From Leucoraja ocellata (taxonomy: Eukaryota), in assembly GCA_036785375.1 (NCBI GenBank), contig JAWMAR010002360.1, positions 62,001-126,000 on the forward strand: a stretch of 64,000 nt of DNA, in the 5' to 3' direction. How positions within the stretch are numbered: the stretch's first letter is position 1; each line of letters begins with the position of its first letter. Shown here one piece after another: positions 1 to 64,000 of this stretch. Below the pieces are notes generated by a model that saw nothing but the letters and a program-made list of their open reading frames with translations, was not told where the DNA came from and searched no databases. The position numbers were made by a program, and so were the translations under genes.

Positions 1-185
1 ATGATGAAGGTGATGACACGAAACAGCACTGCCCAGACGCACAACCACAAACGACCAAAGGCACTGGAGATGATATCCACACTTCCTCACAAGAGCCACA
101 AAGAGGCCAAAGAGTCCGCAGGCTAACGGAAAAGGGCCAAGAACTGCACGATGAGCAAGTAAGAAAGGTTGCACACCGTTTCAGT

Positions 186-3100
186 GTGAGCTACAAGAAG
201 TGGAAGGCTGTCATTAAGGACGCCAAAGGGGCGCTGAGTGGTCAATGCTCAAACAACCTGCTGAATGAACACATCACCAAGGTAAGCAATGCTTCAAAGA
301 ATCTGAACGCTGTTTATGAAGAGCTGAGACACATCGACATTCTAGATCATGACACACGTCGCAGAGTAGACACCTGTGAAGCAGTAACAAAGAAGATAAT
401 CAAAACGGCAAGAGGTTATCTAAACTCGGGAAAGAGTGAATGTCAAGTGGATGAAGAACAAGGTGTTAAAGATACAGAATCTGTGTTCAAGTCTGCAGCC
501 TCAGATAAAATGAGCATCAAATCTCACCGCACCAAATCCTCCCAGTCCTCTTCTCAAGGCAACTCAACAATCACATCCAGACATTCAAGCCAGTCTCCTG
601 CACACAGACTAGAAGCCGCTGCTGAAGTCGCAGCCAATGAAGCCACATTACAAGCGCTGCTAGAGCAAGAACAGGATATTATAGAACTTGAAAGACTTGA
701 GGCGGAAGATGCAGAGAGAAAAAGGGTGCTAGAGGCCAAACGCAGACAAATAGTGCGATTGGAGACAATAGGGAAGCTAAAGGCTGTCAAGGCACGACAG
801 CAAGTATATAAGCAGAGTGAATGCTCAGACGATGAAATAGACGAGCTGCTCTATCAACACGTCTCTCTGAAGGAGAAGAAGGAAGTCAACCAGGAAAGTA
901 ACCTGTCGAAGCATCACCCTCCACCACAAGCTATGACACTTCCAAAACAAGAAGATAGCACAGCAGCTCTTGTGAGAGTGTTTGCAGAGTCCATCAATGC
1001 GAGTCGTCTTCCTATACCGGAACCGTCAACGTTCAACGGCGACCCACTCAGATTCAATGACTGGAAGGTTTCCTTTCAGACATTAATTGACAAGAAAAAC
1101 TTACCAGGTGAAGAAAGGATATATTATCTGCGAAGGTATGTGGGTGGAGCTGCCAAGAAGGCCATAGTGAGTTACTTTCTGCTAGGCACAGAGTCAGCCT
1201 ATCATGCAGCGTGGACCATCCTAGAAGAGAGATATGGCAATCCATTCCTCATCGCCAAAGCCTTCAGAGACAAGCTTGATTCATGGCCCAAGATAAGCTC
1301 CAAAGGCAGTTTAGAACTTCAAGAACTCACTGACTTCCTTCGCAGCTGTGAGGCCGCCATGTCTCAGATTAGAGGTCTTGAGGTACTCAATGACTGCAAC
1401 GAGAATCAGAAAATGCTTGTTAAACTTCCAGACTGGCTGACCTCAAGATGGAACAGGAAAGTCATAAAAGTGGAAGAACAAAGTCACACGTTCCCAAGCT
1501 TCAGCCAATTCATCAAGTTCCTCACACGTGAAGCAAAAATTGCTTGCAACCTGATAACGTCCCTCTACGCTCTAAAACTAAGGGAAGTTGAGAAGAGCAA
1601 GGCTTCAATGAACAAAGGTCCTGGAGCAAAGGTATTGGTAACAAACTCTGATGAGAAGGCAGTCGCCACAAGCTGTGTGTTCTGTGAGAGGGAAGGTCAC
1701 AGTCTACACAAGTGTTATAAATTCATGGATGAGACGGTCTCTGAGCGAGTCAAGTTTGTTCAAGAAAGGAAGTTGTGCTTTGGCTGTCTGAAGTCTGGTC
1801 ATCGCTCAAAGGAAAGTGAAAACAGAATGATCTGCAATACATGTGAAAGGAGACATCCAACTTGCCTCCACGACAATCGCACCAAGGAAGGAAGGATGTT
1901 AACAAGGCCTGATGAAGCAAGAGACCGTGAGCAGTCAACGGAAGGCAAGATGAACCGATCACAAGATAAGACAACAAGAACCTCACCTGAGGCAACATCC
2001 AATAGAGTCATCCAGCATGTCAAAAACACTCATACGTCCACCATCATCCCAGTGTGGGTGTCAGCCACAAGTGAGCCTAATCGTGAAGTTCTTGTGTATG
2101 CACTTCTGGATACACAGAGTGACACAACCTTTCTCCTAGAAGACAATGCAAAAGCTCTACACGTGAAGACCGAACCAGTTCAGCTAAAGCTCTCCACAAT
2201 GGCTTCAAGAAACACAGTTGTGTCCTGTAGGAAACTGACTGGTCTACAAGTAAGAGGATTTTACTCAGACAAGATAATCCAGCTGCCAGTGACCTACACA
2301 AGAGAATTCATACCTGCAAACAGAGATCATATTCTCTCACCAGAGACTGCAATGGCATGGCCTCATCTCGAACACATCGCAGATGACATAGCTCCACATC
2401 AAAGCTGCGACGTCGGCTTACTAATTGGCTACAACTGTCCTCAAGCTCTCGTCCCAAGACAAGTGCTACCTGGTGAAGAAAATCAGCCCTTTGCACTGAA
2501 AACCGACTTGGGCTGGAGTGTAGTGGGTTATGGCAACCTATGTCTCGATTATGGAGATGCTATTGGAGTGAGTCACCAGGTTATCGTGAAGCAAGTGATA
2601 TCAGTTATTCAGTCCTCTTCAAACCTCACAAGCGAAGTGCATTATGTCTGTAGAACACAGATCAAGGAAGTAGTCTCACCTGCAGCTGTCATCATGGTGC
2701 TGGAAGCTGACTTTGTGGAAGGAATTTCAGAGGAAGGCAACATCTCTCAAGAAGAGCTCCGATTCCTGTCAAGGATGGAAAAAGGCATCAGGCGCAAGGA
2801 GGATGGTCACTATGAGATGCCACTGCCGTTTAAGAAAGAAATACCCAACTTACCAGACAACAAGATATGTGCCATCCATCGTCTAAGGTGCCTAGAAAGG
2901 AAGCTGAAAAGAAATGAACAGTATTACAAAGACTACAAGACCTTCATGGATGAGACCATAACCCGTGGAGATGCAGAAAATGTCTCACAAGAAGACGTTA
3001 GTAAAGCTCCAGCATGGTACATTCCCCACCATGGGGTGTATCATCCGCAAAAGCCTGGGAAAATTTGTGTCGTTTTTTACTGTTCCACGAGGTATCAAGA

Positions 3101-3269
3101 GACAGCCTTGAATGATCATCTCCTGACGGGTCCAGAGTTGACGAACACCTTGTTGGGAGTCCTTTGTCATTTTCGTAAAGGTCCAGTGGCGATCATGTGT
3201 GACATAGAACGCATGTTTCATCAGTTCCATGTAAAGGCAGAAGATCAGGATTACCTACGTTTCCTATGA
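186..3269 (+). pseudogene. BEL/Pao Gag-protease-RT(N-terminal) ORF, unit 1 (frame open from base 3; upstream ATG is ACG)
   Basis: Gag motif FNGDPLRFNDW, Zn knuckles CVFC..H..C / CFGC..H..(S) / CNTC..H...LH, protease ALLDTQSD, RT WYIPHHGV, LNDHLLTGP, CDIERMF; ends in TGA TAG. Confidence 0.92.
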
Positions 3270-3322
3270 TAGGAGAATGGAAATCTTGAAGCACAACCCT
3301 CCATCTATCAGATGAAAGTCGT

Positions 3323-4417
3323 TTGTTTGGTGCAGTTTCCTCTCCTGGCTGTGCCAACTTGGGACTCAAACACCTGGCCGCTGAAGGACGAGGACGCTTC
3401 AGTGAAGACACCATCCAATTCATCCAGAATAATATCTATGTGGATGATGGCTTGGCAAGTGTAGCATCTGAAAGGCAAGCAATCAAACTAGTGAAAGAAG
3501 CGAGAGAGCTATGTAGCACAGGCAAACTTCGGCTACATAAGTTCATCTCTAACAGCAAGGAAGTCCTAGCCACAATCCCTAATGAGGATTGTGCTGAAGC
3601 TGCCAAGGACCTGGACATGGCACTGGGAGAACAACACATGGATAGAGCACTCGGTGTCCAGTGGTGTGTGGCTTCTGACGAATTCCAGTTCAGGGTAATT
3701 GTCAAAGAAAATCCATTCACCCGAAGAGGAGTCTTGTCCACGGTTGCCTCAGTGTATGACCCGCTCGGATTTGTGGCACCCTTCATCTTGGTAGGAAAGC
3801 AGATCTTGCAGCAGATGTGTCGTGACAAGCTCAGTTGGGATGACACCTTACCAGATGACCTACCCCTGTGGGAATCTTGGCACCAAGACCTGAAAAACCT
3901 GGCTGGTGTGAAGATCGGGAGATGCTACGCTCCACCAAGTTTCAATGTCCAGCACTATGAGCTCCACCATTTCTCCGATGCCAGTGTGACGGGCTATGGA
4001 GTTTTCTCATATCTCAGAGCGGTCAGTACATCAGGTGAAGTCCACTGCACCTTAGTAATGGGAAAGTCAAGAGTCGCCCCTACTAAGGTGATGACCATAC
4101 CAAGACTAGAGCTGTCAGCAGCAGTGGTAGCTGTCCGCATCAGTGACATGCTCAAGAAAGAGCTCGAAGTAGAATGCCGTCAAGAAATCTTCTGGACTGA
4201 TTCAAAGGTCGTACTTGGATACATCAGTAATCAAGCCAGAAGATTCCACGTGTTCGTAGCAAACTGCGTGGAACGCATCAAGCGAAGCACAGAGTCTGCG
4301 CAATGGAGGCATGTAACTTCTGAGGAGAACCCAGCAGATCACGCCTCAAGAGGTCTCACAGCAGGACAACTTATAGCCTCCAAACCGGTTCACCTGGAGA
4401 GACCCATAGTTAGATAA
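3323..4417 (+). pseudogene. BEL/Pao RT C-terminus + RNase H, unit 1, frameshifted; integrase missing
   Basis: FGAVSSP, YVDD, SVYDPLG, LHHFSDAS, IPRLEL, FWTDS, ENPADHASRG; 1-nt deficit at ~3321 relative to the upstream frame. Confidence 0.92.
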
Positions 4418-4484
4418 TATTTTGAACTAATATTTTATATGCAGTATGTATGTCTCTAAGTTGTTCTAAGAAATCACATGTGAT

Positions 4485-4494
4485 TTGGTGGGAG
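4485..4494 (+). other. Polypurine-tract-like primer site (TTGGTGGGAG) before LTR; repeated in each unit
   Basis: Immediately 5' of the LTR-initial TG in all four forward units. Confidence 0.7.
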
Positions 4495-4893
4495 TGTAAC
4501 TGCCCCACATCGGCAGTTAGTTAAATTCTGAACCTCACGGTTTTTGGTTCCTACCTGAAATAGTAGTGTTCCTAAGGGGGGAACTAATTGCCGACTTAGT
4601 TTCCGGGGGGCACGGTTGTTGGCACACACAGAAGCCATGACTAAGAAGAAACCAAGAAATACCTCTTAAGTAGTAAGCAGTGGACGAGGTATGTTGTTTA
4701 TTTGCTTGGTTAGTGTGGTGTTGTGTTCTGTATGGACGTACATGCATGTATTTTGTAAACTGCATTTTTATTTTGTTTGTTTTTGTTTTTTGTTGCCTTG
4801 TTTTTGGCTCAGTTCTCACGGGTTGGTTGGAGCCGAAAATAAACCCCGTATTTAACCACGATCTCGGGCCTCGTGTACTACGTGGGAGCTACA
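4495..4893 (+). repeat. LTR copy 1 (399 bp, TGTAAC...GCTACA; AATAAA at 4838-4843)
   Basis: Boundaries are fixed by where copy 4 ends (21571) and where the inverted copy begins (26883); TG...CA termini. Confidence 0.93.
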
Positions 4894-5574
4894 GTGAGAA
4901 CTCGACTGCTCTGCATGAGTAGCCGAGGAGGACGTCACCAGACGGCAGCAGCCGAGAAGAGACGAACCATATCCATGCTGCGTGTGTATCTTCTACCACC
5001 GCCTACGCCGAAACACAAGCAGATCAAGCCCACAGGAAGGCCCAGGTGCCCCTAGTGTGAATATTGCTGTTAAGAAAACTCGTGTTTTGCACAAGAGACT
5101 GATATATTATCTACATTTTCATTTAATAAGTTGATGTTGTTATTTTCTACAACTAAAGGACTTTAAGTGTTTTGCACAAGAGACTGAGATATAATGTGCA
5201 TTTCATTTATGTTGTTTACTTACCTTTCCTTATTGAAGACCATTGATACTCACACTGTGTTGATATTGAGAATTTGTTTATTGATGGTTACACTGTAAAA
5301 ATCCTGTTAAAACATGCAGTACTCATAGTAATTTAAAGGTGCATTTCTGTTACTTAACAAGTGTTTAATGCATATGTAACTTACCTGTGGAAGAGTTGAT
5401 AGCTTTATTTGTCTAATTATCACTCATAGTGATTTAAGTTGATAACACTATAAAAATTATTTATTAATTAGGTACTTACTCAACATAAGAAAATATTAGA
5501 TTTAAACCAAACTAAAGTAAACCAAGTTTGAGCTTTCCCCTGAAAGTGACAGAGAAGATGATGAAGGTGATGAC

Positions 5575-8500
5575 ATGAAACAGCACTGCCCAGACGCACA
5601 ACCACAAACGACCAAAGGCACTGGAGATGATATCCACACTTCCTCACAAAAGCCACAAAGAGGTCAAAGAGTCCGCAGGCTAACGGAAAAGGGCCAAGAA
5701 CTGCACGATGAGCAAAGAAGAAAGGTTGCACACCGTTTCAGTGTGAGCTACGAGAAGTGGAAGGCTGTCATTAAGGACGCCAAAGGGACGCTGAGTGGTC
5801 AATGCTCAAACAACCTGCTGAATGAACACATCACCAAGGTAAGCAATGCTTCAAAGAATCTGAACGCTGTTTATGAAGAGCTGAGACGCATCGACATTCT
5901 AGATCATGACACACGTCGCAGAGTAGACACCTGTGAAGCAGTAACAAAGAAGATAATCAAAACGGCAAGAGGTTATCTAAACACGGGAAAGAGTGAATGT
6001 CAAGTGGATGAAGAACAAGGTGTTAAAGATACAGAATCTGTGTTCAAGTTTGCAGCCTCAGATAAAATGAGCATCAAATCTCACCGCACCAAATCCTCCC
6101 AGTCCTCTGCTCGTTCTCAAGGCAACTCAACAATCACATCCAGACATTCAAGCCAGTCTCCTGCACACAGACTAGAAGCCGCTGCTGAAGTCGCAGCCAA
6201 TGAAGCCACATTACAAGCGCTGCTAGAGCAAGAACAGGATATTATAGAACTTGAAAGACTTGAGGCGGAAGATGCAGAGAGAAAAAGGGTGCTAGAGGCC
6301 AAACGCAGACAAATAGTGCGATTGGAGACAATATGGAAGCTAAAGGCTGTCAAGGCACGACAGCAAGTATATAAGCAGAGTGAATGCTCAGACGATGAAA
6401 TAGACGAGCTGCTCTATCAACACGTCTCTCTGAAGGAGAAGAAGGAAGTCAACCAGGAAAGTAACCTGTCGAAGCATCACCCTCCACCACAAGCTATGAC
6501 ACTTCCAAAACAAGAAGATAGCACAGCAGCTCTTGTGAGAGTGTTTGCAGAGTCCATCAATGCGAGTCGTCTTCCTATACCGGAACCGTCAACGTTCAAC
6601 GGCGACCCACTCAGATTCAATGACTGGAAGGTTTCCTTTCAGACATTAATTGACAAGAAAAACTTACCAGGTGAAGAAAGGATATATTATCTGCGAAGGT
6701 ATGTGGGTGGAGCTGCCAAGAAGGCCATAGAGAGTTACTTTCTGCTAGGCACAAGAGTCAGCCTATCATGCAGCGTGGACCATCCTAGAAGAGAGATATG
6801 GCAATCCATTCCTCATCGCCAAAGCCTTCAGAGACAAGCTTGATTCATGGCCCAAGATAAGCTCCAAAGGCAGTTTAGAACTTCAAGAACTCACTGACTT
6901 CCTTCGCAGCTGTGAGGCCGCCATGTCTCAGATTAGAGGTCTTGAGGTACTCAATGACTGCAACGAGAATCAGAAAATGCTTGTTAAACTTCCAGACTGG
7001 CTGACCTCAAGATGGAACAGGAAAGTCATAAAAGTGGAAGAACAAAGTCACAAGTTCCCAAGCTTCAGCCAATTCATCAAGTTCCTCACACGTGAAGCAA
7101 AAATTGCTTGCAACCCGATAACGTCCCTCTACGCTCTAAAACTAAGGGAAGTTGAGAAGAGCAAGGCTTCAATGAACAAAGGTCCTGGAGCAAAGGTATT
7201 GGTAACAAACTCTGATGAGAAGGCTGTCGCCACAAGCTGTGTGTTCTGTGAGAGGGAAGGTCACAGTCTACACAAGTGTTATAAATTCATGGATGAGACG
7301 GTCTCTGAACGAGTCAAGTTTGTTCAAGAAAGGAAGTTGTGCTTTGGCTGTCTGAAGTCTGGTCATCGCTCAAAGGAAAGTGAAAACAGAATGATCTGCA
7401 ATACATGTGAAAGGAGACATCCAACTTGCCTCCACGACAATCGCACCAAGGAAGGAAGGATGTTAACAAGGCCCGATGAAGCAAGAGACCGTGAGCAGTC
7501 AACGGAAGGCAAGATGAACCGATCACAAGATAAGACAACAAGAACCTCACCTGAGGCAACATCCAATAGAGTCATCCAGCATGTCAAAGACACCCATACG
7601 TCCACCATCATCCCAGTGTGGGTGTCAGCCACAAGTGAGCCTAATCGTGAAGTTCTTGTGTATGCACTTCTGGATACACAGAGTGACACAACCTTTCTCC
7701 TAGAAGACACTGCAAAAGCTCTACACATGAAGAACGAACCAGTTCAGCTAAAGCTCTCCACAATGACTTCAAGAAACACAGTTGTGTCCTGTAGGAAACT
7801 GACTGGTCTACAAGTAAGAGGATTTTACTCAGACAAGATAATCCAGCTGCCAGTGACCTACACAAGAGAATTCATACCTGCAAACAGAGATCATATTCTC
7901 TCACCAGAGACTGCAATGGCATGGCCTCATCTCGAACACATCGCAGATGACATAGCTCCACATCAAAGCTGCGACGTCGGCTTACTAATTGGCTACAACT
8001 GTCCTCAAGCTCTCGTCCCAAGACAAGTGCTACCTGGTGAAGAAAATCAGCCCTTTGCACTGAAAACCGACTTGGGCTGGAGTGTAGTGGGTTATGGCAA
8101 CCTATGTCTCGATTATGGAGATGCTATTGGAGTGAGTCGCCAGGTTATCGTGAAGCAAGTGATATCAGTTATTCAGTCCTCTTCAAATCTCACAAGCGAA
8201 GTGCATTATGTCTGTAGAACACAGATCAAGGAAGTAGTCTCACCTGCAGCTGTCTTCAAGGTGCTGGAAGCTGACTTTGTGGAAGGAATTTCAGAGGAAG
8301 GCAACATCTCTCAAGAAGAGCTCCGATTCCTGTCAAGGATGGAAAAAGGCATCAGGCGCAAGGAGGATGGTCACTATGAGATGCCACTGCCGTTTAAGAA
8401 AGAAAGACCCAACTTACCAGACAACAAGATATGTGCCATCCATTGTCCCAGGTGCCTAGAAAGGAAGCTGAAAAGAAATGACCAGTATTACAAAGACTAC

Positions 8501-8833
8501 AAGACCTTCATGGATGAGACCATAACCCGTGGAGATGCAGAAAATGTCTCACAAGAAGACGTTAGTAAAGCTCCAGCATGGTACATTCCCCACCATGGGG
8601 TGTATCATCCGCAAAAGCCTGGGAAAATTTGTGTCGTTTTTTACTGTTCCACGAGGTATCAAGAGACAGCCTTGAATGATCATCTCCTGACGGGTCCAGA
8701 GTTGACGAACACCTTGTTGGGAGTCCTTTGTCATTTTCGTAAAGGTCCAGCGGCGATCATGTGTGACATAGAACGCATGTTTCATCAGTTCCATGTAAAG
8801 GCAGAAGATCAGGATTACCTACGTTTCCTATGA
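5575..8833 (+). pseudogene. BEL/Pao Gag-PR-RT, unit 2 (ATG present; +1 frameshift near 6753; 6 bp extra near 6110)
   Basis: ORFs 5575-6843 and 6923-8833; GGCACAAGAG versus GGCACAGAG in unit 1. Confidence 0.92.
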
Positions 8834-8886
8834 TAGGAGAATGGAAATCTTGAAGCACAACCCTCCATCTATCAGATGAAAGTCGT

Positions 8887-9981
8887 TTGTTTGGTGCAGT
8901 TTCCTCTCCTGGCTGTGCCAACTTGGGACTCAAACACCTGGCCGCTGAAGGACGAGGACGCTTCAGTGAAGACACCATCCAATTCATCCAGAATAATATC
9001 TATGTGGATGATGGCTTGGCAAGTGTAGCATCTGAAAGGCAAGCAATCAAACTAGTGAAAGAAGCGAGAGAGCTATGTAGCACAGGCAAACTTCGGCTAC
9101 ATAAGTTCATCTCTAACAGCAAGGAAGTCCTAGCCACAATCCCTAATGAGGATTGTGCTGAAGCTGCCAAGGACCTGGACATGGCACTGGGAGAACAACA
9201 CATGGATAGAGCACTCGGTGTCCAGTGGTGTGTGGCTTCTGACGAATTCCAGTTCAGGGTAATTGTCAAAGAAAATCCATTCACCCGAAGAGGAGTCTTG
9301 TCCACGGTTGCCTCAGTGTATGACCCGCTCGGATTTGTGGCACCCTTCATCTTGGTAGGAAAGCAGATCTTGCAGCAGATGTGTCGTGACAAGCTCAGTT
9401 GGGATGACACCTTACCAGATGACCTACCCCTGTGGGAATCTTGGCACCAAGACCTGAAAAACCTGGCTGGTGTGAAGATCGGGAGATGCTACGCTCCACC
9501 AAGTTTCAATGTCCAGCACTATGAGCTCCACCATTTCTCCGATGCCAGTGTGACGGGCTATGGAGTTTTCTCATATCTCAGAGCGGTCAGTACATCAGGT
9601 GAAGTCCACTGCACCTTAGTAATGGGAAAGTCAAGAGTCGCCCCTACTAAGGTGATGACCATACCAAGACTAGAGCTGTCAGCAGCAGTGGTAGCTGTCC
9701 GCATCAGTGACATGCTCAAGAAAGAGCTCGAAGTAGAATGCCGTCAAGAAATCTTCTGGACTGATTCAAAGGTCGTACTTGGATACATCAGTAATCAAGC
9801 CAGAAGATTCCACGTGTTCGTAGCAAACTGCGTGGAACGCATCAAGCGAAGCACAGAGTCTGCGCAATGGAGGCATGTAACTTCTGAGGAGAACCCAGCA
9901 GATCACGCCTCAAGAGGTCTCACAGCAGGACAACTTATAGCCTCCAAACCGGTTCACCTGGAGAGACCCATAGTTAGATAA
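8887..9981 (+). pseudogene. BEL/Pao RT C-terminus + RNase H, unit 2
   Basis: Same translation as unit 1. Confidence 0.92.
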
Positions 9982-10058
9982 TATTTTGAACTAATATTTT
10001 ATATGCAGTATGTATGTCTCTAAGTTGTTCTAAGAAATCACATGTGATTTGGTGGGAG

Positions 10059-10457
10059 TGTAACTGCCCCACATCGGCAGTTAGTTAAATTCTGAACCTC
10101 ACGGTTTTTGGTTCCTACCTGAAATAGTAGTGTTCCTAAGGGGGGAACTAATTGCCGACTTAGTTTCCGGGGGGCACGGTTGTTGGCACACACAGAAGCC
10201 ATGACTAAGAAGAAACCAAGAAATACCTCTTAAGTAGTAAGCAGTGGACGAGGTATGTTGTTTATTTGCTTGGTTAGTGTGGTGTTGTGTTCTGTATGGA
10301 CGTACATGCATGTATTTTGTAAACTGCATTTTTATTTTGTTTGTTTTTGTTTTTTGTTGCCTTGTTTTTGGCTCAGTTCTCACGGGTTGGTTGGAGCCGA
10401 AAATAAACCCCGTATTTAACCACGATCTCGGGCCTCGTGTACTACGTGGGAGCTACA
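10059..10457 (+). repeat. LTR copy 2
   Basis: Identical by eye to 4495-4893. Confidence 0.93.
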
Positions 10458-11306
10458 GTGAGAACTCGACTGCTCTGCATGAGTAGCCGAGGAGGATGTC
10501 ACCAGACGGCAGCAGCCGAGAAGAGACGAACCATATCCATGCTGCGTGTGTATCTTCTACCACCGCCTACGCCGAAACACAAGCAGATCAAGCCCACAGG
10601 AAGGCCCAGGTGCCCCTAGTGTGAATATTGCTGTTAAGAAAACTCGTGTTTTGCACAAGAGACTGATATATTATCTACATTTTCATTTAATAAGTTGATG
10701 TTGTTATTTTCTACAACTAAAGGACTTTAAGTGTTTTGCACAAGAGACTGAGATATAATGTGCATTTCATTTATGTTGTTTACTTACCTTTCCTTATTGA
10801 AGACCATTGATACTCACACTGTGTTGATATTGAGAATTTGTTTATTGATGGTTACACTGTAAAAATCCTGTTAAAACATGCAGTACTCATAGTAATTTAA
10901 AGGTGCATTTCTGTTACTTAACAAGTGTTTAATGCATATGTAACTTACCTGTGGAAGAGTTGATAGCGTTATTTGTCTAATTATCACTCATAGTGATTTA
11001 AGTTGATAACACTATAAAAATTATTTATTAATTAGGTACTTACTCAACATAAGAAAATATTAGATTTAAACCAAACTAAAGTAAACCAAGTTTGAGCTTT
11101 CCCCTGAAAGTGACAGAGAAGATGATGAAGGTGATGACACGAAACAGCACTGCCCAGACGCACAACCACAAACGACCAAAGGCACTGGAGATGATATCCA
11201 CACTTCCTCACAAGAGCCACAAAGAGGCCAAAGAGTCCGCAAGCTAACGGAAAAGGGCCAAGAACTGCACGATGAGCAAGTAAGAAAGGTTGCACACCGT
11301 TTCAGT

Positions 11307-14300
11307 GTGAGCTACAAGAAGTGGAAGGCTGTCATTAAGGACGCCAAAGGGGCGCTGAGTGGTCAATGCTCAAACAACCTGCTGAATGAACACATCACCA
11401 AGGTAAGCAATGCTTCAAAGAATCTGAACGCTGTTTATGAAGAGCTGAGACACATCGACATTCTAGATCATGACACACGTCGCAGAGTAGACACCTGTGA
11501 AGCAGTAACAAAGAAGATAATCAAAACGGCAAGAGGTTATCTAAACTCGGGAAAGAGTGAATGTCAAGTGGATGAAGAACAAGGTGTTAAAGATACAGAA
11601 TCTGTGTTCAAGTCTGCAGCCTCAGATAAAATGAGCATCAAATCTCACCGCACCAAATCCTCCCAGTCCTCTTCTCAAGGCAACTCAACAATCACATCCA
11701 GACATTCAAGCCAGTCTCCTGCACACAGACTAGAAGCCGCTGCTGAAGTCGCAGCCAATGAAGCCACATTACAAGCGCTGCTAGAGCAAGAACAGGATAT
11801 TATAGAACTTGAAAGACTTGAGGCGGAAGATGCAGAGAGAAAAAGGGTGCTAGAGGCCAAACGCAGACAAATAGTGCGATTGGAGACAATAGGGAAGCTA
11901 AAGGCTGTCAAGGCACGACAGCAAGTATATAAGCAGAGTGAATGCTCAGACGGTGAAATAGGCGAGCTGCTCTATCAACACGTCTCTCTGAAGGAGAAGA
12001 AGGAAGTCAACCAGGAAAGTAACCTGTCGAAGCATCACCCTCCACCACAAGCTATGACACTTCCAAAACAAGAAGATAGCACAGCAGCTCTTGTGAGAGT
12101 GTTTGCAGAGTCCATCAATGCGAGTCGTCTTCCTATACCGGAACCGTCAACGTTCAACGGCGACCCACTCAGATTCAATGACTGGAAGGTTTCCTTTCAG
12201 ACATTAATTGACAAGAAAAACTTACCAGGTGAAGAAAGGATATATTATCTGCGAAGGTATGTGGGTGGAGCTGCCAAGAAGGCCATAGAGAGTTACTTTC
12301 TGCTAGGCGCAGAGTCAGCCTATCATGCAGCGTGGACCATCCTAGAAGAGAGATATGGCAATCCATTCCTCATCGCCAAAGCCTTCAGAGACAAGCTTGA
12401 TTCATGGCCCAAGATAAGCTCCAAAGGCAGTTTAGAACTTCAAGAACTCACTGACTTCCTTCGCAGCTGTGAGGCCGCCATGTCTCAGATTAGAGGTCTT
12501 GAGGTACTCAATGACTGCAACGAGAATCAGAAAATGCTTGTTAAACTTCCAGACTGGCTGACCTCAAGATGGAACAGGAAAGTCATAAAAGTGGAAGAAC
12601 AAAGTCACAAGTTCCCAAGCTTCAGCCAATTCATCAAGTTCCTCACACGTGAAGCAAAAATTGCTTGCAACCTGATAACGTCCCTCTACGCTCTAAAACT
12701 AAGGGAAGTTGAGAAGAGCAAGGCTTCAATGAACAAAGGTCCTGGAGCAAAGGTATTGGTAACAAACTCTGATGAGAAGGCAGTCGCCACAAGCTGTGTG
12801 TTCTGTGAGAGGGAAGGTCACAGTCTACACAAGTGTTATAAATTCATGGATGAGACGGTCTCTGAGCGAGTCAAGTTTGTTCAAGAAAGGAAGTTGTGCT
12901 TTGGCTGTCTGAAGTCTGGTCATCGCTCAAAGGAAAGTGAAAACAGAATGATCTGCAATACATGTGAAAGGAGACATCCAACTTGCCTCCACGACAATCG
13001 CACCAAGGAAGGAAGGATGTTAACAAGGCCTGATGAAGCAAGAGACCGTGAGCAGTCAACGGAAGGCAAGATGAACCGATCACAAGATAAGACAACAAGA
13101 ACCTCACCTGAGGCAACATCCAATAGAGTCATCCAGCATGTCAAAAACACTCATACGTCCACCATCATCCCAGTGTGGGTGTCAGCCACAAGTGAGCCTA
13201 ATCGTGAAGTTCTTGTGTATGCACTTCTGGATACACAGAGTGACACAACCTTTCTCCTAGAAGACAATGCAAAAGCTCTACACGTGAAGACCGAACCAGT
13301 TCAGCTAAAGCTCTCCACAATGGCTTCAAGAAACACAGTTGTGTCCTGTAGGAAACTGACTGGTCTACAAGTAAGAGGATTTTACTCAGACAAGATAATC
13401 CAGCTGCCAGTGACCTACACAAGAGAATTCATACCTGCAAACAGAGATCATATTCTCTCACCAGAGACTGCAATGGCATGGCCTCATCTCGAACACATCG
13501 CAGATGACATAGCTCCACATCAAAGCTGCGACGTCGGCTTACTAATTGGCTACAACTGTCCTCAAGCTCTCGTCCCAAGACAAGTGCTACCTGGTGAAGA
13601 AAATCAGCCCTTTGCACTGAAAACCGACTTGGGCTGGAGTGTAGTGGGTTATGGCAACCTATGTCTCGATTATGGAGATGCTATTGGAGTGAGTCACCAG
13701 GTTATCGTGAAGCAAGTGATATCAGTTATTCAGTCCTCTTCAAACCTCACAAGCGAAGTGCATTATGTCTGTAGAACACAGATCAAGGAAGTAGTCTCAC
13801 CTGCAGCTGTCATCATGGTGCTGGAAGCTGACTTTGTGGAAGGAATTTCAGAGGAAGGCAACATCTCTCAAGAAGAGCTCCGATTCCTGTCAAGGATGGA
13901 AAAAGGCATCAGGCGCAAGGAGGATGGTCACTATGAGATGCCACTGCCGTTTAAGAAAGAAATACCCAACTTACCAGACAACAAGATATGTGCCATCCAT
14001 CGTCTAAGGTGCCTAGAAAGGAAGCTGAAAAGAAATGAACAGTATTACAAAGACTACAAGACCTTCATGGATGAGACCATAACCCGTGGAGATGCAGAAA
14101 ATGTCTCACAAGAAGACGTTAGTAAAGCTCCAGCATGGTACATTCCCCACCATGGGGTGTATCATCCGCAAAAGCCTGGGAAAATTTGTGTCGTTTTTTA
14201 CTGTTCCACGAGGTATCAAGAGACAGCCTTGAATGATCATCTCCTGACGGGTCCAGAGTTGACGAACACCTTGTTGGGAGTCCTTTGTCATTTTCGTAAA

Positions 14301-14390
14301 GGTCCAGTGGCGATCATGTGTGACATAGAACGCATGTTTCATCAGTTCCATGTAAAGGCAGAAGATCAGGATTACCTACGTTTCCTATGA
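11307..14390 (+). pseudogene. BEL/Pao Gag-PR-RT(N-terminal), unit 3
   Basis: 1027-aa ORF with the same motifs and TGA TAG end. Confidence 0.92.
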
Positions 14391-14443
14391 TAGGAGAATG
14401 GAAATCTTGAAGCACAACCCTCCATCCATCAGATGAAAGTCGT

Positions 14444-15538
14444 TTGTTTGGTGCAGTTTCCTCTCCTGGCTGTGCCAACTTTGGACTCAAACACCTGGCC
14501 GCTGAAGGACGAGGACGCTTCAGTGAAGACACCATCCAATTCATCCAGAATAATATCTATGTGGATGATGGCTTGGCAAGTGTAGCATCTGAAAGGCAAG
14601 CAATCAAACTAGTGAAAGAAGCGAGAGAGCTATGTAGCACAGGCAAACTTCGGCTACATAAGTTCATCTCTAACAGCAAGGAAGTCCTAGCCACAATCCC
14701 TAATGATGATTGTGCTGAAGCTGCCAAGGACCTGGACATGGCACTGGGAGAACAACACATGGATAGAGCACTCGGTGTCCAGTGGTGTGTGGCTTCTGAC
14801 GAATTCCAGTTCAGGGTAATTGTCAAAGAAAATCCATTCACCCGAAGAGGAGTCTTGTCCACGGTTGCCTCAGTGTATGACCCGCTCGGATTTGTGGCAC
14901 CCTTCATCTTGGTAGGAAAGCAGATCTTGCAGCAGATGTGTCGTGACAAGCTCAGTTGGGATGACACCTTACCAGATGACCTACCCCTGTGGGAATCTTG
15001 GCACCAAGACCTGAAAAACCTGGCTGGTGTGAAGATCGGGAGATGCTACGCTCCACCAAGTTTCAATGTCCAGCACTATGAGCTCCACCATTTCTCCGAT
15101 GCCAGTGTGACGGGCTATGGAGTTTTCTCATATCTCAGAGCGGTCAGTACATCAGGTGAAGTCCACTGCACCTTAGTAATGGGAAAGTCAAGAGTCGCCC
15201 CTACTAAGGTGATGACCATACCAAGACTAGAGCTGTCAGCAGCAGTGGTAGCTGTCCGCATCAGTGACATGCTCAAGAAAGAGCTCGAAGTAGAATGCCG
15301 TCAAGAAATCTTCTGGACTGATTCAAAGGTCGTACTTGGATACATCAGTAATCAAGCCAGAAGATTCCACGTGTTCGTAGCAAACTGCGTGGAACGCATC
15401 AAGCGAAGCACAGAGTCTGCGCAATGGAGGCATGTAACTTCTGAGGAGAACCCAGCAGATCACGCCTCAAGAGGTCTCACAGCAGGACAACTTATAGCCT
15501 CCAAACCGGTTCACCTGGAGAGACCCATAGTTAGATAA
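14444..15538 (+). pseudogene. BEL/Pao RT C-terminus + RNase H, unit 3
   Basis: YVDD, FSDAS, NPAD motifs. Confidence 0.92.
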
Positions 15539-15615
15539 TATTTTGAACTAATATTTTATATGCAGTATGTATGTCTCTAAGTTGTTCTAAGAAATCACAT
15601 GTGATTTGGTGGGAG

Positions 15616-16014
15616 TGTAACTGCCCCACATCGGCAGTTAGTTAAATTCTGAACCTCACGGTTTTTGGTTCCTACCTGAAATAGTAGTGTTCCTAAGGGG
15701 GGAACTAATTGCCGACTTAGTTTCCGGGGGGCACGGTTGTTGGCACACACAGAAGCCATGACTAAGAAGAAACCAAGAAATACCTCTTAAGTAGTAAGCA
15801 GTGGACGAGGTATGTTGTTTATTTGCTTGGTTAGTGTGGTGTTGTGTTCTGTATGGACGTACATGCATGTATTTTGTAAACTGCATTTTTATTTTGTTTG
15901 TTTTTGTTTTTTGTTGCCTTGTTTTTGGCTCAGTTCTCACGGGTTGGTTGGAGCCGAAAATAAACCCCGTATTTAACCACGATCTCGGGCCTCGTGTACT
16001 ACGTGGGAGCTACA
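15616..16014 (+). repeat. LTR copy 3
   Basis: Identical by eye to the other forward LTRs. Confidence 0.93.
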
Positions 16015-16863
16015 GTGAGAACTCGACTGCTCTGCATGAGTAGCCGAGGAGGATGTCACCAGACGGCAGCAGCCGAGAAGAGACGAACCATATCCATGCT
16101 GCGTGTGTATCTTCTACCACCGCCTACGCCGAAACACAAGCAGATCAAGCCCACAGGAAGGCCCAGGTGCCCCTAGTGTGAATATTGCTGTTAAGAAAAC
16201 TCGTGTTTTGCACAAGAGACTGATATATTATCTACATTTTCATTTAATAAGTTGATGTTGTTATTTTCTACAACTAAAGGACTTTAAGTGTTTTGCACAA
16301 GAGACTGAGATATAATGTGCATTTCATTTATGTTGTTTACTTACCTTTCCTTATTGAAGACCATTGATACTCACACTGTGTTGATATTGAGAATTTGTTT
16401 ATTGATGGTTACACTGTAAAAATCCTGTTAAAACATGCAGTACTCATAGTAATTTAAAGGTGCATTTCTGTTACTTAACAAGTGTTTAATGCATATGTAA
16501 CTTACCTGTGGAAGAGTTGATAGCGTTATTTGTCTAATTATCACTCATAGTGATTTAAGTTGATAACACTATAAAAATTATTTATTAATTAGGTACTTAC
16601 TCAACATAAGAAAATATTAGATTTAAACCAAACTAAAGTAAACCAAGTTTGAGCTTTCCCCTGAAAGTGACAGAGAAGATGATGAAGGTGATGACACGAA
16701 ACAGCACTGCCCAGACGCACAACCACAAACGACCAAAGGCACTGGAGATGATATCCACACTTCCTCACAAGAGCCACAAAGAGGCCAAAGAGTCCGCAAG
16801 CTAACGGAAAAGGGCCAAGAACTGCACGATGAGCAAGTAAGAAAGGTTGCACACCGTTTCAGT

Positions 16864-19800
16864 GTGAGCTACAAGAAGTGGAAGGCTGTCATTAAGGACG
16901 CCAAAGGGGCGCTGAGTGGTCAATGCTCAAACAACCTGCTGAATGAACACATCACCAAGGTAAGCAATGCTTCAAAGAATCTGAACGCTGTTTATGAAGA
17001 GCTGAGACACATCGACATTCTAGATCATGACACACGTCGCAGAGTAGACACCTGTGAAGCAGTAACAAAGAAGATAATCAAAACGGCAAGAGGTTATCTA
17101 AACTCGGGAAAGAGTGAATGTCAAGTGGATGAAGAACAAGGTGTTAAAGATACAGAATCTGTGTTCAAGTCTGCAGCCTCAGATAAAATGAGCATCAAAT
17201 CTCACCGCACCAAATCCTCCCAGTCCTCTTCTCAAGGCAACTCAACAATCACATCCAGACATTCAAGCCAGTCTCCTGCACACAGACTAGAAGCCGCTGC
17301 TGAAGTCGCAGCCAATGAAGCCACATTACAAGCGCTGCTAGAGCAAGAACAGGATATTATAGAACTTGAAAGACTTGAGGCGGAAGATGCAGAGAGAAAA
17401 AGGGTGCTAGAGGCCAAACGCAGACAAATAGTGCGATTGGAGACAATATGGAAGCTAAAGGCTGTCAAGGCACGACAGCAAGTATATAAGCAGAGTGAAT
17501 GCTCAGACGATGAAATAGACGAGCTGCTCTATCAACACGTCTCTCTGAAGGAGAAGAAGGAAGTCAACCAGGAAAGTAACCTGTCGAAGCATCACCCTCC
17601 ACCACAAGCTATGACACTTCCAAAACAAGAAGATAGCACAGCAGCTCTTGTGAGAGTGTTTGCAGAGTCCATCAATGCGAGTCGTCTTCCTATACCGGAA
17701 CCGTCAACGTTCAACGGCGACCCACTCAGATTCAATGACTGGAAGGTTTCCTTTCAGACATTAATTGACAAGAAAAACTTACCAGGTGAAGAAAGGATAT
17801 ATTATCTGCGAAGGTATGTGGGTGGAGCTGCCAAGAAGGCCATAGAGAGTTACTTTCTGCTAGGCGCAGAGTCAGCCTATCATGCAGCGTGGACCATCCT
17901 AGAAGAGAGATATGGCAATCCATTCCTCATCGCCAAAGCCTTCAGAGACAAGCTTGATTCATGGCCCAAGATAAGCTCCAAAGGCAGTTTAGAACTTCAA
18001 GAACTCACTGACTTCCTTCGCAGCTGTGAGGCCGCCATGTCTCAGATTAGAGGTCTTGAGGTACTCAATGACTGCAACGAGAATCAGAAAATGCTTGTTA
18101 AACTTCCAGACTGGCTGACCTCAAGATGGAACAGGAAAGTCATAAAAGTGGAAGAACAAAGTCACAAGTTCCCAAGCTTCAGCCAATTCATCAAGTTCCT
18201 CACACGTGAAGCAAAAATTGCTTGCAACCCGATAACGTCCCTCTACGCTCTAAAACTAAGGGAAGTTGAGAAGAGCAAGGCTTCAATGAACAAAGGTCCT
18301 GGAGCAAAGGTATTGGTAACAAACTCTGATGAGAAGGCTGTCGCCACAAGCTGTGTGTTCTGTGAGAGGGAAGGTCACAGTCTACACAAGTGTTATAAAT
18401 TCATGGATGAGACGGTCTCTGAACGAGTCAAGTTTGTTCAAGAAAGGAAGTTGTGCTTTGGCTGTCTGAAGTCTGGTCATCGCTCAAAGGAAAGTGAAAA
18501 CAGAATGATCTGCAATACATGTGAAAGGAGACATCCAACTTGCCTCCACGACAATCGCACCAAGGAAGGAAGGATGTTAACAAGGCCCGATGAAGCAAGA
18601 GACCGTGAGCAGTCAACGGAAGGCAAGATGAACCGATCACAAGATAAGACAACAAGAACCTCACCTGAGGCAACATCCAATAGAGTCATCCAGCATGTCA
18701 AAGACACCCATACGTCCACCATCATCCCAGTGTGGGTGTCAGCCACAAGTGAGCCTAATCGTGAAGTTCTTGTGTATGCACTTCTGGATACACAGAGTGA
18801 CACAACCTTTCTCCTAGAAGACACTGCAAAAGCTCTACACATGAAGAACGAACCAGTTCAGCTAAAGCTCTCCACAATGACTTCAAGAAACACAGTTGTG
18901 TCCTGTAGGAAACTGACTGGTCTACAAGTAAGAGGATTTTACTCAGACAAGATAATCCAGCTGCCAGTGACCTACACAAGAGAATTCATACCTGCAAACA
19001 GAGATCATATTCTCTCACCAGAGACTGCAATGGCATGGCCTCATCTCGAACACATCGCAGATGACATAGCTCCACATCAAAGCTGCGACGTCGGCTTACT
19101 AATTGGCTACAACTGTCCTCAAGCTCTCGTCCCAAGACAAGTGCTAACTGGTGAAGAAAATCAGCCCTTTGCACTGAAAACCGACTTGGGCTGGAGTGTA
19201 GTGGGTTATGGCAACCTATGTCTCGATTATGGAGATGCTATTGGAGTGAGTCGCCAGGTTATCGTGAAGCAAGTGATATCAGTTATTCAGTCCTCTTCAA
19301 ACCTCACAAGCGAAGTGCATTATGTCTGTAGAACACAGATCAAGGAAGTAGTCTCACCTGCAGCTGTCATCAAGGTGCTGGAAGCTGACTTTGTGGAAGG
19401 AATTTCAGAGGAAGGCAACATCTCTCAAGAAGAGCTCCGATTCCTGTCAAGGATGGAAAAAGGCATCAGGCGCAAGGAGGATGGTCACTATGAGATGCCA
19501 CTGCCGTTTAAGAAAGAAAGACCCAACTTACCAGACAACAAGATATGTGCCATCCATTGTCCCAGGTGCCTAGAAAGGAAGCTGAAAAGAAATGACCAGT
19601 ATTACAAAGACTACAAGACCTTCATGGATGAGACCATAACCCGTGGAGATGCAGAAAATGTCTCACAAGAAGACGTTAGTAAAGCTCCAGCATGGTACAT
19701 TCCCCACCATGGGGTGTATCATCCGCAAAAGCCTGGGAAAATTTGTGTCGTTTTTTACTGTTCCACGAGGTATCAAGAGACAGCCTTGAATGATCATCTC

Positions 19801-19947
19801 CTGACGGGTCCAGAGTTGACGAACACCTTGTTGGGAGTCCTTTGTCATTTTCGTAAAGGTCCAGCGGCGATCATGTGTGACATAGAACGCATGTTTCATC
19901 AGTTCCATGTAAAGGCAGAAGATCAGGATTACCTACGTTTCCTATGA
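16864..19947 (+). pseudogene. BEL/Pao Gag-PR-RT(N-terminal), unit 4 (recombinant type)
   Basis: 1027-aa ORF; 5' variants as in units 1/3, later variants as in unit 2. Confidence 0.92.
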
Positions 19948-20000
19948 TAGGAGAATGGAAATCTTGAAGCACAACCCTCCATCTATCAGATGAAAGTCGT

Positions 20001-21095
20001 TTGTTTGGTGCAGTTTCCTCTCCTGGCTGTGCCAACTTTGGACTCAAACACCTGGCCGCTGAAGGACGAGGACGCTTCAGTGAAGACACCATCCAATTCA
20101 TCCAGAATAATATCTATGTGGATGATGGCTTGGCAAGTGTAGCATCTGAAAGGCAAGCAATCAAACTAGTGAAAGAAGCGAGAGAGCTATGTAGCACAGG
20201 CAAACTTCGGCTACATAAGTTCATCTCTAACAGCAAGGAAGTCCTAGCCACCATCCCTAATGAGGATTGTGCTGAAGCTGCCAAGGACCTGGACATGGCA
20301 CTGGGAGAACAACACATGGATAGAGCACTCGGTGTCCAGTGGTGTGTGGCTTCTGACGAATTCCAGTTCAGGGTAATTGTCAAAGAAAATCCATTCACCC
20401 GAAGAGGAGTCTTGTCCACGGTTGCCTCAGTGTATGACCCGCTCGGATTTGTGGCACCCTTCATCTTGGTAGGAAAGCAGATCTTGCAGCAGATGTGTCG
20501 TGACAAGCTCAGTTGGGATGACACCTTACCAGATGACCTACCCCTGTGGGAATCTTGGCACCAAGACCTGAAAAACCTGGCTGGTGTGAAGATCGGGAGA
20601 TGCTACGCTCCACCAAGTTTCAATGTCCAGCACTATGAGCTCCACCATTTCTCCGATGCCAGTGTGACGGGCTATGGAGTTTTCTCATATCTCAGAGCGG
20701 TCAGTACATCAGGTGAAGTCCACTGCACCTTAGTAATGGGAAAGTCAAGAGTCTCCCCTACTAAGGTGATGACCATACCAAGACTAGAGCTGTCAGCAGC
20801 AGTGGTAGCTGTTCGCATCAGTGACATGCTCAAGAAAGAGCTCGAAGTAGAATGCTGTCAAGAAATCTTCTGGACTGATTCAAAGGTCGTACTTGGATAC
20901 ATCAGTAATCAAGCCAGAAGATTCCACGTGTTCGTAGCAAACTGCGTGGAACGCATCAAGCGAAGCACAGAGTCTGCGCAATGGAGGCATGTAACTTCTG
21001 AGGAGAACCCAGCAGATCACGCCTCAAGAGGTCTCACAGCAGGACAACTTATAGCCTCCAAACCGGTTCACCTGGAGAGACCCATAGTTAGATAA
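20001..21095 (+). pseudogene. BEL/Pao RT C-terminus + RNase H, unit 4
   Basis: YVDD, FSDAS, NPAD motifs. Confidence 0.92.
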
Positions 21096-21172
21096 TATTT
21101 TGAACTAATATTTTATATGCAGTATGTATGTCTCTAAGTTGTTCTAAGAAATCACATGTGATTTGGTGGGAG

Positions 21173-21571
21173 TGTAACTGCCCCACATCGGCAGTTAGTT
21201 AAATTCTGAACCTCACGGTTTTTGGTTCCTACCTGAAATAGTAGTGTTCCTAAGGGGGGAACTAATTGCCGACTTAGTTTCCGGGGGGCACGGTTGTTGG
21301 CACACACAGAAGCCATGACTAAGAAGAAACCAAGAAATACCTCTTAAGTAGTAAGCAGTGGACGAGGTATGTTGTTTATTTGCTTGGTTAGTGTGGTGTT
21401 GTGTTCTGTATGGACGTACATGCATGTATTTTGTAAACTGCATTTTTATTTTGTTTGTTTTTGTTTTTTGTTGCCTTGTTTTTGGCTCAGTTCTCACGGG
21501 TTGGTTGGAGCCGAAAATAAACCCCGTATTTAACCACGATCTCGGGCCTCGTGTACTACGTGGGAGCTACA
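21173..21571 (+). repeat. Terminal 3' LTR followed by putative TSD TGGTT (21572-21576)
   Basis: Similarity to the other units stops exactly at ...GCTACA. Confidence 0.93.
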
Positions 21572-21576
21572 TGGTT

Positions 21577-23510
21577 CATAGAAACATAGAAACATAGAAA
21601 TTAGGTGCAGGCATAGGCCATTCGGCCCGTCGAGCCTGCACCGCCATTCAATATGATCATCCAACTCAGTATCCCGTACCTGCCTTCTCTCCATACCCTC
21701 TGATCCCCTTGGCCACAAGGGCCACATCTAACTCCCTCTTAAATATAGCCAATGAACTGGCCTCAACTACCCTCTGTGGCAGAGAGTTCCAGAGATTCAC
21801 CACTCTCTGTGTGAAAAATGTTCTTCTCATCTCGGTTTTAAAGGATTTCCCCCTTATCCTTAAGCTGTGACCCCTTGTCCTGGACTTCCCCAACATCGGA
21901 AACAATCTTCCTGCATCTAGCCTGTCCAACCCCTTAAGAATTTTGTAAGTTTCTATAAGATCCCCTCTCAATCTCCTAAACTCTAGAGAGTATAAACCAA
22001 GTCTATCCAGTCTTTCTTCATAAGACAGTCCTGACATCCCAGGAATCAGTCTGGTGAACCTTCTCTGCACTCCCTCTATGGCAATAATATCCTTCCTCAG
22101 ATTTGGAGACCAAAACTGCACGCAATACTCCAGGTGTGGTCTCACCAAGACCCTATACAACTGCAGTAGAACCTCCCTGCTCCTATACTCAAATCCTCTT
22201 GCTATGAAGGCCAACATGCCATTCGCTTTCTTTACTGCCTGCTGCACCTGCATGCCTACCTTCAATGACTGGTGTACCATGACACCCAGGTCTCGCTGCA
22301 TCTCCCCGTTTCCCAATCGGCCACCGTTTAGATAATAATCTGCTTTCCCGTTTTTGCCACCAAAATGGATAACCTCACATTTATCCACATTATACTGCAT
22401 CTGCCAAACATTTGCCCACTCACCCAGCCTATCCAAGTCACCTGGCAGTCTCCTAGCATCCTCCTCACAGCTAACACTGCCCCCCAGCTTTGTGTCATCC
22501 GCAAACTTGGAGATATTGCCTTCAATTCCCTCATCCAGATCATTAATATATATTGTAAATAGCTGGGGTCCCAGTACTGAGCCTTGGGGTACCCCACTAG
22601 TCACTGCCTGCCATTGTGAAAAGGACCCGTTTACTCCTACTCTTTGCTTCCTGTTTGCCAGCCAGTTCTCTATCCACATCAATACTGAACCCCCAATGCC
22701 TTGTGCTTTAAGTTTGTATACTAATCTCTTATGTGGGACCTTGTCGAAAGCCTTCTGGAAGTCCAGATACACCACATCCACTGGTTCTCCCCTATCCACG
22801 CTACTAGTTACATCCTCGAAAAATTCTATAAGATTCGTCAGACATGATTTACCTTTCGTAAATCCATGCTGACTTTGTCCAATGATTTCACCAATTTCCA
22901 AATGTGCTGCTATCCCATCTTTAATAACTGACTCTAGCAGTTTCCCCACTACCGATGTTAGACTAACTGGTCTGTAATTCCCCATTTTCTCTCTCCCTCC
23001 CTTCTTAAAAAGTGGGGTTACGTTTGCTACCCGCCAATCTTCAGGAACTACTCCAGAATCTAAAGAGTTTTGAAAGATTATTACTAATGCATCCACTATT
23101 TCTGGAGCTACTTCCTTAAGTACTCTGGGATGCAGCCTATCTGGCCCTGGGGATTTATCGACCTTTAATCCATTCAATTTACCCAACACCACTTTCCGGC
23201 TAACCTGGATTTCACTCAATTCCTCCAAATCGTTTGACCCGCGGTCCCCTGCTATTTCCGGCAAATTATTTCTGTCTTCCTTAGTGAAGACGGAACCAAA
23301 GTAGTTATTCAATTGGTCCGCCATATCCTTGTTCCCCATGATCAACTCACCTGTTTCTGACTGCAAGGGACCTACATTTGTTTTAACTAATCTCTTTCTT
23401 TTCACATATCTATAAAAATTTTGCAGTCAGTTTTTATGTTCCCTGCCAGTTTTCTTTCATAATCTATTTTTCCTTTCCTAATTAAGCCCTTTGTCCTCCT
23501 CTGCTGGGCT
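21577..23510 (-). mobile_element. CR1 LINE family A, 5'-truncated, open RT ORF 21666-23405, (CATAGAAA)n tail
   Basis: YRPVSLTS, QHGF, YLDFQKAFDKV, GVPQGSVLGP, FADD; 8-bp microsatellite tail at 21577-21600. Confidence 0.92.
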
Positions 23511-25677
23511 TTCCCTACCATTTACCATGTACGTCCTATTTTGATTTGTCCTGCCAAGGTGTAGCACCTCACATTTATCAGCATTAAACTCCATCTGCCA
23601 TCTTTCAGCCCATTTTTCCAAATGGCCTAAATCACTCTGTAGACTTTGGAAATCCTCTTCATTATCCACAACACCCCCTATCTTGGTATCATCTGCATAC
23701 TTACTAATCCAATTTACCACACCTTCATCCAGATCATTGATGTACATGACAAACAACAAAGGACCCAACACAGATCCCTGAGGCACCCCACTAGTCACCT
23801 GCCTCCAACCCGATAAACAGCCATCCACCATTACCCTCTGGCTTCTCCCATTCAGCCACTGTTGAATCCATCTTGCTATTCCTGCATTTATACCCAACAG
23901 TTGAACCTTCTTAACCAACCTTCCATGAGGAACCTTGTCAAAGGCCTTACTAAAGTCCATATAGACAACATACACTGCTTTACCCTCGTCAATTTCCCTA
24001 GTAACCTCTTCAAAAAATTCAAGAAGATTAGTCAAACATGACCTTCCAGGCACAAATCCATGTTGACTGTTGCTAATCAGACCCTGTTTATCTAGATGCT
24101 TATATATATTGTCTCTAAGTATCTTTTCCATTAATTTGCCCACCACTGAAGTCAAACTAACAGGTCTATAATTGCTACGTTTACTCTTAGAACCCTTTTT
24201 AAACAATGGAACAACATGCGCAGTACGCCAATCCTCGGGGACTATTCCCGTTTCTAATGACATTTGAAATATTTCTGTCATAGCCCCGGCTATTTCTACA
24301 CTAACTTCCCTCAATGTCCTAGGGAATATCCTGTCAGGACCTGGAGACTTATCCACTTTTATATTTTTCAAAAGTGTCAGTACTTCATTTACTTTGAAAC
24401 TCATAGTATCCATAGCTACTCTACTAGTTTCCCTTACCTCACATAATTCAATATCCTTCTCCTTGGTGAATACCGAAGAAAAAAAATTGTTCAATATCTC
24501 CCCCATCTCTTTTGGCTCTGCAGATAGCTGTCCACTCTGTCTCTCCAATGGACCAATTTTATCCCTCCTTATCCTTTTGCTATTAATATAGCTATAGAAA
24601 CCCTTTGGATTGACTTTCACCTTACTTGCCAAAGCAACCTCATATCTTCTTTTAGCTTTTCTAATTTCTTTCTTAAGATTCTTTTTACATTCCTTATACT
24701 CCTCAAGCACCTCGTTTACTTCATGCTGCCTATAATTATTGTAGATCTCCCTCTTTTTCCGAACAAGATGTCCAATTTCCCTTGAAAACCAGGGCTCTTT
24801 CCAATTTTTACTGTTTCCTTTCAACCGAACAGGAACATAAAGATTCTGTACTCTTAAAATGTCCCCTTTAAATGTCCTCCATTTCTCTTCTACATCTTTC
24901 CCATAAAACAAAATGTCCCAGTTCATTCCTTTTAAATCATCTCGCATCGCATCAAAGTTAGCCTTTCTCCAATCAAAAATCTCAACCCTAGGTCCAGTTC
25001 TGACCCTCTCCATAGTTATATTGAAACTAATGGTATTGTGATCACTGGACCCGAAGTGCTCCCCAACGCATACCTCCGCCACCTGTCCAGTCTCATTTCC
25101 TAACAGGAGGTCCAGCACTGCCCCTCCTCTAGTAGGTACCTCTATGTATTGCTGCAAAAAACTATCCTGCACACATTTTACAAACTCCAACCCATCCAGC
25201 CCATTTACAGAATGTGTATCCCAGTCTATGTGTGGAAAGTTGAAATCTCCCACAATCACTACCTTGTGCTTACTACTAATCTCTGCTATCTCCTTACATA
25301 TTTGCTCTTCCAATTCTCGTTCCCCGTTTGGCGGTCTATAATACACCCCTATAAGTGTTGCTACACCTTTCCCACTTCTCAATTCCACCCAAATAGCCTC
25401 CCTAGATGAGCCCTCCAATCTATCCTGCCAAAGCACTGCTGTAATATCCCTGACTAGCAATGCAACACCTCCACCTCTTGCCCCTCCAATTCTATCACAC
25501 CTGAAGCAACGAAATCCTGGAATATTTAGTTTCCAATCACAGCCCTCCTGCAACCACGTTTCACTGATCGCCACAACATCATACTTCCAGGTGTCTATCC
25601 AGACTCTAAGCTCATCCTCCTTTCTTACAATGCTCCTAGCATTAAAATATGCACATTTAAGAAAACCCCCGTCTCTT
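23511..25677 (-). mobile_element. CR1 LINE family B ORF2 (APE endonuclease + RT), lacking both ends
   Basis: AISETWL, YYRPP, GDFN, SDH, YADD in ORF 23478-25574; near-identical to parts of 53060-53943. Confidence 0.92.
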
Positions 25678-26883
25678 GTTCTTGGCCCTTTTCCGTTAGC
25701 CTGCGGACTCTTTGACCTCTTTGTGGCTTTTGTGAGGAAGTGTGGATATCATCTCCACTGCCTTTGGTCGTTTGTGGTTGTGGGTCTGGGCAGTGCTGTT
25801 TCATGTCATCACCTTCATCATCTTCTCTGTCACTTTCAGGGGAAAGCTCAAACTTGGTTTACTTTAGTTTGGTTTAAATCTAATATTTTCTTATGTTGAG
25901 TAAGTACCTAATTAATAAATAATTTTTATAGTGTTATCAACTTAAATCACTATGAGTGATAATTAGACAAATAATCTATCAACTCTTCCACAGGTAAGTT
26001 ACATATGCATTAAACACTTGTTAAGTAACAGAAATGCACCTTTAAATTACTATGAGTACTGCATGTTTTAACAGGATTTTTACAGTGTAACCATCAATAA
26101 ACAAATTCTCAATATCAACACAGTGTGAGTATCAATGGTCTTCAATAAGGAAAGGTAAGTAAACAACATAAATGAAATGCACATTATATTTCAGTCTCTT
26201 GTGCAAAACACTTAAAGTCCGTTAGTTGTAGAAAATAACAACATCAACTTATTAAATGAAAATGTAGATAATATATCAGTCTCTTGTGCAAAACACGAGT
26301 TTTCTTAACAGCAATATTCACACTAGGGGCACCTGGGCCTTCCTGTGGGCTTGATCTGCTTGTGTTTCGGCGTAGGCGGTGGTAGAAGATACACACGCAG
26401 CATGGATATGGTTCGTCTCTTCTCGGCTGCTGCCGTCTGGTGACGTCCTCCTCGGCTACTCATTCAGAGCAGTCGAGTTCTCACTGTAGCTCCCACGTAG
26501 TACACGAGGCCCGAGGTCGTGGTTAAATACGGGGTTTATTTTCGGCTCCAACCAACCCGTGAGAACTGAGCCAAAAACAAGGCAACAAAAAACAAAAACA
26601 AACAAAATAAAAATGCAGTTTACAAAATACATGCATGTACGTCCATACAGAACACAACACCACACTAACCAAGCAAATAAACAACATACCTCGTCCACTG
26701 CTTACTACTTAAGAGGTATTTCTTGGTTTCTTCTTAGTCATGGCTTCTGTGTGTGCCAACAACCGTGCCCCCCGGAAACTAAGTCGGCAATTAGTTCCCC
26801 CCTTAGGAACACTACTATTTCAGGTAGGAACCAAAAACCGTGAGGTTCAGAATTTAACTAACTGCCGATGTGGGGCAGTTACA
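25678..26883 (-). mobile_element. Inverted 5' end of the BEL/Pao element: LTR (26485-26883), leader and first 42 gag codons
   Basis: Reverse complement of 4495-5701; flanked by AACCA (reverse complement TGGTT). Confidence 0.95.
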
Positions 26884-27150
26884 AACCAAATGGAGAACTC
26901 GTGAACAAAGTGCAAGAATTCATGAACCAAGTGGTGAACTCATGAACCAAGCGCGATAATTCATGAACCAAACGGAGAACTACTGAACCAAGTCGGTCAT
27001 TAATGAACCGAATGGAGAATTTGTGAACCAAGTGGGAAAATAATTAAACAATCCAAGTAATTAATGAACATAATTGTGATCTCATGACCGAAGTGGGAGA
27101 ATTCATTAACTTATCAGCTAACTAAACAAACGGGAGAATTCATGAAGTAG
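26884..27150. repeat. Degenerate 20-21 bp minisatellite with TGAACCAA core
   Basis: TGAACCAA or variants recur every 20-21 bp. Confidence 0.8.
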
Positions 27151-27581
27151 CCAAGTAACAGACATTCGGTGCGCTGTCAGATCTGGGAGAATACATTAAC
27201 CAAGGGGTTTAGGGTTGAGGTCAGGGGTAAGGGGGGGTTAATTTTAGGCTTTGGTGTATGATTAATATTTGGCTTAACATTGCAGACCTCTACGCAGGCC
27301 TGCAGTGCAGTGCATCACCACACGGTGGGAGTGTTGACCACTAGATGGGCGGGTCTGCAGTGCAGTGGATTACCACACGGTGGCAGTGTTGACTCAGATG
27401 CCAACGTTTGTAGAAGCCCTGAAACCAGTTAAGATTTGGGATGAAAGTCAAGGATTTGCAGATGTTGGTTGGAATTACAGCGGGTCGGGCAGCATCTCTG
27501 TAGAACATGGATAGGTGACATTTCACCACAGGAACCTTCACATTTCACTAAAATAAATACATTAAGACTAACTAAAATATA

Positions 27582-27840
27582 GGTAGCACAGTTGTAGAGT
27601 TGATGTCTGGCAGTAGCAGTGACCTGGGTTTGACCCTGATCTCTGGTGCTGTCTGCACAGAATTTGTATGCTCTATCTGTGACCACAGAGATTTCCTCTG
27701 GATGTTTGCTTTCCTCCCACATACCAAAGATGTGCAGGTTTGTAAGTTAGTCGGCTTCTGTAAATTGTCCCTAATGTAGGTTAGGTATGGGTGATTGCTG
27801 GTCAGCATGGACTAAGTGGGCTATCTCTCCAAACTAGAAA
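27582..27840 (+). mobile_element. tRNA-derived V-SINE (HE1-like), decayed
   Basis: A/B-box-like head (GGTAGCACAGTTGTAGAG...GGGTTTGACCCTG) and V-domain-like TTTCCTCCCACATACCAAAGATGTGCAGG. Confidence 0.7.
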
Positions 27841-27950
27841 CCACTGAATGGGCTGGATTAATACATTGTAATTGGCTTAAAATTAAGGCCATGAATATTA
27901 CACTATAACTTTAGCACTAATTTAACCAGGGAATATAACTAGGTCTAAAC

Positions 27951-28691
27951 AGTGCTGGAGGTACTCAGTGGGTCAGGCACCATCTGTCTGACACAAAGTG
28001 GATGGACAGACATTTTGGGTCAGGAACCTTCTTCAGACTGATGGAATAGGTCAGAGAAAGTGGGGAGAGAGAAGGGAGCAGGACAAAGCCTGGTGAGTGA
28101 CAGGTGGATACAGGTGAGGGGGTGGTTGGCAGATGGATGGAGTAGTGACAGAGGCTGGAGGTGAAAAGGACATAAAGGTTGTCAGATAAGGAGATGAGAG
28201 CATTGAAATGCTAAGCCAGAGAGATGGATATGGGTGCAAGGGGAAGGAGGAAAATATAAGATTCAGGAATGAGAGATGAGCGTACAGAAGGGTAGGAGCA
28301 GTGACTGAGTTGTTGGGGAAGTGTGGACACCAGGGTGGGGGTGCAGGGTAAGATGGGAGTTTCCATCAGTATACTCATCTCCCTCTCAAAGTGCCACATT
28401 TCCCTTTTACCCCCTTCAGCCCCACCCTGTCCCAATACACCTGTATATCTCCCTCAAGCTTTACATTTCACAGCTCCTCGCCTTCTGAAACATTCTTACC
28501 TCTCCATCTCCAGCCGTTGTCACTTACTCCACAATCAACCCCTCACCTTATCCACCCATCACTTGCTAAGCATTGCCTCACCTTACCTCACTTTCCCACC
28601 TTTCCCTCACTCCAGTCTGAAGGATTACAAACAGATACATCTATCCATTTGCTCCACAGATGCTGCCTGGCCCACCAAGTTCCTCCAGCTC
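27951..28691. mobile_element. Fold-back element made of two inverted Penelope-like termini
   Basis: GTGCTGGAGGTACTCAGTGGGTCAGGCACCATCTG at left, approximate reverse complement at 28657-28691; purine-rich then pyrimidine-rich arms. Confidence 0.6.
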
Positions 28692-28699
28692 TCAAAATT

Positions 28700-29372
28700 C
28701 ACTTTTAAAACAGCCAAAGAACATTTTAAATATTTGGGAATTGAAATCAATAGAAAATATCAAGCTATGTATAACGCTAATTATAGTCCCTTACTTAAGA
28801 AATTAAATACTTTAATTAAATTCTGGAAAACGCTTCCTATGTCTTTAATAGGTCGAATAAATGCTATAAAATTATCTTTATACCACAGATTCTATACCTA
28901 TTTCAATCAATCCCTATATATCTACCAAAAAAGTTTTTTTTTAAACTGGACTCAGACATTATAACATTTTATATGGGACTATAAATCCCACAGAATACTA
29001 ATAACTCACTTGAGCAAAACTAAAGAATTGTGTGGTTTAACACTTCCTAAATGTATGTACTATTACTGGGCAGTAAATGTCAAAAATATGATCCACCTGC
29101 TGGACAATTCTGCCCAGCAGGTGGATTGGATTATAATGGAGTGAGAGGACTGCTCCCCTTGTAATATTGGAGCGACTCTCCTCTCACCAATCAACTTGAG
29201 TAACACTAATTATAATAAAAATCCAATTATACACAGTACAATTAGAACCTGGAAACAAATAAAACATAACCTAACATTAAGAAATCTATCTCTGTTATCT
29301 CCAATAGTTAATAACCCACCGTTTAAACCCTCTATTATAGATAAATCATTTACACAATGGGACAGAATAGGA
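28700..29372 (+). mobile_element. L1/Tx1-type LINE ORF2 fragment (post-RT region), decayed
   Basis: FKYLGI...W..LPMSLIGRINAIK, then a GL.LP...YYWA-like segment. Confidence 0.75.
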
Positions 29373-29373
29373 A

Positions 29374-32300
29374 TTTTACTTCGGAGTCACGTGAGTGACC
29401 ACGTGAAGATGGCCGTCCAGGCGCATGCGGGTCACCTTGTCAGACGCATTGCGCTGCCACCGCGGTAGGAGGTGTGGAACCTCTAAGCGGTGAGTGAAGG
29501 AAAACATGGACGTAAGTCTTTTCTACTTCTACTTTCAGGCTGCTTTTCTTCGGAGACTGCGTGCAGAGACACGGGCAAGTCTTATGTATGGAGAAAGGTG
29601 GGAGGAAGAATAGTGAGCGCATCGCAGTAAGCACTCAATAAGACAACGTGTCTGAGAGTAGCGGGCGCCTGACTAAAAAGTCGATTGTAAAGAAATTACT
29701 ATTTTACACGGGAGGGGAAAAGTCCCGTTGAAACTTCCATAGGGAGCAAGGCCATAAAGAAATAACAGACCTGGAAGACTATGAGGAGTCTGAACTATAG
29801 AATTTATAAACTGGAATTCCTCAAGGGTAAAACTAACTCCAGAAGGAGTATAAAAGACATGGGCTTAAAGAGCAACCGCATGGAACACCCAGAAGAGGTT
29901 CTGGGAAACGTTGGCCCAGATTTGAGCCAGCGACCAAAATGCCTGATGATAAAGATGAATATATGGGCTGACCTGACACGGAGGCAGCACCAGAAATGTC
30001 TGAAAGACAATACAGGCGTTGGTCTACAGGAGACACAGAATATGGAGCAGCACCCAAAAGTGGGCTGTCAATATACAGCTCAAATGAAGAGCTTGATGTA
30101 GCCAAAGAGGGACAAAAAAGCATCGCCCTATATTAGAGCCATCGCATGAAATACCTGATGATGAATATCCAAGTGAAACCCATTATGAGGAGGAATATCC
30201 AGAATACTCTGATAATGAACCAGTTGAGGGCCAGAACCCAAAGCAAAAAAGAAAAATGCCAGGGCTGGCCCAAAAGGTATATAGTCCCAGACACAAGGGA
30301 CAACCTCTTCCAGAGGAAATAGCAGAGAGTATAAATTACCTGCTTTCCCATCAATCACAAGATGCAACAATGGATGAAGTTATGAACAAATATGAAATCC
30401 CGCAGACCTGTGCTCTGCTTGGAGTGCCAGCTGTTAACAAAGAAGTGTGGAAGTATATGGGCATTGTAGTAAGAGCTCAAGAAATGAGATTACAGCGGGA
30501 ATTAAGATTGATTGGGTCAAATATTACGGCATTTGTCAAAGATCTGGAAGAAGGAAATGTGACAATGGCACAACAGGATGTAATGGGAATGATGTGTAAT
30601 GCACATTTTGAAATAAACTGTATTTGTAAAACTGCGTTAAGACCTAACATACATCCTAAGTTTGCAGGGCTCCGTAAACCATCTAATATACAATTGCCAA
30701 ATGTACTCTTTGGAGAAGAGCTTGCCAAATAACTAAAGGTTCTCAATGAAGAATCAAAAACCATCGGGATGATGAAACCACCGATGTTTGCAGCACAGCT
30801 AGAAGGCAATATCCATACCGAAGGGGAACTGGTGATTGAACAAGTCGCTCTGACTCACGTACAAGATATGGACATACAACCCCAGGACGTGGAGGTCATG
30901 GTATTTCCACAAGGGGCAATGTACAAAAAGTCACACCAGTAAACTCTGAGGTAGGTGGCTCTGGTTCTGAAAGAAACATATCAGATGTATCCTACTTACA
31001 AGTTGGGGGTAGGTTACAATTATTTTTAAAAGAATGGAAACTAATAACATCTGATGCATATATACTGTGCAGAATTATGGGGTTTAGAATTTAATTTTAC
31101 CAGAATTAAAATCCACCTACACAACATATTCCAAAAATAATATATTCCTGCTCTAAAGAAGAGATGATAAGAATTAAAATAAAAATTGAGATTTGGAGTA
31201 AAAAAGGGGTAATAGAGAAAACAACTTATCAAAACCATCACTTTGTATCTAGTATTTTCTCTAGAACAAAAAAGGATTGGGGGTACTAGAATCATTTTGG
31301 ACCTCACAAGTCTTAACTCTTTTGTGCAGTATAAACATTTCAAATGGAGACTTGTACTAATGCTTTGCAATTAATTTCAACAGAATGCTATATGGCAAGC
31401 ATTGATCTCCAAGATGCACATAATTCTGTTGTGGTGCATGTGCAACATCACAGATATTTGAAATGTGTCTGGATGTCTCAAATGTGGCAGTTTAAAGCCC
31501 CAGATTGTTTACAAAACTGTTGAAGTCAATTTTAGCATTGTTAAGAACTCAAGGCCATTTGATAATGGCTTATTTGGATGACATTTTAATTGTGGGAGAT
31601 ACTGAAGCCATGACAGCAGCTTCTGTTTTAAAAAGTAAACCTCACATTTCAAAGAATGGGATTTGTCATTCATTCAGAGATATCCAGACTGACACCTAAC
31701 AAAATAATTGATTACTTGGGGTTCACTATTGATTCAGAACACAAGACAGTGAGCTTACCCAAGGACAAAAAGTTGCAAGTGATTAAGGGTTGTAAGGAGT
31801 TAATTGCAGGCAAACAACCATCAATCAGTCAAGTAGCAAATCTAATTCGCAAGTTAATTGCTTCATTTCCAGCTGTTCAGTTTGGACCACTGCATTATCA
31901 GACAGCTGCAGTGCGCAAAGATATCAGTATTGGGAAGACATGCTGGACGTTACGATAGGCCTATACAACTAACTAACACAGCAATTGAGGATATAAAATG
32001 GTGGATTAAAAATATGGATTACTCTTACAGGAAAATTCTGATTGAATCACACACTACCATTTTATAAACAGATGCAAGTGCACTGGAATGGGGAGCTGCG
32101 GATGCCATCTCAAGCTGTGGAGGTAGATGGAATGCAGAGGAAGAACCTTTGCTCGAGACATATGGCATAAATTATCTTTAATTACTAAGTGTATTGGTTC
32201 ACGAAGCCCGTCGATTTAAAAGTACTGATGTTCGAGGTGCACAATTTGCGGGTGAATTTGTTGATGTGAATCGGTGTACTGGTTCACGATGCCCGTCGAT

Positions 32301-32550
32301 TTGCTACGGGTCCAGTCATTGCTACACTGGATAGAATGATCATATCTGTGGGCTATAATAACATGTTTTGTTATGATTAGTCAAGCAGAGTAGACAGGGA
32401 CACAGACCAAACTAGATGTTGCATATCTCATGGACCTTGGGTTGCGTGTGATCATGCATCTACACAAGTATGTCAAGGTCCCTAAGAGCATCATAGACTC
32501 TGACTAGCAATATTGTTAGTTACATAAACCTCGTTAGAAGGAATCACTAC
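29374..32550 (+). mobile_element. DIRS-like retrotransposon 1, decayed: terminus, gag, RT, RNase H and a tyrosine-recombinase remnant (~32305-32545)
   Basis: TTTTAC terminus; gag VPAVN..VW; VGGRL..F...W; AYLDDILI; YLGF; TDAS..WG; LVKQSR...AY remnant. Confidence 0.8.
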
Positions 32551-32614
32551 GAACGTTCAGCAGTACGCCAATCCTCGGGGACTATTCCCGTAGCTCCAGA
32601 TGGACTATTCCCGT

Positions 32615-34718
32615 ACGGTTTGGGGCATGCTGCATGGGTGGCAGTGAGCCAGCAAATTCTATTTGGAACCCATCTATACTGTGCAGTCTGAACAAGTCAG
32701 ATGTTACCCACCACCACTCATGCAAAAAGAAACGTAATCTCCCACCAACATGCGTTAGACCCACAACCCAAATGTTACATAGTGAACCAGACCCACCTAC
32801 CTCCGTGTTAGTTGGATTCTGGATCGTTATTTCCTTCCCCGATGTTTGGGGATTTGAGGTGCTGGTATGCGCCATCTGCGCATCTTGGCTGTCGGCCGGT
32901 TCGGGCCATGTCCTAATAAAGAGTTCCTGCCGGTTCTTTCAGTCCTCGAGCTGAAGGTGGTTCCCACAGACAGTCTAGTGCTGGTCGAGGCATACGGGTG
33001 CTGGCGTTGAAACGATGACTGTCTGTTTGCTGGTGGAGTCCAAAGTAGCCCCACAGCCTTCGACTCGTCGTCCTGATCCTTCACCTGTCTGGATAGGTGT
33101 TCTCCAAACAGTAAATAGGGCGGCTGCACATTACTGGACTTGTACAACCCTGCAAACTTGGGGTTGAGAACAGGACGAATGGCATTCTTGCAAAAGCAAT
33201 TCATTTCAAATTGTGCATTACACAACAATGCCATTGCGTCCCGTTGAGCCTCAGATAATGCACAGCTCTCCACCGACCTGGCCACAGCTCTCCACCGACC
33301 TGGCCACAGCTGTCCACCGACCTGGCCACTGCTGTCCACCGACCTGGCCACTGCTGTCCACCGACCTGGCCACAGCTGTCCACCGACCTGGCCACAGCTG
33401 TCCACCGACCTGGCCACAGCTGTCCACCGACCTGGCCACTGCTGTCCACCGACCTGTCCACCGACCTGGCCACAGCTGTCCACAGACCTGGCCACTGCTG
33501 TCCACAGACCTGGCCACTGCTGTCCACCGACCTGGCCACAGCTGTCCACCGACCTGGCCACTGCTGTCCACCGACCTGGCCACCGACCTGGCCACTGCTG
33601 TCCACCGACCTGTCCACCGACCTGGCCACTGCTGTCCACCGACCTGGCCACTGCTGTCCACCGACCTGGCCACAGCTGTCCACCGACCTGGCCACAGCTC
33701 TCCACCGACCTGGCCACTGCTGGCCACCGACCTGGCCACTGCTGGCCACCGACCTGGCCACTGCTGTCCACCGACCTGGCCACTGCTGTCCACCCCGATG
33801 CCAGCAGATTCAGGATTCTCTGTAATTTGACCTCTTGGGCCAATGTAGCTCCAGATGGAACTGTTCACCGCCGGTACCTTGAGGGAGGCGCAGTTGCTGG
33901 GCGCATGGTACCTCATGGCTGTCTCCATCATCACCTGCTCTTGAAGCTGGTGGCAAGCAAGGTAATTAATGCTGGCCGCCAGCTCTTCATCCAGCGGCTC
34001 CCCAACCAGCTACGGCATTGCAAACTTGGAGACAATGGTTGGCACATGCACATCTCGCGGGTCCCTTATCGAACGTTCTCCCCGCATCTCAGTGCAATGC
34101 GAGTCCGCCCAGGACTGGTGGTCTACACTCCCATCCTTGGATGGGGAGACATAATGCAGCCCTGCACCAGGCGCTGCTGTGGGCCCCCGAGACCCGCTGT
34201 GATATGAATCCCGACCGAGGAGCATATCATGTTGGAGTATCTTCTCCATAAGATGCTCCACTCGGGAAAGGCGTCCGTCAACGCTCCCCGTAGGAGGAGG
34301 CGAACCCTCCCGGCCGGACTCATCCGAGTCAACCGGCCTGTTGGACTTGTCCTTCCCGACCCACAGGGTAGCCACAGTGCTCTCCATGGGCACCGAGCCC
34401 GAAGTCGCTGGCTGCGCTGTCAGCGACTGCGATGGTGAAACAGAATGCCGCCCGCTGACCGCACTCCCGCGGTCTTCCGAAGCGGTTCTCCTTGCGAGAC
34501 TTCACCCTCGCCTTATCCATGATGTTCTTGCTGTAACAAGACAGAAGACAAAACGACCACTGACTAAGTTCAAGAACTTACCTGGAGGTCTTTTGAAACT
34601 TACCGCTGGTGAAGCGACGCGCTTGCCAGCCAGTCAGAGCGTCATGCGTTAGACAGAATGACGCGCATGCGGGCTGACGGGGTCTTCACGTATTCATTCA
34701 CGTGACCCCAAAGTAAAA
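32615..34718 (-). mobile_element. DIRS-like retrotransposon 2 (different subfamily), 5' part: terminus, gag, start of RT
   Basis: Related TTTTAC...CACGTG terminus on minus; LKVPAVNSSIW, CNAQFEMN, VGGRLRFFLHEW. Confidence 0.8.
33261..33793. repeat. 22-bp minisatellite (CCACCGACCTGGCCACTGCTGT) within DIRS gag
   Basis: About two dozen units with interspersed 12-bp partial units. Confidence 0.95.
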
Positions 34719-34719
34719 T

Positions 34720-35535
34720 GGGGATAAATATGAGGTTATCCACTTTGGTAACAACAACAGTAAGGCAGATTATTATCTAAATGTTATCAAGTTGGGAAAA
34801 GGGGAAGTACAACGGGATCCGGGGATCCTTCCTTGTTCATCAGTCAATTAAAGTAAGCATGCAGGTACAGCAGGCAGTGAAGAAAGCGAATGGCATGTTG
34901 GCCTTTATAACAAGAGGAGTTGAGTATAGGAGCAAACAGGTCCTTCTGCAGTTGTACAGGGCCCTAGTGAGACCACACCTGGAGTATTGTGTGCAGTTTT
35001 GGTCCCCTGATTTGAGAAAGAACATTCTTGCTATTGAGGGAGTGCAACATAGGTTTACAAGGTTAATTCCTGGGATGGCACTGTGATATACTGAGAGAAT
35101 GGAGCAGCTGGGCTTGTACACTCTGGAATTTAGAAGGATGAGAGGATATCTTATTGAAACCCTGAATAATCTTATCAGATTATTACAGGTTTGGACACGT
35201 GAGAGGCAGTAAACATGTTCCCGATGTTGGGGGAGTCCAGAACCAGGGGCCACAGTTTAAGAATAAGGGGTAAGCCATTTAGAACGGAGATGAGGAAACA
35301 CTTTTTCACACAGAGAGTTGTGAGTGTGGAATTCTCTGCCTCAGTGGGCAATGGAGGCCGTTTATCTGGATGTTTTTAAGAGCGAGCTTGATAGGGCTCT
35401 TAAAGATAGTGGTCGGGTAATATGGGGAGAAGGCAGGAACTGATTGGGGATGATCAGCCATGATCACGTTGAACAGCGGTGCTGGCTTGAGGGCCGAATG
35501 GCCTACTCCTGCACCTAATGTCTATTGTGTCCATT
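34720..35535 (+). mobile_element. CR1 3' fragment, decayed
   Basis: [17 protein letters not shown] and CR1 3' UTR. Confidence 0.85.
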
Positions 35536-35589
35536 TATTCCACACATGATGCCTGACCCACCAATTACTCCAGCACTGTTGTTCCTGAT

Positions 35590-37135
35590 ATAGTGGTGGT
35601 CAGAGGATCTGGGGTGACGGAGGAACTGAAGGAAATCCACATTAGGCAGGAAATGTTGTTGGGTAGACTGATGGGACTGAAGGATGATAAATCCCCAGGG
35701 CCTGATGGTCTGCATCCCAGGGTACTTAAGGAAGTGGCTCTAGAAATCGTGGATGCATTGGTGATCATTTTCCAATGTTCTATAGACTCAGGATCAGTTC
35801 CTGTGGATTGGAGGGTAGCTAATGTTATCCCACTTTTTAAGAAAGGCGGGAGAGAGAAAACAGGGAATAATAGACCAGTTAGCGTGACATCGGTGGTGGG
35901 GAAGATGCTGGAGTCAATTATAGAAGATTGGATAGCAGAAACAGGCTCGGTCCGAGTCAGCATGTGGGGAAATCATGCTTGACTAATCTTCTGGAAATTT
36001 TTGAAGATGTAACTAGGAAAATGGACAAGGGAGAGCCAGTGGATGTAGTGTACCTGGACTTTCAGAAAGCATTTGATAAGGTCCAACATAGGAGATTAAT
36101 GGGCAAAATTAGGGCCCATGGTATTGGGGGTAGAGTGCTGACATGGATAGAGAAGTGGTTGGCAGACAGGAAACAAAGAGTAAGGGTTAGCAGGTCCCTT
36201 TCAGAATGGCAGGCAGTGACTAGTGTGATACCGCAAGGCTCGGTGCTGGGACCGCAGCTATTTACAATATACATCAATGATTTGGATGAAGGGATTCAAA
36301 GCAACATTAGCAAATTTGCAGATGACACAAAGCTGGGTGGCAGTGTGAACTGTGAGGAGGATGTTATGAGAATGCAGTGTGGCTTGGACAGGTTGGGGGA
36401 GTGGGCAGATGCATGGCAGATGCAGTTTAATGCGGATAAATGTGAGGTTATCCACTTTGGTAGCAAAAACAGGAAGGCAAACTATCTAAATGGTGTCAAG
36501 TTGGGAAAAGGGGAAGTACAATGAGGAGTAAAGAGGCCCTTCTGCAGTTGTACAGAGCCCTAGTGAGACCACACCTGGAGTATTGTGTGCAGTTTTGGTC
36601 CCCTACTTTGAGGAGGGACTTTCTTGCTATTGAGGGCTTGCAGCGCAGGTTTACAAGGTTAATTCCCAGGATGGCGGGGCTGTCATATACTGAAATAATT
36701 GAGCAGCTGGGCTTGTACACTCTGGAGTTTAGAAGGATGAGTGGGCATCTCATTGAAACATGCAAGATTGTTAAGGGTTTGGACAAGCTTGAGGCAGGAA
36801 ACATGTTCCCGATGTTGGGGGAGTCCAGAACCAGGGCCCACAATTTAAGAATAAGGGGTAAGCCATTTAGAACGGAGACGAGGAAACACTTTTTCTCACA
36901 GAGAGTTGTGAGTCTGTGGAATTCTCTGCCTCAGAGAGCGGTGGAGGCAGGTTCTCTAGATGCTTTCAAGAGAGAGCAGGATAGGGCTCTTAAAAATAGA
37001 GGAGTCAGGTTATATGGGGAGAAGGCAGGAACAGGGTACTGATTGGGCATGATCAGACATGATCACATTGAATGGCGGTGCTGGCTCGACGGACTGAATG
37101 GCCGATTCCTGCACCTATTGTTTATTGTTTTTGTA
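35590..37135 (+). mobile_element. CR1 RT fragment with internal deletions
   Basis: ORFs 35593-35982, 35928-36524 (FADD) and 36521-37042. Confidence 0.88.
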
Positions 37136-37234
37136 CAAGATTCCAGAACCCTGAATTGAAAGAATCTCGAATGAAATATGTTAGGAAATATCTAATGCCA
37201 ATTAGGAAATACCAATTAAACTATAAATCTGGAT

Positions 37235-37387
37235 ATCTTTGGAGTATGGGAGGACCCCAGAACCTATGTGGAAAACACACTTGGTCACAGGAAGAGTATT
37301 CAAACTCTGTATGGATAACACATGGTGTCAGTTTCAAACCCAGGTATCTGGTGCTGTGAGGCAGCAACTCTACCACTGTGCTGCCCA
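37235..37387 (-). mobile_element. V-SINE (HE1-like) 5' part
   Basis: GCTGTGAGGCAGCAACTCTACCACTGTGCTGCCC is the reverse complement of a tRNA-like head. Confidence 0.65.
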
Positions 37388-37469
37388 ATCTTTCCACAAA
37401 CACTGAAACCCAAGAGAGGGTTTGAAACAGCGGCCTTACCTTAACGTCATCTCCATAAAGACTAGATCC

Positions 37470-37560
37470 TGAGACAATAGACAATAGGTGCAGGAGTAGG
37501 CCATTCGGCCCTTCGAGCCAGCACCGCCATTCACTGTGATCATGGCTAATCATCCACAAC
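37470..37560 (-). mobile_element. CR1 3' terminus
   Basis: (GACAATA)n tail + GGTGCAGGAGTAGGCCATTCGGCCCTTCGAG. Confidence 0.8.
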
Positions 37561-38859
37561 GGCAAACTTTGACCGCCTGAATCGAGGAGTATAAATCAAC
37601 CCGGAGCGGGGCCTTACATCACCTGGCGCGGCTTAAACAGCCGCAGGACTTACCATTACCCACCGGGGCCTCTAACATCAAGAGCCTCGATCAGCTCGAT
37701 GCAGCAGTTTGACTGCTTGACCGTGGGCAAGAGATAAGACTTTTGCCTTCCATCACAGTGAGGAGGTATTTGGAGATTCACTGTGATGGATGTTTGTGTG
37801 GAATTGTGTTCATTGTGTGTTTTGGTTTTTTTGTTGTTATGACTGCAGGAAAGTAATTTTGTTTGAACCTATGTTTCAATGACAATAAACAGCATTCTGA
37901 TTCTCTGATGCTGATTCAGACTGATGTATTTGGGAGAAAGCTGGAAAGAGACAAGAGCAGGACAGAGCCTGGTGAGTGATTCTGGACACAGTTGGGGGCT
38001 GATTAGCAGATTGTGGAGTACTGACAAAGGCTAGAGGTGAAGAGGAGACGAGTGTCAAACAAGGGGAAGAGAGGTGTCATGCAAAGCCAGGGGGAAGGAT
38101 CGGGGAAAGAGGGGAATGTGGGACAGGGATGAGTATACAGAGGAGGGGAAGGGGTAGGGAGACCGTTGAGTGAGGTGCACACCAGGGTGGGGAGTGCAGG
38201 GAAAGAGGAGGTTTCCCTTAATCAATACGCCCATCTCCAAACCTCATTTCCTTTTATCCCCTCCCGTCCCCTTACACCTGAAAACCTCCTTCCATTCAAA
38301 ACCGACGCTAGGGTCGGGTGATCGGGCGTAGGGAAGGGTAGTGGTATAAATCTCCGCTATTTTCACTTTTTCGTTGGTTCAGAGGTTTTTCTTTTTTATC
38401 TTTCGTGTCTTTTACAAAATTCTTTCTTTTCTTTTTCCTTTCCTTTCTTTTCATTTTTCTTTTTTCCGATTTAGTGTTTAGTTCATAAAATGTTAAAATT
38501 GAAGCTTACGAACATTGTATAATTGTTATGTTGATGACTTGTACAATTGCTTCTAATAAAATAAATATTAAAATAAAAAGCAGAGATTCCAGTCTTTGGA
38601 GATCCTTCGTGGAAATGAACACAATTTGGTCACACCTTCAGAAAAGAGCAGAGGGGAGAGGAGATGTATTCTGGCAACACTGACAAAAAAATACTAAACC
38701 AAATAGATTTAGACCTCTTCCAAAAAAAAAACAGTATGGTGAATGGAATGCAGGATTACTTAATTTGTATTGACACTTAAAACAAGTGTCATGGACACTA
38801 AACTACTTTCACTGCAACAGGAACCAACTAGGATTACTTTAGGGAATATAAAGAAGTCT

Positions 38860-41830
38860 ACAAAGAATGCTGGATGTACTCAGTTGGTCAGGCACCATCT
38901 GCCTGACAGATGTTTCAGGTTGGGATCCTTCAGACTGAGAGAGTAGTGGAGAAATCTGGAAAGATGTGGGAGCCGGACAAAAGCTGGCAAGTGATGTGGA
39001 TAGACACAAATGCTGGAGTAATTCAGTGAGACGGGCAGCATCATGGGAGAGAAGGAATGGGTGATGTTTCAGGTAGAGGCTGTCCTTCAGACAATAAATA
39101 CAAGCAATTGGCACTTGGTGGAGCAATGACAAAGGCGAGAGGTGAAGAGGAGACAAAATGTTTAGATGAGGAGAGAGAGATGTGAAGCTGGAGGGCGGGA
39201 TATGGGTCGAAGGGTAAAGAGGCAAAGATGAAGATCAGGGATGGGAGATGAGTGTGGAAAGAGGGGAAGGTGCAGGATGAATGGGTGATAGAAACATAGA
39301 AACATAGAAATTAGGTGCAGGAGTAGGCCATTCGGCCCTTCGAGCCTGCACCGCCATTCAATATGATCATGGCTGATCATCCAACTCAGTATCCCGTACC
39401 TGCCTTCTCTCCATACCCTCTGATCCCCTTGGCCACAAGGGCCACATCTAACTCCCTCTTAAATATAGCCAATGAACTGGCCTCAACTGTGGCAGAGAGT
39501 TCCAGAGATTCACCACTCTCTGTGTGAAAAAAGTTCTCCTCATCTCGGTTTTAAAGGATTTCCCCCTTATCCTTAAGCTGTGACCCCTTGCCCTGGACTT
39601 CCCCAACATCGGGAACAATCTTCCTGCATCTAGCCTGTCCAACCCCTTAAGAATTTTGTAAGTTTCTATAAGATCCCCTCTCAATCTCCTAAATTCTAGA
39701 GAGTATAAACCAAGTCTATCCAGTCTTTCTTCATAAGACAGTCCTGACATCCCAGGAATCAGTCTGGTGAACCTTCTCTGCACTCCCTCTATGGCAATAA
39801 TGCCCTTCCTCAGATTTGGAGACCAAAACTGCACGCAATACTCCAGGTGTGGTCTCACCAAGACCCTGTACAACTGCAGTAGAACCTCCCTGCTCCTATA
39901 CTCAAATCCTCTTGCTATGAAAGCCAACATACCATTCGCTTTCTTTACTGCCTGCTGCACCTGCATGCCTACCTTCAATGACTGGTGTACCATGACACCC
40001 AGGTCTCGCAGCATCTCCCCCTTTCCCAATCGGCCACCATTTAGATAATAATCTGCTTTCCCGTTTTTGCCACCAAAATGGATAACCTCACATTTATCCA
40101 CATTATACTGCATCTGCCAAACATTTGCCCACTCACCCAGCCTATCCAAGTCACCTTGCAGTCTCCTAGCATCCTCCTCACACCTAACACTGCCCCCCAG
40201 CTTAGTGTCATCCGCAAACATGGAGATATTGCCTTCAATTCCCTCATCCAGATCATTAATATATATTGTAAATAGCTGGGGTCCCAGTACTGAGCCTTGC
40301 GGTACCCCACTAGTCACTGCCTGCCATTGTGAAAAGGACCCGTTTACTCCTACTCTTTGCTTCCTGTCTGCCAGCCAGTTCTCTATCCACATCAATACTG
40401 AACCCCCAATGCCATGTGCTTTAAGTTTGTATACTAATCTCTTATGTGGGACCTTGTCGAAAGCCTTCTGGAAGTCCAGATACACCACATCCACTGGTTC
40501 TCCCCTATCCACGCTACTAGTTACATCCTCGAAAAATTCTATAAGATTCGTCAGACATGATTTACCTTTCGTAAATCCATGCTGACTTTGTCCAATGATT
40601 TCACCACTTTCCAAATGTGCTGCTATCCCATCTTTAATAACTGACTCTAGCAGTTTCCCCACTACCGATGTTAGACTAACTGGTCTGTAATTCCCCGTTT
40701 TCTCTCTCCCTCCCTTCTTAAAAAGTGGGGTTACGTTTGCTACCCGCCAATCCTCTGGAACTACTCCAGAATCTAAAGAGTTTTGAAAGATTATTACTAA
40801 TGCATCCACTATTTCTGGAGCTACTCCCTTAAGTACTCTGGGATGCAGCCTATCTGGCCCTGGGGATTTATCGGCCTTTGATCCATTCAATTTACCCAAC
40901 ACCACTTCCCGGCTAACCTGGATTTCACTCAATTCCTCCACCTCCTTTGACCCGCGGTCCCCTGCTATTTCCGGCAAATTATTTATGTCTTCCTTAGTGA
41001 AGACGGAACCAAAGTAGTTATTCAATTGGTCCGCCATATCTGTGTTCCCCATGAACAACTCACCTGTTTCTGACTGCAAGGGACCTACATTTGTTTTAAC
41101 TAATCTCTTTCTTTTCACATATCTGCGATGCGGGGAAAGGGAGAGTCCCCAGTACATTCATCCCTTTTCCCCATCCTATCCCATTGCACTCATATTCCTT
41201 CTACCAGGTTTACAGTTCACACCTTGCTTTCTCCTTCTGAGATGTTCATAAATCATAGCGGCGACGACAGAGGGTTCATGGCCCCGACCACGGATGAACA
41301 AAGGAGGAGGACTGACTGAACCTTGTTGCCTTCCAGCACAGTGAAGAATGCTGTGCTGGATGTTTTGTGTTAAATTCTATTGTGTATTGTGTGTTCTTTT
41401 TAAGTGTATCGCTGCTGGCAAATGTATTTCACTGCACCTTTGGGTGCCTGTAACGAATACAATTGACTTTGACTTTTACACCTTTAGCCTTTGTCACTTA
41501 CTGATTCAATTATTTTTTGTCACATGTACCATGTGAAACAATGAAATGCTTTGTTTTGCATAAAACCTGGTAAAATCACGTGGCTGACCTCACCTGGGCA
41601 GTACACGATGTTTTGGTGTTCCACCCATCTGGCAATTTCCTCTCCCCCCCCCACCTGCATCCAGCCATCACTTGCTAGACTATTGCCCCACCTCACTTTC
41701 CCAGCTTTCTCCCTTTGCTCCATCAAGCTGAAGGCTTCTGACCTGATACTTCATTGGTCCATTCCTTCCAGATGTTGCCTGACCCACTGGTTTACTCCAG
41801 CAGACTTTTTTCTCCCTCAAGATTCCAGCA
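38860..41830. mobile_element. Penelope-derived fold-back repeat interrupted by CR1 and other LINE ends
   Basis: Left arm 38860-39285; inverted arm ending CAGATGTTGCCTGACCCACTGGTTTACTCCAGCA near 41770-41800. Confidence 0.5.
39288..41124 (-). mobile_element. CR1 family A, 5'-truncated RT copy
   Basis: ORF 39448-41157 nearly identical to 21666-23405; CATAGAAA tail. Confidence 0.92.
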
Positions 41831-42089
41831 CCGTGAATTCTAGTATTTTAAACCAAGAATAATCAGGAAAATACTTTCTCCTCCAAACATTTATTGGTCT
41901 GAAACCAGAGGTGGTTCTAAACAGGTCCTTACCTGCATCCCATCTCCATACAGTTCAGGTCCTGACAGATTGACAAAGTCAGACAATTCAAATTAATTCA
42001 CCACTAATGATTCAAAATCTCCCACCATCTTCATCACACCCTTAATCTCACAGCAATACTTTTAACGACAAGGATTCGAAGGGCCTGAG

Positions 42090-44097
42090 CTCAGGGCAAG
42101 GTTGGGCAGGCAAAGAGGAGGCAGAAAACAGGGCAAGAGAGAGGGTGTCCGTGCTAGGCTGAGAGATAATGCTAGCTGGGCGGCCAGCTCTCCCATCTAT
42201 CCTACTCTCCAACGTCCGCTTCCTGGAAAACAAACTGGACAACATCCAACTGCAGAGGAGTAAACAGCGAGAGACTAGGGACTGCTGTGTCTGTGTTTTA
42301 CTGAGACATGGCTCAACGATCGAGTCCCGGACGTGGCCATTCAGCTAGCCGGGCTAGTCTCGCACCGAGCCGACAGAGACCCATCACAGGTACACAAAAA
42401 TGCTGGAGAAACTCAGCTGGTGCAGCCGCATCTATGGAGCGAAGGAAATAGGCGACGTATCAGGCTGAAACCCTTCTTCAGACTGATGGGGGGTGGGGGG
42501 GAGAAGGAAGGAAAAAGGGAGGAGGAAGAGCCCGAGGGCGGGGGGATGGGAGGAGACAGCTCGAGGGTTAAGGAAGGGGAGGAGACTGCATGGGCTAGCA
42601 AAACTGGGAGAATTCAACGTTCATGCCCGCCGGACGCAAGCAACCCAGGCGGAATATGAGGTGCTGTTCCTCCAATTTCCGGTGTTGCTCACTCTGGCAA
42701 TGGAGGAGGCCCAGGACAGAGAGGTCGGATTGGGAATGGGAGGGGGAGTTGAAGTGCTGAGCCACCGGGAGACCAGGTTGGTTATTGCGGACTGAGCGGA
42801 GGTGTTCGGCGAAACGATCGCCCAACCTACGCTTGGTCTCCCCGATGTAAATCAGCTGACACCTAGAGCAGCGGATGCAGTAGATGAGGTTGGAGGAGAT
42901 ACAGGTGAACCTTTGTCGCACCTGGAACGACTGCTTGGGTCCTTGAATGGAGTCGAGGGGGGAGGTGAAGGGACAGGTGTTGCATTTCTTGCGGTTGCAA
43001 CGGAAAGTGCCCGGGGAGGGGGTGGTACGGGAGGGAAGGGAAGAATTGACAAGGGAGTTACGCGGTAAGACTCGAGGTGGTGGCCTGTGTGTTTACATCA
43101 ACACTGACTGGTGCAACAACTCTGTCTTAGTCTCCAAGTTCTGTTCATTGCTGGTGGAGAATGCGATTGTGAGATGTAGACCTTTTTATTTGCCACGGGA
43201 GTTTACCACAGTGCTCATTGTTGCTGTTCACATCCCCCCCAGTGCTAATGCTAAGGAAACACTAGCTGTACTGTACTGTATGGAGCTTTATGCAATCTAC
43301 AAAACACACACCCAGAAGGACTGTTTATTGCCGTAGGAGATTTTAACCGTGCAAATCTCAAAACTGTGCTTCATAAATGTTACCAACATGTGGACTTTGC
43401 AACGAGAGGTGAGAAGGTGCTAGATCTTGTTTACACCAATATGCCCAGCGCGTACGGGGTGGAGTCACGCCCCCATCTCGGATACTCAGACCACATCTCT
43501 GTCATGCTGATCCCAGCATACAGACTGCTTGTCAGATGCTCCAGACCAGCTAAGAAACAGGTGAAGACCTGGCCAGCAGGAGCCATCTCTGCTCTCCAGG
43601 ACTGCATTGACTGGCACATGTTTAGGGAGGCAGCAACCACCGGCGGCACCACTGGCTTGGAGGAGTACACGGCATCAGTGACTGGTTACATCAGTAAATA
43701 CATTGATGACATTACTGTCACTGAGCTCATCACCACACGTCCCCAACAGTAAACCATGGATGACTGCAGAGGTACGTGCGCTGCTGAGAGCCCCAGACAC
43801 GGCCTTCAGAGCAGGCGATAAGGAGGCCCTGAGAACAGCGAGGGACAAACTGTCCCGGGCCATCAGGGAAGCAAAGCGAGCGCATGCAAGGAAAATCCAC
43901 GGCCACTTCAGTGACAGCAGGGACACACTGAAGCCGTGGCAAGGCATCCAAGCCATCACCAACTTCAGGACATCAACACCAGCCTGTGACAGCGATGCCT
44001 CTCTGCCTGATGCGCTGAACATGTTCTACGCCCGGTTTGATGCACAGAACGACGTGGTGGCGAGGAAGACCACAACCCCCCCCGCGACCAGGTGGCT
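42090..44097 (+). mobile_element. Rex1/Babar-like LINE 5' part (APE endonuclease), interrupted by a Penelope element
   Basis: [52 protein letters not shown]. Confidence 0.8.
42387..43061 (-). mobile_element. Penelope-like element 3' part with GIY-YIG endonuclease (ORF 42595-42921)
   Basis: NLIYCIRC..C..IYIGETKRRLGDRFAEH...E..LI..L....P.GMN. Confidence 0.88.
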
Positions 44098-44920
44098 ATA
44101 GAAGCATAGAAGCATAGAGACATAGACACATAGACACATAGAAGCATAGAGACATAGACACATAGACACATAGAGACATAGAGACATAGACACATAGAGA
44201 CATAGAGACATAGACACATAGACACATAGAGACATAGACACATAGAGACATAGAGACATAGAGACATAGACACATAGACACATAGAGACATAGAAACATA
44301 GAGACATAGAGACATAGACACATAGAGACATAGACACACACACACATAGACACATAGACACATAGACACATAGACACATAGACACATAGAGACATAGGCA
44401 CACACACACATAGACACATAGACACATAGAGACATAGACACATANNNNNNNNNNNNNNNNNNNNNNNNNNNNNNNNNNNNNNNNNNNNNNNNNNNNNNNN
44501 NNNNNNNNNNNNNNNNNNNNNNNNNNNNNNNNNNNNNNNNNNNNNNNNNNNNNNNNNNNNNNNNNNNNNNNNNNNNNNNNNNNNNNNNNNNNNNNNNNNN
44601 TAGAGACATAGACACACACACACATAGACACATAGACACATAGAGACATAGACACATAGAGACAGACACATAGAGACATAGACACATAGACACATAGAGA
44701 CAGACACATAGAGACATAGACACATAGAGACATAGAGACATAGAGACATAGACACATAGACACATAGAGACATAGACACATAGACACATAGAGACATAGA
44801 CACATAGAGACATAGACACATAGACACATAGAGACATAGACACATAGAGACATAGACACATAGAGACATAGAGACATAGACACATAGACACATAGACACA
44901 TAGAGACATAGACACATAGA
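44098..44920. repeat. Expanded (CATAGACA/CATAGAGA)n microsatellite from a CR1 tail; N gap 44445-44600
   Basis: 8-bp periodicity contiguous with the CR1 3' end at 44921. Confidence 0.92.
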
Positions 44921-46350
44921 AAATAGGTGCAGGAGGAGGCCATTCGGCCCTTCGAGCCAGCACCGCCATTCATTGTGATCATGGCTGATCGTCCCCAATC
45001 AATAACCCGTGCCTGCCTTCTCCCCATATCCCTTGACTCCACTACCCCAGAGCTCTATCTAACTCCCTCTTAAATCCATCCAGTGACTTGGCTTCCACTG
45101 CCCTCTGTGGCAGGGAATTCCACAAATTCACAACTCTCTGGGTGAAAAAGTTTTTTCTCACCTCAGTCTTAAATGGCCGCCCCTTTATTCTAAGACTGTG
45201 GCCCCTGGTTCTGGACTCGCCCCACATTGGGACCATTTTTCCTGCATCTAGCTTGTCCAGTCCTTTTATAATTTTATATGTTTCTATAAGAATCCTCCTC
45301 ATCCTTCTAAACTCCAGTGAATACAAGCCTAGTCTTTTCAATCTTTCCTCATATGACAGTCCCACCATCCCAGGGATCAATCTCGTGAACCTACGCTGCA
45401 CTGCCTCAATCACAAGGATGTCCTTCCTCAAATTAAGAGACCAAAACTGTACATAATACTCCAGATGTGGTCTCACCAGAGCCCTATACAACTGCAGAAG
45501 GACCTCTTTACTACTATACTGAAATCCTCTTGTTATGAAGGGCAACATTCCATTAGCTTTCTTCACTGCCTGCTGTACCTGTAAGCCAACTTTCAGTGAC
45601 CGGTGTACAAGGACACCCAGGTCTCGCTGTACCTCCCCCTTACCTAACCTAACCCTATTGAAATAATAATCTGCCCCCTTGTTTTTGCCGCCAAAGTGGA
45701 TAACCTCACATTTATCTATATTATACTGCATCTGCCACGCATCTGCCCACTCACTCAACCTGTCCAGGTCACCCTGCAACCTCCTAACATCCTCTTCACA
45801 GTTCACACTGCCACCCAGCTTTGTGTCATCCGCAAACTTGCTAGTGTTGCTCCTAACTCCCTCTTCCAAATCATGAATATATATATGGTAAACAGTTGCG
45901 GCCCCAACACCGAGCCTTGCGGCACTCCACTCGCCACTGCCTGCCATTCTGAAAAGGACCCGTTCACTTCTACTATTTGCTTCTGGTCTGCCAACCAATT
46001 TTCTATCCATGTCAACACCCTACCCCCAATACCATGTGTTCTAATTTTGGTCATCAGTCTCCCGTGCGGGACCTTATCAAAGGCTTTCTGAAAGTCTAGA
46101 TACACTACATCTACTGGCACCCCTTCATCCATTTTACTTGTCACATCCTCAAACAATTCCAGAAGATTGCATGATTTCCCTTTCGTAAAACCATGTTGAC
46201 TTGGACTAATCCTTTTACTGCTATCCAAATGCCCCATTATCACCTCTTAATAATTGACTCCAGCATCTTTCCCATCATCGAAGTCAGGCTAACTGGCCTG
46301 TAATTCCCCGTTTTCTCTCTCGCTCCTTTCTTGAAAAGTGGGATAACATT
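44921..46350 (-). mobile_element. CR1 RT fragment, frameshifted
   Basis: ORFs 45803-46243 and 45042-46010 (FADD). Confidence 0.88.
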
Positions 46351-46729
46351 AGCGCTGCGCTACCTCATAACGCTGCACTCTCTGAATAGCAAGAATGTCC
46401 TTCCTCAAATTAGGGGACCAAAACTGTACACAATACTCCAGGTGTGGTCTGACTAGGGCCCTGTACAACTGCAGAAGGACCTCTTTGTTCCTATACTCAA
46501 ATCTTCTTGGTAGAAAGGCCATGCAAACCTCTTCTCTTGAGCTTGGCAGTCTCAGATTCAGATTCAGATTCAATTTTAATTGTCATTGTCAGTGTACAGT
46601 ACAGAGACAACGAAATGCATTAAAAGTCTGAATCTAGTGCCATAACTATTCATAACTGTGTTCATACTGAATCAGATTTTGACGGTGTGAGACGCGTATT
46701 GGCTTTTGATGGTATGATACGGGAATATG

Positions 46730-47461
46730 CTAGGGTAAACTGAATTCAGGAAGGTCAGAGGGGGCAGACATACCCCCATCCATATAAACGGGACTGAGGT
46801 GGAGCGCGTCTCCAACTACAAATTCCTCGGGGTACACATCTCGGAGGATCTGTCCTGCTCCCTCAACACCTCCAAACTGATCAAAAAGGCACAGCAGCGC
46901 CTTTACTTCCTGAGGAGGCTCAAGAAAGCCCACCTGTCCCCCCAGATCCTGACCAACTTTTACCGCTGTACCATCAAAAGCATCCTGACCATCTGCTTCA
47001 TGGTATGGTACAGCAGTTGCACCGTAGCGGACAGGAAGGCACTACAACGGGAGGTGAAAACCGCGCAGTATATCATCGGTGACCCGCTCCCTGCCCCACC
47101 GAAAACGGTGTCTGAGACGGGCCGGGAAGATCATCAAAGACCCCTCACACCCCAACCATGAACTGTTTGCCCTCCTCCCATCAGGGAGGCGGTACAGGAG
47201 CCTCAGGTCTTGTACCAGTAGGATGAGGAACAACTTCTACAATAATACCATCACATTGCTGAACTCGGAGTCCCGCCGATAGATTTCTCCAGTCTCTCCG
47301 TCCACACCGTTCGATTTCGATTATTGTTTGATTATTCTGTATTTTTATTTTTATTTCTATATTGCACTATACTATGGGCTGACGTTAAACTGCATTTCGT
47401 TGTACCCATACTCGTATTTGTGCAATGACATTAAAGTTGAATTGAATTGAATTGAATTGAA
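46730..47461 (+). mobile_element. Rex1/Babar-like LINE 3' end with (ATTGA)n tail
   Basis: ERV..YKFLGVHISEDL, KKAQQRLYFLRRL, LPSGRRYRS. Confidence 0.82.
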
Positions 47462-48760
47462 ATGATACTTAAAGGCTTGATGATAGATATGCAATGGCAA
47501 ACATTTAAAGATCCTATGGATGAATTGCACCAATTGTTCACCCGTCAGGTGTAAAAATAAAACAGGGAAGGTGGCTCAACCGTGGCAAATAATGGAAATT
47601 AGGGAATATTAAATCCAGGCATATAAATTGGCCAGATAAAGCAACAAACTGGGAGAAATTTAAATTTAATATTTAACAGAGGAGGACAAATGGATGAATT
47701 AAGTGGGGGTAAATAGAGCATGAAAGGAAACTTGTGGGGGAAATATTAGTGAAGACAAATATAGGCCCCTTACAGTCAGAAACAGGTTAATTTATACTGG
47801 GAAACAAGAAATTGGCAGACCAGTTACACAAATACTTTGGTTCTGTCTTCACTAAGGAAGACACAAACAATCTTCCAGAAATACAAGGGGACCGAGGATC
47901 TAGTGGGAGGGAGGAAGTGAAGGGAATCCACATGATTCAGGAAATGTTGTTAGGTAAACTGTTGGGACAGAAGACATGTAAATCCCCAGGGCCTGATGGT
48001 CTGCATCCGAAACAACACAAGGAGGTGGCCCTCGAAATCGCGCATGTATTGGTAATCATTTTCCAATGTTCTATAGACATTTGATTAGTTCCAGTGAACT
48101 GGAGGGTACCTAATGTAACCCCACCGTTTAAGAAAGAGGGGAAAGAGAAAACAGGGAATTATAGACCAGTTAGCCTGACATTGGTAGTGGGTTGTACAGG
48201 GCTCTGGTGAGAACACACCTGAGCATCTGGTGCAATTTTGGTCTCCTAATTTGCGGAAGGACATTCGTGTCAATGAATGAGCACAGCGTAGGTTCACAGG
48301 GTTAATTCCCGGGATGTCTGGACAGACATATGATGAAAGAATGGATCGACTGGGCTTAAATGAAGGGATTAAGATGGGTGAGAGGAGATCTTATAGAAAG
48401 ATATATAATTCTTAAGGGTTTGGACAGGCTGGATGCAGGAAAAATGTTCCTGATATTGGGGGTTCAGACCTATGCGTCACGGTTTAAGAATAAGGATTAG
48501 GCCATTTAGTACTGAGATGAGGAAAACCTTTTTTTTAGCAAGAGAGTTGTGAATTTGTGGAATTCTCTGACTCAGAAGGCAGTTCACTGGATGTTTTCAA
48601 GAGAGAGCTAGATATAGCGCTTGGGGCTAATGGAATCAAGGGATATGGGGAGAAAGCAAGAACGGGGTAATGATTTTGGACGATCACATTGAATGACGGT
48701 TTGTGCTCAATAGGCCAAACGACCTCCGCCTGCACCTATTTTCTATGTTTTTATGTTTAA
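47462..48760 (+). mobile_element. Old degenerate CR1 with internal deletion
   Basis: YFGSVFTKED, KSPGPDGLHP, CR1 3' UTR. Confidence 0.8.
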
Positions 48761-49226
48761 CTAATGTGTTCTAAGTAACCTGCGAACCCTGGTATACCTG
48801 CTTTCTGCACTGTGGGATCAATTAACCTGTTCCTTTCTATATAACTTGCTAGCCTCTGTGCCACTATGCTAAAGAAAATCTTGCCATCTACATTTAGGAG
48901 ACAAACAGCCTAAACTGATTTAACTCTGGAGACTCTTTCTTCTAGGGAATGAACATTCCCCCTGCTCTATGCCAAACCCTTGGTATGACCTGCTTCTACC
49001 AAACTATTGGACAGAGCCTCTGTGAGAATCTAAGCACATCAGGTGCACTTTTATTTACCCGGTAAGGGACTCCATTCAGTCCCGGTGCAGATGAAGCCTT
49101 TCCACGCCATATTACTGCTTCCACTTCCTTCCACTTTTGTGGCAAAACATCTAACTCTAACATCTGTCTCCTAAGGTGGTAACTCTGGAGGGAGACATGG
49201 GCCCGATACTGGGGCCCATGACGACT

Positions 49227-61779: not shown

Positions 61780-62830
61780 CACCACTTCATCCAAGGACCC
61801 CGACAGTCCTTTCAGATGAGGCAGAGGTTCACTTGCACCTCCACCAACCACTGTATCCGCTGTTGTAGATGTGGGTTCCTGTACATCGGTGAATCAAAGC
61901 GCAGACTGTGGCGGTCGTTTCATTGAACACCTTCGCTCTGCCCGCCTTGCCCTAGGCCAGTGATTCCCAACCTGGGGCCAAATGGCATGGCAAATTTCAG
62001 GGGGGGCCACAGAAAAATGTTGACATTTAGGGGGCCACAGGTTCAATGAAGGGGGCCACAGAGCTACCACCCTTTTGCCTCCTAAATTTCAGTTCTAATA
62101 AATTTAAATCTATGTAGTTGAAATATTTTTGATGTTTGAGGAATAGAATAAAAGAGAATATATGTGCAATTAATAGACACTGATATTTTTATGGAAGGTA
62201 TTATAATATTGAAGGACTTTTTTCCGCTAATAATGTCAGGGGCCACAGAAAAATTAAAAGATCCCAAGGGGGCCATGAGCTAAAAAAGGTTGGGAACCAC
62301 TGCCCTAGGCGATCACCAGCTTGCCAAACACATTAAAACCCCCCTCCATTCCCACACTGTTCTTTCTGTCCTGGGCTTCCTCCACTGTGAGAGTGAAGCT
62401 GAACGCAAATTGGAGGAACAACACCTCATATTTCGCTTCAGCAACCTAGAACTCAGAGGTATCAATATTGACTTTTCTAATTTCAAGTAGCCTTTGCATT
62501 CCATCTCTCTCCAGCCACCTCCCACCCTCGTCATCCGACTAGTTTCACTCTGTATCTACTCGTTATCACCATTTCTAGAGCAACAACGGACCAATGTGGC
62601 CTCGACCTTTCCTTGTTCATCTTTGCTGGCTTTGATTTGTTCTTTTCCTACCTTTCATTCATGTGTTTGTACATTCTCATACCTCTAGTTTCCCTCTCCT
62701 CTCATTCCAAGTCGGAAGAAGAGTCTCGACCTGAATCGTCACCTATTTCTTTTCTCTGCAGATGACTAACCTGCTGTTACTGCGGAATTATTATTCTACT
62801 TGTGGTGTAAACCAGCATCTGTACTTCCTT
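61780..62830 (+). mobile_element. Decayed Penelope-like GIY-YIG 3' fragment in the CH2-CH3 intron
   Basis: MRQRFTC, YIGESKR, KLEEQHLIFR; same family as 42387-43061. Confidence 0.8.
61958..62302. mobile_element. Non-autonomous hAT (Charlie-type) MITE
   Basis: TIRs CAGTGATTCCCAACCT / AGGTTGGGAACCACTG; exact 8-bp TSD CCCTAGGC; internal GGGGCCA repeats. Confidence 0.9.
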
Positions 62831-62928
62831 CCTACACATAGACTTTCACAATGTCAGTGAAGTACTGCCACCGTGAGCGCTAATGTTTACACTAATACCC
62901 CGAGACATACCACGGATGTATTTCTTAC

Positions 62929-63246
62929 CTCGAGGTATACTGATGTTTTGGCTTTTCAGATCTTTTTCATGCTTGACTTGGCAGGTATAGACGGAACCTT
63001 TGAACCACTCTGCAGCTGGGAATGTCAACTGGCTGGTCGCCGAGAAGTTATCGTTACCGTTCACCTGGAAGGCGGGAGAGGTGACGATGCCAGAATCCAA
63101 TGACTCGCCATTCTTCAGCCAGGTCACAGTAAACTTCGCTGGAGTGAAATCGTTGACCAAACACACGGCGATCGCTATTCTGCTGAGCTTGATTTCATCA
63201 AGGGCACTTATGGTAATGGAGACGTTAGGATGATGTACCACCCGGT
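62929..63246 (-). CDS. IGHM: IgM CH2 exon
   Basis: 318 bp; VCLVNDFTP..VTWLKNG..SATSQL..W..YTCQVKH; TTTCAG acceptor, GTAAG donor, phase 1-1. Confidence 0.9.
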
Positions 63247-64000
63247 CTGAAAGAAAATAAACTTCATTGGAATTGCTCATAAACTATCGTCGATTAATAA
63301 TGGCACCCAATATTTTGACCAAAAAAACAAACAAAAAAAACAAAATTTCACTTTTTCTGATTAAAAGTAGCCTGGACTTGGACTTCCCGAGATGCTGCTA
63401 AATTATTTGTTTATCGCGGTACACCGAGTACTCGTAAATGTGGACATTATAGCTCGGTAAGTCGTTGTCACAGGGATGTGCTGGGGCCGACTTCTGCTTT
63501 TGTTCTCTGTGACTGTGTCTGTGCTTTTAATACTCTTGATAATGTTCTCAACATGATGCACTCAGCCGCTTCGATTGTTCGCGAGTTAAAATGTAACCTA
63601 TCAGTAATGTAACCGATAGATCAGTTCCTCACGAATTATATGGATGTGCTGGTGATGATAATACATTAATCAGTTCTTTTCAAGCTCTCTACAAGTACAT
63701 TTTTGTTTTTTTATGATTTTGTAGATGGTGAATTGTCTCGATATTTGAAGCACCGCCTTTCGTTCCGTCACAAGAACGAACGCCAGTGCTTCAGTATTAC
63801 GAATATCGCTCTCGCCCCTCGGTGCCAGGATATAAAACTCACCGTTTTATCGAAACAACAACAGCAGATGTTGTTTGATTAAAAAAATAAGCAAAGGGCT
63901 GGAATAATTTGGCGGATAAGGCATGTGTCACTTTCTATTTGACTTTAAGCCTTTGGTAGTTAAATTGAGAATGGAGTTTTATCAGTGTTCCAGATGTTAC

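Follow-up and report, generated by a model that had tools for sequence, protein, structure and literature searches.

A tandem array of a non-autonomous BEL/Pao retrotransposon joined by shared LTRs in the skate Leucoraja ocellata

How does a retrotransposon that has lost its integrase come to stand in a tandem array whose neighbouring units share one LTR? We investigated this question in a 64,000-nt stretch of Leucoraja ocellata DNA (assembly GCA_036785375.1, contig JAWMAR010002360.1, positions 62,001-126,000, forward strand), hereafter the window; its features are collected in Table 1. A preliminary description had claimed at least four units of about 5.56 kb with one LTR per junction and with neither spacer nor target-site duplication (TSD) between them. 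Self-BLAST (1-16014 against 5558-21571, 99.3% identity) and the positions of the LTRs confirmed four 5.56-kb BEL/Pao units, neighbours being joined by a single 399-bp LTR (LTR-to-LTR periods of 5564, 5557, and 5557). At all three inner LTRs the polypurine tract lies directly 5′ and the leader directly 3′, without spacer or TSD, and this absence of internal TSDs excludes independent or nested insertions. The forward LTRs, which had looked identical by eye, showed zero differences in 6/6 pairwise comparisons. The structure of the array as described thus stood, but its units are not identical: any two of them are separated by 9-40 substitutions, and two insertions (one of +1 and one of +6) are private to unit 2. 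Beyond the stretch originally described there is also a fifth LTR, in inverted orientation. Unit 1 is truncated by the window edge, and the left end of the array lies beyond the window.

Table 1. Features of the array and its 3′ flank (positions in the window)
Feature	Position	Strand	Remarks
Internal region, unit 1	1-4494	+	5′ part cut by window edge
Shared LTR 1	4495-4893	+	399 bp, TGT...ACA
Internal region, unit 2	4894-10058	+	5165 bp; private gag frameshift and private 6-bp insertion
Shared LTR 2	10059-10457	+	399 bp
Internal region, unit 3	10458-15615	+	5158 bp; serves as coordinate frame
Long frame, unit 3	11085-14390	+	stop-to-stop frame of 1101 codons; encodes Gag (with DUF1759 and Cys/His knuckles), protease, and the beginning of reverse transcriptase
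Reverse transcriptase breaks	14388-14444	+	two adjacent stop codons (14388-14393), frameshift near 14441-14444; common to four units
Second frame, unit 3	14444-15502	+	remaining reverse transcriptase (YVDD) and RNase H (Pfam PF05380)
Deletion junction	15497-15538	+	RNase H end fused in frame to ~10 integrase-tail residues
Polypurine tract	15608-15615	+	adjoins LTR 3
Shared LTR 3	15616-16014	+	399 bp
Candidate self-primer	15932-15940	+	9 nt, the first being the A of TCAGT, the one initiator-like motif in the LTR; 27 nt 5′ of the only AATAAA (15959-15964); in every LTR
Primer-binding position	16015-16023	+	no TGG; exact complement of 15932-15940
Internal region, unit 4	16015-21172	+	5′ part resembles units 1 and 3, middle resembles unit 2
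Terminal (3′) LTR 4	21173-21571	+	399 bp
TSD, 3′ copy	21572-21576	+	5 bp, TGGTT, then CAT as in minisatellite register
CR1-like LINE	21577-23510	-	5′-truncated; microsatellite tail adjoins TSD
Second CR1-like LINE fragment	23511-25682	-	endonuclease-reverse transcriptase; meets BEL stub over 4-5 bp microhomology
Inverted stub	25678-26484	-	807 bp, leader and gag start; 5-11 substitutions vs array units
Inverted LTR	26485-26883	-	1 base off forward LTRs; probable 5′ LTR of whole array
20-bp minisatellite target	26884-27035	-	first 5 bases (26884-26888) are TSD 5′ copy

The element is a non-autonomous deletion derivative of a BEL/Pao retrotransposon, with its integrase deleted and its reverse transcriptase (RT) broken. 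Its proposed BEL/Pao identity was borne out by matches to Pfam PF03564 and PF05380 in an order colinear with full-length relatives, the integrase tail lying 3′ of RNase H, and the 399-bp LTRs, their TGT...ACA ends, and the purine-rich tract directly upstream are BEL/Pao features (ICTV gives an LTR length of 0.2-1.2 kb and places a polypurine tract 5′ of the 3′ LTR). The element matches a little skate protein at 93% and a plaice protein at 89%. Compared with relatives, ~510-530 codons are missing at the deletion junction. When the sequence that follows RNase H in three relatives was searched against the whole window, two queries gave no match and one matched over its last 10-11 residues only, so that the integrase loss noted earlier holds. 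The same is true of the claim that every unit carries the same lesions: the stretches that contain the two stops, frameshift, deletion junction, and shortened 3′ end are letter-for-letter the same in 4/4 units. None of 104 retrieved proteins that carry the motif of the RNase H end has the junction, and in a deletion-junction protein search covering annotated frames of 205-655 residues, two of four candidates passed and neither has the junction.

The RT text resembles that of the zebrafish families NC-460 and NC-582, which are listed as Sinbad, and this match, made by eye against supplement text, suggests a Sinbad-type element; the Sinbad clade has meanwhile been split, and our protein tree of relatives included no labelled references. 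The skate copies are nested among teleost elements, which points to transfer between fish lineages. The element of the array shares with the Sinbad fish clade of BEL/Pao (Belpaoviridae) the Gag-PR-RT-RH-(IN) order, DUF1759, PF05380, and the 399-bp LTR, but differs in having no integrase, a broken RT, and no recognisable tRNA-type primer site. The last of these makes it a less typical family member and leaves its descent from the family untouched.

Variation among the units bears on how they multiplied. There are 45 variable sites in 4494 bp, of which 19 separate units 1 and 3 from units 2 and 4, three separate units 1 and 2 from units 3 and 4, and 12 are private to unit 2. The two-against-two splits are mutually incompatible, units 1 and 2 show 10 differences in one bin but none in another, and the points of exchange fall within the internal regions: the units are a recombination patchwork. 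Under a star-shaped history, 5000 simulations gave at most five two-against-two sites, and none reached 19. The patchwork and the 19-site split therefore argue for stepwise unequal exchange and against multiplication in one step, by rolling-circle copying of a one-LTR circle or by a read-through multimer integrated whole. Such a concatemer would account for identical LTRs and for an array lying within one TSD, this kind of copying may have produced a dimer as the first step, and work on plant tandems considers these routes; yet identical starting units should show star divergence, and for the four units in view the one-step origin is contradicted unless later conversion rewrote most of their sequence. 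We regard it as very improbable. Recombination, one of the routes originally proposed, thus stands, whereas rolling-circle and read-through copying as the origin of these four units find no support, nor do crossovers confined to the LTRs, the exchange points being internal.

No selection was visible in this variation. In the long frame, 32 of 38 changes are non-synonymous (dN/dS ~1.5-1.9), with no synonymous excess, and the units decay neutrally. At the 23 amino-acid sites that distinguish unit 2 from units 1 and 3, the departure from relatives lies in one lineage at eight, in the other at 12, and is ambiguous at three. Domestication of the long Gag-protease frame was rejected, there being no purifying selection between units and unit 2 being frameshifted. 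The array is dead repetitive DNA, and nothing in it points to a function for the host.

Variation is lowest around the LTRs. The 1397 bp centred on the LTR in units 2-4 hold 2 of the 45 variable sites (P ~0.012 under uniform scatter, for an interval chosen post hoc and sites that are non-independent), and four identical LTRs have P ~0.018. Plain unequal exchange does not predict this pattern; copying through cDNA might.

The two probable ends of the array can be compared. The inverted LTR has the same 5-bp flank, TGGTT, as the last LTR (chance ~0.001 per site), and the minisatellite register runs on for three bases past it. Given this match, the inverted LTR and its 807-bp stub (26,883-25,678) probably represent the 5′ end of the array itself, which an inversion has moved; if so, a single TSD (21572-21576 and, on the minus strand, 26884-26888) encloses the whole array, in agreement with the single integration claimed earlier. 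The two LINEs between the ends are CR1-like, the one adjoining the TSD by its tail and domain layout. Alternatively, the inverted LTR and stub could stem from another copy of the family that inserted independently. The seven private differences in the 807-bp stub and the one in its LTR would fit this, as would a target preference repeating the flank, TGGTT recurring every 20 bp in the minisatellite. Such an insertion, however, requires a second, oppositely oriented copy of the minisatellite at 21572, whereas the minisatellite has no other match in the window, and the 8-mer occurs six times in non-array DNA on both strands, three of them inside the minisatellite; we consider it improbable.

On the reading that the inverted LTR is the 5′ end, a single base out of 399 distinguishes the outer LTRs. 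Unit divergence alone predicts 2.8 differences, and 10-14 would be expected (P < 0.001) had the 1.3-1.7% of the protein branch accrued in place, a figure derived from a protein branch length to which selected changes also contribute. The departures that the units share at conserved columns are, moreover, few (5/142; median of three among 119 relatives), which speaks against the account favoured below. The outer LTRs are thus nearly identical although the shared damage appears to be older, and helper enzymes, as the preliminary description had supposed, were probably needed for integration.

The account that we favour, and hold to be somewhat more probable than its negation, combines one helper-driven insertion, a dimer made by recombination, stepwise unequal exchange, neutral decay, and a later inversion. 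Enzymes supplied by an intact relative would have copied a Sinbad-type element with integrase already lost and RT broken and inserted it a single time, within a 20-bp minisatellite of the skate genome, where the 5-bp duplication is seen. LTR-LTR recombination at or soon after insertion would then have produced a dimer with one shared LTR, and unequal crossing-over or gene conversion inside units may have brought growth and patchy homogenisation. Finally, the 5′ end would have come to lie beside the 3′ end through an inversion and through LINEs that inserted at the 3′ edge, events whose junctions are visible and whose order is presumed.

Units might instead have been added singly, as helper-made cDNA from diverged members of the non-autonomous family, recombining free of integrase as in Tf1, Ty1, and Ty5. 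Integrase-less Tf1 yields single-LTR tandems that switch source within RT or IN, like the mosaics here (passages of PMC11042837); LTR, primer site, and leader are far less variable than the coding part; and unit 2 differs from units 1 and 3 by ~0.7-0.8%, comparable to the divergence of the array from the outer stub (7-12 of 1207 bases). Against this, helper Gag and RT would have to be available in the germ line time and again, with no sister copies shown, and the alternation of units 1 and 3 with units 2 and 4 (the former two agree at every base over 1700 bp and differ by 0.2% overall) is explained in one step by duplication of a dimer. We therefore think this route unlikely, though it is the strongest competitor to insertion followed by unequal exchange.

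The 0.2% between units 1 and 3 is also within the allelic range, so that the assembler could have placed two haplotypes of a shorter array in tandem, or could have unrolled a repeat cycle formed by dispersed copies. Polishing of collapsed repeats can create mosaics, and locus L001 presents an assembler-made internal-LTR-internal order (one LTR, identical 91-bp ends). However, four distinct units and the stub as a fifth type imply at least two units per haplotype, positions 1-27,000 contain no N and both TSD copies are local, and the differences include CpG-type transitions (11/45) and only one single-base insertion, which makes an artefact rather improbable.

Tandems with shared LTRs have been described in yeast, flies, plants, and kangaroos, with the same structure and mechanism in flies and plants (PMC11899658 and 10.1101/158386). 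Rice TLI1/TLI2, TRIM arrays, Drosophila tandems, and kangaroo centromeric arrays share with the skate array the LTR(n)-internal(n-1) structure, one 5-bp TSD, high identity, and defectiveness (PMC11899658, 10.1101/158386, PMC6934838, in part), so that ours is a BEL/Pao case, in a cartilaginous fish, of an already known class. Unlike those arrays, it has a 5′ end displaced by inversion and an internal mosaic with invariant LTRs; its variation and both flanks allow mechanisms to be ranked, which plant studies, in the parts available, could not do. Tf1 cDNA (by Rad52 single-strand annealing), Ty1, and Ty5 likewise form single-LTR tandems of mosaic units without needing integrase (PMC11042837, in part), but their RT is intact in cis, whereas that of the skate element is broken in every unit and its cDNA would need a helper.

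Two further labels in the preliminary description found no support. The array had been placed next to an IgM cluster; the nearest IgM-type exons lie ~34 kb away across LINE-rich DNA, the window holds constant-region exons only and no match to an RSS, and the link was dropped. It had also been called a macrosatellite, a term for many kb-sized units whose copy number varies between individuals; here four units lie within the window and the left end lies beyond its edge.

Priming of the element may be unusual. The bases after the LTR are complementary at 9/9 positions to LTR sequence that begins at the predicted transcript start, and this 9-nt word occurred in 26 of 20,000 shuffled LTRs. The TGG that would match the CCA end of a tRNA is absent after the LTR, although a half tRNA might prime instead; an Rfam scan of LTR and leader gave one match, below its cut-off (E 0.19), and no tRNA genes were found. 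This layout hints that the element starts its own copying without a host tRNA, by Tf1-like self-priming from a predicted start site. Tf1, Tj1, and sushi (Gypsy) and TAR and Houba (Copia) similarly have bases after the 5′ LTR that complement an LTR stretch at the predicted mRNA start (passages of PMC4600332 and PMC6317226). The skate element belongs to another superfamily, and its start site and cleavage are putative. The self-primer match is 11 nt in Tf1 and 9 nt here. In L001, a distant relative and the only one with DNA, a 7-nt match with different middle bases has the same layout, at a presumptive LTR end and with a fold that does not favour the pairing, and so offers weak support; a bacterial-genome scan gave one locus out of 223 pattern matches. 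More broadly, and only tentatively, Sinbad-type elements of fish and marine invertebrates might self-prime from the mRNA 5′ end, a further independent origin of tRNA-free priming outside Gypsy/Copia, and the array might have grown by cDNA recombination with the cis-acting LTR-primer region kept constant, as a vertebrate counterpart of the integrase-independent pathway of Tf1. ICTV describes BEL/Pao as having an 18-nt tRNA-Arg or tRNA-Gly primer site and their replication as poorly understood, and excerpts of PMC554778 and PMC9094657 contain nothing on priming; the self-priming layout, if true, would alter this tRNA-primed description of the family.

A self-comparison of the window matched 1-16,014 to 5,558-21,571 at 99.3% identity. 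The four forward LTRs (399 bp each) were identical in all six pairs, the unit periods were 5564, 5557 and 5557 bp, and all three inner junctions ran from polypurine tract through LTR to leader with no intervening bases, which bears out the shared-LTR tandem with one LTR per junction, the lack of a spacer and the LTR identity claimed in the preliminary description. No N bases occur across 1-27,000. Unit 1 opens within gag at the window edge, and the left end of the array lies beyond the window. Tandems with shared LTRs occur commonly in Drosophila (10.1101/158386, in the part available), as they do in plants, with kangaroo and yeast cases also cited (PMC11899658, likewise in part); the skate array is a new member of this class. 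The name macrosatellite is unproven, with four units only.

The long frame (1101 codons, with DUF1759) is open in units 1, 3 and 4 and frameshifted in unit 2; the second frame contains PF05380, and its best protein matches were little skate (93%) and plaice (89%) among the best 120 of 2558 passing proteins. The units are colinear with full-length relatives across Gag, protease, RT and RNase H, after which the sequence jumps in frame to ~10 residues of integrase tail, with ~510-530 codons missing relative to those relatives. RT carries two adjacent stops (14388-14393) and a frameshift near 14441-14444, and these stretches are letter-for-letter the same in 4/4 units, as had been claimed for the lesions. 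By eye, the RT text is similar to that of zebrafish families which the supplement text of PMC3118150 lists under Sinbad. A relative protein, P0124, matches closely on both sides of the deletion junction and has the integrase region between; judged by sequence, it is a close integrase-bearing relative.

A tree was built from 47 rows: unit 3, L001 (a relative with DNA) and the first 45 of 119 covering relatives. In it, the window and little skate proteins paired (100/95) with plaice as sister (96/87), and the named members among the tree relatives of this group were teleosts. Compared with relative proteins P0001 and P0002, the second frame placed the skate copies among teleost BEL/Pao proteins (89% to the plaice element). 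This protein-level tree hints that the element may have passed horizontally between bony and cartilaginous fish. The contig L001 (1-9015) belongs to a Sedimenticola MAG; it is a BEL/Pao element of animal type whose assembly took the form of a single-LTR circle with identical 91-bp ends, and is probably host contamination in GTDB. Its LTR start, TGTAACTGC, is the same as that in the window; a 239-codon frame (4231-4950) lies in its leader, along with five 48-nt repeats.

Across the 4494 bp common to all four units there were 45 substitution sites, 19 of which split units 1 and 3 from 2 and 4, and three of which split 1 and 2 from 3 and 4; the private sites numbered 12 in unit 2, five in unit 4, four in unit 3 and two in unit 1. 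Unit relationships shift along the unit: in five successive bins, units 1 and 2 differed at 10, 3, 10, 10 and 0 sites, and units 3 and 4 at 0, 3, 10, 9 and 6. Since 5000 simulated runs of a star-shaped history that allowed for CpG hot spots never gave more than five two-against-two sites, against 19 seen, the units were not made simultaneously. This tells against the proposed rolling-circle or read-through origin of four units at once; the incompatible splits along the unit mark the units as recombinants and uphold multimerisation by recombination. The main rival is addition of units by Tf1-like cDNA recombination (PMC11042837, in the part available), which would explain the uniformity of the LTR region (2/45 variable sites among units 2-4 in 1397 bp around the LTR, P ~0.012, post hoc; four identical LTRs, P ~0.018), a uniformity that tells against a purely chromosomal history. 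The array may also be an assembly artefact, either a dimer whose two haplotypes were falsely joined in tandem or an assembly cycle that was unrolled, L001 itself being an assembled single-LTR circle. Changes in the long frame were non-synonymous in 32/38 cases (expected synonymous share 22-27%), so this frame is under no purifying selection. Both lineages had departures of their own: of 23 sites, 8 departed in one lineage and 12 in the other, with 3 unresolved.

TGGTT ends the 5′ flank of the inverted LTR and directly follows the last forward LTR. A 20-bp minisatellite with units continuing TGGTT-CAT makes up the 5′ flank, the 3′ flank is TGGTT-CAT and then a LINE tail, and the frequency of TGGTT in non-array DNA is 0.001. 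Two LINE fragments, which we take to be CR1-like, fill the 4.1 kb between array and stub, and the stub is joined to one of them over 4-5 bp of microhomology. The matching flanks are most simply read as a single insertion that left a 5-bp TSD and was followed by an inversion, in which case a reciprocal junction should lie left of the window; to take the inverted LTR as an independent insertion of its own is less economical. The leader of every unit and the stub share a 44-bp imperfect direct repeat (89%; 10646-10773).

The outer LTRs differ at one of 399 bases, compatible with the 2.8 differences predicted from unit divergence (P = 0.23). The protein branch (0.035) suggested 1.3-1.7% and hence 10-14 differences (P < 0.001), although the conversion of branch length is rough. 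The outer LTRs being too alike for that age, the shared damage probably predates insertion, with RT and integrase supplied by a helper, as had been suspected.

The LTR is not directly followed by TGG. Its positions 317-325 form a word exactly complementary to the 9 bases that come next after the LTR, and this word was present in 26/20,000 shuffled LTRs. The start of the word, 27 nt upstream of the only AATAAA, is the A of TCAGT, which occurs once in the LTR and is presumably an initiator-like motif. For a predicted transcript starting at this A, mean pairing probability was 0.90, 0.71, 0.24 and 0.03 with 25, 100, 200 and 400 nt of leader, and the region folded no better than shuffles (z = -0.38), so that modelled folding lends partial support to primer pairing. 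L001, the sole relative with DNA (54% identity in RT-RH), has TCAGT 24 nt upstream of its only AATAAA and, 113 nt further on, a 7-nt complement after ACA with different middle bases, its LTR end being unproven; pairing was not favoured in its fold (0.01), and in the 2 kb scanned, matches to upstream DNA were as long or longer at eight other CA positions. The predicted skate layout is that of self-priming Tf1/Tj1 (PMC4600332, in part). Self-priming is listed for Tf1/sushi, Tcn1 and the Copia TAR group (PMC6317226, in part), and the ICTV profile of Belpaoviridae gives tRNA priming for the family (PMC8742986). No report of a self-priming BEL/Pao element was found in the literature outside subscription journals and Repbase entries, nor any mention in the available parts of PMC3601003, PMC6934838, PMC5443660, PMC3118150 and PMC554778; it may be known. 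The skate element is a candidate for tRNA-free priming, on which the possible novelty of the case rests. The target minisatellite (26884-27035) has a 9-base word in common with the complement of the primer-site region, which may reflect chance or homology-guided targeting.

Features of the array and of the rest of the window
Feature	Position	Strand
Forward LTRs (starts)	4495, 10059, 15616, 21173	
Second frame, unit 3	14444-15502	
Inverted LTR with 807 bp of leader/gag (stub)	26883-25678	minus
Three IgM-type constant exons, secretory tail and transmembrane exon	55468-63283	minus
Dense CR1-like LINE copies, at least 3 subfamilies	21577-25682, 34712-37559, 39281-41124, 44899-55216	
Esterase-type ORF1 of CR1-like LINE	51996-52874	
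GIY-YIG frame (we take it to be, probably, a Penelope-like fragment)	42595-43092	minus
GC-rich 22-bp minisatellite, ~24 copies, open in all six frames	33261-33794	

The immunoglobulin constant exons matched an Amblyraja radiata protein at 93-96% and were closest to mu chains (PDB); the most 5′ IgM constant exon and the V, D and J segments lie beyond the window, and nothing ties the array to IgM, next to which the preliminary description placed it. Some CR1-like copies are 97-99% alike, which points to recent activity. At 23505-23515 the 5′ end of one LINE is fused directly into the middle of another that lacks its 3′ part, by insertion-linked deletion or template switch.

Follow-up and report, generated by a model that had tools for sequence, protein, structure and literature searches.

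LTR retrotransposons carry direct LTRs beginning with TG and ending with CA (PMC8220671), and BEL/Pao elements combine such LTRs with a 5-bp target site duplication (TSD) and the order gag-protease-reverse transcriptase (RT)-RNase H. In known head-to-tail arrays of LTR elements there is one LTR per junction and no TSD between units, and growth is by unequal exchange. LINE insertions are described as usually being 5′ truncated, with the joint made directly or through microhomology (PMC4245944). L1-bridged inversions, in which the LINE tail lies at one break and the 5′ end at a distant break, inverted, make up 27 of the 152 rearrangements reported from human tumours (10.1101/2024.08.27.596794) and are also described in human cell models (10.1101/2024.12.14.628481), while inversions in an alga have been tied to other transposon types (PMC9977147). 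A narrow literature search on CR1-mediated inversion found no description, which does not show absence from print.

The window (the whole 64,000-nucleotide stretch of Leucoraja ocellata DNA that was analysed) contains a BEL/Pao array that shares these features of element and array structure. It differs from known tandem LTR arrays in that its units are two-type mosaics with identical LTRs and its 5′ end is displaced and inverted. The LINEs found between the array and this end are of a type that we take to be the CR1 clade; in contrast to the human L1 cases, they lie in an assembled animal genome, the reciprocal junction is outside the window, and any mechanism is inferred.

Structure of the BEL/Pao array

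The array is in forward orientation and its left end lies beyond the window. Unit 0 (1..4494), defined by self-BLAST, a variant table and pairwise counts, is partial, starts inside gag and is of the alpha type; its gag is unbroken across the position equivalent to the break at 25678 described below, which would put the broken unit at least 5.4 kb to the left of position 1, or more distant in steps of about 5.56 kb. Unit 1 (4495..10058; LTR 4495-4893 plus internal region) is of the beta type and has an extra frameshift in gag near 6750. Unit 2 (10059..15615; LTR 10059-10457 plus internal region), characterised by Pfam, translation and tblastn, is of the alpha type and includes ORFs at 11085-14390 (DUF1759) and 14411-15538 (Peptidase_A17). 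Its RT contains two in-frame stops (14388-14393) and changes frame near 14442, and the unit terminates past the RNase H region without an integrase. Unit 3 (15616..21172; LTR 15616-16014 plus internal region) is alpha-like in its 5′ part and beta-like in the middle, with private variants near the 3′ end, and is followed by the terminal 3′ LTR of the array (21173..21571, forward, 399 bp, TG...CA).

The forward LTRs at 4495, 10059, 15616 and 21173 are 399 bp each and identical (n=4). Those at 4495, 10059 and 15616 are flanked by the same element sequence with no TSD between units, the arrangement of a tandem array with shared LTRs. The units combine, in mosaic fashion, two sequence types that diverge by about 0.7-0.8%, with 57 incompatible pairs at 22 informative sites; substitutions number 9 between units 0 and 2, 33 between units 0 and 1, and 38 between units 1 and 2. 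From left to right the types alternate alpha-beta-alpha-mixed, which predicts that the next unit to the left would be beta, the type to which the inverted piece belongs. No CR1 insertion is present in the 21 kb of visible forward units.

All five 399-bp LTRs, including the inverted one, start with TG and end with CA. Pfam predicts DUF1759 (E 1e-11) and Peptidase_A17 (E 1e-47), and the domain order gag-PR-RT-RH is collinear with full-length relatives, the best of which, P0001, shares 76% identity. The C-terminal 559 residues of P0001 (Integrase_H2C2 and DUF5641) are unmatched anywhere in the window, as is the integrase region of 4/4 relatives tested. DUF5641 and Integrase_H2C2 were found in 6/6 relatives scanned, with Integrase_H2C2 above the Pfam cut-off in 2 of the 6. 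Whereas autonomous BEL/Pao elements continue into integrase, every visible array unit ends after the RNase H region and shares a common break in RT, and the array elements are judged from these features to be defective, non-autonomous, integrase-less BEL/Pao derivatives.

Coverage in sequencing runs

Twenty-four sequencing runs were surveyed, with a best share of sampled window words of 0.54, and contigs of 4 of the 24 were compared over 21572-29300. This stretch contains no forward gag, so the reciprocal junction, which lies outside the analysed sequence, could not appear there. Because the runs share no more than 0.54 of the words and differ at shared flank sites, they probably do not represent this genome. 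None of four junctions is bridged among the 32 contig pieces listed for the 4 runs, which neither confirms nor refutes any of them. The depth in run X2 is 338-587 for flank pieces and 19-23 for some diverged pieces, depth not being equal to copy number.

Target site duplication and the inverted 5′ end

TGGTT (21572..21576) directly follows the last forward LTR. Further downstream, on the minus strand, are an inverted 5′ LTR (26485..26883) and the leader and gag start of a BEL/Pao element (25678..26484), which is of the beta type with private variants. In its own orientation, the inverted LTR is also adjoined by TGGTT (26884..26888, minus strand; AACCA on the forward strand), and this second copy forms the edge of a degenerate 20-bp minisatellite detected by TRF (26884..27035, minus strand), the putative original target, whose units end in TGGTT or CGGTT followed by CA. 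The minisatellite is interrupted exactly after TGGTT, and the flank consists of 20-bp units. TGGTT falls within the 4-6 bp expected of a TSD, an assignment that depends on the two LTRs being parts of the same insertion. Counting both strands, TGGTT occupies 132 of roughly 125,000 five-base positions (0.00105), giving a chance match of about 1 in 1,000. CA follows in 6/6 uncut minisatellite units and CAT follows the forward TSD, but this is not independent evidence because 3/4 CR1-A tails terminate in this same triplet.

The inverted LTR differs from each forward LTR at 1 of 399 bases, at 26516. Over 25678-26883, the inverted piece differs at 8 positions from the unit at 4495, with which it has 5 alleles in common, and at 13 positions from each of those at 10059 and 15616; with at least 8 differences from each, a fold-back of a visible unit was rejected. 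Seven differences in its 1,207 bases are private, compared with 2 in the 3,621 bases that the three forward units contribute across that interval (Fisher p = 0.0013, treating sites as independent). Six of the 7 are missing from contigs of at least 3 of the 4 runs, and the unit-1 alleles at 25715, 25729 and 25803 are not carried by contigs of any of the 4. Both array edges bear private variants, as edges of homogenised arrays do.

Given the TSD, the cut minisatellite and the derived alleles common to one array unit, the forward and inverted LTRs very probably bounded a single insertion. The earlier note had reached this view from the paired TGGTT, the one-base LTR difference and the array-unit variants in the inverted piece, all of which are borne out, the closest unit being that at 4495. 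Its description of the insertion as recent agrees loosely with the LTR difference (0.25%) and less well with unit types about 0.7-0.8% apart.

CR1 copies and their junctions

Two LINEs, both on the minus strand, occupy the region between the forward TSD and the inverted piece. CR1-A (21577..23510), a young CR1-type LINE identified by Pfam RVT_1 and family contigs, has a 3′ tail of 8-bp repeats (21577-21600) and an RT ORF (21666-23426) with a one-base deletion near 23413-23420. No minisatellite remnant was found at its 5′ end, at 23510. CR1-B (23511..25677), a young member of a second family, has an open ORF2 predicting endonuclease and RT (Pfam) but lacks ORF1. It also lacks its 3′ end and tail, being cut at 23511; the shortfall is about 730 nt when measured against the copy at 53944-54669, and contigs of the CR1-B family run past 23511 in 4/4 runs. 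Exo_endo_phos and RVT_1 in ORF2 and short tandem-repeat 3′ tails are as found in CR1-type LINEs, and Lipase_GDSL_2 at 51996-52874 in a sister copy, below Pfam's cut-off, suggests an esterase-type ORF1. CR1-A has 17 private changes in 1,458 sites, 3 of them non-synonymous, and 13 of 883 sites separate CR1-B from its sister copy. By these measures the two CR1s and the BEL insertion are of overlapping age, which sets none of them before the others.

At 25677/25678, gag is joined to the 5′ end of CR1-B. The near-microhomology described previously is present, but the joint itself is strictly blunt, with 25678 fitting only gag, 25677 only CR1-B, and an imperfect 4/5 match alongside. An in-frame gag-CR1 fusion was rejected, as the ORF at 23478-25748 crosses this junction out of frame with gag. 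The second junction, 23510/23511, joins the 5′ end of CR1-A to the cut 3′ end of CR1-B; the window contains no CR1-A copy that extends further 5′ and could reveal microhomology at this joint.

The two truncations of CR1-B are not equally common among its neighbours. Five of the 6 other young CR1 copies in the window are 5′ truncated, whereas the 3′ end is reached by all 11 other CR1-type copies traced there and not by CR1-B. A 149-bp CR1 fragment (46373-46521) lacks both ends, and internal deletions are frequent in the window, with two in the copy at 53059-54669 and others near 36514 and 48191. The 25677/25678 junction, with little and imperfect homology, has the same form as the 5′-truncated LINE insertions described in PMC4245944 and is best read as an ordinary truncated CR1 inserted into gag. 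Where CR1-B departs from such insertions is in its missing 3′ end, so that the other side of the insertion is not closed within the window. Since a missing 5′ end is normal here and a missing 3′ tail is not, 23510/23511 is the better candidate for the rearrangement junction, which may have formed as the adjoining CR1-A inserted.

Origin of the displaced 5′ end

That an inversion separated the two ends, as had been proposed, is probable and the most likely class of explanation, although its demonstration depends on the left end of the array. In the preferred scenario, an integrase-less BEL/Pao element would have inserted into the 20-bp minisatellite, presumably using the integrase of a helper, and duplicated TGGTT, after which LTR recombination and unequal crossing-over would have given rise to a head-to-tail array with shared LTRs. 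Insertion of a 5′-truncated CR1-B into gag of the first unit would account for 25677/25678 as an ordinary LINE 5′ joint. A later inversion, breaking inside CR1-B at 23511 and just past the 3′ TSD of the array, would then have left the array in reverse orientation with respect to its own 5′ LTR and flanking DNA. As a whole this scenario is put forward tentatively, at somewhat under an even chance. It is weakened because CR1 internal deletions are common, making the extra deletion required by the earlier note not very costly, because the surplus of private differences would also be compatible with the inverted piece being a separate paralogue, and because the visible forward units are free of CR1 insertions.

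In the most economical version, insertion of CR1-A itself would have made the inversion, with its tail primed beside the TSD and its 5′ end attached to the CR1-B break, where normally the remaining half of the minisatellite would have been joined. The geometry of CR1-A fits a LINE-bridged inversion, but a later inversion or deletion would give the same sequence. That CR1-A mediated an inversion 29 kb downstream of an IgM-like gene in the germ line of a cartilaginous fish is a doubtful reading, and one in which the TSD of the split LTR element would identify both original ends.

The earlier note placed both CR1s beyond the 3′ TSD and the inversion joint at 25677/25678, the breaks falling in gag and just upstream of CR1-B ORF2 and the array being flipped together with the two CR1s. 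This unlikely model accommodates the TSD, explains how each piece is oriented, agrees with the 4/5 match at the junction, and requires no CR1 insertion into a young array. It is less economical because the missing 3′ end of CR1-B at 23510/23511 is left to a separate deletion. That junction could be another of the CR1 deletions frequent in the window, but a second independent event would be needed to lose the 730 nt, the tail and the other half of the minisatellite, and CR1-B must have retained its ORF1 side, which is still present in just 1 of the 6 other young copies. The imperfect homology at 25677/25678 is equally typical of a LINE 5′ end (PMC4245944). A break at 23510/23511 is preferred because both junctions are then explained. 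Less probable again, but still a serious alternative, is a single insertion whose multi-copy segment underwent inverted duplication with deletion of the middle, so that the LTRs belong to two paralogous copies with a TSD inherited in common and the array lost no part to an inversion. The 7 private differences, 6 of them missing from most of the runs compared, point this way, the X2 depths weakly hint at a multi-copy flank, and the IgM-like gene is 29 kb away, IgM-type genes of cartilaginous fish forming many duplicated clusters. However, two further events are required, the next unit is expected from the alpha/beta alternation to have a beta 5′ end anyway, and an array edge excluded from unequal crossing-over is also expected to hold private variants.

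Assembly error, or two independent insertions with flanks matching by chance, is improbable. The region is repeat-dense, the contig pieces listed bridge no junction, and, with TGGTT repeated at 20-bp intervals along the minisatellite, the 5-mer flanking the inverted copy is not unusual; but at the forward LTR a match by chance would still have a probability of about 0.001, and the unbridged runs are probably from another genome. Unlike repeat misjoins, the junctions link unrelated sequences without shared overlap, and the inverted piece has its own alleles and so is not a fold-back. Least likely is one compound retrotransposition in which the cDNA switched from CR1-A RNA to CR1-B RNA and bridged the nick beside the TSD to the break in gag, which would be the true inversion point, with the CR1s as an unflipped bridge. 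A single event would account for both junctions and for two young pieces in the same orientation with only one tail, and chimeric bridges of two L1s have been reported (10.1101/2024.08.27.596794). Against this, the switch would have to occur between families about 65-75% alike and at non-homologous positions, and no second such chimera was found among the 11 other CR1-type copies. The competing models predict different sequence to the left of the window.

Significance

The type of event is already known, and the locus represents ordinary turnover of a repeat region, with no gene disrupted within the window. It provides a clean worked example of young repeats reshuffling one another. It also carries a caution, namely that the 5′ joint of a LINE fragment is what insertion normally leaves behind and does not alone mark a breakpoint, whereas a missing 3′ tail is informative. 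If true, the CR1-mediated version would show that LINE-bridged inversions, described for human L1 in tumours and cell lines, also arise through CR1 in an inherited genome, and would place such an inversion beside an immunoglobulin locus.

Array of defective BEL/Pao elements

A head-to-tail array with a unit length of 5.56 kb occupies the left third of the window; in it, units 0 to 3 (1-4494, partial; 4495-10058; 10059-15615; 15616-21172) are followed by a terminal LTR (21173-21571). Each unit includes an LTR of 399 bp together with ORFs that match Pfam DUF1759 and Peptidase_A17, a signature that assigns the predicted elements to BEL/Pao. The closest relative (76% identity) extends 559 residues beyond the array element, and at least 300 further residues are found in 80 of the 142 relatives that reach the query end. 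DUF5641 and Integrase_H2C2 were matched in the C-terminal extension of all six relatives scanned, and the integrase-containing part of the four relatives tested gave no match anywhere in the window. RT is broken in all visible units, and the elements are defective. As the original insertion produced a TSD, these elements without integrase would have needed integrase supplied by a helper. According to 10.1101/158386, LTR recombination and unequal exchange are well-known sources of tandems with shared LTRs.

Compared over ~4,494 bases, units 0 and 2 are separated by 9 substitutions and units 1 and 3 by 20, with 28-38 in the other pairs. Because these two counts are the lowest, the units alternate between two sequence types, so that the next unit to the left should be of the type seen in the inverted piece (25678-26883, minus). 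The types are ~0.7-0.8% apart with mosaic tracts (window 1-21571; 57 incompatible pairs from 22 informative sites), part of which assembly could account for, and the array looks like a two-unit higher-order repeat undergoing homogenisation. Most differences between types (14 of 19 and 9 of 10) are non-synonymous, as expected without selection. The internal rate predicts 4.9 variable sites in the LTRs and none is seen (P = 0.007), so that an LTR clock underestimates the age. Variation is almost absent from the 3′ end, LTR and leader (3 variable sites over 1,306 bases, compared with 44 over 3,587; Fisher p = 0.0007).

Probable common origin of the two LTR ends

The inverted piece consists of an LTR (26485-26883), the leader and the start of gag. 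An earlier note took this LTR and the terminal one for the two ends of one insertion, and the features it cited were all found. TGGTT, whose frequency in the window is 0.00105, directly follows the terminal LTR (21572-21576) and precedes the inverted LTR in its own orientation (26884-26888, minus). No difference separates the four forward LTRs, and the inverted LTR departs from them only at 26516. The inverted piece, said to share variants with one array unit, differs at 8 positions from the unit at 4495 (unit 1) and at 13 from each of the next two. The near-microhomology proposed where gag meets the LINE CR1-B (25677/25678) is a 4-of-5 match beside a strictly blunt joint.

Beyond 26884 lies a degenerate 20-bp minisatellite. 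Read towards the LTR, six of its units end in TGGTT or CGGTT, with CA next in all six and CAT in four, and the inverted LTR interrupts a seventh at TGGTT. CAT also directly follows the forward TSD, which adds little because three of four CR1-A tails end in the same bases. Alleles at 25715, 25729 and 25803 are common to the inverted piece and unit 1, and absent from contigs of all four sequencing runs compared. With the TSD, the cut minisatellite, these alleles and the type alternation all backing it, an origin of both ends in one insertion is highly probable.

The contigs were compared with window 21572-29300; of the 24 runs listed, the best match was 0.54 of sampled words. In the flank, contigs of the four runs have differences from the window in common, and the runs are therefore probably of other species or paralogues, and among the contig pieces listed from them none bridges a junction. 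In all four runs the contig depth over the apparently unique flank at 26925-28810 resembles that over the BEL/Pao internal region, which hints weakly at several copies of this flank in related genomes.

CR1 copies and neighbouring features

The window beyond the array is dense with CR1-type LINEs. CR1-A (21577-23510, minus) and CR1-B, of a second family (23511-25677, minus), separate the two LTR ends, and unusual joints occur at two places rather than one. CR1-B has an open ORF2 and lacks both ends. A sister copy extends upstream into ORF1 and ~730 nt downstream to the tail, and family contigs continue past 23511 in all four runs and past 25682 in the two listed there. Five of the six other young copies (at 21577, 39288, 49225, 55001, 53059 and 59949) are 5′-truncated, which makes loss of the 5′ end usual here; LINE 5′ joints are described in PMC4245944 as often showing microhomology or direct joining. 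The 3′ end is reached by all 11 other CR1-type copies traced in the window (a 149-bp fragment at 46373-46521, without either end, is not counted), and its absence from CR1-B is an anomaly requiring a cause. The CR1-A tail touches the TSD, and its 5′ end should adjoin the other half of the minisatellite but adjoins the cut CR1-B (23510/23511).

The CR1-B family also has a nearly complete copy at 51450-54669; its ORF1 is esterase-like, and its ORF2 has two internal deletions (~145 and 1,140 nt). At 44098-44920 a CR1 3′ tail has grown to ~800 bp of an 8-bp repeat, within which lies a run of 156 Ns. CR1 copies also occur within introns of, and downstream of, an immunoglobulin heavy-chain gene (minus) with constant-region, secretory and membrane exons at the right end of the window. 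Its IgM-like exons are one for the membrane part and three for constant domains, of which the last carries a secretory tail (55550-55680, 59060-59420, 61200-61530 and ~63050-63340); IgM constant regions are among the best relatives of solved structure for the gene's last domain. The host is probably a cartilaginous fish.

Two decayed elements, which may be DIRS-like, lie face-to-face at 29378-34719; their outer ends are similar, and remnants resembling gag and RT persist. The second contains a 22-bp tandem repeat (33261-33794). Between them, 32560-32615 carries a 32-bp exact copy of CR1-B 24220-24251 and then a 15-bp piece matching 33845-33859 and a short local duplication. This looks like a templated repair junction, and would be a second rearrangement in the region.

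Origin of the inverted arrangement

From the anatomy of the locus we infer, tentatively, the order and mechanism that explain it best. A 5′-truncated CR1-B would have inserted into gag of the first unit, and a later inversion would have had its breaks within CR1-B and next to the 3′ TSD, possibly effected by CR1-A's own insertion in the manner of L1-bridged inversions. This is preferred because a single event accounts for both anomalous joints. The break at 25677/25678 put forward in the earlier note fits the orientation of every piece but would require a further, independent deletion at 23510/23511; deletions of that kind are not rare in the window, and the proposal now stands as an unlikely rival. 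A little less likely again is an inverted duplication followed by deletion, towards which the 7 private differences of the inverted piece, versus 2 in three forward units, and the weak depth hint from the flank would point. The ages of the pieces overlap and do not separate the models. An assembly error or coincidence is improbable, and a chimeric CR1-A/CR1-B bridge slightly more so.

L1-bridged inversions account, in 10.1101/2024.08.27.596794, for 27 of 152 tumour rearrangements bridged by retrotransposons, and are also reported from cell models in 10.1101/2024.12.14.628481. An inherited CR1-mediated inversion, of which a narrow literature search found no published report, is the boldest reading of the locus and a rather unlikely one. 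The components are all of known kind, namely a defective derivative of BEL/Pao, a tandem of units sharing LTRs, truncated CR1 copies and either an inversion or a duplication of local extent, and the models differ in the sequence that they predict for the left end of the array.
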